A stretch of 63,292 nucleotides of DNA, counting the filler. It is 4 parts of 4 records of this genome, joined end to end, with 100 filler letters (N's around TTAATTAATTAA, not from the genome) between each part and the next. Parts side by side here need not be neighbours in the genome. Positions count along the whole stretch, not along the records: positions 39,580 to 54,716 come from DRR378314_1248; 3 more parts are not named here. The stretch is one strand, 5' to 3'. The notes under the pieces were generated by a model. It was not told the origin of the DNA and did no database searches. It saw only the letters and a program-made list of their open reading frames with translations. The position numbers and the translations under genes are program-made. This document shows positions 1 through 63,292 of the stretch, piece by piece (positions within the stretch are counted from its first letter, which is position 1; each line of letters opens with the position of its first letter).

Positions 1-31
1 CGCTCAGGGACGCCCGCTCAGGGACGCCCGG

Positions 32-2062
32 TCACGGGAACGCCGGCGAGATAAGCGCGGGCGCGTTCGCGCCGGCCCTCACCTCCAACTGGAAACGGCC
101 CTCGTCGGCAACCGAGGGGTGATACCAGCGCACTTCGTAGAGGCCCTGTCCCTCGACGTCGTCGTCGATCAGCCGCAGGCGCATGTCGCCGCTTTCATCG
201 TCCACCAGCGTGCCCCGGTTGTCGCTGCGCAGAATCCGCAGCAGCGGTTGGTGCAGGCGCAGGTCTCCGGGCGGTTCGCCGACAAAACGCCAGGACCAGT
301 AGGGGCCGCTGTCCTCTTCGCCACGGTGGAAGGTGGCCGGCCGGCGCCAGCTCCGCGACCAGGTGCGGTCCGGGTCGCCGTCCGGCCAGTAGTGATGGCT
401 GAGCAGCTCGAAACGGCTTTCCCTGGGATAGTCGTCGACGCCACCGGTGCGCATCAGGTCCTCGCTCAGCCGCGCGCTTTGCGCGGCGAGAAAGTCCAGC
501 GTATGCGGGCCGTAAAGGGTGTGGCCGCCCTCGTAGTACTGGGCGCCGTACTCGGCCTCGCTCACCGCGTAGCCGAAAAAGCCGTTGGCCAGGCTGGAGA
601 TCTCCACACGCCAGTCGGTGCCGGCGGGCAGGGTGTCGAGGACCTCGCCGCGGATGCGGTTGCCGCTTTCCAGGGTGATCTCCCAGGGCAGGGGCACCAG
701 CACCAGATCGTTGACGCGCAGTACCTGAAGCAGGGCACGGTGCGGGAAGGTGTCCGCGGACATCAATAATTGCAGCTTGGACAGCGCCCACTGCTTTTCC
801 GCCTGGCAGCCGTCGGTGAAGACGGTGCGTGGCCAGCCCTCCTGAAGAAACGGCAGGTAGGAGATCGGGAACACTTCGTCGCCGTTGGCGGCGCCCATGG
901 TGGCGGCGCCCACCACCGCGCGCTGGCAGAGACCGTGGCGTTGTTCCTCGGGCAGCTCGAGCACGTCCATCAGGCGGCTGGCGGCGGCGGTGCGCAGGCG
1001 CGGTGCCAGATCGCCCTCCAGGCGTTCGAACAACGCGCCGGCCTGGTCGCCGAGCGCCTTGCCGATACGCCGGGCTTCCAGATCGCCGCGGTGATCCGGA
1101 TGCCAGGCCGGGTTGTTGTCGGCGTGGGTGGCCTGAAAGGCGCCATGCACGAACGGCCACGGCAGCTCGTCGCCGAAGCCGGCGCTCAGGCCTTGCCCCA
1201 GCCAGTGCCAGACATCCGCGTGATAGGGGCGCGTGAAGGCGGGGATGGCGGTGCCGTGGATGGAAAACAGGGTCAGGGCGCCGGCGGGGTAGAAGCGGCC
1301 GTCGTCGGCTTGCAGGTCGATGCGCAGCATGGTCATGCGCGGATTTACCGCGCGCAGGGCGTCGTCCTCGCCCATTTTTTCCGGATCCAGATTGTGATTA
1401 CGCGCCCATGCCTGTACCGAGCGGTTACGGGTCAGCCCCCAGACATCGCGCTGGCCGGTGGCGATCCGCGCCGGGCGGCGGTTGCGGTAGGCGCGGATCA
1501 CCGCCTCGCTGATGCGTTCGCTGAGAAAACCGAACAGCTCCGGGTCGAAACCGGCGCTGTTGGCGCCGAAGGTGTTGTAGAAATCGCTGCCCAGATATTG
1601 CCCGGGCCCCGAATGCGTGTGCGTGACCAGCAGGCTCAAGCCCCGCGCGGGCACGTCCGTGGCGGCGGCGATGCGCTCGGCCACGGCGTAATGCAGCGGC
1701 AGTGAGCCGGCGCCCAGATCAAGCTGCACCAGAGCCAGCGGCGTCTGCCCCGGGCCGTGCAGATAAAAGGCGCGTGCCTTGAGCCGGGTACGGAACCCGT
1801 CGGCGTTCTTCGCCCAGGCGGAATAGCCGAATTTGGGCAGGCCGATGGCGGGAGTGATGTCCACTTCGGCCACCCCGGCCAGGGGGCCGCCGTTCGCCGT
1901 CGGCGGCAGCGGTTCGGGAACCTGAAACGTCAGCGTCTCACGAGGATAGGTAAGAAAGGGCCAGGCGGTGTGCACAAGCACGGCGGCCAGCACCCCGAGC
2001 AACAGCAAAAGAATAAGCGCGAGCCGCCGGCGACCGGATCGCCGGGGTTTGGATAACTGCAT
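32..2062 (-). CDS. Neutral/alkaline non-lysosomal ceramidase family protein with N-terminal membrane anchor
   Basis: 676-aa ORF; THTHSGP metal motif, FSIHGT, ISSLANG.FGY and YEGGHTLYGP motifs typical of neutral ceramidases; GAGG RBS upstream. Confidence 0.8.
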   Translation of the reverse strand: MQLSKPRRSGRRRLALILLLLLGVLAAVLVHTAWPFLTYPRETLTFQVPEPLPPTANGGPLAGVAEVDITPAIGLPKFGYSAWAKNADGFRTRLKARAFYLHGPGQTPLALVQLDLGAGSLPLHYAVAERIAAATDVPARGLSLLVTHTHSGPGQYLGSDFYNTFGANSAGFDPELFGFLSERISEAVIRAYRNRRPARIATGQRDVWGLTRNRSVQAWARNHNLDPEKMGEDDALRAVNPRMTMLRIDLQADDGRFYPAGALTLFSIHGTAIPAFTRPYHADVWHWLGQGLSAGFGDELPWPFVHGAFQATHADNNPAWHPDHRGDLEARRIGKALGDQAGALFERLEGDLAPRLRTAAASRLMDVLELPEEQRHGLCQRAVVGAATMGAANGDEVFPISYLPFLQEGWPRTVFTDGCQAEKQWALSKLQLLMSADTFPHRALLQVLRVNDLVLVPLPWEITLESGNRIRGEVLDTLPAGTDWRVEISSLANGFFGYAVSEAEYGAQYYEGGHTLYGPHTLDFLAAQSARLSEDLMRTGGVDDYPRESRFELLSHHYWPDGDPDRTWSRSWRRPATFHRGEEDSGPYWSWRFVGEPPGDLRLHQPLLRILRSDNRGTLVDDESGDMRLRLIDDDVEGQGLYEVRWYHPSVADEGRFQLEVRAGANAPALISPAFP

Positions 2063-2311
2063 GTGAAGCCTCTTTTTTATTTTTGCACGAACGTACTTGT
2101 GGGGTGCATGTACGGCAAGCCTGATCGGGCCAAACCGGCGCCTGGATACATATCGGATACAAAATGATACGGCTTGTACAATTCGTGCAAAAGCATGGAT
2201 AAGTTCACAACACTATTCCAACCGGACGTCACCGGAATTCTGTTTTTTTTACCTCCCTGGGATATTCCAATGATTGCACTGTAATCCGTTGATACCCGAG
2301 GGGGGTAGAAC

Positions 2312-3403
2312 ATGAAAGCAACCGTGAGATTGTCGACTCTGGCGTTCGCCGCCGGGCTGGCTTTTCAGCCGGCCCTGGCGGAAGACCGTTATGAGGAGAC
2401 GCTGAACACTCGCCAGTACGTGGGTGGCTTCGCCTCCTACGTGGATGTGGATGAGGATCGGCAGTTCGACGACGAAGGTCTGGGCTACAGCGCCTTCTAC
2501 GGTCGTCAGTTGTCCGACCGCATCTGGTGGGAAACCGAAGGCGGCTTCTACAAAGTGGATCCGAACCAGGCCGACTTCCAGGATTTCTACCAGTATCACC
2601 TGACCACCGGTCTCGCCTATGCCTTTGGTGATCGTACCGGCTTCACGCCCTATGTGATCGCCGCCGTCGGCGCGATTGACCAGGAAGTGCTGCCTGACGA
2701 AGACCAGGACACCAACCTGACCGTCAACGCCGGCATCGGTGCGGTGACCGGGCCGATCTTCGACAACGGCCTGAAGTTGCGCGGCGACGCCCGTTATGTG
2801 TATGACGACTTCGACGGCTCCGGCCCGGCCCGTGGTGACGGTGCGTTCGGCGATGTTCGCCTGTCTCTCGGTGTGGAGATCCCGCTCGGCTACACCAAGG
2901 TAGTAACCAAAGAAAAAACGGTGATCAAAACCCGTGAAGTGGCGGCCAAGCCGCAGCCGGTGATGGACTCCGACGGTGACGGCGTTCCCGATAACCGTGA
3001 TCAGTGCCCGAACACGCTGGAAGGCGGGCGCGTGGATTCCAACGGCTGTCTGATCGTCAACCAGACCGTGACCCTGACCAACATCAACTTTGAGTTCGAC
3101 TCCGCCAAGCTGACCCGTTCTTCAGAGTCTTCCCTGGACCGCATCGCCGACTCGCTGAAATCGCAGACCGACTTCCGTGTGGAAGTAGCCGGTCATACCG
3201 ACAGCGTGGGCGCCGCGGAATACAACGAACAGCTTTCCCAGGAACGCGCCGAATCCGTTCGCCAGTACCTGCTTAACCGGGGTGTGGACCCGTCCCGTGT
3301 TACCGCCCGGGGCTATGGCGAGCTGAATCCGGTGGCCAGCAACGAAACCGAATCCGGCCGCGCGATGAACCGCCGCGTTGAATTCCGCGTTACCGAGAAA
3401 TGA
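2312..3403 (+). CDS. OmpA/OprF-family outer membrane protein (beta-barrel, TSP3-like linker, OmpA C-terminal domain)
   Basis: Signal peptide, [15 protein letters not shown] linker, [27 protein letters not shown] motifs. Confidence 0.92.
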
Positions 3404-3414
3404 GGAATACGAAC

Positions 3415-4849
3415 ATGTTGCGAATCAAAAACCTATTAATGCTGGTCCTGCTCGCCGCTCTCGGCGTGGGGATCTACGGCTGCGAAGCCAACGACAGTGA
3501 TGACACCGTCATCACTACGCCCAACAACCCGAACCCGAACAATCCTGATGATCAGGACAATGACGGGATTCCGGATGACATGGACAACTGTCCGGCCTTC
3601 GCTAACAACGATCAGCGCGATCAGGACAACGACGGTATCGGCGACGCCTGCGACGACGATGTCGACGGTGATGGCGTGCCCAATGATCCGGACAACTGCC
3701 CCTGGGTGGCCAACCCGGATCAGACCGACACCGACATGGACGGTATCGGCGACGCCTGTGACGAAAACACCGACACCGATGGTGACGGCATCGACGACGG
3801 CGACGACAACTGCCCGCTGGTGGTGAACCACAGCCAGGCGGGATTCCGACATGGACGGCATCGGCGACGCCTGTGACGACGACCGCGACGGTGACGGCGT
3901 TCCCAACGACAACGACAACTGCCCGTTCGTGGCCAACAACGACCAGGTTGACACCGACATGGACGGCGTCGGCGACGCCTGTGAAGACGACACCGACGGT
4001 GACGGCGTGCTGGATCCGGACGACAACTGTGTGTTCGTGCCCAACCCGGGCCAGGAAGACCTGGACGGCGACAACGTGGGCGACGTCTGTGACGACGACG
4101 ACGATGGCGACGGCACCAACGACGGCAACGACGAGTGCCCGGTTCAGCCCGGCCCGCCGGAAAACGACGGCTGCCCGGTTGACGAAGACACCGACACCGA
4201 CGGCGACGGCGTACCCGACGACCTGGACAACTGCCCGAACACCGCCAACGCGGACCAGCTCGACAGCGACGGCGACGGCATCGGTGATGTGTGCGACGAC
4301 GACGGCTTCACCTGTAACGACACCAGCACCTATCAGCCGCTGACCACCCCGGACTATGAAGCCAGTGGCAACTCACTGGGCGTGTGCCTGGGCTGCGGCG
4401 TGAGCGAAGCGGACAGCCTGGTGGACGGCAACGACGCTTCCTTCGCAACCATTGAAGTGGGTGTGGCCGCGGTCTACGGCGGCGCTGAAATCCGTGCCAC
4501 CGCGGTGGACGCGGCCAACGACTTCGCCGACATCAACCGCATCGGCATGGTGATCTCCGATCCGGCCTCCGCGCTGCTCAACCTGAGCCTGCTCGGCGAC
4601 TTCCTGACCCTGCGTTTCTACAACGACGGCGAGGAAGTGGACAGCGCCACCGTGGGCGGCGGTCTGCTCGGTCTGGAACTGCTGGGCCTGAGCCTGGACA
4701 GTGACGAGCGCTTCCTGTCCGCCGAGGTGGATACCAACGAGCTGACCTTCGACGAAGTCCAGCTGGACTACGCCGGCCTGCTCAACGCCAACGCCTCTCT
4801 GCGCGTGCATCGCGTCTGCGCCGGCAACGATCCGGAGGACGCACCCTGA
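3415..4849 (+). pseudogene. Thrombospondin type-3 repeat lipoprotein split by a +1 frameshift near 3840-3842 (real or assembly error)
   Basis: GAGGA RBS, lipobox IYGC, many DxDxDGxxDxCD/DNCP repeats running across ORFs 3400-3876 and 3851-4849; removing one G from CAG GCG G GAT TCC GAC ATG restores one continuous frame. Confidence 0.75.
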
Positions 4850-4875
4850 GTCTCCTTTGATATCAGGCATATCCT

Positions 4876-4904
4876 GGGGGCGCATTCGCGCCCCCTTTTT
4901 TTTT
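4876..4904 (+). terminator. Rho-independent terminator
   Basis: GGGGGCGC-ATTC-GCGCCCCC followed by T9. Confidence 0.85.
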
Positions 4905-5008
4905 GCCCGGCACCCGGCCGGCGTTTTCCTCCGTTCGCCTTCACGTGATTCCGTTCGCAGTCTGTCAGCCTTTTGGGTTAGATTGGGGACGCTGGAGGGA
5001 ACGAATCT

Positions 5009-7102
5009 ATGACATCCATTTTTCGCTGGCCGCGTCACGCGCAGTGGTTGTTAGTGCTTCTGACACTGGTTTTTTTGCTCGGCGGCTGTGATTCCGGGGG
5101 CGCGAATTACACCGAAACCGGGGACCTGGAATCGCTGCGCGAACGCGGCCAACTGCGTTTGCTGGCGCCGCGCTTCGATGAAGAGCAGGCGCTGGTCCGC
5201 GAGGGCGTACCGCTGCAGGAATTCCGCGAACAGGCGGAAATTCTGGCGCAATCCCTGGGGCTGACGCCGCGCTGGGTGTACGCGGACAGCACCGATAACC
5301 TCGATGACATGCTCAACGAGGGCCTCGCCGATCTGATCGTCACCAATTACACGGTCACCGAATCCCGCCAGGAGAAAGTGGATTTCTGTACCCCGGTGGC
5401 GGTGATACGGGAGTATCTGGTGCTGCCCAAGGACCGCCAGGGCGACAGCGTTGAGGATCTGGGCGAAGTGCGTATCGCCGCGCCCGAAGGCACTGCCTAT
5501 CAGGAGACCGCCGAAGCGCTGGCGGAACGCCACGACACCGTCAGCGTTGAAGCCGTGGAGGCCGGGCTCTCCGATGTGGAGCTGCTGGAGGGCGTCGCCT
5601 CCGGTCTGTATCAGGCGGCGATCGTCGACAGCAACGCTCTGGACGGCCTACTGCGTACCTTCGATCAGGTGCGCAAGGGGCCGGTGGTCAACCCGCGCCG
5701 GCGTATCGCCTGGGCGGTGCGCAGCGACAATCCGGAGCTGCGCGCGGCGGTCAATGAATTTCTGGTCAGCCACCGCGTGCGCACCTCGGTGCGCAGTGAA
5801 GAGCGCCGCGATTGGGCGGCGATCAACAAGGACGGCGTGTTGCGGGTGATCACCTCCAACAATCCGGCCAGCTATTTCCTGTGGCGCGGCGAACTGATGG
5901 GCTTCGACTACGATCTGATCCGCCACTTCGCCCGGCAGCATGACCTGCGCGTGCGCATGGTGGTGCGCGACAGCGCCTCGCAAATGTTCGACGCCTTGCA
6001 GACCGGTGCCGGCGATGTGATCGCCGGGGCCATGACCATTACCGAGCGGCGTAAAGCCGAGGGCTGGCGCTTTTCCAACCGCTACCTGGAGGTGCACGAG
6101 CAGATTATCGGCGACGCCGATGACGAGCCGTTCGAATCGGTCCAGGAACTGGCCGGGCGCACCGTGGTGGTGGCACCGGACAGCGCCTTCATGGACACCC
6201 TGGAAGAACTGCGCGAGCAGGGCATCGACGTGCGCATCGAGCCCCGTGAAGGGGCCACCACGGAGATGCTGATACAGGACGTGGTGGACGGCGCGATCGA
6301 TCTCACCGTGGCGGACAGCCACGTGGCCGCCCTGGAAAGCACCTACCGGGAAGACCTGCGCCCCCTCTGGACCCTGGAGGGCAGCCGCGACATCGCCTGG
6401 GTGCTGCGCGATGATCAGGACCAGTTGGTTGAGAAACTCAACGCCTACATCAACCGCAATTACCGGGGCCTGTTCTACAACGTCACCTTCAACCGCTACT
6501 TCAAGGAATCGAAAACCATCCGTATCCATGAGGAATACCGGGTGGAAGCGGGCAAGGAAATTTCACCCTACGACGACCTGGCCAAGGAATACGCGTTGAA
6601 GTACGGGTTTGACTGGCGCTTGCTGGTGTCGCAGATGTACCAGGAGAGCAAGTTCAATCCGGACGCGGTGTCGTTCGCCGGGGCCCAGGGCCTGATGCAG
6701 GTGATGCCGCGCACCGCCCGCCAGTTCGGCTTCGACAACCCCCACGATCCGGAGCAAGGCGTGGCCGCCGGCTCGGCCTATCTGGAATGGCTCGAAGAGC
6801 GTTTCCCGCAGCGCCTGGGCATGGCGCAGAAAATCTATTTCGGCCTGGCGGCCTACAACGCCGGCCACGGCCATGTGGAAGACGCCCGCCGGCTGGCCCA
6901 GCGGCTGGGCAAGAACCCGGATCTCTGGTTCGGGCACGTGGAAGAGGCCATGCTGCTGCTGTCACAGCCCCGTTACGCCCGCCAGGCGCGTTTCGGTTAT
7001 GTCCGTGGCAGCGAGCCGGTGAAATACGTGCGTGAGATCCGCAACCGCTATCTGGGCTATGTGCAGTTCACCGAAGAGAACAACATTTCCGCCGAGCCGT
7101 GA
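5009..7102 (+). CDS. mltF: MltF-like membrane-bound lytic transglycosylase with two substrate-binding domains
   Basis: Lipobox LGGC, two tandem SBP_bac_3-like units, SLT motifs QESKFNP, GAQGLMQ, AAYNAG. Confidence 0.8.
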   Translation: MTSIFRWPRHAQWLLVLLTLVFLLGGCDSGGANYTETGDLESLRERGQLRLLAPRFDEEQALVREGVPLQEFREQAEILAQSLGLTPRWVYADSTDNLDDMLNEGLADLIVTNYTVTESRQEKVDFCTPVAVIREYLVLPKDRQGDSVEDLGEVRIAAPEGTAYQETAEALAERHDTVSVEAVEAGLSDVELLEGVASGLYQAAIVDSNALDGLLRTFDQVRKGPVVNPRRRIAWAVRSDNPELRAAVNEFLVSHRVRTSVRSEERRDWAAINKDGVLRVITSNNPASYFLWRGELMGFDYDLIRHFARQHDLRVRMVVRDSASQMFDALQTGAGDVIAGAMTITERRKAEGWRFSNRYLEVHEQIIGDADDEPFESVQELAGRTVVVAPDSAFMDTLEELREQGIDVRIEPREGATTEMLIQDVVDGAIDLTVADSHVAALESTYREDLRPLWTLEGSRDIAWVLRDDQDQLVEKLNAYINRNYRGLFYNVTFNRYFKESKTIRIHEEYRVEAGKEISPYDDLAKEYALKYGFDWRLLVSQMYQESKFNPDAVSFAGAQGLMQVMPRTARQFGFDNPHDPEQGVAAGSAYLEWLEERFPQRLGMAQKIYFGLAAYNAGHGHVEDARRLAQRLGKNPDLWFGHVEEAMLLLSQPRYARQARFGYVRGSEPVKYVREIRNRYLGYVQFTEENNISAEP

Positions 7103-7113
7103 GGCGCCGCCGG

Positions 7114-8028
7114 TCAGATCCGGCGGTTGAGCCACTCCAGCAACGTTTGGCGCACTTCCGGGGCGCAGAAATCATTGAGAATCTCGTGGCGGCCGCGCGG
7201 GCAGTCCATGCGTTCCAGGGGTAGCCGCCGGCGGCTCAGCACCTGTTGCAGCCGGTCCATGCCTTTGCCGCCACCGCTCATTGGGTCCTGGCGGCCGCCC
7301 AGCAGCAGAATCGGCAGCCGCGCGGGCAGGCGGCTCAGGCCCTTGGAGGACTGCACGTCGGCCAGGGCCGAGAGCAGCGCCAGCCAGGTGGCGGTGGTGC
7401 ATTGAAAGCCGCATTTGGGGTCGTCGATGTAGGCCTTCACCTGGGCCGGATCCGCGCTGAGCCAGTCGAAATCGGTGCGCGCGTCGGGCACGCTGCGTGC
7501 CCAGGCTTCAAAGGTGAGCTTGTGCACCAGCGCGCTGTGCCCGCGGGCGCCGTGCCGCCGCCGCTGCCATTTCAGCACCGAGGCCATCAGCCGGTAATAC
7601 AGCGGCGGGTGGTAGTCGCTGCCGCACAGCACCAGGCCGTCCAGCTTGTCGCCGTGGGCCTGGGCGCCGGCCAGCGCCAGGAACGAGCCCATGCTGTGGC
7701 CGCCCAGCACCAGGGCGCCAGGCTCCCGTTCGCGAAGGTGGTCGATAACCCGGCCCAGATCGTCCATCACCCGCCGCCAGCCGTCCTGGTCGGCAAAGTG
7801 GCCCGGCGGGTCGGCGGCGTCCATGCTGGCGCCGTGGCCGCGATGGTCGGGGCAGTAAAGGTTCCAGCCGTGTTCGGCCAGGGTTTCCCCCAGGGCCTGG
7901 TAGCGGGCCCCGTGTTCGGCCATGCCGTGCAGCCAGATCACCGACCCCACCGGGTCGGAGGCGCGCCATTCATGAACGGCGATGGTGTGGCCGTCCGCCG
8001 CGCCGATAACAAAAGATTCCGAAGTCAT
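7114..8028 (-). CDS. Alpha/beta hydrolase (lysophospholipase/monoglyceride lipase-like)
   Basis: HGMAEH, DHRGHG, GHSMGS nucleophile elbow, RHEILN; likely start MTSESF at 8028. Confidence 0.85.
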   Translation of the reverse strand: MTSESFVIGAADGHTIAVHEWRASDPVGSVIWLHGMAEHGARYQALGETLAEHGWNLYCPDHRGHGASMDAADPPGHFADQDGWRRVMDDLGRVIDHLREREPGALVLGGHSMGSFLALAGAQAHGDKLDGLVLCGSDYHPPLYYRLMASVLKWQRRRHGARGHSALVHKLTFEAWARSVPDARTDFDWLSADPAQVKAYIDDPKCGFQCTTATWLALLSALADVQSSKGLSRLPARLPILLLGGRQDPMSGGGKGMDRLQQVLSRRRLPLERMDCPRGRHEILNDFCAPEVRQTLLEWLNRRI

Positions 8029-8134
8029 TAATGCGGTCCCCTGAAACAGGCCATGAACATGCGTCATGCATGTGCGAGCGTCAAGATCGGCGTGTATCAT
8101 CATTAGCCGCGTATTCAGGCCCAAAGGAGAGCGT

Positions 8135-9937
8135 GTGATTCATTATCAGGTCCGTCCGTTGCGCCCGCAGGCGCATCTGTTCCAGGTCACTCTCACCATC
8201 GACCGGCCGACACCGGAAGGGCAGGGGCTGACCCTGCCCGCCTGGATCCCCGGCAGCTACATGATCCGTGACTTCGCCCGCCATATCGTGTCGCTGGAAG
8301 CGTCGGCGGCCGGCGCTCCCGTGGACGTGGCCAAGCTGGACAAGCAGACCTGGCAGCTGGCGCCGGCCAGCGGGCCGGTCACGGTGTGCTATCAGGTGTA
8401 CGCCTGGGACCTGTCGGTGCGCGGCGCCCACCTGGACACCACCCACGGCTATTTCAACGGAAGCTGCCTGTTTCTCGCCGCCATGGGGTTCGAGGACCAG
8501 CCCTGCGAGGTGGACATCGAAGCCCCGGACGGCGCCGCCTACGCCACCTGGAAACTGGCCACCGGGCTCGACCGGGTCAGCGGCCCGGAGCTGGGTTTCG
8601 GCCGTTTCCGCGCCGACAATTACGACGCCCTGATCGATCATCCGGTGGAGATGGGCCATTTCGACCATGCCCGCTTCGAAGCCTGCGGCGTGCCCCACGA
8701 CGTGGTGCTCAGCGGCCGCCACCGGGCCGACATGGCGCGGCTGTGCCGCGACCTGAAGCCGATCTGCGAGCACCACATCAAGCTGTTCGGCGAGCCGGCG
8801 CCGATGGATCGCTATCTGTTTATGACCCTGGTCACCGACGGCTACGGCGGGCTGGAGCACCGCAACTCCACCAGCCTGATGAGCCCGCGCACCGACCTGC
8901 CGCTGCTCACCGACGGCGCCGACCAGGTGCGCGACGGCTACCGCAGCTACCTCGGGTTGTGCAGCCACGAGTACTTCCACACCTGGAACGTGAAGCGCAT
9001 CAAACCGGAGGCGTTCACGCCCTTCGACCTGAGCCGGGAAGTGCACACCGAACTGCTGTGGGCCTTCGAGGGCATCACCAGCTACTACGACGATCTGTCC
9101 CTGGCGCGCACCGGGCTGATTACACCGGAAAGCTATCTGGAACTGCTCGGCCAGACCTTGACCCGGGTCTACCGGGGCCGGGGCCGTTTCAAGCAGACCG
9201 TCACCGAGTCCAGCTTCGACGCCTGGACGCGCTTCTATAAGCAGGATGAAAACGCCCCCAACGCCATCGTCAGCTATTACGCCAAGGGTTCCCTGGTGGC
9301 GCTGGCGTTGGATCTCACCCTGCGTGAACGGACCAACGACGCGCGCAGCCTGGACGACCTGATGCGGCTGCTGTGGCAGCGCCACGGGCAGACCGGCGTC
9401 GGCGTGCCGGAGCAGGGCGTGCAGGCCCTGGCCGAGGAGGTCGCCGGCGGCGACCTCAGCGACTTCTTCAACCAGGCGCTCTACCGTACCGAGGACCTGC
9501 CGCTGGAGGCGCTGCTCGCCGAACGCGGCGTCACGGTGAACTGGCGCCCGGCGGACGGCCACAGCGACAACGGCGGCAAGCCCGGCAAAAGCCGGCCGCC
9601 GGTGCATCTGGGCGCGCGCTTCGCCTCGGACCCCCAGGGCGCTCGCCTGCAGGTGGCCTACGAGCAGGGTGCCGCCATGGAGGCCGGGCTCGCCGCCGGC
9701 GACGTGGTGGTGGCGGTGGACGGCCTGAAAGCCAGCGCCGGCAATCTGGACACGCTGCTGGCCGGCTACCAGGAGGGCGAGCGTGTCGACGTGCACGCCT
9801 TCCGCCGCGACGAGCTGATGCGGTTCACCGTGACGCTGGCGGCCTCGGAAGCGGACACCGCCTATCTGACCCTGGCCGGGGACGGCTTGAGCGCCAAAGG
9901 CCGGGCCTGGTTGTTGGGTACCGAAAGCAAGGTATGA
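8135..9937 (+). CDS. M61 family glycyl aminopeptidase with C-terminal PDZ domain
   Basis: LPAWIPGSY, GGLEH, HEYFH.WN, EG.TSYY motifs; AGGAG RBS then GTG at 8135. Confidence 0.88.
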   Translation: MIHYQVRPLRPQAHLFQVTLTIDRPTPEGQGLTLPAWIPGSYMIRDFARHIVSLEASAAGAPVDVAKLDKQTWQLAPASGPVTVCYQVYAWDLSVRGAHLDTTHGYFNGSCLFLAAMGFEDQPCEVDIEAPDGAAYATWKLATGLDRVSGPELGFGRFRADNYDALIDHPVEMGHFDHARFEACGVPHDVVLSGRHRADMARLCRDLKPICEHHIKLFGEPAPMDRYLFMTLVTDGYGGLEHRNSTSLMSPRTDLPLLTDGADQVRDGYRSYLGLCSHEYFHTWNVKRIKPEAFTPFDLSREVHTELLWAFEGITSYYDDLSLARTGLITPESYLELLGQTLTRVYRGRGRFKQTVTESSFDAWTRFYKQDENAPNAIVSYYAKGSLVALALDLTLRERTNDARSLDDLMRLLWQRHGQTGVGVPEQGVQALAEEVAGGDLSDFFNQALYRTEDLPLEALLAERGVTVNWRPADGHSDNGGKPGKSRPPVHLGARFASDPQGARLQVAYEQGAAMEAGLAAGDVVVAVDGLKASAGNLDTLLAGYQEGERVDVHAFRRDELMRFTVTLAASEADTAYLTLAGDGLSAKGRAWLLGTESKV

Positions 9938-12900
9938 CGAACCCGCAACTGGATGAACTGTATCGTCGGCTGGAAACTGTTCGGGCCGCCGACCGGCGGC
10001 GGCTTAAGAAGCGGCTCGATGGGTTGGCGCGCAAGTTCAACGCCAACGCCCTGCCCAAGGTGAGCGCCGCCATCGACGCCTCGGTGGCGGCCCGTGCCCG
10101 GCGTGCCGGGCTGGCGGCGGTGCCGCTGCGCTGGCCGGACCTGCCGGTGGTGCACGACCGCGAGGCACTGGCCGCCGCCATTGAGCGGCACCAGGTGGTG
10201 GTGGTGGCCGGTGAAACCGGCTCCGGCAAGACCACCCAGCTGCCCAAGATCTGTTTGTCCCTGGGGCGCGGCGTGGACGGTTATATCGGCCACACCCAGC
10301 CGCGCCGGCTGGCCGCCCGCTCGGTCACCGCGCGTATCGCCGAGGAGCTCAACAGCCAGGTTGGCGGCCTGGTGGGCTACAAGGTGCGTTTCAGTGAACA
10401 GGTCGGGGAAGACACCCTGGTCAAACTGATGACCGACGGCATGCTGCTCAGCGAAATCCAGCAGGACCGCTACCTCCATCAGTACGACACCCTGATCATC
10501 GACGAGGCCCACGAACGCAGCCTGAATATCGATTTTCTGCTCGGCTATCTGAAGCAGCTGCTGCCGCGCCGCCCGGACCTGAAGATCATCATCACTTCGG
10601 CGACCATCGACCATGAACGCTTTGCCGCCCATTTCAACGGCGCGCCGGTGTTCGAGGTGTCCGGGCGCACCTTCCCGGTGGACATCCACTACCGGCCGCC
10701 GGCGGAAGAGCGCGAGCTGGGCCTGCAGGTGGAGGAGGTGCTGCGCGAAATCGATCAGCAGGAGCGTCGCGACGGGCCGCCAACCGCCCGTGATGTGCTG
10801 GTGTTCCTAAGCGGCGAGCGCGACATCCGCGACGTGCATCATCATTTGAAACGCTGCGATTTCCGCGATACCGAATTGCTGCCGCTGTACGCCCGCCTCA
10901 GTGCCGCGGAGCAGCAGCGGGTGTTTTCCAGCCACCGCGGGCGGCGCGTGGTGTTGAGCACCAACGTGGCGGAAACCTCGCTGACGGTGCCGGGCATCCG
11001 CTATGTGATCGACGCCGGTACCGCCCGCATCAGCCGCTACAGCGTGCACTCCAAGGTGCAGCGTTTGCCGGTGGAGCCGATCGCCCGCGCCAGCGCCGAC
11101 CAGCGCGCCGGGCGCAGCGGCCGCATCATGCCCGGCGTCGCCTATCGGCTCTACGACGAAGACGACTTCAATAACCGGCCGGCGTTCACCGATCCGGAAA
11201 TCCAGCGCACCAATCTGGGCGCGGTGATTCTGCGCATGGCCGACCTGAAGCTGGGCGCGGTGGAGGACTTCCCCTTTATCGAACCGCCGGACGGTCGCCT
11301 GATACGGGACGGCTATCGCCTGCTGGAAGAGCTCGGCGCGCTCGACAAGCAGCGCCGGGTCACCACGCTCGGCCGTCAATTGGCGCGTTTCCCGTTGGAT
11401 CCCACCCTGGCGCGCATGGTGGTGGCCGGCGCCGAGAAAAAAGTGCTGCGCGAAGTGCTGGTGATCGTCGCCGCCCTGGCGGTGCAGGACCCGCGCGAAC
11501 GGCCCCGCGATAAACAACAGCAGGCCGACCAGGCCCATCAGCCTTTCGAGAACAAGGAATCGGATTTTCTGTTTTTCTGGAATCTCTGGCAGTGGGCCGA
11601 GCAGCAGCGCGGCGACCTGGGTCGCAACCCCTATGAAAAGCAGCTGAAAAAGCATTTTCTGGCGCCGTCGCGGATGCGCGAATGGCGGGACACCCACCGG
11701 CAATTACTGTTGCTGGCCCGGGAAGAAGGCTGGTCGCTCAATGACGAAGCGGCGGACTATGAAAGCCTGCACCGGGCGCTGCTCACCGGGTTGCTGGGTA
11801 ATGTCATGACCCGCAACGAAGACGGTGAGTGGCTTTCCACCCGCAACCGCAAGCCGCTGCTTTGGCCGGGCTCATCGCTCAGTAAAGGCGGCGACAAGAA
11901 AGCGAAGCTGCGTTGGCTGGTGGCCGCCGAGCAGGTGGAGACCAGCCGCCTGTTCGCGCGCTGCGTGGCGCGGATTGAACCGCAATGGGTGGAAGCGGAA
12001 GCGGCGCACCTGATCAAGCGCCAGTATTTCGAGCCGCACTGGTCGAAGAAGCGCGGCTGTGTGATGGCCAAGGAACAGATCAATCTGTTCGGGCTGATCC
12101 TCGCTTCCGGGCGGCGCATGCACTACGGCCCGCTGGAGCCGGAGCTGGCCCGCGAGCTGATGATCCGTGAGGGCCTGGTGGCCGGCGAGCTGACCCGTGA
12201 ACCGGAATTCGTCGCCGCCAACCGCGAGCGGCTGCAGCGCCTCGAAGAGATGGAACACAAGTTGCGCCGGCGCGACATCCTGGTGGACGAGGAGACCCGG
12301 TTTCTGTTCTACGACCAGCGCCTGCCGTCCGGGCTGTACACCCTGGCGCATCTGGAAACCTGGTACAAAAAGCAGGCCGACGAGCATGAGCGCCAGGCGC
12401 TGTTCATGGACGACGAATTTCTGCTGTCCCACAGCCCGGACCTGCAGGGTGGCGCCTTTCCCGATGAGCTGGAATGGGACGGTATGCGGTTGCCGCTGGA
12501 ATACAGCTTCGACCCCACCGGCGACCGCGACGGCGTCACGGTGATCGTGCCCGCCGGCGCGCTGCAGCAGTTGCACGCGGAACGGCTCGCCTGGCTGGTG
12601 CCGGGTCTGTTGCGCGAGAAGCTGGAAGCGCTGATTCGTGGTCTTCCCAAGGCCCGCCGCCGTCATTTCGTGCCGGTGCCCGACTATGTGGCGGCGCTGC
12701 AGGAATCGCTGAGCCCGGACCAGCCGCTGCTGCCTGCCATGACCCGCGAGCTGCAGCGCATGACCGGCGTGCGCGTGGAGCAGGAAGAGTGGCGTGAGGA
12801 CCAGCTGCCCGGGCACCTGCGGATGAACGTGCGGGTCACCGACGGGCAGGGCAAGGTGCTCGCCGAGGACCGTGATCTGGCGCGCCTGCAGCAGCGCTTC

Positions 12901-13803
12901 GAGGCCCTGGCCGGGGAGCGCGAGGCGTCACCGGCCCGCGAGGAAGTGGTGAGCGGGCGCACCTGGGTGTTCGGTACGTTACCGGCGTGCCAGGAGAGCG
13001 AGCAGGGCGGGGTGGTGTTCCGCCGCTACCCGGCGCTGCGCGACCGTGGCGAGGACGTGGCGCTGGAACATCACGCCGACGCCGACGACGCGCACTGGTG
13101 GCACGGTATCGGCTGCGCCAGGCTGATGCTGCTGGCACTGAACGAGCAGGTGCGCGGGCTGAAACGGTTCGCCGGCCAGCAACCCGGCTTTCAGAAACTC
13201 AAAGCGGAGAAATCGGCCATGGCGCGCGGCGCCCTGGATCAGGCGTTGCTGCGGGCCACGGTGTCCCATTTCCATCTGCACGACCAGCCGCTGCGCGACG
13301 AGGCCGCCTTCCGTGAGCGGTTGGACCAGGGGCGCGGCGAGTTCGTGCCGGCGGTGGAGCAGGCTCTTCGCACCTGGGGCGAGTTGTTCGCCGCCTACCG
13401 CCGCGTGATGCAACGCCTGGAAAAGAATTTCCCGCTCGCCTGGGCGCACGCCCACCGCGATCTGAAACAGCAGCTCGCCGATCTGTTCAGTGATGATTTC
13501 CTGCTCACCGTGCCCAAGGAATGGCTGGATCAATACCCGCGCTACCTGGCGGCGGTGGAGCAGCGTCTTGAAAAGCTGGGCGGGCAGATCGGCCGGGACC
13601 GGGCGGTGGTCGCCGAGCTGGAGGAGTTCCGCGAGCGCTATCACCGGCGCGCCAAGGACACGCCGCCGTGGCGGCAGAGCGAGGCGCTGCGTCTGTACCG
13701 CTGGATGATGGAGGAATACCGCGTCAGCCTGTTCGCGCAGCCGCTGGGGACCCGGGTGCCGGTCTCCGCCAAGCGCCTCAACCGCCAGTGGGAGGCCTGC
13801 TGA
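9934..13803 (+). CDS. hrpA: ATP-dependent RNA helicase HrpA
   Basis: GETGSGKT, TQPRR, DEAH, SAT, QRAGRSGR, C-terminal EEYRVSLFAQ; ATG overlaps the M61 stop (ATGA). Confidence 0.95.
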   Translation: MTNPQLDELYRRLETVRAADRRRLKKRLDGLARKFNANALPKVSAAIDASVAARARRAGLAAVPLRWPDLPVVHDREALAAAIERHQVVVVAGETGSGKTTQLPKICLSLGRGVDGYIGHTQPRRLAARSVTARIAEELNSQVGGLVGYKVRFSEQVGEDTLVKLMTDGMLLSEIQQDRYLHQYDTLIIDEAHERSLNIDFLLGYLKQLLPRRPDLKIIITSATIDHERFAAHFNGAPVFEVSGRTFPVDIHYRPPAEERELGLQVEEVLREIDQQERRDGPPTARDVLVFLSGERDIRDVHHHLKRCDFRDTELLPLYARLSAAEQQRVFSSHRGRRVVLSTNVAETSLTVPGIRYVIDAGTARISRYSVHSKVQRLPVEPIARASADQRAGRSGRIMPGVAYRLYDEDDFNNRPAFTDPEIQRTNLGAVILRMADLKLGAVEDFPFIEPPDGRLIRDGYRLLEELGALDKQRRVTTLGRQLARFPLDPTLARMVVAGAEKKVLREVLVIVAALAVQDPRERPRDKQQQADQAHQPFENKESDFLFFWNLWQWAEQQRGDLGRNPYEKQLKKHFLAPSRMREWRDTHRQLLLLAREEGWSLNDEAADYESLHRALLTGLLGNVMTRNEDGEWLSTRNRKPLLWPGSSLSKGGDKKAKLRWLVAAEQVETSRLFARCVARIEPQWVEAEAAHLIKRQYFEPHWSKKRGCVMAKEQINLFGLILASGRRMHYGPLEPELARELMIREGLVAGELTREPEFVAANRERLQRLEEMEHKLRRRDILVDEETRFLFYDQRLPSGLYTLAHLETWYKKQADEHERQALFMDDEFLLSHSPDLQGGAFPDELEWDGMRLPLEYSFDPTGDRDGVTVIVPAGALQQLHAERLAWLVPGLLREKLEALIRGLPKARRRHFVPVPDYVAALQESLSPDQPLLPAMTRELQRMTGVRVEQEEWREDQLPGHLRMNVRVTDGQGKVLAEDRDLARLQQRFEALAGEREASPAREEVVSGRTWVFGTLPACQESEQGGVVFRRYPALRDRGEDVALEHHADADDAHWWHGIGCARLMLLALNEQVRGLKRFAGQQPGFQKLKAEKSAMARGALDQALLRATVSHFHLHDQPLRDEAAFRERLDQGRGEFVPAVEQALRTWGELFAAYRRVMQRLEKNFPLAWAHAHRDLKQQLADLFSDDFLLTVPKEWLDQYPRYLAAVEQRLEKLGGQIGRDRAVVAELEEFRERYHRRAKDTPPWRQSEALRLYRWMMEEYRVSLFAQPLGTRVPVSAKRLNRQWEAC

Positions 13804-13969
13804 AACCGGCCTGAGCCGGCGTCAAGAGCCGGCGAGACGGCGAAATACCATTCCGGCTTTGCGCCGGCCCGGTCATATCCGGATAATTGACCCATTTATG
13901 GAACCCGCCCCGAGGTTCCCGACTGTCGCGGCGCTCCCCGGAGTGCCCTTTTTGCGCGAGGACAGGCTT

Positions 13970-15100
13970 GTGACCCATTCCGTCGTTATCAGCGGTACCG
14001 GACTCTGGACCCCCGAACAATCCATCACCAATGAAGAGTTGGTGGCCTCCTTCAACGAATACGTGGCCCGCCACAACGAACGCCATGCCGACGCCATCGA
14101 AGCGGGCGAGATGGAGCCGCTGACCGGTTCCAACTCCGCGTTTATCGAGAAAGCCTCCGGCATCAAGCAGCGTTACGTGCTGGACAAGGAAGGCATTCTC
14201 GACCCGGACCGGCTGGCGCCGAATATTCCCGAGCGAAGCGACGACGAGCTGTCGGTGCAGGCGGAGATCGCCGTGCTGGCCGCCCGCCGGGCGCTCGACA
14301 ACGCCGGCCTTAAGCCGGACGACCTGGACGCGGTGCTGGTGGCCTGTTCCAACATGCAGCGCGCCTATCCGGCCATGGCGGTGGAAGTGCAGCAGGCGCT
14401 GGGCATGGAGCACGGCTGGGGCTACGACATGAACGTGGCCTGTTCCAGCGCCACCTTCGGCATCCAGACCGGCGTCGACGCCATTCGCAACGGTTCCGCG
14501 CGCCGCGTGCTGATGGTCAATCCGGAAATCTGTTCCGGGCACCTGGCCTGGGAAGACCGGGACTGCCACTTCATTTTCGGTGACGTGAGCACTGCGGTGA
14601 TCCTGGAGCGGGCCGAGGACGCCACCAGTGACAATCAGTGGGAGGTGCTGGGCACCCGCCTGCAGACCCGTTTCTCCAACAACATCCGCAATAACTTCGG
14701 CTTCCTCAACCGCGCCGACCCCTCCGGTGTGGGCAGCCGCGACAAGCTGTTCCGTCAGGAAGGCCGCAAGGTGTTCAAGGAAGTGTGCCCGATGGTGGCG
14801 GAGCAGATCACCGGCCATCTGGCCGATTTGTCCGTGCCGGTGGAAGACGTGCGCCGCATGTGGCTGCACCAGGCCAACCTGAACATGAACGAATTCATCG
14901 CCCGCCGGGTGCTGGGCCGCGACCCCAGCCGCGACGAGGCGCCGGTGATCCTGGATGATTACGCCAACACCAGCTCCGCCGGTTCGATCATCGCTTTCCA
15001 CAAGCACAACAGTGATTTGCCGGCGGGCACCAAAGGGGTGATCTGCTCCTTCGGCGCCGGCTATTCGATCGGCAGCGTGATCGTGAACCGGGTGCGCTGA
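13970..15100 (+). CDS. Beta-ketoacyl-ACP synthase III (PA3286-like KAS III)
   Basis: DMNVACSS, WLHQAN, YANTSSA, FGAGYS; GAGG RBS then GTG. Confidence 0.88.
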   Translation: MTHSVVISGTGLWTPEQSITNEELVASFNEYVARHNERHADAIEAGEMEPLTGSNSAFIEKASGIKQRYVLDKEGILDPDRLAPNIPERSDDELSVQAEIAVLAARRALDNAGLKPDDLDAVLVACSNMQRAYPAMAVEVQQALGMEHGWGYDMNVACSSATFGIQTGVDAIRNGSARRVLMVNPEICSGHLAWEDRDCHFIFGDVSTAVILERAEDATSDNQWEVLGTRLQTRFSNNIRNNFGFLNRADPSGVGSRDKLFRQEGRKVFKEVCPMVAEQITGHLADLSVPVEDVRRMWLHQANLNMNEFIARRVLGRDPSRDEAPVILDDYANTSSAGSIIAFHKHNSDLPAGTKGVICSFGAGYSIGSVIVNRVR

Positions 15101-15128
15101 GCGCGCCGCTTTCACGCCAGCGTCACGG

Positions 15129-15159
15129 CGGCCGCGGGGTAAAGTCCGCGGCCGTTTTT
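15129..15159 (+). terminator. Rho-independent terminator after KAS III
   Basis: CGGCCGCGG-N8-CCGCGGCCG followed by T5. Confidence 0.7.
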
Positions 15160-15286
15160 GTTTGTTTTGCGGCCTACACGTAACGTTTACTTGATTCGTG
15201 CATCCATATAGTGTCGAAGCCACGGAAAGGACGCTTTTCTGTCGGTTTCACATACAGAATTACACGATCCATATTGGAGAACGATC

Positions 15287-15544
15287 ATGGCTAAACTGAG
15301 CAAAATGAATCCCCTGGCCGCCACCCTCGGCGCCGCCTTCGTGGCTTCCGCAATGTCCATTCCGGCGCACGCGGCCGAGAATCCGTTCGGTGCCACCGAT
15401 CTGCAAAGCGGTTACCAACTGGCCGGTGACCACGCCAAGGACGGAGAAGGCAAGTGTGGTGAAGGCAAGTGCGGCGACAAGAAAGGCGAAGGCAGCTGCG
15501 GCGGCGACAAAAAGAGTGAAGGCAGCTGCGGTGGTGCCGCCTGA
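15287..15544 (+). CDS. hvfA: HvfA/bufferin-type RiPP precursor (signal peptide, EGKCG and EGSCG repeats)
   Basis: GGAG RBS, Sec signal ending AHA, ENPF...GYQLA segment, four Cys in EGKCG, EGKCG, EGSCG, EGSCG; directly upstream of a DUF692 gene. Confidence 0.85.
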   Translation: MAKLSKMNPLAATLGAAFVASAMSIPAHAAENPFGATDLQSGYQLAGDHAKDGEGKCGEGKCGDKKGEGSCGGDKKSEGSCGGAA

Positions 15545-15562
15545 ACCCAGGAGTCGTAATCT

Positions 15563-16414
15563 ATGACGACTTTCCCCGTGACCGGTACCGGTCTGGGGTT
15601 GCGGCGGGCCCTGATGGGCCCGCTGTCCCAACCGGGCACCATACCGGTGGATTTTCTCGAAGTGGCGCCGGAAAACTGGATTCCCATGGGCGGCAAGCTG
15701 GCCCGTGAGTTTCGTGGTTTCACCGAGCGGTACGCCTTTGTCAGCCACGGTCTCAGCCTGTCCCTGGGCGGACCGGAACCTCTTGATTTCGAATTGCTGG
15801 GGAACATCAAACAGTTTCTCGGCGAGCACCGGATCCGCTGCTACACGGAGCACCTCAGCTACTGCAGCGATCACGGCCATCTTTACGACTTGATGCCGAT
15901 CCCGTTCACCGAGGAAGCGGTGCACTATGTGGCGGACCGCATCCGCCGGGTGCAGGACTTTCTCGGCCAGCGCATCGGTATTGAACACGTCAGCTATTAC
16001 GCCACGCCGGAGGTGACCGAAAGCCGCCCGCTGGGCGAGCTGGAATTCGTCAACGCGGTACTGGAAGAGGCGGATTGCGGCCTGTTGCTGGACGTGAACA
16101 ACGCCTACGTCAACGGTATCAACCACGGCTACGACGCCGCCGACTTTATTCGCGGCCTGCCCGGCGAGCGTATTTTCTATGTGCACATCGCCGGCCATTT
16201 CGACGAAGCCGAGGACCTCAAGGTGGACACCCACGGCAGCGAAGTGATCGACCCGGTGTGGCGGTTGCTGGACGTCGCCTACGACCAGTTCGGCGTGTTG
16301 CCCACGCTGTTGGAGCGGGACTTTAATTTTCCGCCGGTGGAGGAACTAAACCGCGAGCTGGATCGCATCGGCGAGGCCCAGCAGCGCCGCGCCGCGATCA
16401 GCCGGAGGGCCTGA
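15563..16414 (+). CDS. hvfB: Multinuclear non-heme iron oxidase (DUF692/MNIO), HvfB/BufB-like
   Basis: GLGLRR, EVAPENW, HGLSLS, EHLSYC, LLLDVNN, HIAGH, DTHG, LLERD motifs. Confidence 0.9.
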   Translation: MTTFPVTGTGLGLRRALMGPLSQPGTIPVDFLEVAPENWIPMGGKLAREFRGFTERYAFVSHGLSLSLGGPEPLDFELLGNIKQFLGEHRIRCYTEHLSYCSDHGHLYDLMPIPFTEEAVHYVADRIRRVQDFLGQRIGIEHVSYYATPEVTESRPLGELEFVNAVLEEADCGLLLDVNNAYVNGINHGYDAADFIRGLPGERIFYVHIAGHFDEAEDLKVDTHGSEVIDPVWRLLDVAYDQFGVLPTLLERDFNFPPVEELNRELDRIGEAQQRRAAISRRA

Positions 16415-17190
16415 TGAGCGAGCCGGAATTCCAGCGCCTGCAGCGTTCGTTCGCGGCGCACCTGCGCAATCCGCAACGCCATCCGGCGCCGTCCGGCATC
16501 GAGGAGCGGCGTCTGGCGGTCTACCGCCAGTTGTTCTTCAACAATCTCAACGGGTTTCTGGAAAAGGGCTTTCCGGTTCTGCGCAGCCTCTACGACGACG
16601 CCGGCTGGCGGCGTCTGGTGCGCGGCTTCTTTGATCAGCACGCCTGCACGTCGCCGTACTTTCTGGAAATTCCGGAAGAGTTCGTTACCTTTCTTGCCGA
16701 GACCTATCAACCGGGGGAGGGCGATCCGCCTTTTCTCGCCGAGCTGGCGCACTACGAGTGGATTGAGCTGGTGCTGGACACCGCCACCGACACGGTGCCG
16801 GAGCAGGGTGTGCAGCCCGGCGGTGATCTGCTGCGGGGGGTGCCCTATCTGAACCCGCTGCATTGCGTGCTCAACTACCGTTGGCCGGTGCATCAAATCG
16901 GCCCGGAGCACCGCCCGGAGACGCCGCCGGAGCAGCCGGTGTGGCTGCTGGTGTACCGCAATGCGGAGGACCGGGTGGCGTTCATGGAAATCAACGCGGT
17001 CACCGCGCGGCTGCTGGCATTGATGCAGGAGCAGCCGCTCAGCAGCGGCGAACAACTGCTGCAAACGCTGGGCGATGAAATGGGTTTCCAGGACCGCGTC
17101 GCGCTGTTGAGCTTCGGCGCGGATCTGCTGCAGCGGCTTCGCGACCGCGAACTGATTCTGGGCGCCCGCCTGCAACCCACTCCGGCCTGA
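16414..17190 (+). CDS. hvfC: DUF2063 MNIO partner protein, HvfC/BufC-like
   Basis: F.AHLRNP, RLAVYR.LFFNN, ELAHYEW.EL motifs; overlaps the MNIO stop. Confidence 0.85.
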   Translation: MSEPEFQRLQRSFAAHLRNPQRHPAPSGIEERRLAVYRQLFFNNLNGFLEKGFPVLRSLYDDAGWRRLVRGFFDQHACTSPYFLEIPEEFVTFLAETYQPGEGDPPFLAELAHYEWIELVLDTATDTVPEQGVQPGGDLLRGVPYLNPLHCVLNYRWPVHQIGPEHRPETPPEQPVWLLVYRNAEDRVAFMEINAVTARLLALMQEQPLSSGEQLLQTLGDEMGFQDRVALLSFGADLLQRLRDRELILGARLQPTPA

Positions 17191-17262
17191 GAGCGGCAAG
17201 GTTGCTCTTTGCATGGCAGGCACCGCTATAATGCGCGGGCCATCACTGATTAGGGAGCTACT

Positions 17263-18087
17263 GTGCGCATATGGATTGCGGCGCTTGTCTCGGCGCCATT
17301 GATTGCCTTATCCCAACCGGTATTCGCCCAGCCGGTACCGGAAACCGCCGGCGAGACCCGCGAAGCCGCGATCCAGTCCGGCGACGACTGGGGCAGCGCC
17401 TCGACGCCGTTCGACCAGGCCGGCGGCGCCGGTCGCTTCGCCGAGATGGATCCCTGGCAGGGTTTCAACCGCAAGATTTTCGGCTTTAACGAATTCGTCG
17501 ACCGCTACGCGCTGAAGCCGGCCGCCAAGGGCTATCGCTGGGTGACACCGGAGTGGCTCGATAACACCGTGACCCGTTTCTTCAGCAATCTGGGCGATAT
17601 CGGTGACGGCCTCAACTATATTTTCCAGTGGCGCTGGGGTGAGGCCGGCAACAGCCTGGGGCGTTTCGGCATCAATACCACTCTGGGGGTGGCCGGCCTG
17701 TTCGACGTGGCCAGCGACGTGGACCTGCGCAACACCGACACCAGCCTGGACGTGACCCTGGGCCGCTGGGGCGTGCCCCGCGGGCCCTATCTGGTGGTGC
17801 CGATTCTGGGGCCGTCGTCGGTGCGTGACGCCACCACCATCTATCCAAGCAGTTATCTGTGGCCGGTGAGCTATCTGGAGGACGATCTGGCGCGCTACTC
17901 GCTGGCGGCTTTGTACGGCGTCGATCTGCGGGCCGATCTGCTGGACCTGGAGCGCAATATCGTCGGCGACCGCTATACCTTCATCCGCAACGCCTATCTG
18001 CAGCGCCGTCTGATGCAGGAAGGCAAGGACGAAGAGCCGGCCCTGCCGGACGAAGACCCGGAGCTGGAAAGCGACGACGGCTGGTAA
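17263..18087 (+). CDS. mlaA: MlaA/VacJ family protein
   Basis: DPWQGFNR, RFGINTTLG, TLG.WGV..GPYLVVPILGPS, D.YTFIRNAYLQRR. Confidence 0.88.
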   Translation: MRIWIAALVSAPLIALSQPVFAQPVPETAGETREAAIQSGDDWGSASTPFDQAGGAGRFAEMDPWQGFNRKIFGFNEFVDRYALKPAAKGYRWVTPEWLDNTVTRFFSNLGDIGDGLNYIFQWRWGEAGNSLGRFGINTTLGVAGLFDVASDVDLRNTDTSLDVTLGRWGVPRGPYLVVPILGPSSVRDATTIYPSSYLWPVSYLEDDLARYSLAALYGVDLRADLLDLERNIVGDRYTFIRNAYLQRRLMQEGKDEEPALPDEDPELESDDGW

Positions 18088-18117
18088 AGCGCGGGGTAGC
18101 CGGGCGCGGGCCCGGCG

Positions 18118-18561
18118 CTATTCTCCCAGGGCGGCCAGTTTGGCGCGGATAAAGTCGCCGTGGGACACGTACAACAGCTCCGACACCCGCCGGATCAGCT
18201 GCTCTTCGTGGCTGTCGGCGTCGCCGTCGGCGGCGGCGATCGCCCACATATCGTAAATCAGCTGTACCCGCGTTTCCGGATCCCAGCGTTGCCGCAGAGG
18301 GATGGTGAACTCGAACAGGTCGGTGGCGTTTTCCAGTCTTTGATCCAGCTCGGCGACGATTTCCTCCATCTCTTCCGCTTCCAGATGCCAGCGCTCGCGC
18401 ACCGCCTTGACCAGCAGGCGCTGCTCGCGCTGATCCACTTCGCCGTCGGTGCGCGCCACTTCCATGAGCAGCGCGGCGGCGGCGCGGTGCAGGTCGTGGT
18501 CGCTTTCTTCGCGGGTCTGGGCGGGTGAGTCGGATTCAAACAAACGGGCAAGCCATTTCAC
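18118..18561 (-). CDS. TerB family protein
   Basis: AAALLMEVARTDG and WAIAAADG...EE.LIRRV.ELL motifs. Confidence 0.8.
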   Translation of the reverse strand: MKWLARLFESDSPAQTREESDHDLHRAAAALLMEVARTDGEVDQREQRLLVKAVRERWHLEAEEMEEIVAELDQRLENATDLFEFTIPLRQRWDPETRVQLIYDMWAIAAADGDADSHEEQLIRRVSELLYVSHGDFIRAKLAALGE

Positions 18562-19529
18562 GCTGCGATGTCCTCCGCGGTCAGTAATGATTCCAGGGCG
18601 CGTTGATCGGCGGCAAAACGGCGAATGCCGTCGCTGAGCAGATCGCAGGCCATGGGGTTGTCATTCAATGACCAGCGGAAACGGGCTTCGTTCAGTGCCC
18701 GGGCGGGAAGCGCGCCGTCCGGTTCCGCCGGGACCACCGTGTCCGGGTCCAGGCAGCGCGACAGGGCGCCGTCGTCTTCGGCCAGCTCGCCGAGCAACGC
18801 CGGGCTGATGGTGAGCCGGTCGCAGCCGGCCAGCGCCTCGATCTGAGCGGCGTTGCGGAAGCTGGCGCCCATTACGATGGTGTCCAGCCCGCGCCCCTTG
18901 AGCAGATGGAAAATCTCGCGCACCGACTGCACGCCCGGATCCTGATTGATATCGCTGATTTCCAGCCCGCGTTTGACGTGCCAGTCCTGAATCCGGCCCA
19001 CGAACGGCGAGATCAGCGTGGCGCCGGCTTCGGCGGCGGCCAGCGCCTGCTCGGCACTGAACACCAGGGTGAGGTTGCAGCGCACGCCTTCTTCCTCAAG
19101 GATGCGCGCCGCCTGGATGCCCTCCCAGGTGGCCGCGGCCTTGATCAGAACGCGTTCCGCCGGCACCTCCAGTTCCCGGTACAGCGCCATCAGGCGGCGC
19201 GCCTTGGCGACCGTGGCGGCGGTGTCGAACGACAGCCGCGCGTCCACCTCGGTGGACACCAGGCCCGGGATATGGCTCAGCACCGCCTGGCCGGCCACGC
19301 AGGCGAAGGCGTCGGTGCACCAGGTCAGGTCGCCTTCGTGGCCCAGTTCCCGGGCCAGCTCGCGGGCCTGGTCGAGCAGGTGCCGGTAGCGTTCGTCCCG
19401 TGCGGCGGCCAGCAGCAGGGACGGGTTGGTGGTGGCATCGTGGGGCCGCAGCTCAGCGATGCGTTCCAGATCGCCGGTGTCGGCGACCACGGTGGTCCAT
19501 TGTTCGAGTTGTTGGCGTTTGCTGATCAT
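18558..19529 (-). CDS. tal: Transaldolase
   Basis: VVADTGD, DATTNPSL, STEVDARLSFD, VLIK, ISPFVGRI, MGASFR. Confidence 0.95.
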   Translation of the reverse strand: MISKRQQLEQWTTVVADTGDLERIAELRPHDATTNPSLLLAAARDERYRHLLDQARELARELGHEGDLTWCTDAFACVAGQAVLSHIPGLVSTEVDARLSFDTAATVAKARRLMALYRELEVPAERVLIKAAATWEGIQAARILEEEGVRCNLTLVFSAEQALAAAEAGATLISPFVGRIQDWHVKRGLEISDINQDPGVQSVREIFHLLKGRGLDTIVMGASFRNAAQIEALAGCDRLTISPALLGELAEDDGALSRCLDPDTVVPAEPDGALPARALNEARFRWSLNDNPMACDLLSDGIRRFAADQRALESLLTAEDIAA

Positions 19530-20572
19530 GGCTGACCTCCCTGTGTAGTGGCCCCAGCATAGCCAACCGTGTGCCGGGTCAAAAGGGCCAGGGCCTCTTG
19601 GTAGACCTCCGGCGTGGCGTCGTTCTTGTGCGCGTGCTGGCTCAGGTGCCGGCGGTAGGCGCGGGCGCCGGGCATCGCCTGGAACAGATTGAGCGCGTGG
19701 CGCAGCACATGCTTGGGGTGCACGCCGTCGGCGTAGCGCCGCTCCAGATAGGGAATGAACGCCTCGGCCACCGCCAGCCGGTCCGGCGGCGGGGTGTTCT
19801 CGCCGAACACCTGGCGGTCCACGTCGGCCAGAAACCAGGGGTTCATGTAGGCCTCCCGGCCCACCATCAGGCCGTCCACCTGGCCCAGATGGGCGAGCAT
19901 GCCCGGCACGTCGCGCAGCCCGCCGTTGAGGATGATCTCCATGTGCGGGAAGGCTTGTTTGACGGCGTAGGCGCGCTCGTAGATCAGCGGCGGGATATCC
20001 CGGTTTTCCTTCGGCGACAGGCCGTCCAGGATCGCCTTGCGGGCGTGAATGGTCAGGCTGCGGCAGCCGGCCTCATCCATATGGCGGACGAAGCGCTGCA
20101 GGAACGGGAAGTCGTCCTGATCGTCGATGCCGATGCGGGTTTTCACCGTCACCGGCACGTCGGTGACGTTCGCCATCGCTTCCACGCAGCGCGCCACCAG
20201 CTCCGGTTCCGCCATCAGCACCGCGCCGATCTTGCCCTGCTGCACCCGGTCCGAGGGACAGCCCACGTTGAGGTTGATCTCGTCGTAGCCGTAGTCCGCG
20301 CAGATGCGCGCCGCTTCCGCCAGCTGTTCCGGGTCGCTGCCGCCCAGCTGTACCGCCAGCGGGTGCTCGGCGGCGTCGAAACCGAGCAGGCGGTCCCGGT
20401 CGCCGTGGATCACCGCCGGCGCCACCACCATTTCGGTGTAGAGCAGCGTGCGGCGGGTAATTAACCGGGCCAGATAACGAAAGTCGCGCGTTGTATACGC
20501 CATCATCGGCGCGATGGAAAAGCGCCGGCTGAGCGGGGCAGGGCCGGGGATCGGGGTGTTGAGTGAGGACAT
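19526..20572 (-). CDS. dusA: tRNA-dihydrouridine(20/20a) synthase DusA
   Basis: FSIAPMM, LYTEM, NLNVGCPSDRVQ, HARKA.L.GLSPKENR; likely start MSSLNT at 20572. Confidence 0.92.
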   Translation of the reverse strand: MSSLNTPIPGPAPLSRRFSIAPMMAYTTRDFRYLARLITRRTLLYTEMVVAPAVIHGDRDRLLGFDAAEHPLAVQLGGSDPEQLAEAARICADYGYDEINLNVGCPSDRVQQGKIGAVLMAEPELVARCVEAMANVTDVPVTVKTRIGIDDQDDFPFLQRFVRHMDEAGCRSLTIHARKAILDGLSPKENRDIPPLIYERAYAVKQAFPHMEIILNGGLRDVPGMLAHLGQVDGLMVGREAYMNPWFLADVDRQVFGENTPPPDRLAVAEAFIPYLERRYADGVHPKHVLRHALNLFQAMPGARAYRRHLSQHAHKNDATPEVYQEALALLTRHTVGYAGATTQGGQP

Positions 20573-20719
20573 GGCGTTATTATCGCACGGCCGCCGCCGC
20601 CACGGGAAACCCCCGTTCATGCAAATCCGGGCAAAGGTATATTCCTGTAAAAGCGCCTTGTGAAAGTGGCGTCGTTTGGCTTTGATGACGGTGCGATAAC
20701 GCAAAACAGGGAGAAAATT

Positions 20720-20875
20720 ATGCTGAGCTGGAGCCTTTTATTTCTTGTCATCGCGATCATTGCCGCGGTTCTGGGGTTTAGTGGTATTGCCGGCACCGCC
20801 GCGGGCATTGCCAAGATTCTGTTCGTTGTATTCCTGGTGATCTGGATCATCAGCCTGATTGCCGGACGGCGCTGA
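20720..20875 (+). CDS. DUF1328 (YtjA-like) small membrane protein
   Basis: [43 protein letters not shown]. Confidence 0.9.
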
Positions 20876-20960
20876 CCGGAAAGCATGACCTCGCCGTTAT
20901 GCTGATAACAGGGGCGCATTAGCCTATAATGCGCCCCTTTATTCCGGCCACGGAGTCAGC

Positions 20961-22448
20961 ATGACCGTTCGTACCCGAGTGGCACCTTCGCCCACCGGCG
21001 ACCCCCATGTGGGGACCGCTTATATCGCGCTTTTCAATCGTTGTTTTGCCCGCCAGCACGGCGGCCAGTTCATTCTCCGTATCGAAGACACCGATCAGAC
21101 CCGCTCCAGTGATGCCTCGGAGCAGGCGATCCTGGAATCGCTGCGCTGGCTGGGCCTGGACTGGGACGAGGGCCCGGACGTGGGCGGCCCCCATGCGCCT
21201 TACCGGCAAAGCGAGCGGGCCGGTGATTACCGGCGCTATGCGGAGCGTCTGATCGCCGACGGCCATGCCTTCAAATGTTTCCGCAGCGCCGAAGAGCTGG
21301 ACCAGCTGCGCGCCGACCTGAAAGAGCGGGGCGAAAACCGGGCTCTGAAGCCGGCCGATCTGGAACTGCCCGCCGATGAGCAGCAACGCCGCGAGGACGC
21401 CGGCGACCCCTATGTGATCCGCATGCGGGTGCCGGAGTCCGGCCGCTGTGAAATCGACGACATGCTGCGCGGCACCGTGGAGCTGGACTGGTCCCTGGTG
21501 GACGCGCAGATCCTGCTCAAGTCCGACGGCATGCCCACCTACCACCTGGCCAATGTGGTGGACGATCACCTGATGGAAATCACCCATGTGATCCGCGGTG
21601 AGGAATGGCTGAATTCAGCGCCCAAGCACAAGCTGCTGTACCAGTATTTCGGCTGGGACATGCCGGTGCTGTGCCACATGCCGCTGCTGCGCAACCCGGA
21701 CAAGTCCAAGCTCAGCAAGCGCAAGAACCCGGTGAGCATCAACTTCTACCGCCGCATGGGCTATCTGCCGGAGGCGGTGGTCAATTACCTGGGCCGCATG
21801 GGCTGGTCGATGCCCGACGAGCGCGAGCGTTTCACCCTGGAAGACATGCAGGCGGCGTTCGATATCCAGCGCGTGTCCCTGGGTGGTCCGGTGTTCGACG
21901 TGGAAAAGCTGAGCTGGCTCAACGGCCAGTGGCTGCATGACCTGTCCGACGAGCAGTTCCTCGACCAGTTGCGCGACTGGGCCTTCAACCGCGATTACGC
22001 CATGCGCGTGCTGCCCCATGTGAAGCAGCGCGTGGAAACCTTCGGCGAGGTGGTGGACAAGGCGGGCTTCTGTTTCTCCGGCATGGTGGCCGTGGAGGAA
22101 GCCGACTTCCAGCACCCCAAGCACGACGCGGAGGCGATGAAAGTCTGGCTGCAGTTCTACCTGTGGAGCTGTGAGGCGCGCCGGGACTGGCAGCGCGACG
22201 GCCTGTTCGCGGACGCCAAACAGCTGGCCGACGCCCTGGAGATCAAGATCAAGGATTTCCTGTTTCCGGTGTTCGTGGCGATCGCCGGCACCAGCGCCAG
22301 TTTTTCCGTGGTCGACAGTATGGAACTGCTGGGCCCGGACATCAGCCGCGCCCGTCTGCGCCATGCCATTGACGTGCTCGGCGGCGTTTCCAAGAAGCAA
22401 ACCAAGAAGCTGGAGAAGGAGTGGGCGGCCATTGTTCCGGCGAATTGA
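20961..22448 (+). CDS. gltX: Glutamate--tRNA ligase
   Basis: [14 protein letters not shown] (HIGH-like), LRIEDTD, KLSKR; followed by tRNA-Ala and tRNA-Glu. Confidence 0.96.
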
Positions 22449-22499
22449 ACAAGGCTTGTACAAACGGACTTCCATCTGTCAAAAACCCGGGGTGGATGC

Positions 22500-22527
22500 T
22501 TGACAGGGTAAGGCCGCTGCGTAAAAT
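22500..22527 (+). promoter_or_regulatory. Sigma70 promoter of the tRNA operon
   Basis: TTGACA-16 nt-TAAAAT followed by a GC-rich discriminator. Confidence 0.75.
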
Positions 22528-22568
22528 ACGCGGCTCCACACAGGGCGCAGCCCGGTGGGACAGCTTTT

Positions 22569-22644
<76 letters not shown>

Positions 22645-22649
22645 AACAC

Positions 22650-22679
22650 GTCCCCTTCGTCTAGTGGCCTAGGACACCG
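22650..22679 (+). tRNA. tRNA-Glu, 5' part only (cut by contig end)
   Basis: GTCCCCTTCGTCTAGTGGCCTAGGACACCG matches the 5' half of proteobacterial tRNA-Glu; anticodon not visible. Confidence 0.8.
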
Positions 22680-22779
22680 NNNNNNNNNNNNNNNNNNNNN
22701 NNNNNNNNNNNNNNNNNNNNNNNTTAATTAATTAANNNNNNNNNNNNNNNNNNNNNNNNNNNNNNNNNNNNNNNNNNNN
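22680..22779. other. Artificial contig linker
   Basis: N44-TTAATTAATTAA-N44, giving stops in all six frames. Confidence 0.98.
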
Positions 22780-22780
22780 T

Positions 22781-23218
22781 GTTGAAGAAGGCATCGTCCC
22801 AGGCGGCGGAACCGCGCTTCTGTACGCAGCCCGCGCACTTGAAGGTCTTGAAGGCGTAAATTCTGATCAAACTGCTGGTGTTAAAATCATCGCACGTGCA
22901 TTGCAGGCGCCTGCCCGTCAGATCGCTGAAAATGCTGGTGAAGACGGCGGCGTTGTTGCTGGTAAACTGCTTGAGCAGAAAGACATCACTTTTGGTTTCA
23001 ATGCGCAGACAGGTGTCTATGGCAACCTGCTGAGCGACGGTGTTGTTGATCCGGCTAAGGTGGTTCGGACTGCTCTGGAAGATGCAGCCTCAATCGCAGG
23101 TCTGTTGGTAACAACCGAAGCAACTGTGACAGAAGCACCATCCAAAGATAGCGGCGGCGCACCTGCTATGCCTGACATGGGCGGCATGGGCGGCATGGGC
23201 GGTGGAATGGGCTTCTAA
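22781..23218 (+). CDS. groL: Chaperonin GroEL, 3' fragment
   Basis: [21 protein letters not shown]-terminal [12 protein letters not shown]. Confidence 0.95.
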
Positions 23219-23245
23219 GCCAGTCTACCTCCGACCGACAAACAG

Positions 23246-23275
23246 AAGGGCTGCGAAATTCGCAGCCCTTTTTTT
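23246..23275 (+). terminator. Rho-independent terminator after groEL
   Basis: AAGGGCTGCG-AAATT-CGCAGCCCTT followed by T5. Confidence 0.85.
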
Positions 23276-23284
23276 GTGTCTGGA

Positions 23285-23908
23285 TCAGGTTTTTTCGAAA
23301 ATCTGAATGAAATTATTAGCGGGCATGGCAATGCTCTGTCGGTGGCTCAAGCCCTGCTGGCGGGCGACATCGGTCACCACGTCAAGATCGCGGACCCCGA
23401 AATCCGGGTCCATGTCTTTGAGCCATTGGTCAAACTTGACGTTACTGCTCGCGGTATGTTCCCCGTTAAATTTGTAGGGGCCATAAAGGATCATCAGATC
23501 ACCAGTAGAGAGGATGCGACCAGCCCCGTCAAACAGGCCAAGGGTCACCGCCCACGGGGAAATATGGATCATATTGGCATTAAAAATTGTCGTGATCGGA
23601 CCGGTTTCATAATCGGAATGTTCAACCGGCCACGGCGCTGCCATCGCATCCAGGTGCAAGGTCGGCTTGAGGTTGGGAAGATCCGCATGCTGGCGCCAGG
23701 CTTCCGTGCTGGTGATGTGATCTTGATCAAAATTGCTGGGCTGCCAGGTCACATCTGGCAAGGCATTGGCAAAATGCACTGCATGTTCCCCGGTGCCGGA
23801 GGCGATCTCAAGAATAGTCTCGCGCCCTTGCAATATGTCTTTCAGAACCTTCAGGATCGGGTCCCGGTTACGCTCGGTAGCGGGGGCAAATTGTCGGTTA
23901 TCACTCAC
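23285..23908 (-). CDS. DUF938 SAM-dependent methyltransferase
   Basis: APATERNRDPIL, LEIASGTGEH, NMIHISPW, YGPY, MPANN. Confidence 0.88.
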   Translation of the reverse strand: MSDNRQFAPATERNRDPILKVLKDILQGRETILEIASGTGEHAVHFANALPDVTWQPSNFDQDHITSTEAWRQHADLPNLKPTLHLDAMAAPWPVEHSDYETGPITTIFNANMIHISPWAVTLGLFDGAGRILSTGDLMILYGPYKFNGEHTASSNVKFDQWLKDMDPDFGVRDLDVVTDVARQQGLSHRQSIAMPANNFIQIFEKT

Positions 23909-24375
23909 TCTTTATCATCTTTCCTGTCTTTCCAGCGGTGCTGCTTGGCAAAGCCTTGGTCAAAAAACGCCTTGCGATCTTCCGGTGTCAGGGACCTTGC
24001 CGTATCCAGCAATGTCATGAAAAAGGTGTCTTCGGCAAGCCGCTTATATTGAACCATCATATCATATTCTCTGGCAATCGCCGCTTCGTCCAGTGGATCC
24101 TGGCTCAGCAAGGTTGCCAGTTGCTGATTATGAGCGATGATATTGCCGATTTCCGAGCGAATTTTATCTTTGCGCTGATGCCAGATTTCCCGGATCTCGG
24201 TGCGCTCGGATTTATCCAGAACGGACATGGCCGCCCGGCGTTCAAACATCATTCCGCCGTGCCCCCCCTTGGGATGTCCGTGCCGGAACCACTGTGCTCC
24301 GATGAAACCGACCCCTGCCAGATTGACCAGAAGGGAGACAATCAGCACTATTTTAAAAACACGGGATTTAGCCAT
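23905..24375 (-). CDS. Periplasmic heavy-metal sensor (Metal_resist/CnrX-like)
   Basis: N-terminal TM SLLVNLAGVG, G/H-rich linker, helical body ending LTPEDRKAF. Confidence 0.7.
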   Translation of the reverse strand: MAKSRVFKIVLIVSLLVNLAGVGFIGAQWFRHGHPKGGHGGMMFERRAAMSVLDKSERTEIREIWHQRKDKIRSEIGNIIAHNQQLATLLSQDPLDEAAIAREYDMMVQYKRLAEDTFFMTLLDTARSLTPEDRKAFFDQGFAKQHRWKDRKDDKE

Positions 24376-24826
24376 TATTTAAATCTCCATACCAATCCGA
24401 GACAGAACCCGACTGGGTCAGGGTGTCATAACTTTGCAGCGTATCTTGTATTAAAAATTCGGGACTGTAACTGCCGATCAGGATGCCAAGGCAGGCCGCT
24501 GCTATCAGTCCGCCCATCGGGGCCGGTGAGAATAATCCTGCCAGGAATTCCTTGAAAGAGGGCAGGCTTAAGGAGGCCTCGGCCTCCTGCATCACTTTGG
24601 ACATCAAAAAGGCTGGCGCCGGGTGCAGGGCGGCTTGATCCAGCGCCTGATCCAATGTCAGATCCAGCGCCTTGGCCTCTTCGAATTTCTGCATTACCGC
24701 CGGGGAGGAGCCGATCAGCTCGTAAAGATCCCGATCGGCTTGCGTCGGCCATTTTTCCGGATTTGCCCCATAACTGTCCAGAAGCTGGTTCAGGCGTTGC
24801 ATGGTATTTCTGTCTAATCGGCTCAT
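24368..24826 (-). CDS. Putative anti-sigma factor (single TM)
   Basis: LLDSYGANPEKWP N-terminus, one TM segment, overlaps the ECF sigma stop. Confidence 0.65.
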   Translation of the reverse strand: MSRLDRNTMQRLNQLLDSYGANPEKWPTQADRDLYELIGSSPAVMQKFEEAKALDLTLDQALDQAALHPAPAFLMSKVMQEAEASLSLPSFKEFLAGLFSPAPMGGLIAAACLGILIGSYSPEFLIQDTLQSYDTLTQSGSVSDWYGDLNNG

Positions 24827-25395
24827 TTGAGAACTCCACCTAGCTCACCCCGTTGGGGGGTCAATATATCCCGTAATTTCCGCCGTCCCCGCGCCAACAA
24901 AGACTCCAGTGCATCCACCGATATTTTCATTTTGGACGCGGCGTCAATATTCGTGCAGTCTTCAAAATGCACCAGGGTCACCGCAACCCGCTGGCGGGTT
25001 GGCAATTGTCTGACGGCGGCCTGAACCTGATCGCTGACCTGGTTCATCTGACGCTGTTCCATCGGATCTGGCGCCGGATCTTCAATTTCCGGCATTTCTC
25101 CGTCTGAAAATCGGTTTTCTTTGCGCAGCCTGTCGATGCAAAGGTTATGGATGACCGTATGCAGCCAGGTCGAGATTTGCGCCTTGTCTTGCCATTTAGG
25201 GGCAATCTTCCACAGTCTTAGAAACGCATCCTGCACAACATCCTCACTATGGCTGGGATTTCCCAGCATCATATAGGCAACGGTATAGGCTCTGTTCATA
25301 TGGGTTGAACAGAGCTCTTTGCAGGCTTTCATGTCACCCTTGGCGACATTGGCCATCAGCACCGCATCGCGCCGTCTTAACTCATCACTTTGCAT
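24823..25395 (-). CDS. ECF RNA polymerase sigma factor
   Basis: EDVVQDAFLRLW, STWL..V..N.CID.LR, LP.RQR, ALESLLARGRRKL. Confidence 0.92.
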   Translation of the reverse strand: MQSDELRRRDAVLMANVAKGDMKACKELCSTHMNRAYTVAYMMLGNPSHSEDVVQDAFLRLWKIAPKWQDKAQISTWLHTVIHNLCIDRLRKENRFSDGEMPEIEDPAPDPMEQRQMNQVSDQVQAAVRQLPTRQRVAVTLVHFEDCTNIDAASKMKISVDALESLLARGRRKLRDILTPQRGELGGVLK

Positions 25396-25438
25396 TCGTT
25401 TCGAATTCCGCCTGTTCTTCAGGGTCGGGCTTTAATCT

Positions 25439-25466
25439 TATACGGCTCAAACCCTGATTTCCGTCG
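25439..25466 (-). promoter_or_regulatory. Putative autoregulatory ECF promoter
   Basis: Minus strand CGACGG...CCGTATA with 16 nt between GACGG and CGTA, about 45 nt upstream of the sigma ORF. Confidence 0.5.
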
Positions 25467-25540
25467 TTTTAATTTGTCATTGGAAATGGGGTTTTCATCT
25501 TCTGCCTGAAACGCTACAAGCTCTGCATGGAGAATTTAAG

Positions 25541-25747
25541 ATGAAAAGAAAAAAATTGCTCGGCCTGATCCTGTTCATGCTCTTTATAACGGTCTACATA
25601 TTTGCCGCTATGCTGCTGGCTGTTCATGTGCTGCCGGATAATCGCTGGATCGAGATGATTTTTTATCCAATTGTGGGGATTGTCTGGATTTTCCCGGCTA
25701 AAAAACTGATCCGGATGATGCTGCCGGGGGAAGAACCGGCGCCCTGA
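25541..25747 (+). CDS. DUF2842 small membrane protein
   Basis: RKKLLG..., two TM helices, FYPIVGIVWIFP. Confidence 0.8.
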   Translation: MKRKKLLGLILFMLFITVYIFAAMLLAVHVLPDNRWIEMIFYPIVGIVWIFPAKKLIRMMLPGEEPAP

Positions 25748-25753
25748 TCGGGC

Positions 25754-25860
25754 AAAAAAATAGCCGGACCGAGAGGGGGGGTATCGGCCCGGCTTGATAA
25801 GCCGCTCAGTGGGAGAGGGGAGTTTCTCACTGATCAGCAAATCGTTGATTACTCACTCTA
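25754..25860 (-). ncRNA. Candidate alphaproteobacterial small RNA with two C-rich anti-Shine-Dalgarno loops
   Basis: Two hairpins (25833-25806 with loop AACUCCCCUC, 25794-25762 with loop UACCCCCCCUC), U7 tail, CTATAT -10 at about 25873-25868. Confidence 0.6.
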
Positions 25861-25942
25861 TTGATTCATATAGGCATCACTTAAAAAATTTCTACTCAGA
25901 AATTCGAAAAATAATTGCATTTTTTGAAAAAGTGTGACGCGC

Positions 25943-26374
25943 CTAAAAAACTGCGGTGGCGCGGGACTTTGTAATGGCGTGAACCGTATCCGCGGCCAAA
26001 TCCAGTGTTTCAATATCTGCAAACCGGGCCCATTTGGCATCTTCCGCATCGTCACCGGCGGTCACGTCGCCGGATCGAAAGCGGGCGACAAAGACCATGA
26101 TGGAAAAATGAAATCGGATTTTGGCCGTTTCATCTGCTTCAATCACTTCGATCAGATCAACCAGCGGGCCGATGTCGGCGGTAATGCCGGTTTCTTCCAG
26201 CACCTCACGCTGAACACCGGCATGTGCCCGCTCTCCCAGATCTTGCGCGCCGCCGGGCAGGTACCAGCCGCCTTTGGATGGCTCTTTCCCCCGCTTGATC
26301 AGCAGAAATTCATCCCCCCGCCAGACTACGGCGCACAGGCAGCAATAGGGACGGGTGGGAAATTCCCGGCTCAT
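25943..26374 (-). CDS. NUDIX hydrolase
   Basis: PGG...GE.......REVLEETG Nudix box, GDDAEDAKW. Confidence 0.9.
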   Translation of the reverse strand: MSREFPTRPYCCLCAVVWRGDEFLLIKRGKEPSKGGWYLPGGAQDLGERAHAGVQREVLEETGITADIGPLVDLIEVIEADETAKIRFHFSIMVFVARFRSGDVTAGDDAEDAKWARFADIETLDLAADTVHAITKSRATAVF

Positions 26375-26377
26375 GAT

Positions 26378-27133
26378 CTAGCGGCTCACCTTGGCGCAGA
26401 CGGTTTCCACCGCCAGAACCAGACGGTTGATGTCATCCATTTCCGATAATCTGTGATCGCCGTCTTTGACAAGGGTGACATCCACGTCCGTGCTGGTCAG
26501 TTTCTCCTGAATTTGCAGGACGGTTTTCCACGGGACACTGTCATCCTTCATTCCCTGAAGTAAATGCACCGGCCCCTCGAACGGCATATCCCCCTGCATC
26601 ACCAAATTCCGGTCCCCGTCATCCAGCAGCTTTTTTGTGATGGTGTAGGGCTCATCCGAATATTCGCTGGGCTCCTGCCAATAGCCTTGCCGGTCCAGAT
26701 CCGCCAGCGCCTCGTCGCTCATATCAGCGCGCATGCGAAGGGTGAAATCCGGGGCGGCGGCAATTCCAACGAAGCCGGCGATCAGGTCCGGGCGCAACAA
26801 AGCCATCCGCAAACCAATCCACCCGCCCATGGAGGAGCCGACAATCACTTGCGGGCCTGCGGTGCAATTCTCCAGAACGGCCAATGCGTCATCCGTCCAC
26901 CGGCTGATACTGCCATCGGTGAAATTTCCTGTCGATTGTCCGTGCCCCAGATAATCAAACCGTGTATAGCTTCTGCCAATGCCCTGCATCGCTCTTTCCA
27001 GGGCGACAGCTTTGGTGCCTTCCATATCGGACATGAAGCCGGAACAGAAAATCACGCCAGCACTCTCGCCTGCGCTGTGATGATAGGCTATAGATTGTCC
27101 GTCTGGACGTTGCAGAAGTTCAGGAGTAGACAT
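26378..27133 (-). CDS. Alpha/beta hydrolase (ABHD10-like)
   Basis: GFMSDMEGTKA, RFDY.GHG, VGSSMGGW, GDHRLS. Confidence 0.88.
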   Translation of the reverse strand: MSTPELLQRPDGQSIAYHHSAGESAGVIFCSGFMSDMEGTKAVALERAMQGIGRSYTRFDYLGHGQSTGNFTDGSISRWTDDALAVLENCTAGPQVIVGSSMGGWIGLRMALLRPDLIAGFVGIAAAPDFTLRMRADMSDEALADLDRQGYWQEPSEYSDEPYTITKKLLDDGDRNLVMQGDMPFEGPVHLLQGMKDDSVPWKTVLQIQEKLTSTDVDVTLVKDGDHRLSEMDDINRLVLAVETVCAKVSR

Positions 27134-27165
27134 AATTTCACGTAACCGAGCTAGAGATTAAAACC

Positions 27166-28347
27166 TTGACTGACCTTAACACTCCAGAGCCGCCAAAAGA
27201 AACCCACCCAATGACGATTTTGCAGGTCTTGCCCAGCCTGGAAGGCGGCGGGGTGGAGCGCGGAACGATCGAAATTGCATCGGCAATCCAGGCGGCCGGC
27301 GGGCGGGCGATCGTTGCCTCATCAGGCGGCAAGATGGCTTACGAGCTGGATCGGATCGAGGCAACGCATATTACGTTGCCGGTTCAATCCAAAAATCCGC
27401 TGGTCATTCGTCAGAATATCAAGCGCTTGCAAAAGGTGATCAAGGACGAAAAGGTTGATCTGGTTCATGCCAGAAGCCGCGCCCCCGCCTGGAGTGCGTT
27501 TGGCGCTGCCAAGGCCGCCAAAATTCCCTTTGTCACCACGTTTCATGCGGCCTATGGACGCGGCGGTATGGCCAAGAACTGGTATAACTCGGTCATGGCG
27601 AGGGGCGATCGGGTGATTGCCATCTCGGATTTTATTGCGCGGCATATTCAGGAAAATTATCAAACATCGGCGGATAAAATTGTCACCATCCCGCGCGGTG
27701 TGGATTGCCGGAAATTCAATCCCGCCGCCATCAGTGCGGAGCGGATTATCAAGATGGCAACCGACTGGGCGCTGCCCGATGGGGTGCCGGTTATCATGAT
27801 GCCCGGCAGGCTCACCCGCCTGAAAGGGCATGTGGAATTGATCGAGGCGCTCTCCACGCTCAAAAGTAAAAACTTTCTGGCGCTTTTTGTCGGGGCGGGT
27901 TCGGGCCGTGAAGCCTATCGCAATGAGCTGAACAATCTGGTGATTGAAAAAGGCTTGCAGGGAAAAGTGCAGATAAAGGATTATTGCGCCGATATGTCGG
28001 CGGCGTTGATGCTGGCGGATGTGGTGATTTCTGCAACCAATGTGCCCGAAGGCTTTGGCCGTGTCGCCGTGGAAGCGCAGGCGATGGGCCGCCCGGTGAT
28101 TGCGACCGCTCATGGCGGTTCGTTGGAAACCATCCAGCAGAGCGAGACCGGATGGCTGGTTCCTGTTGGCGATACGGCTGCGATGGGCCAGGCCATTGAT
28201 CACGCCCTTGGCATGTCCGCAGAAGAGCGCGAAGTCATTGCTGAGAAAACCCGCCAGTTCGTCCTGCAGAATTTCACTGTTGAGAAAATGTGCCGCGCCA
28301 CTTTGGACGTTTATCGCGGTTTGCTGGCAAGCCCGGTTAAAAGTTAA
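27166..28347 (+). CDS. Glycosyltransferase family 4
   Basis: GGVERGT, HARSRAPAW, EGFGRVAVEAQAMG; start could be 27211. Confidence 0.88.
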   Translation: MTDLNTPEPPKETHPMTILQVLPSLEGGGVERGTIEIASAIQAAGGRAIVASSGGKMAYELDRIEATHITLPVQSKNPLVIRQNIKRLQKVIKDEKVDLVHARSRAPAWSAFGAAKAAKIPFVTTFHAAYGRGGMAKNWYNSVMARGDRVIAISDFIARHIQENYQTSADKIVTIPRGVDCRKFNPAAISAERIIKMATDWALPDGVPVIMMPGRLTRLKGHVELIEALSTLKSKNFLALFVGAGSGREAYRNELNNLVIEKGLQGKVQIKDYCADMSAALMLADVVISATNVPEGFGRVAVEAQAMGRPVIATAHGGSLETIQQSETGWLVPVGDTAAMGQAIDHALGMSAEEREVIAEKTRQFVLQNFTVEKMCRATLDVYRGLLASPVKS

Positions 28348-28358
28348 GCGCAGGATCG

Positions 28359-29291
28359 ATGCCGGAAAAGACTGAAAATATATTGGTGATCAAGCAGGGT
28401 GCGCTGGGTGATGTAGTGCTGGCGCAAGGACCCTTTCAGGCGATCCGTCATCATCACCCAGAAGCGAAAATCACCCTGCTGACAACCCAGGCTTTCACGG
28501 ATTTTGTCGCGCCCATGGGGCTGTTTGATGAAATCTGGGTGGATGAAAAGCCCAAGCTTTGGAATTTTCTCAAGCTGGGCAGATTGCGGGATCGGTTGAA
28601 TAAGGGCCATTTTGACCGGGTTTATGATTTGCAGACCTCCTCCCGGTCGAGCTCTTATCTGGCGCTGTTTCGAAATCCCAAACCAGAATGGTCCGGCACG
28701 GCCAGCGGGTGCAGCCACCCCCATGATAATCCGGCGCGCAAAAGCCTGCATACGATTGAACGCCAGCGTGAACAATTACAGCAGGCGGGTCTCACCGAAT
28801 TTCCCGAACCGGATTTTTCCAAACTTATGACTGATCTTGGCAGGTTTAATCTGCCCGCTCGCTTCGCCCTGCTGGTGCCGGGGGGGTCCGCTCACCGGCC
28901 GGAAAAACGCTGGCCTGCGGCGCAATATGGGGAATTGGCAGTTTGGCTGACCGAACAGGGTCTGACCCCGGTTTTGCTGGGCGGCGCAGCAGAAGAAGAT
29001 GTTTTGTCGGTTATTCAGCAGGCCTGCCCGCCGGCACTTAATTTATCCGGCAAAACCTCTCTGGCGGAGATTGCATCCCTGGGCGCAACCGCAACTGTGG
29101 CCGTTGGCAATGATACCGGGCCGCTGCATTTGATTGCGGCCGTTGGATGTCCGGTGACTGTCCTTTTTTCTGCCGCTTCTGATCCGGCGCGGGCCCGACC
29201 TCGCGGGGCGGACGTGACGGTTCTTCGCGAAGAGAATCTGCAAAATCTTTCACTTGAAAAAGTGACGGGAACGCTCAAATTTTCGAATTAG
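28359..29291 (+). CDS. Glycosyltransferase family 9 (heptosyltransferase-like)
   Basis: ILVIK.GALGD, KRWP, GNDTGP.H. Confidence 0.88.
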   Translation: MPEKTENILVIKQGALGDVVLAQGPFQAIRHHHPEAKITLLTTQAFTDFVAPMGLFDEIWVDEKPKLWNFLKLGRLRDRLNKGHFDRVYDLQTSSRSSSYLALFRNPKPEWSGTASGCSHPHDNPARKSLHTIERQREQLQQAGLTEFPEPDFSKLMTDLGRFNLPARFALLVPGGSAHRPEKRWPAAQYGELAVWLTEQGLTPVLLGGAAEEDVLSVIQQACPPALNLSGKTSLAEIASLGATATVAVGNDTGPLHLIAAVGCPVTVLFSAASDPARARPRGADVTVLREENLQNLSLEKVTGTLKFSN

Positions 29292-29355
29292 CGTGTTTAA
29301 AGTGACAGTTTTCCGAAATTTGGCGGATTTCTGATCGGTATCGGCCGTCGCTATC

Positions 29356-29383
29356 TTGACAGCGGGGGTTAAATTTTTACAGT
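29356..29383 (+). promoter_or_regulatory. Sigma70 promoter for thrS
   Basis: TTGACA-16 nt-TACAGT. Confidence 0.6.
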
Positions 29384-29435
29384 CGCAACTCTCGAAACCC
29401 GGTTCAGGTCAGGGTATTGATCGGAACCCAACCCA

Positions 29436-31379
29436 TTGGTGGTAAAAGTGCAAAACGCAAATGTAAATATCACGCTTCCAGATGGCAGCGTGCGAAGCTT
29501 CGACAATCCTGTGAGTGGTCTGGAGCTGGCTGCTGATATTGGCCCTGGTTTGGCCAAGGCAGCCCTGGCTCTTCGCATCGACGGAGAAATGCGGGATTTG
29601 AAAACCGTTCTGTCTCAAGATGTCAGTGTTGAAATTGTGACGACCAAGGATGACGGCGCTGAAGTGCTGGAGTTGATCCGCCACGATGCGGCGCATGTGA
29701 TGGCGGAAGCGGTTAAAGAACTGTATCCGGAAACCCAGGTCACCATTGGCCCGGCGATCGAGGATGGTTTTTATTACGATTTTGCACGGGACAAGCCCTT
29801 CACGCCGGATGATCTGGAAAAGATCGAAAAGCGGATGCATGACATTGTCGATCGGGACGAAAGCATTGATCGACAAGACTGGGATCGCGATGAAGCGGTG
29901 CGCTTTTTTGAAGATCAGGGCGAAAAATATAAAGCGGAAATTATCGCCTCAATTCCGGCTGATCAGCCGATCGGGATTTATAAGCAGGGAGAGTTTCAGG
30001 ATCTCTGCCGGGGTCCCCATCTGCCGTCGACCAAGAAATTGGGGCATGCCTTCAAGCTGATGAAGCTGGCCGGTGCCTATTGGCGCGGTGATTCTCGAAA
30101 CGAGATGCTGCAACGGGTTTACGGAACCGCCTGGCGGACTGAGAAAGAGCTGAAGGCCTATCTGAACCGTCTGGAAGAAGCCGAACGCCGGGACCATCGC
30201 AAGCTGGGCCGGGAAATGGATCTGTTCCATATGCAGGAAGAGGCCGTCGGTATGGTGTTCTGGCATAAAAATGGCTGGACCCTGTATCGCACCCTGGAAA
30301 CTTATATCCGTAACAAGCTTGAACAGGCGGATTATCAGGAAGTGAAAACACCGCAACTGGTGGACCGCAAGCTGTGGGAAGATTCGGGTCATTGGGACAA
30401 GTTCCGGGAAAATATGTACACCACCGAATCTGAAGAGCGGACTTTCGCCCTGAAACCCATGAACTGTCCCTGCCATGTGCAGATTTACAATCAGGGCATT
30501 ACCAGTTACCGGGATCTGCCGCTGCGCATGGCGGAATTTGGCTCCTGCCACCGGTATGAGCCGTCAGGGGCCTTGCACGGGATCATGCGGGTTCGCGGAT
30601 TTACCCAGGATGATGCGCATATTTTCTGTACCGAGGATCAAATCACCTCAGAGACAGAAACCTTTTGCGCGCTCTTGCTCGATATTTACAAGGATTTCGG
30701 CTTTACCGAAGTTCGGGTGAAATTCTCTGACCGTCCGGAAGTGCGGGCTGGGGACGACAGCATCTGGGACAAGGCCGAAGGCTCGTTGCGCGATGCCATC
30801 GAAGCCACCGATTTGAGCTATACAATGAACCCGGGCGAAGGCGCGTTTTACGGGCCGAAGCTGGAATTTGTGCTGACCGATGCCATCGGCCGGGACTGGC
30901 AGTGCGGAACCCTGCAGGTTGATTTTGTCTTGCCTGAACGGCTCAACGCCAACTATATCGGCGAAGACGGTGCCAAGCATCGTCCCGTTATGCTGCACCG
31001 GGCAATTTTCGGCTCAATGGAGCGGTTTATCGGCATTCTGATCGAGGAATATGCCGGGCGTTTCCCCTTATGGCTATCCCCGCAGCAGGTGGTGATAGCA
31101 ACCATTACGGACGAGGCGGATGACTATGCGCGGGAAGTTCTGGAAGAAGTGAAAAAGCGGGGCTTGCGGGCCGAACTTGATCTTAGAAACGAAAAGATTA
31201 ACTACAAGGTCCGGGAACACAGCCTTGCCAAGGTTCCCGCCTTGCTGGTGGCCGGCAAACGCGAAGCGGAAGAGCATACAATTTCTGTCAGACGACTGGG
31301 TGAAAAGCACCAGAAGGTAATGTCCTTGACAGAAGCGCTGGACAGTCTTACCGAAGAAGCCCGGATGCCGGGGTTTTAA
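29436..31379 (+). CDS. thrS: Threonine--tRNA ligase
   Basis: TGS domain [36 protein letters not shown]; exact start uncertain. Confidence 0.96.
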
Positions 31380-31401
31380 GAGGATCGCCCTGCTGAAATG
31401 A

Positions 31402-31465
31402 TTGGAACCTTTCCCGTAAAGGTGTAATATTGTTAAGAGTTGCCAAGTAAATTACTTGGCAACTC
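31402..31465 (+). promoter_or_regulatory. infC promoter and perfect 14-bp inverted repeat at the predicted transcript 5' end
   Basis: TTGGAA-17 nt-TAATAT, then GAGTTGCCAAGTAA-A-TTACTTGGCAACTC (31437-31465). Confidence 0.6.
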
Positions 31466-31490
31466 GGTTTAATGACTAAGGAGAAAGTAA

Positions 31491-32033
31491 ATAGCACGTC
31501 CATCTAGAAATACGATGCCGACCAAAGATGGCCCTCGTATGAACGAAGACATCGAAAGCGCCGAAGTTCGTCTGATCATGGATAATGGCAATAACATCGG
31601 TGTGGTATCCGTTGAAATTGCCGCCGGTCTTGCGGATGAGGCGGGGCTTGACCTTGTGGAAGTTTCCCCGGGACAGATCCCTGTCTGCAAAATCATGGAC
31701 TATGGCCGGGCCAAGTTTGAGGCTCAGAAAAAAGCGGCCAAGGCCCGGAAGAAGCAGAAAACCGTTGAGATTAAAGAACTGAAGCTGCGCCCTGGTATTG
31801 AAGAGCATGATTACCAGGTCAAAATGCGCAACATGGTTCGCTTTATCGAGGCTGGTGACAAGGTGAAGCTGACAATCCGCTTCCGTGGCCGCGAGATGGC
31901 GCATCCGGAAAACGGGATGAAACTGCTGAATCGCGTGCGCGACGAATTCGTTGAATTGATCAAAGTCGAGCTGAATCCGAAAATGGAAGGCCGCATGATG
32001 ACTATGATTGTCGCACCGGCCAACGCTAAATAG
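31491..32033 (+). CDS. infC: Translation initiation factor IF-3, probable non-canonical ATA start
   Basis: IF3 motifs LDLVEV, CKIMDYG, FRGRE; AAGGAG lies 7 nt before an in-frame ATA at 31491 that follows an in-frame TAA. Confidence 0.92.
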   Translation: MARPSRNTMPTKDGPRMNEDIESAEVRLIMDNGNNIGVVSVEIAAGLADEAGLDLVEVSPGQIPVCKIMDYGRAKFEAQKKAAKARKKQKTVEIKELKLRPGIEEHDYQVKMRNMVRFIEAGDKVKLTIRFRGREMAHPENGMKLLNRVRDEFVELIKVELNPKMEGRMMTMIVAPANAK

Positions 32034-32228
32034 TATCCTGATATGTCCTGATGGGACCTATGGAAAAGGAGGCTTTCTCTTTGATAGAGATAGGCCTCTT
32101 TTTGTAAGTATTTGATATTGTTGAGATAAATCCAGATTTGATCACTGATGATTGATCTGGATGCGGGCCTTGAACGGATCTGGGATTTTATCCTGGCTCC
32201 CTGGTGTTCAAAGTCTGAAAACAAAGGC

Positions 32229-32257
32229 TTGATCTCTCTAATATCCGCGGGTATAAC
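32229..32257 (+). promoter_or_regulatory. Sigma70 promoter for rpmI-rplT
   Basis: TTGATC-17 nt-TATAAC. Confidence 0.65.
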
Positions 32258-32340
32258 CCTCGCTTCGTCGAACATTCCGGCCAAAAAGGGCTGCCGAGTT
32301 TGTTCAATCGCTTAACTCTTTATTGATAAGGGAAGCCAAA

Positions 32341-32538
32341 ATGCCCAAGTTGAAAACCAAAAGTGGTGTCAAGAAACGCTTTTCTCTGACAGCCAATGGA
32401 AAGGTTCGCGGTGGCCAGGCTGGTAAACAGCACGGTATGATCAAGCGGACTACAAAACAGATCCGGAACCAGCGCGGGACGACAATTCTGTCCGAGCCAG
32501 ATGCACGGATCATCAAAAAGTTTCTACCATACGGCTAA
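32341..32538 (+). CDS. rpmI: 50S ribosomal protein L35
   Basis: [14 protein letters not shown]. Confidence 0.96.
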
Positions 32539-32551
32539 AGGAGAGTAGACC

Positions 32552-32914
32552 ATGGCACGTGTTAAACGCGGTGTGACTACTCACGCCCGCCACAGAAAAG
32601 TAATCAAATCAGCCAAAGGTTATTACGGTCGCCGTAAGAATACCTTCCGCGCAGCAGTTCAGGCCGTTGAAAAAGCCGGACAGTACGCTTACCGCGACCG
32701 TCGCGTTAAAAAGCGGAACTTCCGTGCGCTTTGGATCCAGCGGATCAATGCGGCGTCTCGTGAACTTGGCATGACATACGGCAACTTTATGCACGGCCTC
32801 AAGCTGGCCGGCATCGATCTGGACCGCAAGGTTCTTGCCGATATCGCCGTTCGCGAGCCTGAGGCCTTTAAGGCATTGGTGGAAGCTGCTGAAAAGGCAT
32901 CTGCCAAAGCCTGA
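32552..32914 (+). CDS. rplT: 50S ribosomal protein L20
   Basis: [22 protein letters not shown]. Confidence 0.97.
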
Positions 32915-32976
32915 TTAATATCGGGCCCTCAAATCTTCATGCAAGAGTACTAGACTTTTTCGAAGACCACTTTATT

Positions 32977-33012
32977 AAAAAGGGGGCCCGTTGCTTACGG
33001 GTCCCCTTTTTT
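32977..33012 (+). terminator. Terminator-like hairpin between rplT and pheS
   Basis: A5-GGGGGCCCGT-loop-ACGGGTCCCC-T6. Confidence 0.65.
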
Positions 33013-33026
33013 ATGTGAAAGAGACG

Positions 33027-34103
33027 ATGCAGGATATAAACGAGCTTGAAAGCGAATTGCTGAGCGACATAAGCAATGCAAAGGATCTGGACACCTTGGA
33101 AGCGGTGCGGATCTCCGCCCTTGGCAAAAAGGGGCGCGTCAGTTTGATGATGCGTGGCCTGGGACAAATGGCACCAGAGGAACGCCAGGAAGTTGCGCCA
33201 AAACTGAACCAGCTGAAGAAATCCATCGGGGATGCGATCGATAGCGCCAAGGGGGCTTTGAACAGAGCCGCACTGGAAGCGAAACTCGCCGCTGAAACCG
33301 TGGATATCACGCTCCCGGTTCGCCCTGAACAGAAGGGGCGCATTCACCCTATCAGCCAGGTCACCGATGAAATTATCGAAATCTTTGCCGATATGGGCTT
33401 TTCCATCGCCGAAGGCCCGGATATCGAAGATGACTTTCATAACTTTACGGCGCTGAATATTCCGCTGGAACATCCTGCCCGTCAGATGCATGACACTTTC
33501 TACCTGCCGGAAAAGGAAGATGGTTCCCGCCAATTGCTGCGCACCCATACATCTTCGGTGCAAATTCGCACCATGGAAACCATCAAGCCTCCCCATCGGA
33601 TTGTTGTTCCCGGACGCACCTACCGAAGCGATTCCGATCAGACCCACACCCCGATGTTTAATCAGATCGAGGGGCTGGTGATTGATAAAACCAGTCATAT
33701 GGGCCATTTGAAGGGCGTCTTGAAAGAATTCTGTCAGGCCTATTTTGAAGTTGAAGACGTGGAAATGCGCTTTCGCCCGTCCTATTTTCCGTTCACCGAA
33801 CCGTCCGCTGAAATGGATATCCGCTGTACCTTTGCCGGCGATCATATCAAGGTGGGTGAAGGCGATGACTGGATGGAAATCCTCGGATGCGGCATGGTCA
33901 ACCCACGGGTTCTGGCCCATTGCGGCATCGATCCCAATGAATATCAGGGCTTTGCCTGGGGCATGGGCATCGACCGCATCGCCATGCTGAAATACGGTAT
34001 TCCTGATCTGCGCGCTTTCTTTGATTGTGATTTGCGCTGGCTGAAACATTATGGATTTGTCCCGCTGGATGTTCCAACACTGGGCGGAGGGTTGTCACGA
34101 TGA
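33027..34103 (+). CDS. pheS: Phenylalanine--tRNA ligase alpha subunit
   Basis: [31 protein letters not shown]. Confidence 0.96.
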
Positions 34104-36508
34104 AATTCACCGTTTCCTGGTTAAGAGAGTATCTGGAATTTGACGCTTCATTAGAAGAATTGTCGGAAAAACTGACCGCCATCGGGCTGGAAGTTGAAGA
34201 GATTGTCGATCGCGCCAAAGAATTGCAGGCCTTCAAGGTGTGTCAGGTTCTGATGGCGGAGCAGCATCCGGATGCGGATCGCCTGCGGGTGTGTCAGGTG
34301 GATACGGGCAAGGAAGTTGTCCAGGTCGTTTGCGGCGCGCCCAATGCGAAAACCGGTATGAAAGGGGTATTTGCCCCGTCCGGATCTTACGTGCCGGGCA
34401 CCGATCTGTGGTTGAAACCGTCGAAAATTCGCGGCGTTGAAAGCAACGGAATGCTGGTTTCCGAACGGGAAATGGGCCTCTCTGATGAGCATGATGGCAT
34501 CATTGAACTTCCAGCCGAGACAGAAATTGGGGTGGAATTTGCCCAGCTCGCCGGTCTGGATGACCCGGTGATCGAGATTGCCATCACCCCAAATCATCAG
34601 GATGCGCTTGGCGTTTTCGGTATCGCCCGGGATCTGGCGGCGGCGGGCTTTGGTAGCTTAAAGGCGCCGGATCTGTCCCCTGTTGAGGGACGTTTTGAAA
34701 GTCCCATCGGCGTTCGCCTGAGCTTTCCGGCGGGAACGGATCCGCTGCCCTGCTCCAAATTTCTGGGACGCTATGTGCGCGGCGTGAAAAACGGTCCAAG
34801 TCCGAAATGGATGCAGGATCGGCTGTTGTCCATTGGTCTGCGGCCAATTTCGGCGCTGGTGGATATTACAAATTTTGTCACCTTTGATCTGGGCCGTCCG
34901 CTGCATGTGTTCGATGCGGACAAGCTGACCGGTGATATCCAACCCCGCTTTGCCAAGGACGCAGAGACGTTGCTGGCCCTGGATGGGGAGGAATATACCT
35001 TAAGCGCGACAGATTGCGTGATTGCTGATGATGCAGCGGCGCAAGGACTAGGCGGTGTCATGGGCGGAGAGCTCAGCGGTTGCACCGAAGAGACGGTCAA
35101 TGTGTTTATCGAAGCGGCGTTGTTTGATCCTATTGCGATCGCCACAACCGGCCGGCGTCTGGGCATTGAATCTGATGCCCGCTACCGGTTTGAGCGGGGC
35201 GTCGATCCGGCGTTTGTAGAAAGCGGTATGGAGGTTGCCACCCGACTGGTGCAGGAGCTTTGCGGTGGGGAGGCAAGCCATGTGGTTGCCGATGGCACAG
35301 GCCCTGAATGGCAGAAAAAAGTGTCCCTTCGCAAAGGCCGGGTCAAGGCCCTTGGCGGTGTGGATGTGCCGGCCGATCGGATGATCGAGATCCTGGATCA
35401 ACTGGGCTTCAAGCCGGTTGATGCGGGTGATGTGATTGAAACCGAAGTCCCTTCCTGGCGGATGGATATCGATGGGGAGGCTGACCTTGTTGAAGAGGTC
35501 ATGCGGATCTATGGCTATGACCAGATCCCTACCGTGACCCTGCCGCGTCTTTCGGTTGTGGCCAAGCCATCGGTCACCCCGGCCCAACGTCGGGTGCGGA
35601 CTGCCAAACGGGCCCTGGCGGGCCGCGGTATGATCGAGGCGGTAACCTATTCCTTCCTGCCCCGGGCCCATGCAGAGCTGTTTGGCGGGGTGAACGAAGA
35701 TCTTGTTCTGGCCAACCCGATCAGTGCGGATCTGGATGTGATGCGGCCGTCTTTGCTGCCCAATCTGGTGGCCGCAGCGGGCCGCAACCAGGCGCGTGGC
35801 TTTACTGATATCAACCTGTTTGAAGTTGCCGGTGAATATCACAGCGATCAGCCTGATGGTCAGCGCATGGTCGCGGCGGGTATTCGGGTCGGTCAGGATG
35901 GTGATCGCCATTGGTCAGGCGCCGGCCGCGCCTATGACCTGTTTGATGTGAAGGCGGATGTTCTGGATGTGCTGGATGCCATTGGCGGTCCGGCGGCAAC
36001 GGCGCAGATCGTCACCGGTGCACCAGAATGGTATCATCCGGGGCGCAGTGGTGTGATCCAGTTGGGGCCGCAAAAAAGGTTGGCCGTGTTTGGTGAATTG
36101 CACCCCTCCGTACTGGCGGCCATGAAGGTCAAAGGTCCGGTCATGGCATTTGAGCTTTATGTAGACGCGGTTCCCCTGCCAAAATCCACGGGCAAGACCG
36201 CTAAAGATCCGCTCAAGGTTTCGGATTATCAGGCGGTGGAGCGCGACTTTGCCTTTGTCATGGCATCTGATGTGTCTGCAGATAAAATCCTGCGGGCGGC
36301 AAAAGGCGCTGACAAGAAGCTGATCACGGATGCCACTATTTTTGACATCTATGAAGGCGATAAGATCGAGGAGGGCATGAAATCTGTTGCCCTGTCCATC
36401 CGCTTGGAGCCGCAGGATAAAACCCTGACGGACGAGGAAATTGAGGCCGTCGCCGGTAAGGTGATCGCCAATGTTGAAAAAACCAGTGGCGGGACGCTTC
36501 GCCGCTAG
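34100..36508 (+). CDS. pheT: Phenylalanine--tRNA ligase beta subunit
   Basis: [27 protein letters not shown]...ADLVEEV, ERD anticodon-binding domain. Confidence 0.96.
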
Positions 36509-36578
36509 CCCGGCTATAGTATCGTAAACAGTTATGGGGGGCGTTCGGCGTCCCCCATTTGAATTTCAGGATAGAATA

Positions 36579-37031
36579 ATGACAGAAAAAATCCCTGACG
36601 GTTTTAAACCTTTCCCGCGCATTCCCGGCTTTTTGGAAACAACGGGACCGCTTTATGTGCGCTACTCTGAAGGGGCCGCGGAACTTGGCCTTCGGGTAGA
36701 TGAAAAGCATGTTAATATCGCCGACATCTGCCATGGGGGCATGTTGATGACCTTTGCCGATATGCAGCTTGGCATCGGGGCGCAGGCGGCCATGGGCATG
36801 CGCAGGTTTCTGCCCACCATGCATATGAGCTGTGATTTTGTGGCGCCAACCCCGCTGGGGGCCTGGCTGCAGGGATCAACGACGGTGATCAAGCAGACGC
36901 GCAAATCGGTTTTTGCCAACTGCCTGGTGACGGCGGACGGGGAGACCGTGTTCAGCGCCTCGGGAATTATGAAGATTCCGGGAGATAATGGCGGACAGTT
37001 TTCTGATATTGTGTTATCGGAACCCAGTTAA
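36579..37031 (+). CDS. PaaI family hotdog thioesterase
   Basis: HVN..DICHGGMLMTFAD motif; AGGA RBS. Confidence 0.82.
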   Translation: MTEKIPDGFKPFPRIPGFLETTGPLYVRYSEGAAELGLRVDEKHVNIADICHGGMLMTFADMQLGIGAQAAMGMRRFLPTMHMSCDFVAPTPLGAWLQGSTTVIKQTRKSVFANCLVTADGETVFSASGIMKIPGDNGGQFSDIVLSEPS

Positions 37032-37085
37032 ACTTTTTCTGTTCTTTCGCGTTGAAGGAACATGCGTGTTTTAGATAGTGACAAG

Positions 37086-38888
37086 ATGACAGACCTCAGC
37101 AAAATCCGGAATTTTTCGATCATCGCCCATATTGATCACGGCAAGTCGACCCTGGCCGACCGTTTGATCCAGGATTGCGGCGGCCTGGATAACCGGGAAA
37201 TGCACCAGCAGGTTCTGGATAACATGGATATCGAGCGCGAACGGGGCATCACCATCAAGTCGCAAACCGTGCGCCTGCTCTATACCGCAAAGGATGGGGA
37301 AACCTATACCCTGAACCTGATCGACACCCCCGGCCATGTGGATTTCGCCTATGAGGTGAACCGCTCACTCTCCGCCTGTGAAGGCTCTTTGCTGGTGGTT
37401 GATGCCAGTCAGGGGGTCGAGGCGCAAACCCTCGCCAATGTGTATCAGGCGATTGAGGTGGATCACGAGATTATCCCCGTGCTGAACAAGGTTGATCTGC
37501 CAGCGGCGGATGTGGACCGGGTGTCGGAGCAGATAGAAGATGTGATCGGCATTGACGCGACAGAGGCAATTGCCGTTTCTGCGAAAACGGGGCTTGGCAT
37601 TGAAGCGGTTCTGGAAGCCGTTGTTCAGAAAATCCCTGCGCCGGTTGGCGATCGGGAAATGCCCCTGCAGGCCCTGTTGATTGACAGTTGGTATGACGCG
37701 TATCTTGGGGTTGTGGTTCTGTTTCGGGTGCGTCAGGGCTTCATGAAAAAAGGCCAGCGGATCCGCCTGATGCAAACCGGCGCGGCTTATTTGGTTGACC
37801 GGGTGGGTGTTTTCACCCCGAAGGGCTTGTTGGTGGATGAACTGGGTCCCGGTGAAATCGGGTTTATGACTGCCGCCATCAAGGAAGTGGCGGATACCAA
37901 TGTGGGCGATACCATCACCGATGATCGCCGCCCTGCCGAAGCGCCTCTGCCCGGCTTTAAGCCGAACCAGCCGGTGGTCTTTTGTGGTCTGTTCCCGGTC
38001 GATTCCGCGGAATTTACAGAACTCAAATCTAGCCTTGCCAAATTGCGGCTCAATGACGCCAGCTTCTCTTTTGAAGCGGAAACCTCTGCCGCGCTTGGCT
38101 TTGGGTTTCGCTGCGGGTTTTTGGGATTGCTGCATCTGGAAATCATTCAGGAGCGGCTGGAGCGGGAATTTGACCTCGACCTGATCACCACCGCACCGTC
38201 CGTTGTCTATCATATCTATATGACCAACGGAGAGATGGAAGAGCTGCATAACCCGGCGGATATGCCCGATGTGATGAAAATCGATCATGTCGAGGAGCCG
38301 TGGATCAAGGCGACCATCATGGTGCCCGATGATTTCCTAGGTCATGTGTTGAAACTCTGCGAAGACAAGCGCGGTGTGCAGCTGGATCTGACCTATGCGG
38401 GTAACCGGGCCATGGTTGTCTATAAACTCCCGCTGAACGAGGTTGTGTTTGATTTCTACGACCGCCTGAAATCAGTCAGCCGGGGCTATGCCAGCTTTGA
38501 TTATGAGATCATGGGCTATGAGGAAAGCGACCTTGTGAAACTGTCCATTCTGGTCAATGCGGAACCGGTCGATGCGCTGGCCATGCTGGTCCATCGCTCT
38601 CAGGCCGAGGCCCGGGGCCGTCAGCTGTGCGAGCGGCTCAAAGATCTAATCCCCCGTCAATTGTTCAAGATTGCCCTGCAGGCGGCGATCGGCGGCAAAG
38701 TCATCGCCCGGGAAACCATTGCCGCCATGCGCAAAGACGTGACGGCCAAATGTTACGGCGGTGATATTACCCGTAAAAAGAAACTGCTGGAAAAGCAGAA
38801 AAAAGGCAAGAAGCGCATGCGCTCCATCGGCAATGTGGAAATTCCGCAAAGCGCCTTTGTTGCCGCCCTGAAAATGAGCGACGATTAG
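37086..38888 (+). CDS. lepA: Elongation factor 4
   Basis: [39 protein letters not shown]. Confidence 0.97.
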
Positions 38889-38948
38889 GCACTTAAGCGC
38901 TGGCGGCGACTGGCCGCGCAGTGCCCGAAAGGCTTCGAAATGCGCTGG

Positions 38949-39269
38949 TTAGTTCAGGTATTTGCGGGGGGTGAAGCTGTTCGCTTTTTGCCGAAACAGC
39001 AGGATCAGCAAAATGCCGGGGATGGCAAAAACCATCCAGGCTGGCCACAATAGGACCTCCACAAGAACCGGGTCCCAAAGCTCCGGGATCAGATAGCGCT
39101 GGATGACGGCCTGCGTCAGGTTGAGGCTTTCCAGATGTAGCTCAAACCAAAGCTGTCCCAGCAGCTGCGGGGTCCATTCCCCGGCGCGAAGTGACATCAG
39201 CAACTCACTTCCGAACAGCATCAAACTCAGAATGATAAAAATCCACCCAAAAAATCGTCCGACTATCAC
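38949..39269 (-). CDS. Hypothetical membrane protein
   Basis: GTG with GAGGGAG upstream, two TM segments, LGQLW...SLNL.QA.IQRY..P.LWDP pattern. Confidence 0.65.
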   Translation of the reverse strand: MIVGRFFGWIFIILSLMLFGSELLMSLRAGEWTPQLLGQLWFELHLESLNLTQAVIQRYLIPELWDPVLVEVLLWPAWMVFAIPGILLILLFRQKANSFTPRKYLN

Positions 39270-39387
39270 AGGGCCCTGCTCCCTCAAGCAACCAACAAAT
39301 CGGGGACTAAAAAACCGCCAATCGGCAAAGCCTACCCTTAAATATTCCAAATGCCCAATCTTTTTAATTTGAACCGGGTTTGAACGC

Positions 39388-39415
39388 TTGCATTCTCTGG
39401 CTTGTTGGGTATATT
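39388..39415 (+). promoter_or_regulatory. Sigma70 promoter for tRNA
   Basis: TTGCAT-16 nt-TATATT. Confidence 0.55.
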
Positions 39416-39444
39416 CCCCCGGTCCCGTTCATATGAACGTTTGC

Positions 39445-39479
39445 GGAGGGGTGGCCGAGTGGCTGAAGGCGCACGCCTG
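39445..39479 (+). tRNA. tRNA-Ser (probably GGA), 5' part only
   Basis: GGAGGGGTGGCCGAGTGGCTGAAGGCGCACGCCTG resembles the serW-type tRNA 5' half; cut by contig end. Confidence 0.8.
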
Positions 39480-39579
39480 NNNNNNNNNNNNNNNNNNNNN
39501 NNNNNNNNNNNNNNNNNNNNNNNTTAATTAATTAANNNNNNNNNNNNNNNNNNNNNNNNNNNNNNNNNNNNNNNNNNNN
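39480..39579. other. Artificial contig linker
   Basis: N-run with TTAATTAATTAA. Confidence 0.98.
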
Positions 39580-39785
39580 TTATATTTTGCATGTATGGGA
39601 GAGCATGTACGACAGAGTGATATACGGATTGCTGTTGCGGCAACCCTGCAGTGCGCTTCGACCCTGTGTGTGCGGCAGCGAGAATCCGCTCGCGGTGGTG
39701 CAGCGCTTGGTCACACAGCAAAGGCGATCGCTCCTGTGCGTTGTTCTGTCGCCCAGTCTTGGGACGTGCAGGGCATCTGTGTGTA

Positions 39786-41042
39786 ATGACGGGCCCGGAC
39801 CTTTCTACGCTTGAAAAGCGTGTCAAGAGCACGGCTACATCGATTGAAAACTTGACGAGTCGCTTGGAGCAACTGGAAGCCGGTGTGTAGCAAGGAAAAG
39901 CAACGTGCCTTCGCCACGGATGGAGCACGCTTCCGCTGTGGCTGCGCTATTCTGCGCGTGAGCTTCGCGTGCCTTCCGAGGAATTCCGCGCGTTTTTCTT
40001 TTGTCCATTTTTCAATAGGCAATGGTTTTGTACGAGATTTTTTTTTCCGAATAAATAGTGACTTCATGTCAGATTGTACTGAGGAGTGTCAAAAGGGCCT
40101 AGCGCGGGTGACTGAGCAATCCTGTACGCAAACCGCGTTGGCTGTTTCGGTGCTGTTTTTGTTTTTTGGTTTTGTATTCCTGCAGGATCGGCGAGCACCG
40201 GCGCAACCTCTGGCGCTGCTATTTCGCAGGAGGAGCTCCTGAACGCGTTGAAAGACGTACGCGCCGCTCTTGTTGCAGAAACAGCTACTGCGGAGAAGTA
40301 CGTTCCATGCAATGTAAAAACTGCACGTTCACGGTAGGAGACGCGTGGTAATTTTCGTGAGGAGCGGGGCCTGGGTTCGCGTGACCTTTCGCGCACTGTG
40401 CCACCGCGGGCCGCTTGCGCAGCCACACAAGTGACGCCTCGCTTCAGGGCGAGCAGCCGACTGTATTTTTGACAGTTTTCTGCACTTTCTCCTGATGCGT
40501 CATTTTCGATCCTCTGAATTGGGAGCAGAGCACGTGACGATGCAGAAAAGGTATGGGTACTTCCGAGTATGCCGTGTGCGGTGCACTCGCGAAACTCTCC
40601 TGCCAAGCAGAGTACGCCTCCCTCCGTGCTCAGCAGTGTGCGCCTCTCGCTGCAAGGGTGCTGCAGCCGATTTTCCGCTTGGGGCGTGTTTACCGAACCT
40701 CTCACGCCGTTGTACTGCCCATTTCCTTCACCCACCTTGAACGCATACGATTTTAAACTATGAACGGGAAGACTGCATTGCATATTGCCATCCTCTGCGC
40801 TCGGCAGTGTGCAAGCCCCTTTGCACGGGTGCTTGTGCCGGACGAAGTTGCCGCGCGTCCACCGAACCTCTGACGCAGTTGTGGTTTCCGTTTCCCCCCT
40901 CTACAATTCCGTTCTTTCAATGATCTGAATGGTGCAGGCTGCGTTGCAGGTTGCCGCTCTTGAGAAGGAAAATGCGAAATTGCGGTACCGTGTCAAGCAT
41001 TTGATTCGCAGCCTGGAGGAAGAGGAGGCGGCGCGCGCATAG
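39786..41042 (+). CDS. Eukaryotic 4-exon gene for a small coiled-coil protein (about 111 aa)
   Basis: Exons 39786-39882, 40186-40297, 40529-40550, 40938(or 40950)-41042; all introns GT-AG and phase-consistent; ends LEKENAKLRYRVKHLIRSLEEEEAARA. Confidence 0.7.
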
Positions 41043-41267
41043 TTGCTGCGCACGTTCCAGTTTCTATGACAAATTGCCTTGTTGCTTAACGAACCGAGGG
41101 ACGCGACTGAGAGAAACATGTATTGCGCGGGTGTCCCCAGGTAGCCCATTCGATCTTGGTACCAAAGATCACATCGATGACCTTGAGTATTAAAAAAACC
41201 ATCGGAAAAAATAAAGAGAGTATCATACTGTGCGGCAACCATATGCGCATCGGAAGCGGCATTCTCG

Positions 41268-44200
41268 CTAGAAAGGTGCAGCAGAGCTGTTGCAACGCCG
41301 CGCCTCGTCGCGAAGCAGCACGTTCGAAATTTCATTCCCACTAGTTTCCATCATTAGTGCAGTATCGAAAAAAAAACTGATCTCATTGAAAGGGTTCACA
41401 AGAGACGGCAGCCGCAACCCCGCCATCTTGCGCACGGGCACGTCCCATTGGCGGGCGCTTGCCAGTGGACCGCTATGACGACGGCGCCGGCTCGTTCCGC
41501 GCCTCGCCGACCTCGATTCGCCGCCAGTATTTTTTCTCCACGTCGCGATCGAAAGAGTAAGCGCGACGCAGAAACGCCTCGTACTCATCCACAGGCACAA
41601 CACCGTGATCTTCGATTGCGTAAACAACCTGGAACAGTCACAGCGAAACGCGCGCCGCAGCTTGTCATTACTCGCGAGCGGCGAACCAACTGAGGCTAAG
41701 CAACGAGTGCACATTGCGCACAGCGACATCTGCGCTCGGCAGCACCTCCGATACATTCGTGCTGTACACTGCGCAAGCCGGACACCACACGACTGATATA
41801 CAGCCCAACGTACATCCAGATTTTGCCCCCGTGAGAACAGAAGTGGCCGATTATGAATCTGCATGCGGAAGGACGGGTTGGAGTGGCGCACACGATCCGA
41901 TCCAACGTTTGCGAAAACGTCCGCAACAAACAACAGAAAGCACAACGGTCAACCCCAGTTCGACCGGGTGGACACCCCCAACGAAATGCACAGCGGACAC
42001 CACAACCATCTAAAAATGGCGGGCATGCATGTCAATTTTTTTGTTCAAAGATGCTCTGCGAAACATTTTCCAAAGGAAAGTTTCCCCAGCCCAGCGATCT
42101 TCGGAACGCGTCCGCTCGTCGGCCGTTGCATTTGCGGCGCGTGCGCGTGCCGTGAAGATGGCGCGTCGCTCGTTACGCACGAGGCCATACTGCTGGAGGA
42201 AGGAGCGGAGAATGCGCCGCTCTCGTTCGGTCGCACCTTGACATCGTCCACCCGACAGCGGACGTTGAGAGTATACTTCCGGGCGCGCGTATCGCGATCG
42301 AGATGGAGAGGCTCACTTGGCTCCAAGTACGAAGAAGATGACGCCGACTCACTCCATCCCTTGTCCGCGGATACGGTTTCGACGTACACTTCGAGCGCTT
42401 GGAGCGCCTTGTTTGCGAATGCAGACACTCGGAGCGTTTCATTCGCGTGGTCATCAGTAATGCGATCGAAGAGCTACATTGGGCCAGAGCAAGAATCAGC
42501 GCATTCATATTGCTTCTGGTAAGGATTTTCTTTTGTTTCGCACGCGCAGAATGGCAAATGACGGCAAATTCCCAGCAGCTATGCGCACCGGTGCGCAGAG
42601 GCTGAGCTCAGTGGCAGTGTACCCTCACTCTGAAAGACACAACCGCCTCAAACTTGTAGCTCGCGAATCCTACGTCGCCGTCGAAAGCAAACGAGTATTC
42701 CTCGACAAAGATGTAGCGTGGACGACGAAGAACATTGCGATGTCGCAATATAGCGAGCCGGCACGCAGTGCGTACGTCTCTCTCCGCCTTTTGACTGCAC
42801 CCGTTGTGCTTGTCAGCAGAGAGCGGGAGGGGGGAGGAAGTCCTGAGGACTAGCATACCTTGGCAAGAAGCTTGCTATTCACTTCAAACGACTTCTCAGC
42901 AAGAGCTGTCGATCCGTACACGATGCGTTCGATATCTTGTAATGTGATGTACTCGAAACCGAACATTTGCTGTGTATTGTGGTAGCAAACGAATGCCCCG
43001 TCCATGTTGCCAATACGCAGCTGCAGCGAGTACTTCAAGAAGCATGTACGGGCCATATCGTAGAACTCGCGCTCGTACGACTCTGACCATCCACTCAAGC
43101 GCCGCAGGCTTCCGCGCGAAAAAAATAAATAAATAATAGTACGTAGCAACGCGAGAGGAGACCGAGAAAGAGAAGCAAATCATTTGAGTCCAGCAGTAGC
43201 GAAGGACAACGAGAAGCATCAAGCTCGCGGGTCTACGGCATCATGGGATGGAACGCCCGCCCGCCGTAGTGCTCGTGCAAAGGAGCCGCACAGTGTGAAT
43301 CGGACAAGGAGCCAGGCTCAAGACGTATGCGCGGTGCGACATGCATTCGCAGCCATCGTACGCGGTAATTCATCGACACATATACATCTATGTATATCTA
43401 GTACAAGCACAGCGGTCGTTTCTCGACGACGGCGTCAGTAACCCCAGAACGGCCAATCAGATATGTGCTCCGTTTGTCGTGACAACGGCAACGGTGGCGC
43501 ACTGGTTCATTCTACATCGCCTGGAAACCATGGACACCTGCGATACGTACCCGTAGTCCAGATAATCTTTGTAGTTATCACAGTCGAGACGAATGGGCGC
43601 GGTTGCGCGAGTCTTGATGTCAAATGTCTTGAAAGGGCGGCGGATGCGCGGATGGTAGCAATCCAACTGCGAGCGCAGCGCAAATGGGCCCATCTGCGCA
43701 TCGCAAGCAGCAGAGACGAGCACGCAGCAGTAATGCAGGAGGCGTTGACCATGAGTGATTCGGCTGCGCGAAGGAGCACAGGCACATGTAGCTTCTCGAT
43801 GATATGGGTTTCCATTACTTGGCAAATTCTTGGAGTACATGCAGTGGCATGCGCGTAACTTCGCTTTCCGCAAAGCGCCAAGCAGATACTCTGCGAACTT
43901 GGCATGCCTCGGACGAGTGAGAATCGCAGCACGCGATGCTCAAGCAACCCGGCGCCGCCGACGAAAGCCGCACACGCCATCCTGTCACTCTCAAGTTTAC
44001 CACAGCCCACGAGCACATGCCTGCAAGAAAAACAAACACTCTGAATACGTTTCCATACCTTGGAAAAATGGTATGGCTGCGGACGATCGCATTGCTCCGG
44101 ATTGCTCTCTTTCAAGACAGTACGACGAAACTGCGAACGGCGAGACAATGAATTCCAATCAAACAGCAAGCGCATCTCAGTCGTGCGAAAGCTACGAGCG

Positions 44201-46795
44201 GTACCAGCCCACTAAAGCGGACAGAAGAAGAAAAAAAAACCAGCATACAAGGAACCAACATGCCCGGAGTAAAAAGGCATATGCGGGTGCACTGGCCGAA
44301 GGGCACCGTGCTCGCTCTGTAGTTTCGGTGGAACAGACGCACAGGTTGCGCTCGTTGCCTCATCACGAATCGCTAGGCAACACCTTAGGTAGAGCCCAGG
44401 GGCGCAGGCGGAGCGCAATGGATTCGTGGTTTCTGTGAACATGCTGACAAGGTATTCATCACAGAAAAGGGGTAGGGAATGATAGGCTTTGCACAGCGTT
44501 CGCGCGGAGAGCGGGTGCTACAAGCAAGTGTACTTAGGGTTGCAGGCTGAGCACACAGCGTACTTCTTCTGCATCCATCGTCACCATGCGCTCCAGGCTC
44601 TTTCCGAGGTCCATCAAAATGCGATTCGTTGGACGGTACGGCGAATTGTCCGAGTCGATCGCGTACGCACCATCCAGAGGTCGCAGCATGATTGCAATGG
44701 GTTTGCAAGCCGATGGCGCCACATTGCGTGGCTACCAGAAGACAGAGTGATCACGGTATATTGCAAAAGCAGCCGCGCGGTTCAAGGATTAGAAAAAATA
44801 ATAATAATTCGAGTACTCTAGCGCAAAGAGCGTCGCATGATTCTTCCAACGCAAGCAAATGTGCCTGATCGCGTGGGTTGGTACAGTACGACCACCGTGT
44901 AGTGGGAAGAATGGGGAGCACATCCTTCTGTAGCATATGTGCCGCAAACTATCACCGCAAACTTAGCATCTCTGATGACTCTCCAAAGCCGACATTTCCC
45001 ACTCGCGAGGCAGCTTCTTGACCAGGATTGCAGCTTCCCGCTTCGTTCTCTCCTCTCCATCAGGCAAGTGTCCTTCGCAGCAGCGGCGGGAGTTTCAGCG
45101 ACGGCAGATTGTGCACACTCATAAACCGTACCTGATTCTCGAATGTTTTGGAAAGCCCTTCTAAACGTAAGTCTTTAAAATTTGATAGAAGAAGATACAA
45201 CTGCCCCATTATACCACTTATGGAGGAAGTTGAAGCCTGTTGTCGATGATGTACGCACGCAACGAACCGCAGACCAACGATGCGTCAATTCCAGGTTGGA
45301 GGACCCTTCCGCAAGGCGCATCTCCAGAAATACAAAGCACAGCGCAGTTAGGACCAAGCCACAATCACATCCTGGCAACGTAAGAATCTCATCTTAAGGC
45401 AAGCACACAATTCTACAGTATATCATTGCAAATAAAATTCACTCAATGAAATGGTCTTTCCATGCACCCACGGGGAAGAACCACGCGCCCGCGCCACTAT
45501 TCACGGTAGCAGCAGCGACCACGCCGAGGATTCAACCGTACTGAATGGTGCAGACCCGGGAGGTCATTTTTGGCTGACCTTGTACTTGCAGCTGTGCTCG
45601 GATGCCAGCTCATGAAGATTCTCATCCTTTGACGATGTTGTAAACGGCGGAAGGGCGTCGAATGCGATTTCTTCAGGTTGGTGAATACGACCGAGAAATT
45701 CATCAAAAAGATAAATGCTGCACCAAGGAACACCAGCGTCAGTCATTGTGAGCTCACGGCCGGAACACCGGCAAGAGAAACGCGTTCTACGACGGGTGCC
45801 CTGAAGCAGGGACTGCATGCACACTCATCCTCCCCCCCAACATGCAAGCGAAGCAAAAAAAAAAACTTCAGATATTCAGATACTGTAATTGAAGAAAACA
45901 GAATGCAACATCGCACGCAGGGATACCGCCGACAATAGGCCCCGTGCAAATCAGCGCCACAGCCAGCGCACATGCTACGTGCCCGGTGCTGGGCTACAAC
46001 CGCTCCTCCGCGTTCGTGCGTACAGCACGCGTTGCCAAGACCGATGGACGCGCGCACGCGGCATCCATTGTATTTGAAATCGTACGATATATCTCAAGTA
46101 TTCTGCATTGTCTCGCGCGCACCTTGGATTCCTCATATCGCGAACCGTGTGGATACCGGAGCTGGAGATTCCCTTGCCAAAGAGGACGCGCTCCAAATCG
46201 AACGAAAGCGAGGGCACCTCAACTGAGCTCATTTCCGCCGGCGTCACGTCTGCAGAGAACATGCATACCCCGCAGACATCAAGGTCAAGAGAGACATTTT
46301 CACATGTATATCTGAAAGAAAACCATGACCGGGTGCGAGAACGACGAAAACCCGGAGCTGCGCGCTGCAGTCTACTTTTGACACGCGCGTTGACAACGCG
46401 CGAGCCTTCAGCTACAGCACCTGCTTCAAGCGTTCGTGTAGTGACGGGAACCACCGAGCAGGGCACCTGCCAAAGCGAATAGAGCCGATTCAATGCAAAC
46501 CACGGTATTGTCCATCACGATTGTATCTGTCTATGATAGGGCAGTCCTCCTAGATGCGATGATGGCGGCACGAGCGGGACAAAGCTTCTGCAACGGTTGC
46601 CGAAAGAGCCCGCGTGCTCGCAGCGAAGTGCGACACGCGCGTTGCGCCGCGAAAAGCACATACTCTTCGGACGCTCTCTAGCGTTTCGCGTCGGCGTGCA
46701 GGGCCGGTTGAACCCGAAGTCCGCACATTTCGCAGTATCGACAAACGAAATAGCAGCCTTTCTTTCGGAAGCCAGGGTGTAAATACTGCTGCCAT
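41268..46795 (-). CDS. PET127: Eukaryotic multi-exon Pet127 mitochondrial 5'-3' exoribonuclease homologue
   Basis: Exonic motifs VPSLSFDLERVLF, FDALPPFTTSSKD, ILMDLGKSLERM, YHFSK|MGPFALRSQLD...FDIKTRA (43693-43551), ESYEREFYDMAR..FLKYSLQLRIGNMDGAFVCYHNT (43108-42859), LFDRIT (42473-42191); GCCATGG start at 46795; 3' end approximate. Confidence 0.85.
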
Positions 46796-46913
46796 GGCAA
46801 TGAGGAGGCCGCGGCCCAAACATCGTGTGGCGAGGGTGACAAGGCCGCCCCCCCCTTTGGCAGCTGCCACTCGTTCACTGCCAGCGCGTGCGTCTGTGGG
46901 TGCGTGCGCGCGG

Positions 46914-46940
46914 GTGTGTGTGTGTGTGTGTGCGTGCGTG
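46914..46940. repeat. (GT)n/(GCGT)n microsatellite
   Basis: GTGTGTGTGTGTGTGTGTGCGTGCGTG. Confidence 0.8.
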
Positions 46941-48225
46941 CGAGCGTCTGCGCGTGTGTGAGTACGTGCATACTACAGTGCCTTTCTGCTGGCGCGTTTG
47001 TCACTTGCAGACACGACACTCACACGCATTGCACCAAAACGTTGTTATCCACAGCTACTAAAGGAACTTTTTTCGACAAGAGGCGAAATAATAATAATCA
47101 CGCGCTGCTTTGCTTGCACGTAAAGCAGGGCAAACGACAAGCGCCGCGCCTCTGTGTCGAGTGGCAGCCAGCGAGCAGTCGTGTCTGCCAGCAGGACACG
47201 CCGCAGCTACACGCGACGCATCGGAGAATGGGCACGGAGAAACTCAAGTATGCGCCCATTTTGTGTTCTTCACCATTATGAGAGGTCCCTGGGAATCCTG
47301 CACCAGTCAAAGAGTAGCATATGATGCGCTTGGTAGAAAGAGTGGGAGCGAAACACGGACCTTCCTTCGCCCACGGCGACCGCGCAAGAGTTCGCCAGCG
47401 CAAAGGCGAGCCAGCTGGCGCAGGCGAGCTTGCAGCGAAGCGAGCCGATCGCAGAGCACTGCGCGTGCTGCGCGCGGCGCGCGCACACTGCAGCACTCGC
47501 ATGCTTGACTTTCCGCAACAAAGGAGATTCACCACGTTCGTATATCAAGAATTTTCTTCACGTGGCACGGTCAATCTTGATCCAGAGATCTCACAGCGGC
47601 GCCTTGGGCGACAACCAGGCGTACAAAGCTGCCTGACAGCTCGTGGCGTCGACAATGCTGGAGCAACTGCACCGCGCTGGCGCTTTCTCCATGTGGTGCC
47701 AGCACACGCGGGCGCGACGCCAGATTCTTCGCGTTTTAGGTTCAGATTGTAGGGTTTGAAATTGCTAATCGCGCTGTGCGAAACGTTGTTCGGTGTGCTT
47801 GGCCACTCTCGCTGCTTATCTGCGAGCACTCCACAGGATCTGCCGTCCACGCTGACTACAGCAGGACTTGTTCGATGTCCACCCTAGTGCGATGTTGGAA
47901 ATGCGTTGCGCACAGGCCTGCAGCGGCGCGTGCCCCGTACTTGTCTGTTCCTCAGCGCACGTACACGCCGTGGGAAGCGTTCTCGGCTTCCTCTGCGCAT
48001 TTGATTGTCTAGTATTTTTTTCGTTAGTAGTACGCTCTTGGCGAGAGAGGATCCAGGCTACAAAATCCTCGCTGTAAACTGCGATCCAAACGTATCTGCT
48101 TTCGTAGCCCGCATCGACGGTCGAACAGCGCTGCGCCAGCGCGGTTTGAGTTCGGCGTCGTGTGTCTGTGAGCGTTCCCCGCGGCCCTTGGACGTCCGTG
48201 TCCGCACTGTTTCGTTTGTCTCGCC

Positions 48226-51200
48226 ATGACGAAGCGCAAGGATCGCAAGGCGGAAAGATCAGGCGAGAAAGAACCAGTCTTTTACGTTGAACATATTCTT
48301 GGCAAACGCATTGTCAAGGTAAGGGACGTAGTGGGGCCGTTTCCTGCACCGCTCGCGATTGCGCAACCGGACCGGGTGCTCCTCTGCGAATAGTTTGCTC
48401 CACGGTGCGGCTTGGGACGTTTGTGACACAACACTATGCAGAGGAAATCAGGTATCCCAGTTCCCAAACCCGGGTGAGGAGATGCTTGATTTTGTACCTT
48501 TTATCGCTGACAGCGGTGGGGCGTGCGGATATTCGTCAGTGGGGCAGCGCCACGCGCGAAGGGCCGTGTCACTGCCGGATTGGAGCGCGTGTGGTTGGCG
48601 TGTCGGCCGCTCTGCTTCTCTGCCTTTCTGGCGGCCAATCCGGCGAGCGAGAGCGCGAGCGCGGCGTCCAGCTTGCGGGCGTGCTGTGGCGCTGAACGCT
48701 GTTCACGCGCTCGCAGCGCTGGCGATGGCATCCTGCGTGTGGATCTCACCATCGCTGGGTTCCTTTTTATATTATATCAGTGCTTGCTCTTAGGTTGTGC
48801 AAAAAAAGCTTTGTGTGCTCTTTAGGGCCAGGGAGCTTGCTTGCGCGCAGTGAGCAGTTTGCCCGCGAGAAAGCAGAGTGCCTCGCAGTGCGGACTCCGC
48901 TTGCGCACACAGGAGGCGGACTGCTGATGGCGTGCGCGCGCTCTCCGCTTGGGCGCCCGCGGCCCATCGTGCCGCCTGAGGCTGTGCGTGGCGAGTGTCG
49001 TATCGCCGCGGATAGTTGGGATGTTTCATAGCGTATACGCTAGTAAATTCGATGTTGACCGTTCGCATGCTGTACTCGTGAGGTCGTCGCGCGCGCTCAC
49101 CAGGCGAATGCCGTCGTTTCTGATGACTGCTATTTCGTGGTGGTCGGTTTTTGCTGTCCGTGCGCGCTTGCACACGGTATTCGTTCGTCGGACGTGCATC
49201 GCGTTTGTCATGGTTGTTCTTTCTCGGGCTCGTGTGTTGCGATGGACTCGACAATGTTTCACGCAGGGAAAAGCGGAGTATAAAATCAAGGTATGTGTGG
49301 TAGTGCTTCTCAGGGATGATGTGGATTGTTTTTTCTTTTCATTTTTTATAGGCGAGAACAGGAAGCGAAATGCGTCCTGGCGCTGTCGTGCTCGCCATAC
49401 GTTCACATAGGACGAAACGCTTTCCCCATACGAGGCAGTCCGACGCGCGGGCGCGGCGGAACTTTTTGCAGTGCATGGATTACTGCGTAGTAGCGTTCAC
49501 AGTGATGTTGATGAAGTCTTCGTTTAGGCACGTGTCCTTCTCGTATCCTTCGATTGACGGTGCGCGCTTGGCGTTTCTCTTGCGTTGCGATGGGTTGTTC
49601 GGGCGATAGGTGCGAGCGGCCGGTGTGCTGGATTCTGCGAACAAATGGTGCTTTGTACAGCTCGCCTTGCACCCGCGTGAATATGCACGCCCACCGTGCA
49701 TGCATATCCTGCCCATACATGTCCAGACTGATTGTTACTCTTATTTCTTGCTTTTTGTTCGCGGATGCGCTCCCATCTGCACACATCCCGTCTTGCCTGC
49801 AGTGGCTTGGCTATGATCTTCCAAAGTACAACACTTGGGAGCCGGCGGACCACATTCCTGCGGACATTGTTCGCGACTACGAAGAAACGAACAAAAGTGG
49901 GTTTTGCTTTGTGCGATTGTAGTTGCATTTGCCTGTTGTTCTTAGTTCTTCCCTCCGCTCAAGTGGGGTAACTTCTGCATGCCGCATGGCATGAGCTCCC
50001 GTATCTCCGGTGAGCGGACAGCCTTGCTTATTGGCCGTAATGATGCGCCGGGATTTTGCTTGCTTGTTCAGATTCTAAGAAGCAGACGCGGGAGCACAGT
50101 TCGTCAGCTACCGTCAAGTCGGAGAAAGCCGAGGTATGCGCTTTGCTTGGTATTTGTAAATATAACATAGGTTTTGGGTTAACTCCCCCTTTTTCGCCAG
50201 CCGATGGCACGATTCTTTTTTGGCAATGGTGTTTGTTGAGATTGGCTTCGGCGTGGATGGTGATCGTGCGGCTTAGCCGCTTGGACCGCCCTGACCTATC
50301 ACTGCACTGGTTGGCCCCGCTTCTCTCTGATTTCGCACACCGGGTGCCTTCTTTCTGCCATGACATGCCCGTCTGGCTGCTTTTCAGGATACGTGCTGGA
50401 ATGGCTCGCTGAAGAAGAAGGGAACGCACTACTGCCACATGCAGGGATGGAATGCGAACAAACGAGGTGTCGTTGAGCGGCTGTACGTTCCTCGCCTGGA
50501 TGCGGCCGGCGTTGTGTGGCTCTTGCGCGGCGCGACGTGACAATAGAGCCCGGCTCTGCTGCTGCGCTGCCCGCAATGTATGAGAAATGGAGTAGTAGGG
50601 ATGGGGCGGTATTTGCCAGGACTGTCGTCGCTGTCTGCCTGCTTTTCGTGTGACCTTCTCCGCTAGAGATAGGGTTAGGGCAAGTGTTAGGGCCATGAAG
50701 TTTGCGATTGTTTGTTTGCTTTTTATTTGCGGTGCGCTGCGGCAGAGCATCTGCGTACGCAGGGCTGTGCTCGACTCGGTTCGTAACAGCAGCGAAGAAT
50801 AGTATATACTGCGGTGCTCATGTATATGTTTGTGGCGCTTTTGATTTGATTTTGTTTTGTTGTTTGTCGCTGGATTCGTGCGATGGTAGCAGCAGACGTC
50901 ACACGCTGCGTACGCTCACTCGTCCAGGAGGAGTCGTTTGTTGGTGTTGGTGTTGTCGTTTCTTTTCGTTGGTTTTTCTTCTCTCGCTGGAATATGCAGA
51001 ATGTGTGCTCATGTTGCAGCGTACATTTTGTGACAGCTGTTGATGCAATTACCGGCGCATGTGTTATTGGGTGTATACAGGCCAAAGGATCTGAATATCT
51101 TCTTTCAAACGGAAACGTCGTACGTGATGGAGCATCTGTTCTCCATGGCAGACGTGTGCTACTTTAAGCCATCCAATTCGCAGGAAGATCGGAGCGGGTT

Positions 51201-51914
51201 TGAAAAGCTATGCGATTCGCTGAAGAGCTACGAGCGTGTACGTTTTTGTTTCTTGTCCACCGTAGCTTTCAGTAGGTGTGCGGCGGTTGCGTTGTAGAGC
51301 GGAAGAGGTAGAGCCATGCAGTACGCATGGAGCCGATTTCCGTGTTGTTTTCAGGACTGGAGGGCCGCAAGCTCGGGACATTCCCTTAGGCGTACGGCAA
51401 CGTCAGAAAAGCGATACAGCTGCGCTGTGCTAACCTTGACGGCGCCGAAAGCAAAAGGATGGGTCTCTCGCGTACTGTCAGAGATTGGAAACGGGAACAT
51501 ACTTCCTAGCTGCAGCAGTGAATAAGACCAAAGCTGCCCGTTTGTTTCTTGGCAGTCTTCAGTATGTCAGGATGGAACATCGCAGGCATACGCCTCTGGC
51601 GTTTCCCGATTGTTGCCCCTGAACTTGCAATGAGACTTTCTTTTTTCGTGCACTAACGGTGGTGTTTCGCTTTTGAATTTCATCTTTTTTCTCTTTTTTT
51701 TTGGGGGGGGGGTGACTGATGCGTGCAGTCTGCGCTTGTGCTGCTCGGCAGTCGTGGAGAAGCAAAGGAAGTGATGGTGCTTGTGCCGCCGGGATCGTTT
51801 GAAGCCTCGAAAGTTTCCATCCCCTCCGATGGCATGCTTGGCCTCGTGCTTCCTGCCGGCGATCGGTTTATTGTTGTTCGCCGCGTACCGAAGGACAAGT
51901 CTCACTTGAAGTAG
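48226..51914 (+). CDS. Eukaryotic 7-exon gene: N-terminal chromodomain plus C-terminal SPOC-like domain (236 aa)
   Basis: Exons 48226-48318, 49267-49290, 49803-49896, 50072-50133, 50388-50482, 51081-51237, 51729-51914; all GT-AG, phases match; chromo FYVEHILGKRIVKGKAEYKIKWLGY...NTWEP; SPOC-like WNGSLKKKG...LP...YFKP...LVPP...MLGLVL. Confidence 0.78.
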
Positions 51915-52257
51915 TTGTAGTTTGCCGGCGCGTTCGTGCGCGCGCGTGCTGTAGTGCATTGCACGCGCCGCGAGTTGCTGGACTGCAGAGTGTGCTGCGC
52001 TGGCAGCTCTGCCAAGAATATGCGTGGCGTGCTGCTCACGAAGTTGCACTTGTGTACATACATGCATGACGGGTTACTTCTGATACGCATCCTGTATTCG
52101 TAATGCTGCGATCTGTACACACGACGCGGCGGCACGGTGGGGAACCGATGGGCCTTCATGGTACGCAGAGCAAAAGCGCGCTGCTGCAACAGCAACGCGC
52201 GTGCGCTGCCGTTGCAGTTCCGGCGCGCACGCCGCGCGCCGAGAACCGCAACCATCG

Positions 52258-54716
52258 CTAATTGTACTGCAAAGGCGCCTCGATAACGTCCCAGCGCATG
52301 ACCATCTGGTCCATTCCGCCCGTAGAAATTACATAGCGGTCGTCAGCCGCCCAGCGTACGTTGGTGACATGCGACGAGTGCGCTCCGTACCGCTTGCACA
52401 GGATCGTAGGACCCTTGGTGCACGCTGGATACGTGAATAGACGCAGATCGCCAAAGTCGTCTGCGGTAACGAGGAGTTTTCTATCGTTACTCTGCATGAG
52501 AGCGTTGATGTCGTTCCCCGCAGAGTCACGCGGCCAGATGGACTGGCACGTCCATCCGAGCACGCATGTGAGGGGTTTCCACTTGATTACCGTATGCTCC
52601 TTGCGATGCGTGACAATGTGCTTCTCGAGCACGTCCCAGAAGAGCAGCTCGTACGCATTGCACGTGGACTAGAGAACAGCCAGACCGACGCGACGACAGC
52701 AGATTGCACAACATAAGATTCTTGTAGCACAGTGCAGAGAAAATGCACCCGCCTGGACTCTACCACGGATACGGTTGCCTCCTGGGAGGCAGACTGCTCG
52801 GTAGAGTGCAGGTTTGGAGCAGCGTCCGTGCCAGAAGGGCGACAGCGTGCGGTGGTTGGCAATCCCGCCGAATGTCGTCGACCTGGCGAACCAAGGAGGA
52901 GCAATACACAAACGCACGCGCGCGCACACACATTCCTGCACGCGGTGTACGACATGGGTATGGCCCAGCTAAAAATTCTTTTTTCCCTTAATCCTACCCG
53001 TCTGATGCGTCGCGAGACAGGCGCACGGACTACCGACCGCTGGTCTGCGAAAACCTGGCGGGAGCGCGGCAAAGATATGCGCTGCACGAGCTCGCATGCA
53101 CCCGCCTTTCGCACGGCACTTGGAATACATCACAGGCGCTTCCGCAAACCTTCAGTATGAGGACACGGTCTTTGCTTTGTTACCATCCACGGTAGTACAC
53201 GGTATGATATGCAATATTCGCGTATGTCGCATGTGCTACCCCATCCTGCTGCCCCTTACCTGCAAGAAGTGCGAGTCCTCGGACCAATCGAAGTGGATGA
53301 CGGAGCCAGAGTGGCCTTCGCATGTCCACCAGCGCTTGAACGTTTTGAGGTTGTAGATGTCGATGTACAAATCACGCGCCACAGCCAAGAAGCGGCCGTC
53401 TGGCGAAAACTTCAGCTCGTGTTGGGGATTCTCGCGCATTTCGTTTCGAATACGGCTAGGCTTGATCCACTTCAAGCACCTGGTCCGGTTCAGCAGGAGA
53501 GCACACAACGAAAAGCAGGCAACCGAGCGGCCACGTGCAAACCTCCCATGTGAGCGACCGTCGCACTCGAAACGCCAGTGTCGCACTACGCAATGCGAGA
53601 CGGATTCGCGAGGGAAAGAAGAATAACGCCTCGCCAGCAAAGAGTGCTGACTCTCGCGCACAGCAAGGGCGCGAAGAGGAACGCAGAGAGCGCTTCCTTC
53701 CGACTGACAAATGGCCCTCGGCGCAACTAGACAACGCACTGGTATCCCAGCCCCTTGATCCTTTCGGGTGGGGAGCGGGGAGCAGTATACGGCCATCGGC
53801 AAGAGAGGCGCGCGCCCTGCCGAACGTACTTGAACGTCTGTGTTTCGAGCAGGGCAACTTCACCCGAGCCCAGGCCGACCGCAAGGACACGCCCGTCTGG
53901 TGAATACTCGGCGCCACGGGCCTTTTCGGGAATTTTAAACGCGTGCAATGAAGTGCGCAGATCTGCGTCCCAGATTCGGACAGTGCGGTCACACGCACAC
54001 GTGGCAAACTGGGCTCCCGTTGGAGACACTGCCAGTCCCCACACTTCGTCCTTGTCTTCCATTTTCCCGTAATGTCCCTGGAGCGTAACGGCCATCCGAA
54101 GAGTGTATGCGGCAAAGCTCGCGTGCGGTTAGGTACTTGATAGTTGGCGAGCACACGCACTCCCGAACGCCTTCCCCGCCAGAGCAATCGCCCTCGCAGC
54201 TTGCGCATGACAAACGCAGGTAGCATAGGGCCGTTACCAGCCAAATACGAGGATGGAACAGCAATCCCTTGATCAAAAAAGAGCTCCAGGAAAGCCAAGT
54301 ACGCGGGGAACATTGGGAATCGATGGCAAAGCGAAGGCGCGCCGGCTACGCGCAGAACGGCACGCTATAGCAATCTCGCGCAGCCGCCGCGCGGCCAGCG
54401 CGCAGGGTGGGCAGGGCCGCACAGGAGCGCTTACACAAGCGGTTGTGCGTCCCTTTCCTTTCCTTTCCTTTCGTTTCGATAGTTTGTCGGCCCCACATGC
54501 GCTAGTCGACAGGGCTTCGTACTGCAATATGGCAAGGGCATGGAACAGCCAGCGCCCAACAAGCGGAAGATACGCGGCCAGCCACAAGCAAGAGGCAGCT
54601 GCTGGGCATACCTGCATGACAATGTCCGCGCTTTTCGTGTCGATGCGCACGCGAATGATCTCATTGGACGTGGTCGCAACATAGAGCGTGTTACCCATCT
54701 TATCGATTGTCATTGC
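52258..54716 (-). CDS. Eukaryotic EML/EMAP-like WD40 microtubule-associated protein, 3' part
   Basis: Exons ..54716-54612, 54077-53830, 53479-53260, 52668-52258; EVWGLA, GHSGSVIHFDWS, TCVLGW, DINA, LLVTADDFG, HSSHVTNVRW, STGG motifs. Confidence 0.88.
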
Positions 54717-54816
54717 NNNNNNNNNNNNNNNNNNNNNNNNNNNNNNNNNNNNNNNNNNNNTTAATTAATTAANNNNNNNNNNNNNNNNNNNNNNNNNNNN
54801 NNNNNNNNNNNNNNNN
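54717..54816. other. Artificial contig linker
   Basis: N-run with TTAATTAATTAA. Confidence 0.98.
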
Positions 54817-54858
54817 TAACTGTTCACTATTAACTATTAACTGCTCTCAACGAAGCCT

Positions 54859-55479
54859 CTAGCTAAGCGGAATATCCCTATCGCTCGCCTTAATGATCTC
54901 CCCTTTCAGGTCCTCATACGTTTGTACTGAGGGGAATTGGGGGAATTCGGCGATGACGTTGTCGGGGGCGTGGAACAGGATGCCCTGGTCCGCTTCGCTG
55001 AGCATGGTGGTGTCGTTGTAGGAGTCGCCGGCGGCGATGATGCGGTAGTTGAGGGTGTGCAGGGCTTTCACCGAGGCGCGCTTGGGGTCTTTCTGGCGCA
55101 GGATGTAGTCGGTGATGCGGCCGTTGTCGTCCACCGCCAGGCGGTGGCACAGCAGGGTCGGCGAGCCGAGCTTGCGCATCAGCGGGCGGGCGAACTCATA
55201 GAAGGTGTCCGAGAGGATGATCAGCTGGAAATGCTCGCGGGCCCACTCGACGAACTCCACCGCGCCGTCCAGCGGGTCCAGGGTGTCGATCACCTTCTGG
55301 ATGTCCGGCAGGCCGTAGCCGTGCTGGTCGAGGATGCCGAGCCGCATTTTCATCAGCTCGTCGTAGTCGGGAATGTCCCGGGTGGTGGCGCGCAGCTCGT
55401 CGATACCGGTGCGCTCGGCGAAGTTGATCCAGATTTCCGGAATCAGCACCCCTTCCAAATCGAGACAAAGCAATTCCAC
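54859..55479 (-). CDS. thrH: Phosphoserine phosphatase/homoserine phosphotransferase ThrH
   Basis: CLDLEGVL.PEIW, ATTRDIPDYD, LSDTFYEF, AAGDSYNDT. Confidence 0.93.
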   Translation of the reverse strand: MELLCLDLEGVLIPEIWINFAERTGIDELRATTRDIPDYDELMKMRLGILDQHGYGLPDIQKVIDTLDPLDGAVEFVEWAREHFQLIILSDTFYEFARPLMRKLGSPTLLCHRLAVDDNGRITDYILRQKDPKRASVKALHTLNYRIIAAGDSYNDTTMLSEADQGILFHAPDNVIAEFPQFPSVQTYEDLKGEIIKASDRDIPLS

Positions 55480-55564
55480 GATGATCCCCTAGGTCGTTGA
55501 AGGCGGGCACAATGTAGCCGCGCGCCCGGCGCTTTGCAACGGCCAGGGGCCGCCGCCGGGCGCG

Positions 55565-56569
<1,005 letters not shown>

Positions 56570-56657
56570 TTACGCGGAGTTATAAGAATAGCCGAAATTA
56601 TGCATTCCAAGCATAGAGGCAAGCAAAGACGCTGGCAACGGGAAGCCGGCGGGTGTG

Positions 56658-57572
56658 TCAGGCGTCTTGCGGACGCGGATTGGAAATGCCGTGGGGCACA
56701 TGGCCGGCGGCCACGTGTTCCCGGGCGGACTCGCAATGGCCCTGCTGGTCGTCGAAGAACACATCGGCGCCGAACGCTTTCAGGAAGGGCCCTTTCGGCA
56801 GCCCGCCCAGGAACAGGCTTTCATCCAGGCGGATGCCCCAGCCGCGCAGGGTGCGCACCACCCGTTCATGGGCCGGCGCCGAGCGGGCGGTGACCAGCGC
56901 GGTGCGGATCGGGCAGCGTTGCGGGTGGAATTCCCGCTGAATCTGGTGCAACGCCTCGAGAAACCCCTTGAACGGACCGTCGCTGAGCGGTTGCCGGGCG
57001 GCCTGCTTCTCGCTGGCGGTGAAGGCTTCCAGCCCGCTGCTCTGGAACACCTGCTCGGATTCATCGGAGAACAGCACCGCGTCGCCGTCGAAGGCGATAC
57101 GCAGCAGGTCGTCCTTATGTTGCAGCCCGGCGCCGGAAAGAATGGTGGCGGCGGCGTAGCCGGCATCCAGCACCTGGCGCACATCCTCCGGGTCGGTGGA
57201 CAGGAACAGATGCGCGCCGAACGCGGACACATAGCGGTGCGGACTTTCGCCGCCGGCGAACGCCGCGCGGGTGATCGGCAGCCGGTAGTGCTCGATGGAG
57301 TTGAACACGCGCAGACCGGTATCGGAGCTGTTGCGCGACAGCAGGATCACCTCGACCCGGCCGGCGCCCTCTTCCAGCTCGTTGATGGCCAGCAGTTTGG
57401 TCACCAGTGGAAAGGCGTCGCCCGGCGGCAGCACATCGTCCTCATGGGCGATCTGATAATCCTGGAAGGCGTCCAGGCCTTCCTTCTCGAACACCCGGTG
57501 GCTGTCGCTGAGATCGAACAGGGCCCGAGAGCTGATCGCCACCACCAATTTTCCGTCAAAGGACGCCGGCAT
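56658..57572 (-). CDS. 5'-nucleotidase (cN-I-like)
   Basis: VAISSRALF, LLSRNS, RIAFDGDAVLF, VTARSAP, FFDDQ. Confidence 0.9.
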   Translation of the reverse strand: MPASFDGKLVVAISSRALFDLSDSHRVFEKEGLDAFQDYQIAHEDDVLPPGDAFPLVTKLLAINELEEGAGRVEVILLSRNSSDTGLRVFNSIEHYRLPITRAAFAGGESPHRYVSAFGAHLFLSTDPEDVRQVLDAGYAAATILSGAGLQHKDDLLRIAFDGDAVLFSDESEQVFQSSGLEAFTASEKQAARQPLSDGPFKGFLEALHQIQREFHPQRCPIRTALVTARSAPAHERVVRTLRGWGIRLDESLFLGGLPKGPFLKAFGADVFFDDQQGHCESAREHVAAGHVPHGISNPRPQDA

Positions 57573-57779
57573 AGCCCACCCTTTTTCCACTGTCATTCAA
57601 TTGGGCGCAGTATCACCGCTGACCGGTAAAACCACAACACGACCACCGTGTTACAGGAATTGACCAGAAAGCCTGCAAAGCCAACCCCCTTGGCGGTTGT
57701 CCAGCTTAAAAATGTGACATACAGTTTCCTGGACGTCCGCACCGCGGACCCAAATCAGCACGGGGAAAGGGAGTCATCC

Positions 57780-58433
57780 ATGGCCGTTAATAAGGTAAGA
57801 GGTCGTCTCGACGAACTGCAGGCGCAGATTCGCAAGCTCGCCGAGCGCTTTGATAATGAACGCGACAAGCAGATCGCCCAGCTTGAATCTCAGCTCGATA
57901 AGGCCCGCCAACGGGTCAACGAAGAGATGAAGCGACGCCGCGACAGCCTCAACCGGCTGGAGAAACTGCAGAACGAGTACCGGGACAAAGCCAACGCCAC
58001 GGTGCAGCGCCAGCTCGACCGCGCCCGCAAGGCCGTGGACGACGCCCGCAAACGGGTGGACGACTCCGAAGCCCGCAAGCGCTTTCTGGAAACCGAAGTG
58101 AAGGTGCTCAAGGCCACTGCCAAACAGGCCAACAGCCTGGCCAAGGTGATCAACCAGTACCAGAAGGATCTGGAGAAGCGCGCCAAGGACATCGAGAAGC
58201 GGGTCAGCCCTTCCGCCCGCAAGGCACCGGCCAAGAAAGCCGCCGCCAAGAAAAGCGCGGCTAAAAAGAGCCCCGCCAAGAAAGCCGCGGCCAAGAAAAG
58301 CACCGCGAAAAAGAGCGCCGCCAAAAAGAGCGCGGTGAAGAAAGCCCCGGCCAAGAAGAAGGCGGCCCGCAAGGCGCCCGCCAAAAAGGCGGCGAGCTCC
58401 GGAGACTCCGGCGGCGCCACCCCCTCAAGCTGA
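57780..58433 (+). CDS. Coiled-coil protein with histone H1-like Lys/Ala tail
   Basis: GGAG RBS, long charged helical N-region, C-terminal KAPAKKAAAKKSAAKK repeats. Confidence 0.75.
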   Translation: MAVNKVRGRLDELQAQIRKLAERFDNERDKQIAQLESQLDKARQRVNEEMKRRRDSLNRLEKLQNEYRDKANATVQRQLDRARKAVDDARKRVDDSEARKRFLETEVKVLKATAKQANSLAKVINQYQKDLEKRAKDIEKRVSPSARKAPAKKAAAKKSAAKKSPAKKAAAKKSTAKKSAAKKSAVKKAPAKKKAARKAPAKKAASSGDSGGATPSS

Positions 58434-58438
58434 ACGCA

Positions 58439-58470
58439 AAGCGGCCCGGGCATCACCACCCGGGCCGCTT
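58439..58470. terminator. Hairpin between convergent genes (probable bidirectional terminator)
   Basis: AAGCGGCCCGGG-N8-CCCGGGCCGCTT. Confidence 0.65.
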
Positions 58471-58493
58471 CGCTTCACGCCGGCTGAACAGGG

Positions 58494-59162
58494 TTACGGC
58501 TGCAGCAGCAGCGACTCGAAATACGCCACCACCGGTTTCTGGTGGGATTTTTCCATCGCCGGAATGCCCTTCTCCACCGAGGACGCGGACGCCTTCTTGA
58601 TGGTGGCGCGGGCACCGGACACCAGCCCGCGATTGATACGGCCCAGCTCCAGATTGCCCACGGTTTTGTCGAGATAGTTCTCGATGGCGCCGGCGCTGAT
58701 GCCGTCCATCACTTCCACCAGGCGCGGCATCTGGCCGTTGCCGTCGGCGAATTCCTGGAACACCAGCGAGGCACGCTCGGCCAGCGCCGGCGACAGCGGG
58801 TAACCGATGTAGACCTGACCGTCCTTCTCCAGCCGCAGGTTGCGGAAGTGCTCGGCCAGCGCGCGCTGCTCTTCAACGCTGGTCTTGCGCATCAGGCGCC
58901 CGGCCAGGCCGTGGGCGGCTTTACTGATGACCTTCATGGCACCAAGGATCACGTTCACCGCGGTGCCCTTGGCGTTGACCGCGTCGATGGGCCCGGTGAA
59001 GTAGGTGTGCAGCACTTCGTCGAGGAAGGGATCCATGATCGCTTCCAGTTCCTGCACATGGTTGCTGTCCGGTTCTTCGCGGGTAATTTCCAGGAAGGCG
59101 TCGATCCGGTCGCGCAACTCGTCGGAGGCCGGAAAGGCCACGTAAAGGGTGGGTTGGCTCAT
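58494..59162 (-). CDS. Hypothetical protein with internal two-fold repeat
   Basis: 222-aa ORF with typical high-GC codon pattern; the two halves resemble each other. Confidence 0.7.
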   Translation of the reverse strand: MSQPTLYVAFPASDELRDRIDAFLEITREEPDSNHVQELEAIMDPFLDEVLHTYFTGPIDAVNAKGTAVNVILGAMKVISKAAHGLAGRLMRKTSVEEQRALAEHFRNLRLEKDGQVYIGYPLSPALAERASLVFQEFADGNGQMPRLVEVMDGISAGAIENYLDKTVGNLELGRINRGLVSGARATIKKASASSVEKGIPAMEKSHQKPVVAYFESLLLQP

Positions 59163-59276
59163 AATTATCGGCTCGGCTTACTGCGATTCAGAAGCCGCGG
59201 ATGATAATTCAAGCCCGCGCCGGAAACGTCCGCCTTCGCGACTGCGGGCCTTGTCTGTGGGGTCAGTCGAAGCGGA

Positions 59277-59729
59277 TCAGACGGCGACCCGTGCACGCCA
59301 GGCGTCCAGCACGCCGGCCAGGCGCTCGGCGGCGGCACGCACCGCCGCGCCCTGCTCTTCCTCCAGGCGCAGCCGCGCCACGTCCTGACGGTTGCGCTCC
59401 GCCGGCGCCAGCTCGCGGCGCTGCTCGCCGCGGGTGAAGTGACCACAGTCTTCCGCCAGACGGTGGATCGCCGCCAGATCCACTTTCGGCTCAATGCCCT
59501 GGGGCAGGCAGTCCAGCAGCACGCTGATGCGGATGCTGGCCTCGGCGCTGTCCACTTGTTCCTGCAGCAGGGCGCGGCAGAGAATGCTCAGGTTCTCCAG
59601 CACGTCGAGATGCCGGGCGGCCTGCCGGCGCCGCTCTTCACGTTTGCGCGAAGCCCGCAGGATCAACATCCCCAGCAGCGCGCCTATGGCGAGCCCCATG
59701 AGGGCCACGAGTACCAACTTCCAAGCCAT
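59277..59729 (-). CDS. DUF2489 family protein
   Basis: N-terminal TM, LSIL.RALLQEQV...EASIRI..LL, R..QD..RL.LE motifs. Confidence 0.7.
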   Translation of the reverse strand: MAWKLVLVALMGLAIGALLGMLILRASRKREERRRQAARHLDVLENLSILCRALLQEQVDSAEASIRISVLLDCLPQGIEPKVDLAAIHRLAEDCGHFTRGEQRRELAPAERNRQDVARLRLEEEQGAAVRAAAERLAGVLDAWRARVAV

Positions 59730-59843
59730 GCCGGTGCATCCTTAAAGCGATTGATTTGCGACCTACAAGCCACCATTGTACGGCACGTGGCATCAGCAAC
59801 CCATGAACACCACCGCAACGCCGCCCACGGAGAGGCAACGCCT

Positions 59844-60284
59844 TTGGATCTGAACCTCCAGCGCGACTGGCAACCCCTGCTCGAACAGCTCCAGCCCCTG
59901 CTGCCGATTCTCACCGTCACCGGCGTGGTGATGGCCGTGGCGTCGATGCTGGCGATTCCCTGGCTGCTGGTGCGCATGCCCCAGGATTACTTCAACACCC
60001 CCAGCCGGCCGCTCCATTACCGGGGCCCGCTGGGCTGGTGCCTCTGGCTGGTGCGCAACGCCCTGGCGCTGGTGCTGCTGGCCGCCGGCATCCTGATGCT
60101 GGTGCTGCCCGGCCAGGGCATTCTGACCATTCTGATCGCGCTGATGGTCAGCACTTTTCCGGGGAAATACCGCATGGAACGCGCTATCATGCGCCGCCCG
60201 AGGGTGCTGCGCGCGGCCAACTGGATTCGCCGCCGCTACCACAAGCCCGAGCTCAACCCACCCCGCGACACCGAGAGGCCCTGA
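59844..60284 (+). CDS. PGPGW-like domain membrane protein
   Basis: GGAG RBS then TTG; MP.DYF, GILMLVLPGQGILTIL, FPGKY. Confidence 0.7.
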   Translation: MDLNLQRDWQPLLEQLQPLLPILTVTGVVMAVASMLAIPWLLVRMPQDYFNTPSRPLHYRGPLGWCLWLVRNALALVLLAAGILMLVLPGQGILTILIALMVSTFPGKYRMERAIMRRPRVLRAANWIRRRYHKPELNPPRDTERP

Positions 60285-61328
60285 ATGCCCATTGATAGTC
60301 CCGCCATCCGCTGGCTCGACGATCATTTGCTGCTGCTGGATCAACGCCATCTGCCGTTACGCACCGAGTGGCTGGCGATCCACGACGCCGCCGGCGCCGC
60401 CGGCGCGATCCGCGACATGGCGGTACGCGGCGCCCCGGCGATCGGCATCACCGCCGCCTACGGCCTGGCGCTGGAAGCCCTGGGCCTGGGCCGGCGCGCG
60501 TCCCTGGAAACACTGCGCCCGGCGCTGGAAACCCTGGCCGCCAGCCGCCCCACCGCGGTCAATCTGTTCTGGGCCCTGGAGCGCCTGCAGCGGCTCGGCG
60601 CCGACCTGGAAGGCGAGGCCCTGGGCCGCCGCCTGGCCCGCGAAGCGGAGAGCATTCACCAGGACGACCAGGCCGCCAATCTGCGCCTGGGCGAACTGGG
60701 CGCCGCCCTGCTGCCCCACGACGCCCGCGTCTATACCCACTGCAACACCGGCGCGCTGGCCACCGGCGGCCACGGCACCGCCCTGGGCATCATCCGCTCC
60801 GCCTGGCGCGGCGGCCATCTGCGCGAGGTGATCGCCGGCGAGACCCGCCCCTGGCTGCAGGGCGCCCGGCTCACCACCTGGGAGCTGATGCAGGAAAACA
60901 TTCCCGTCACCCTGGTGGCGGACAGCGCCGCCGGCATGTTGATGGCGGCGGGCCGCGTCGATGCGGTGGTGGTGGGCGCGGACCGCATCGCCGCCAACGG
61001 CGACACCGCCAACAAGATCGGCACCTACGGGCTCGCCGTGCTGGCCCGTCACCACGGTCTGCCGTTCATCGTCGCGGCGCCGGACTCCACCCTCGACCCG
61101 GCCATGGCCGACGGCAGTGGCATCGTCATCGAGGAGCGCGCGGCCGACGAAGTGCGCCAGGTGGGCGGCCAGCCTCTGGCGCCGGAGCACTGCCCGGTGT
61201 ACAACCCGGCGTTCGATTTGACGCCGGCGTCGTTGATCACCGCCATTGTCACCGAGAGCGGCGTGGTGCACTCGCCGGACGCGGCCAGCGTCGCCGAGCA
61301 TCTGTCACGCCTGAACCGGAGGTCCTGA
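60285..61328 (+). CDS. mtnA: Methylthioribose-1-phosphate isomerase
   Basis: LDQR.LP, VRGAPAIG, SRPTAVNL, THCNTG, ETRP.LQG, GADRIAANGD.ANKIGT. Confidence 0.95.
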   Translation: MPIDSPAIRWLDDHLLLLDQRHLPLRTEWLAIHDAAGAAGAIRDMAVRGAPAIGITAAYGLALEALGLGRRASLETLRPALETLAASRPTAVNLFWALERLQRLGADLEGEALGRRLAREAESIHQDDQAANLRLGELGAALLPHDARVYTHCNTGALATGGHGTALGIIRSAWRGGHLREVIAGETRPWLQGARLTTWELMQENIPVTLVADSAAGMLMAAGRVDAVVVGADRIAANGDTANKIGTYGLAVLARHHGLPFIVAAPDSTLDPAMADGSGIVIEERAADEVRQVGGQPLAPEHCPVYNPAFDLTPASLITAIVTESGVVHSPDAASVAEHLSRLNRRS

Positions 61329-61957
61329 TGAGTCACCGCCCCTACTCCACCAGCGCCTACCGGGAAGCGGCCCGCGCCCTGGCCGCCACCGGCCGCCGCA
61401 TCTACGGCCAGGGCTGGTCGCCGGCCACCAGCAGCAATTATTCGCTGCGCCTCAACGAGGACCACGCGGCGATCACCCGTTCCGGCCGCGACAAAGGCCT
61501 GCTGGAAGAGACCGACATCATGGTGGTGGACATGGAAGGCGCCGCCGTCGGCGACGGCAAGCCCTCCGCCGAGACCCTGCTGCACACCCAGCTCTACCGC
61601 CGGCTGCCGGACTGCGGCGCGGTGCTGCACACCCACAGCCACGCCTCCACGGTGCTCACCATGCACTGGCCCGCCGACCACATCACCCTGGAAGGCTACG
61701 AACTGCTCAAGGCCCTGGACGGCGTGCAAACCCATGACACGCGGCTTACCATTCCGGTGTTTGAAAACAGCCAGGACATCGCCGCGCTGGCGGCCGAGGT
61801 GGACCGGGCCATGGACGCCGGCGACGCCGGCCACGCCTACCTGATCCGCGGCCACGGCCTGTACACCTGGGCGGCGGACATCGGCGCCTGCTATCGCCAG
61901 CTGGAAGCGCTGGAAACCCTGCTGGCCGTGGAACTGGACCGGCGCCGCCTGGGCTGA
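61328..61957 (+). CDS. mtnB: Methylthioribulose-1-phosphate dehydratase
   Basis: GWSPATSSN, KPSAETLLH, LHTHS, GHGLYTW; ATG overlaps the mtnA stop. Confidence 0.93.
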   Translation: MSHRPYSTSAYREAARALAATGRRIYGQGWSPATSSNYSLRLNEDHAAITRSGRDKGLLEETDIMVVDMEGAAVGDGKPSAETLLHTQLYRRLPDCGAVLHTHSHASTVLTMHWPADHITLEGYELLKALDGVQTHDTRLTIPVFENSQDIAALAAEVDRAMDAGDAGHAYLIRGHGLYTWAADIGACYRQLEALETLLAVELDRRRLG

Positions 61958-61988
61958 TCGGCGGCGGCCCCCTGAGGAGGAAAACCCC

Positions 61989-62534
61989 ATGAGTAATTTG
62001 AAAGTGTTTCGCGACGGGCATCCCGAGCAACCCGAACAGATCATCAACGACAAGCTGGCCATGGCCGAGGAACTGGCCAAGGTGGGCATTCGCTACGAAC
62101 AATGGCAGGCCGTCGGCGCGCTCACCGAGCAACCCAGCCAGGAAGAAGTGCTGGACGTCTACCGCCGGGAAATCGACCGGCTGATCGACGAGGAAGGCTA
62201 CCAGAGCGTGGACGTGGTCAGCATGACCCCGGAGCACCCGCAAAAGCAGGCGGCGCGGGAAAAATTCCTCGAGGAACACAGCCACAGCGAAGACGAAGTG
62301 CGGTTCTTCGTCGACGGCCAGGGCCTGTTCAGCCTGCACATCGGCGAGCGCATCTACGAAGTGCTGTGCACCAAGGGCGACCTGATCTCGGTGCCGGCCA
62401 ACACCCCGCACTGGTTCGATATGGGGCCCAACCCCAACTTCACCGCCATCCGCTTGTTCAATAACCCGGAAGGCTGGGTCGCCAACTTCACCGGCAGCGA
62501 CATCGCCCAGCGGTTCAACCGTCTGGAGAATTGA
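61989..62534 (+). CDS. mtnD: Acireductone dioxygenase
   Basis: [31 protein letters not shown]. Confidence 0.94.
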
Positions 62535-63217
62535 TGATCCGCGCCATTCTCACCGACATCGAAGGCACCACCAGCAGCATCCGCTTCGTCAAGGACGTGC
62601 TGTTCCCCTACGCCGCCGAACAGATGGGCGACTTTCTGGCGCGCCACTGGGACGACCCGGCGGTGGAGGAACAGGTGGCGGCGGCGCGGCGCGACAGCGG
62701 TGAAACCCTGGCCACGCCGGAACAGGCCGCCGCGCTGATGCGCGCCTGGATTGACGAGGACCGCAAAGCCACGCCGCTGAAAACGCTGCAGGGCATGATC
62801 TGGGAAAGCGGCTACCGCAACGGCGATTACCAGGCGCACCTTTATCCGGACGCCGCCCGGCGGCTGCGCGACTGGAACCACCAGGGCTTTCCGCTGTACG
62901 TCTACTCCTCCGGCTCGGTGGCCGCCCAGAAGCTGTTCTTCGGCTACTCGGAAGCTGGCGACCTGACGCCGCTGTTCCAGGGCTATTTCGACACCACCAG
63001 CGGCGGCAAGAAAGAAGCCGCCAGCTACCGGCGCATCAGCGAGGCGATCGGCCTGCCCGGCCACGAGATTCTGTTTCTCTCCGACGTGGAAGCCGAACTC
63101 GACGCCGCCCGCGAGGCCGGCCTGCACACCGTGCTGCTGGATCGGGACAACGCCCTGCCCGACGGTGCCCACCCCAGGGTTACCGACTTCGACGCCATCG
63201 ATCCCGCTTCCTTCTAG
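62531..63217 (+). CDS. mtnC: Enolase-phosphatase E1
   Basis: DIEGTT, DRK.TPLK.LQG.IW, VYSSGS, FLSD. Confidence 0.94.
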
Positions 63218-63269
63218 CGCTCGGCGTTTAGCCCGGGGGGGTTCCCTCCAGAGGCTGTGTCAGGCCCTT

Positions 63270-63292
63270 GTGGGAGCGGGCCCTGCCCGCGA
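63270..63292 (+). repeat. GTRG-type REP element at the contig end
   Basis: GTGGGAGCGGGC-CCT-GCCCGCGA, matching the Pseudomonas-type REP pattern. Confidence 0.6.

Follow-up and report, generated by a model that had tools for sequence, protein, structure and literature searches.

A spliced seven-exon gene on a eukaryotic contig encodes a compact chromodomain protein with a probable SPOC-like C-terminal domain

The window analyzed here (the whole stretch of DNA, 63,292 nt in length) contains a seven-exon gene for a 236-aa protein that opens with an HP1/Polycomb-type chromodomain and closes with a domain that is probably SPOC-like. The gene model holds, its exons belong to a single transcript, and the chromodomain is present. 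The SPOC fold of the C-terminal domain, the ligand and the role are inferred. Taken as a whole, the data are best explained by a spliced gene for a chromatin adaptor that combines a chromodomain with a SPOC-type barrel, a reading in which we place moderate confidence.

The seven exons (Table 1) splice into a 711-nt ORF encoding 236 aa plus stop, with GT..AG at the borders of every intron and with consistent exon phases. Splicing and translation reproduced the exon model of the initial annotation, including the seven phase-consistent GT-AG exons, the length of the product and the exact start and end coordinates, and all of the peptides that it had quoted (WNGSLKKKGTHYCH, LPKDLNIFFQT, VLVPP, MLGLVL and the rest) are found in the translation. 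Since the 310-nt leader lacks any ATG, and since a stop in frame with 48226 lies upstream of it, the transcript's first ATG is at this position.

Table 1. Coordinates of the gene, its untranslated regions and the contig that carries it (positions in the window)
Feature	Coordinates	Strand	Remarks
5' untranslated leader	47916-48225	+	minimum extent; start of X1 835-nt contig
Exon 1	48226-48318	+	aa 1-31; N-terminal basic stretch (KRKDRK); F19 in first chromodomain strand
Exon 2	49267-49290	+	aa 32-39; 24-nt micro-exon, second chromodomain strand
Exon 3	49803-49896	+	aa 40-71; chromodomain core: W40, Y43, NTWEP motif
Exon 4	50072-50133	+	aa 71-91; basic, Ser/Thr-rich hinge
Exon 5	50388-50482	+	aa 92-123; C-terminal domain start, C-W-N-G motif
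Exon 6	51081-51237	+	aa 123-175; C-terminal domain middle
Exon 7	51729-51914	+	aa 176-236 and stop; C-terminal domain end
3' untranslated region	51915-52073	+	extent seen; contig ends: X1 52073, X2 52069
Eukaryotic contig with the gene	39580-54716	.	15.1 kb, set between bacterial contigs
Linkers flanking the eukaryotic contig	39480-39579 and 54717-54816		100 nt each, N/TTAATTAATTAA

Contigs from run X1 span the region from 47916 to 52073 and contain six joints, which skip 948, 512, 175, 254, 598 and 491 nt, all with GT..AG. These skips match the model's six introns in length to the base, and the junction check that the initial annotation had proposed thus comes out in its favor at six of six joints (in transcript-like contigs whose kind is guessed as RNA). 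Because the 835-nt contig joins exons 1 to 6 and a second contig, of 375 nt, joins exons 6 and 7 (51237/51729), the chromodomain exons and exons 5 to 7 lie in one transcript and form one gene rather than two, as had been proposed. Bins with exon sequence have a depth of 51-77, against 0-13 for bins made up of intron alone. The X1 pieces listed contain no other letters, and eight of nine aligned records are at least 99% identical to the window. The kind of run X1 is listed as 'RNA? (a guess)', that of X2 is likewise guessed, and among the runs listed for the region none is on record as RNA; we take the X1 contigs to be RNA because deep coverage by contigs in which exons are joined without introns is the pattern of RNA, and a processed DNA copy may be an alternative source of such contigs. 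The gene is a genuine spliced gene and is expressed (given the guessed kind of the run). The contig ends at 52073 and 52069 give a weak hint of where the RNA ends.

The chromodomain is seen most clearly in exon 3, which by itself matches the Pfam Chromo profile (PF00385) with an E value of 1.5e-4 and 22.1 bits over profile positions 23-52 of 53. This score is 3 bits short of the whole-domain cut-off of 25.1, because exon 3 was scanned alone and the first 22 profile positions sit in exons 1 and 2. Against PDB, exon 3 matches CBX7 (E 0.0037) as well as CBX4, Polycomb and HP1 chains, and of its 20 PDB matches at E<=1, 19 fall on chromodomain proteins (CBX7, CBX4, CBX6, CBX8, Polycomb, HP1 and cpSRP43); exon 1 searched alone gave no PDB match at E<=10. 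The stretch F19-K39 (the end of exon 1 together with exon 2) provides 21 residues, which fit profile positions 1-22, so that the chromodomain would be complete only after splicing. On these profile and structure matches we regard the HP1/Polycomb-type chromodomain, at approximately aa 18-67, as real, in agreement with the HP1-like N-terminus first put forward. The HMMER alignment pairs W40 and Y43 with both tryptophans of the CBX7 W-K-G-W motif, which we take to be the aromatic-cage positions W32/W35; with F19 placed by eye as the candidate third residue, F19/W40/Y43 form a putative aromatic cage.

Between the two domains, the hinge (residues 68-92) has a pI of 9.4 and contains Ser or Thr at 8 of 25 positions. 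The C-terminal domain (aa 93-236) comprises 144 residues, with a pI of 9.1 and Lys plus Arg at 21 of 144 positions, and its estimated mass of about 16 kDa lies within the 15-20 kDa given for SPOC domains in the accessible part of PMC10111866. For exon 6, SPOC (PF07744) is the sole Pfam match at E<=10, with an E value of 0.12 (not significant database-wide) and 12.7 bits (below the Pfam cut-off of 25 bits), over profile positions 52-98 of 153, the collinear place for the middle exon of a 144-aa domain. Exons 5 and 7, each scanned alone against Pfam, gave no SPOC match at E<=10. Exon 5 alone had no Pfam or PDB match, exons 5 and 6 had no PDB match at E<=10, and none of exons 5 to 7 matched a solved SPOC chain in PDB. 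As a control, 123 peptides of 52 aa without stops were taken from the contig that carries the gene, and none of them matched SPOC at E<=1. Outside known genes, 9 of 118 control peptides reached E<=0.12 for some family, making a chance match to some family about 8% likely; for one family named beforehand among 24,736, we calculate a chance of about 5e-6, an argument that is not fully independent, since the SPOC idea came from the same letters. The SPOC assignment of the initial annotation is therefore weakly supported: the exon 6 match, its collinear position and the silent controls speak for it, and the subthreshold score and the silence of exons 5 and 7 speak against it. Its claim that a chromoshadow domain is absent agrees with our scans, in which exons 5, 6 and 7 gave neither a Chromo_shadow nor a second Chromo match at E<=10. 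We think it quite probable that the C-terminal domain is SPOC-like, most likely a divergent SPOC-type beta-barrel, the SPOC fold being described in section 4 of PMC10111866 as a distorted seven-stranded beta-barrel with helices. The Arg that anchors phosphoserine (R3552 in SPEN, R1248 in PHF3) is conserved in SPOC domains, SPOCD1 being the only one known to lack it; here the position appears by eye to read Gln132 (F-F-Q-T), a reading that, like our strand-by-strand mapping, is based on a consensus. The only matches of exon 7, weak in Pfam and at E 0.016-0.58 in PDB, are to DnaJ C-terminal repeats, which we judged to be a chance likeness.

The C-terminal exons had no homologue in any protein or contig collection searched, and they therefore supply neither evidence of conservation nor an alignment for a deeper profile. 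In the word-index protein search ('longer' class), exon 7 yielded 55 candidates, none at E<=0.01, and exon 6 yielded none; a 41-aa unspliced stretch around exon 3 yielded one candidate in the word-index search, with none scored. A phmmer search of exon 6 against 1.84 billion representatives gave two matches at E<=0.001, both to long repeat proteins (a LapA/RTX adhesin of 2456 aa and another of 1321 aa), which we rejected as artefacts because their scores sum about 20 weak repeats of one 22-23-residue match. In metagenome contigs, one 19-aa match on the seed pattern was found with the other exons absent by local tblastn, and in genome contigs exon 6 had one 23-aa match, in a Cyclobacteriaceae MAG; both are pattern-selected chance matches. 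Exon 7 had no match in genome contigs, and neither exon 6 nor exon 7 had one in viral contigs. The best ESM Atlas scores for exon 6 (0.77, to unnamed and GldD clusters) are uninformative, as is the result for PF07744 in the bacterial genome G001 and 14 control genomes, which gave no match in any.

The protein resembles HP1 and CBX proteins in having an N-terminal chromodomain with a (putative) aromatic cage, followed by a basic hinge, within at most a few hundred residues, and differs from them in having neither a chromoshadow domain nor a Pc box. Unlike in HP1, the C-terminal domain is 144 aa long, about twice a chromoshadow domain, which has about half that length. Schizosaccharomyces pombe Chp1, a RITS subunit of about 960 aa, is several times larger. 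Chp1 is a known chromodomain-plus-SPOC protein according to the accessible passages of PMC4981400 and PMC7532188, which support the initial annotation on this point and in which silencing complexes repeatedly combine a chromodomain with a SPOC barrel (in Chp1, and in MPP8 with TASOR). Chp1 also has DomII and a PIN domain, with the binding site of Tas3 between its barrel and its second domain (PMC4981400, in the text available). In contrast, the present protein ends right after the barrel-sized domain, a comparison by architecture and not by sequence; a Chp1/TASOR-type scaffold's DomII and PIN domains are absent, the ORF ending at residue 236 with no room for them. Given its SPOC-like tail, the protein is probably a compact version of the Chp1-type pairing.

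It would likewise resemble HUSH, a heterochromatin and RNA silencing machine that couples a SPOC barrel to a chromodomain reading methyl-lysine, and whose likeness to RITS is stressed by its authors (PMC7532188, in the part accessible to us). In HUSH, however, the MPP8 chromodomain and the TASOR SPOC are on separate large proteins assembled via TASOR DomI, whereas the present protein would unite both in a single small polypeptide. As in the TLD-SPOC (PHF3, DIDO, Bye1) and RRM-SPOC (SPEN, RBM15, FPA) proteins and SPOCD1, the SPOC-like domain is C-terminal, of about 15-20 kDa, and lies behind a chromatin- or RNA-reading module; unlike in the canonical SPOC families, the exon 6 match is below the Pfam cut-off. 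SPOCD1 is an existing SPOC protein without the key Arg (PMC10111866, sections 4-5). The SPOC partner domains in the accessible text of that review are TLD, PHD, BRK, RRM, API5, F-box-like and DUF3715, and this 2023 architecture survey names no chromodomain there (0 occurrences of 'chromodomain' or 'Chp1'). Should the C-terminal domain be SPOC, no smaller protein would be known to unite a methyl-lysine reader with a SPOC docking module, a pairing otherwise known only from the large silencing scaffold Chp1 and, split over two proteins, from MPP8-TASOR. It would then further suggest that the coupling of reader and SPOC has more than one origin, and the protein, with its two domains and 27 kDa, would lend itself to studying how SPOC barrels without the canonical Arg choose their partners.

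We propose that a nuclear gene of a eukaryote gives rise, by the joining of its seven exons, to a single mRNA of about 1.2 kb, which would be translated into a predicted basic protein of 236 aa and 27 kDa with, in order, a short basic N-terminus, the chromodomain, the hinge and the C-terminal domain. The chromodomain would dock on a methylated histone-tail lysine (of the H3K9me or H3K27me type), and the C-terminal barrel would serve as the protein-docking surface, the role filled by the chromoshadow domain in HP1 proteins, so that the protein may bring a silencing, transcription or RNA-processing partner to marked chromatin. If Gln132 replaces Arg, docking may be phospho-independent, a mode reported for SPOCD1 and also for the barrel of Chp1. 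A bolder version, which we offer only tentatively and consider rather unlikely, is that this HP1-sized protein is a minimal, single-chain form of the reader-plus-SPOC coupling for which RITS (Chp1) and HUSH (MPP8 with TASOR) use large proteins, from a protist lineage without a described relative, with a phospho-independent barrel in place of the chromoshadow domain linking methylated chromatin directly to an RNA-silencing or transcription partner.

Several alternatives were weighed against the chromodomain-plus-SPOC adaptor. The gene and chromodomain could be real and the C-terminal 144 residues a different or lineage-specific fold, the exon 6 match being due to chance. Such a fold would account for the subthreshold score of exon 6, for the non-genic control peptides that do equally well against some family, for the silence of exons 5 and 7, for the unmatched SPOC chains in PDB and for the best matches of exon 7, to DnaJ C-terminal beta-sandwich repeats (E 0.016-0.2). 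We nevertheless consider it unlikely, because the single family matched by exon 6 is the one predicted beforehand, at a collinear profile position and with no SPOC match among the controls, because the domain has the size of a SPOC, and because the DnaJ_C likeness, with non-significant E values, is a generic pattern of strands over some 43 residues. Alternatively, the protein could be a canonical phosphoserine-binding SPOC adaptor, whose barrel retains a functional patch of basic residues (such as R175 and the run K99-K101) and tethers the phosphorylated Pol II CTD or a phosphorylated co-repressor motif to methylated chromatin; the basic composition of the C-terminal domain and the general use of Lys/Arg patches by SPOC domains to bind phosphoserine (PMC10111866, section 4) are consistent with this, and we rate it as quite unlikely.

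That the ORF yields no functional protein, the transcript being a spliced non-coding or decaying RNA or the whole an assembly artefact of contaminated data, appears very improbable to us. The guessed kind of X1, the lack of an orthologue in protein searches and the mixed assembly from which the contig comes would all fit such an explanation; against it, from its first ATG the transcript reads through 236 codons and six junctions without meeting a stop, the frame encodes a recognizable chromodomain that is assembled only by splicing, and the X1 pieces and aligned records are as uniform as described above.

The window consists of four contigs joined by linkers: two come from one bacterium, one from a second bacterium and one, which carries the gene, from a eukaryote. 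The eukaryotic contig has no near match in the bacterial genome G001, the region 47900-52100 is present in none of 70 genomes of the bacterial family, and the contig is a contaminant in a mostly bacterial draft assembly. The chromodomain gene carries no information on the bacterium that makes up most of the window, and, because the window mixes eukaryotic and second-bacterium contigs, findings from it are not creditable to one organism. Pet127-like and EML-like genes, both split by introns, lie on the same contig. In the Atlas, a Pet127 exon resembles Ascomycota and Ciliophora clusters alike (0.85-0.87), with no discrimination between the lineages.

We read positions 47800-52400, spliced the exons by their coordinates and reproduced exactly the seven-exon model of the initial annotation (exons are listed in the table below). 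All introns are GT..AG with a pyrimidine-rich tract ahead of each AG, the exon phases agree, and the spliced open reading frame of 711 nt yields 236 residues plus a stop.

Coordinates of the exons of the chromodomain gene and of other genes in the window
Feature	Position	Strand	Basis or remark
Exon 1	48226-48318	+	Splicing by coordinates
Exon 2	49267-49290	+	Splicing by coordinates
Exon 3	49803-49896	+	Splicing by coordinates
Exon 4	50072-50133	+	Splicing by coordinates
Exon 5	50388-50482	+	Splicing by coordinates; donor at 50482/50483
Exon 6	51081-51237	+	Splicing by coordinates
Exon 7	51729-51914	+	Splicing by coordinates
Pet127-like gene (mitochondrial RNA-processing protein family)	42850-43939	-	Intron-split; two exon-sized ORFs, Pfam Pet127
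EML-type (echinoderm microtubule-associated protein-like) WD40 propeller gene	~52258-54716	-	Intron-split; cut by the contig end
HrpA, MltF-like transglycosylase, GltX, transaldolase, LysR, HAD	within 1-22679 and 54817-63292		Bacterial contigs
ECF sigma factor, GT4 and GT9 glycosyltransferases, thrS, pheT, lepA	within 22780-39479		Second bacterium, GC ~53%

Two public sequencing runs, X1 and X2, both from one organism, match the region 47900-52200 (0.59 and 0.06 of sampled words, respectively). Their contigs show six joints over the region, skipping 948, 512, 175, 254, 598 and 491 nt, all GT..AG, and with intron lengths recomputed these proved to be the six introns of the model. An 835-nt contig (depth 77) extends from 47916 through exons 1-6 and carries five of the joints, and a 375-nt contig (depth 60), which carries the sixth, starts 30 nt before the end of exon 6, continues across exon 7 and ends at 52073; the chromodomain and C-terminal exons therefore share one transcript, and the locus is one gene rather than two. 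The leader (47916-48225, 310 nt) is without an ATG, and the frame is closed upstream of 48226. The kind of both runs is on record only as 'RNA? (a guess)', which leaves a small chance that the joined contigs represent a processed DNA copy. Depth is 51-77 in bins that hold exons versus 0-13 in purely intronic bins, a ratio that matches what RNA gives. The gene itself is solid, as initially observed.

Two small irregularities lie in the introns. In intron 1, an X1 contig of low depth (2.4 of 11.1) has an extra A in the A-run at 48800, which reflects either a polymorphism or, in unspliced material, a homopolymer error. At 51682-51716 in intron 6, close before the exon 7 acceptor, eight or nine T precede ten G; this stretch was skipped as a repeat when the contigs were placed, and the contigs break there.

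The N-terminal chromodomain was recovered from exon 3 alone (31 aa), which matches Pfam Chromo (PF00385) at E 1.5e-4 over profile positions 23-52 of 53. In a PDB search with this exon (E ≤ 1), 19 of the 20 matches are chromodomain proteins, with CBX7 at the top (E 0.0037); the sole other match is a heme oxygenase (E 0.85). Polycomb-class CBX proteins, and not HP1, head the list in a 31-residue comparison that cannot settle mark specificity. W40 and Y43 align with both tryptophans of the CBX7 W-K-G-W motif, which we take to be aromatic cage positions, and F19, placed by eye, is the putative third cage residue. Exon 1 alone had no PDB match. F19 and the residues after it in exons 1 and 2 number 21, the right count for profile positions 1-22, so that the domain is complete only in the spliced product, which lends independent support to the gene model.

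Exons 5-7, which we scanned singly as unspliced translations, encode a C-terminal domain of 144 aa (residues 93-236) with a pI of 9.1. For exon 6 (52 aa), the single Pfam match at E ≤ 10 is SPOC (PF07744; E 0.12, 12.7 bits), at profile positions 52-98 of 153, as expected for the central third of the domain. Exon 5 had no Pfam match at E ≤ 10, and exon 7 only a DnaJ_C-type match (E 0.2, with DnaJ chains in the PDB at E 0.016-0.58), which we took as a generic strand pattern and rejected. As a control we used 123 random stop-free 52-aa peptides from the same contig, with the gene's exons excluded. Five of these fall in neighbouring real genes and match EML or Pet127; among the other 118, nine match some family at E ≤ 0.12, and a chance match to some family is thus common (~8%). 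SPOC appeared at E ≤ 1 in none of the 123. By our arithmetic a chance match to one pre-named family among 24,736 has a probability of ~5e-6, a figure to be read with the fact that SPOC had been named from the same letters.

Compared by eye with the SPOC consensus, the C-terminal segments presumably follow SPOC order: a C-W-N-G start, an L-P-x-x-L-x-I strand, a helix, a V-x-Y-F-x-P strand, F-E-K-L...Y-E-R-S-A-L-V, a V-L-V-P-P strand and an M-L-G-L-V-L strand. Gln132 (in F-F-Q-T) falls at what we take to be the site of the phosphoserine-anchoring Arg, which would be a putative Arg-to-Gln change. On this sequence evidence the C-terminal domain is probably a SPOC domain, putatively of the FPA type named in the initial annotation. 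The proposal that SPOC replaces the chromoshadow domain is tentative: what backs it is one sub-threshold profile match in exon 6 and its collinear position, and neither exon 5 nor exon 7 matches SPOC at E ≤ 10.

Word-index protein searches with exons 6 and 7, and with the 41-aa stretch around exon 3, were empty. A phmmer search of 1.84 billion representatives with exon 6 gave two matches, both repeat-protein artefacts. In the contig collections (metagenome, genome and viral) the only matches were 17-23 residues long and picked by seed patterns, and we discarded them. The C-terminal exons had no relative in these protein or contig collections, which are rich in prokaryotes and metagenomes and were searched with weak, exon-sized queries, so this absence is no proof of orphan status.

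The pairing of chromodomain and SPOC is already known in kind from Chp1, the S. pombe RITS subunit; our full-text literature searches turned up no published HP1-sized protein made up of just this pair, and none of the papers listed, judged by title and abstract, describes a small chromodomain-SPOC protein. Among SPOC architectures, a 2023 review (PMC10111866) names TLD-SPOC and RRM-SPOC, together with combinations with API5, F-box-like and DUF3715 that are lineage-specific; the words 'chromodomain' and 'Chp1' are absent from it. The one Toxoplasma paper containing both terms has them as separate proteins in a list.

According to the same review, SPOC is a distorted barrel of seven strands, 15-20 kDa in size, whose basic patches bind phosphoserine (PMC10111866). 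The single spliced mRNA studied here encodes a complete chromodomain, followed by a basic hinge and a C-terminal domain of 144 residues that is likewise basic. Judging from family behaviour, the chromodomain would read methylated histone lysine and the C-terminal barrel would dock a partner, making the protein a candidate reader-adaptor with the barrel in the role that the chromoshadow domain has in HP1. Docking may not depend on phosphorylation if the anchoring Arg is indeed replaced by Gln132, which would resemble SPOCD1 or the hydrophobic interfaces of Chp1-Tas3 and TASOR; we consider it unlikely that the basic patch is still functional and binds phospho-CTD or a phospho-co-repressor motif. 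Taken as a whole, the interpretation in the initial annotation is partly supported.

The window is four contigs glued together, not one molecule. Three 100-nt linkers (22680-22779, 39480-39579 and 54717-54816) consist of N runs around TTAATTAATTAA; such linkers are the usual all-frame-stop spacers for contig gluing, and features on either side of one are not genomic neighbours. Contigs 1-22679 and 54817-63292 match the bacterial genome G001 at 97-99% identity, and genes of contig 22780-39479 have only 64-69% DNA identity to the matching G001 copies; the assembly thus combines DNA of a eukaryote with that of at least two bacteria. Contig 39580-54716 is eukaryotic. Its Pet127-like ORFs match profile positions 185-272 (E 6e-34) and 137-186 (E 1e-12) of 274, in a gene upstream of the chromodomain gene and directed away from it; the EML-type gene is convergent with the chromodomain gene, with ~190 nt between the 3' end of the seen transcript (52073) and the EML stop-codon region. 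Because the contig is eukaryotic and all 70 bacterial-family genomes examined lack the region 47900-52100, the gene belongs to a eukaryote contaminating or accompanying the assembly.

On the bacterial contigs, a tRNA-Ala(GGC) lies at 22569-22644, and after it an apparent second tRNA is cut off by the contig end (22679) when some 30 bases long; the matching G001 contig stops at about the same place, as is typical where an assembly breaks within a tRNA cluster. The last contig opens with ~35 nt (54817-54851) that recur, at 88-100% identity, in six or more other places of G001 and are, judged by these matches, a short dispersed repeat at the contig start.
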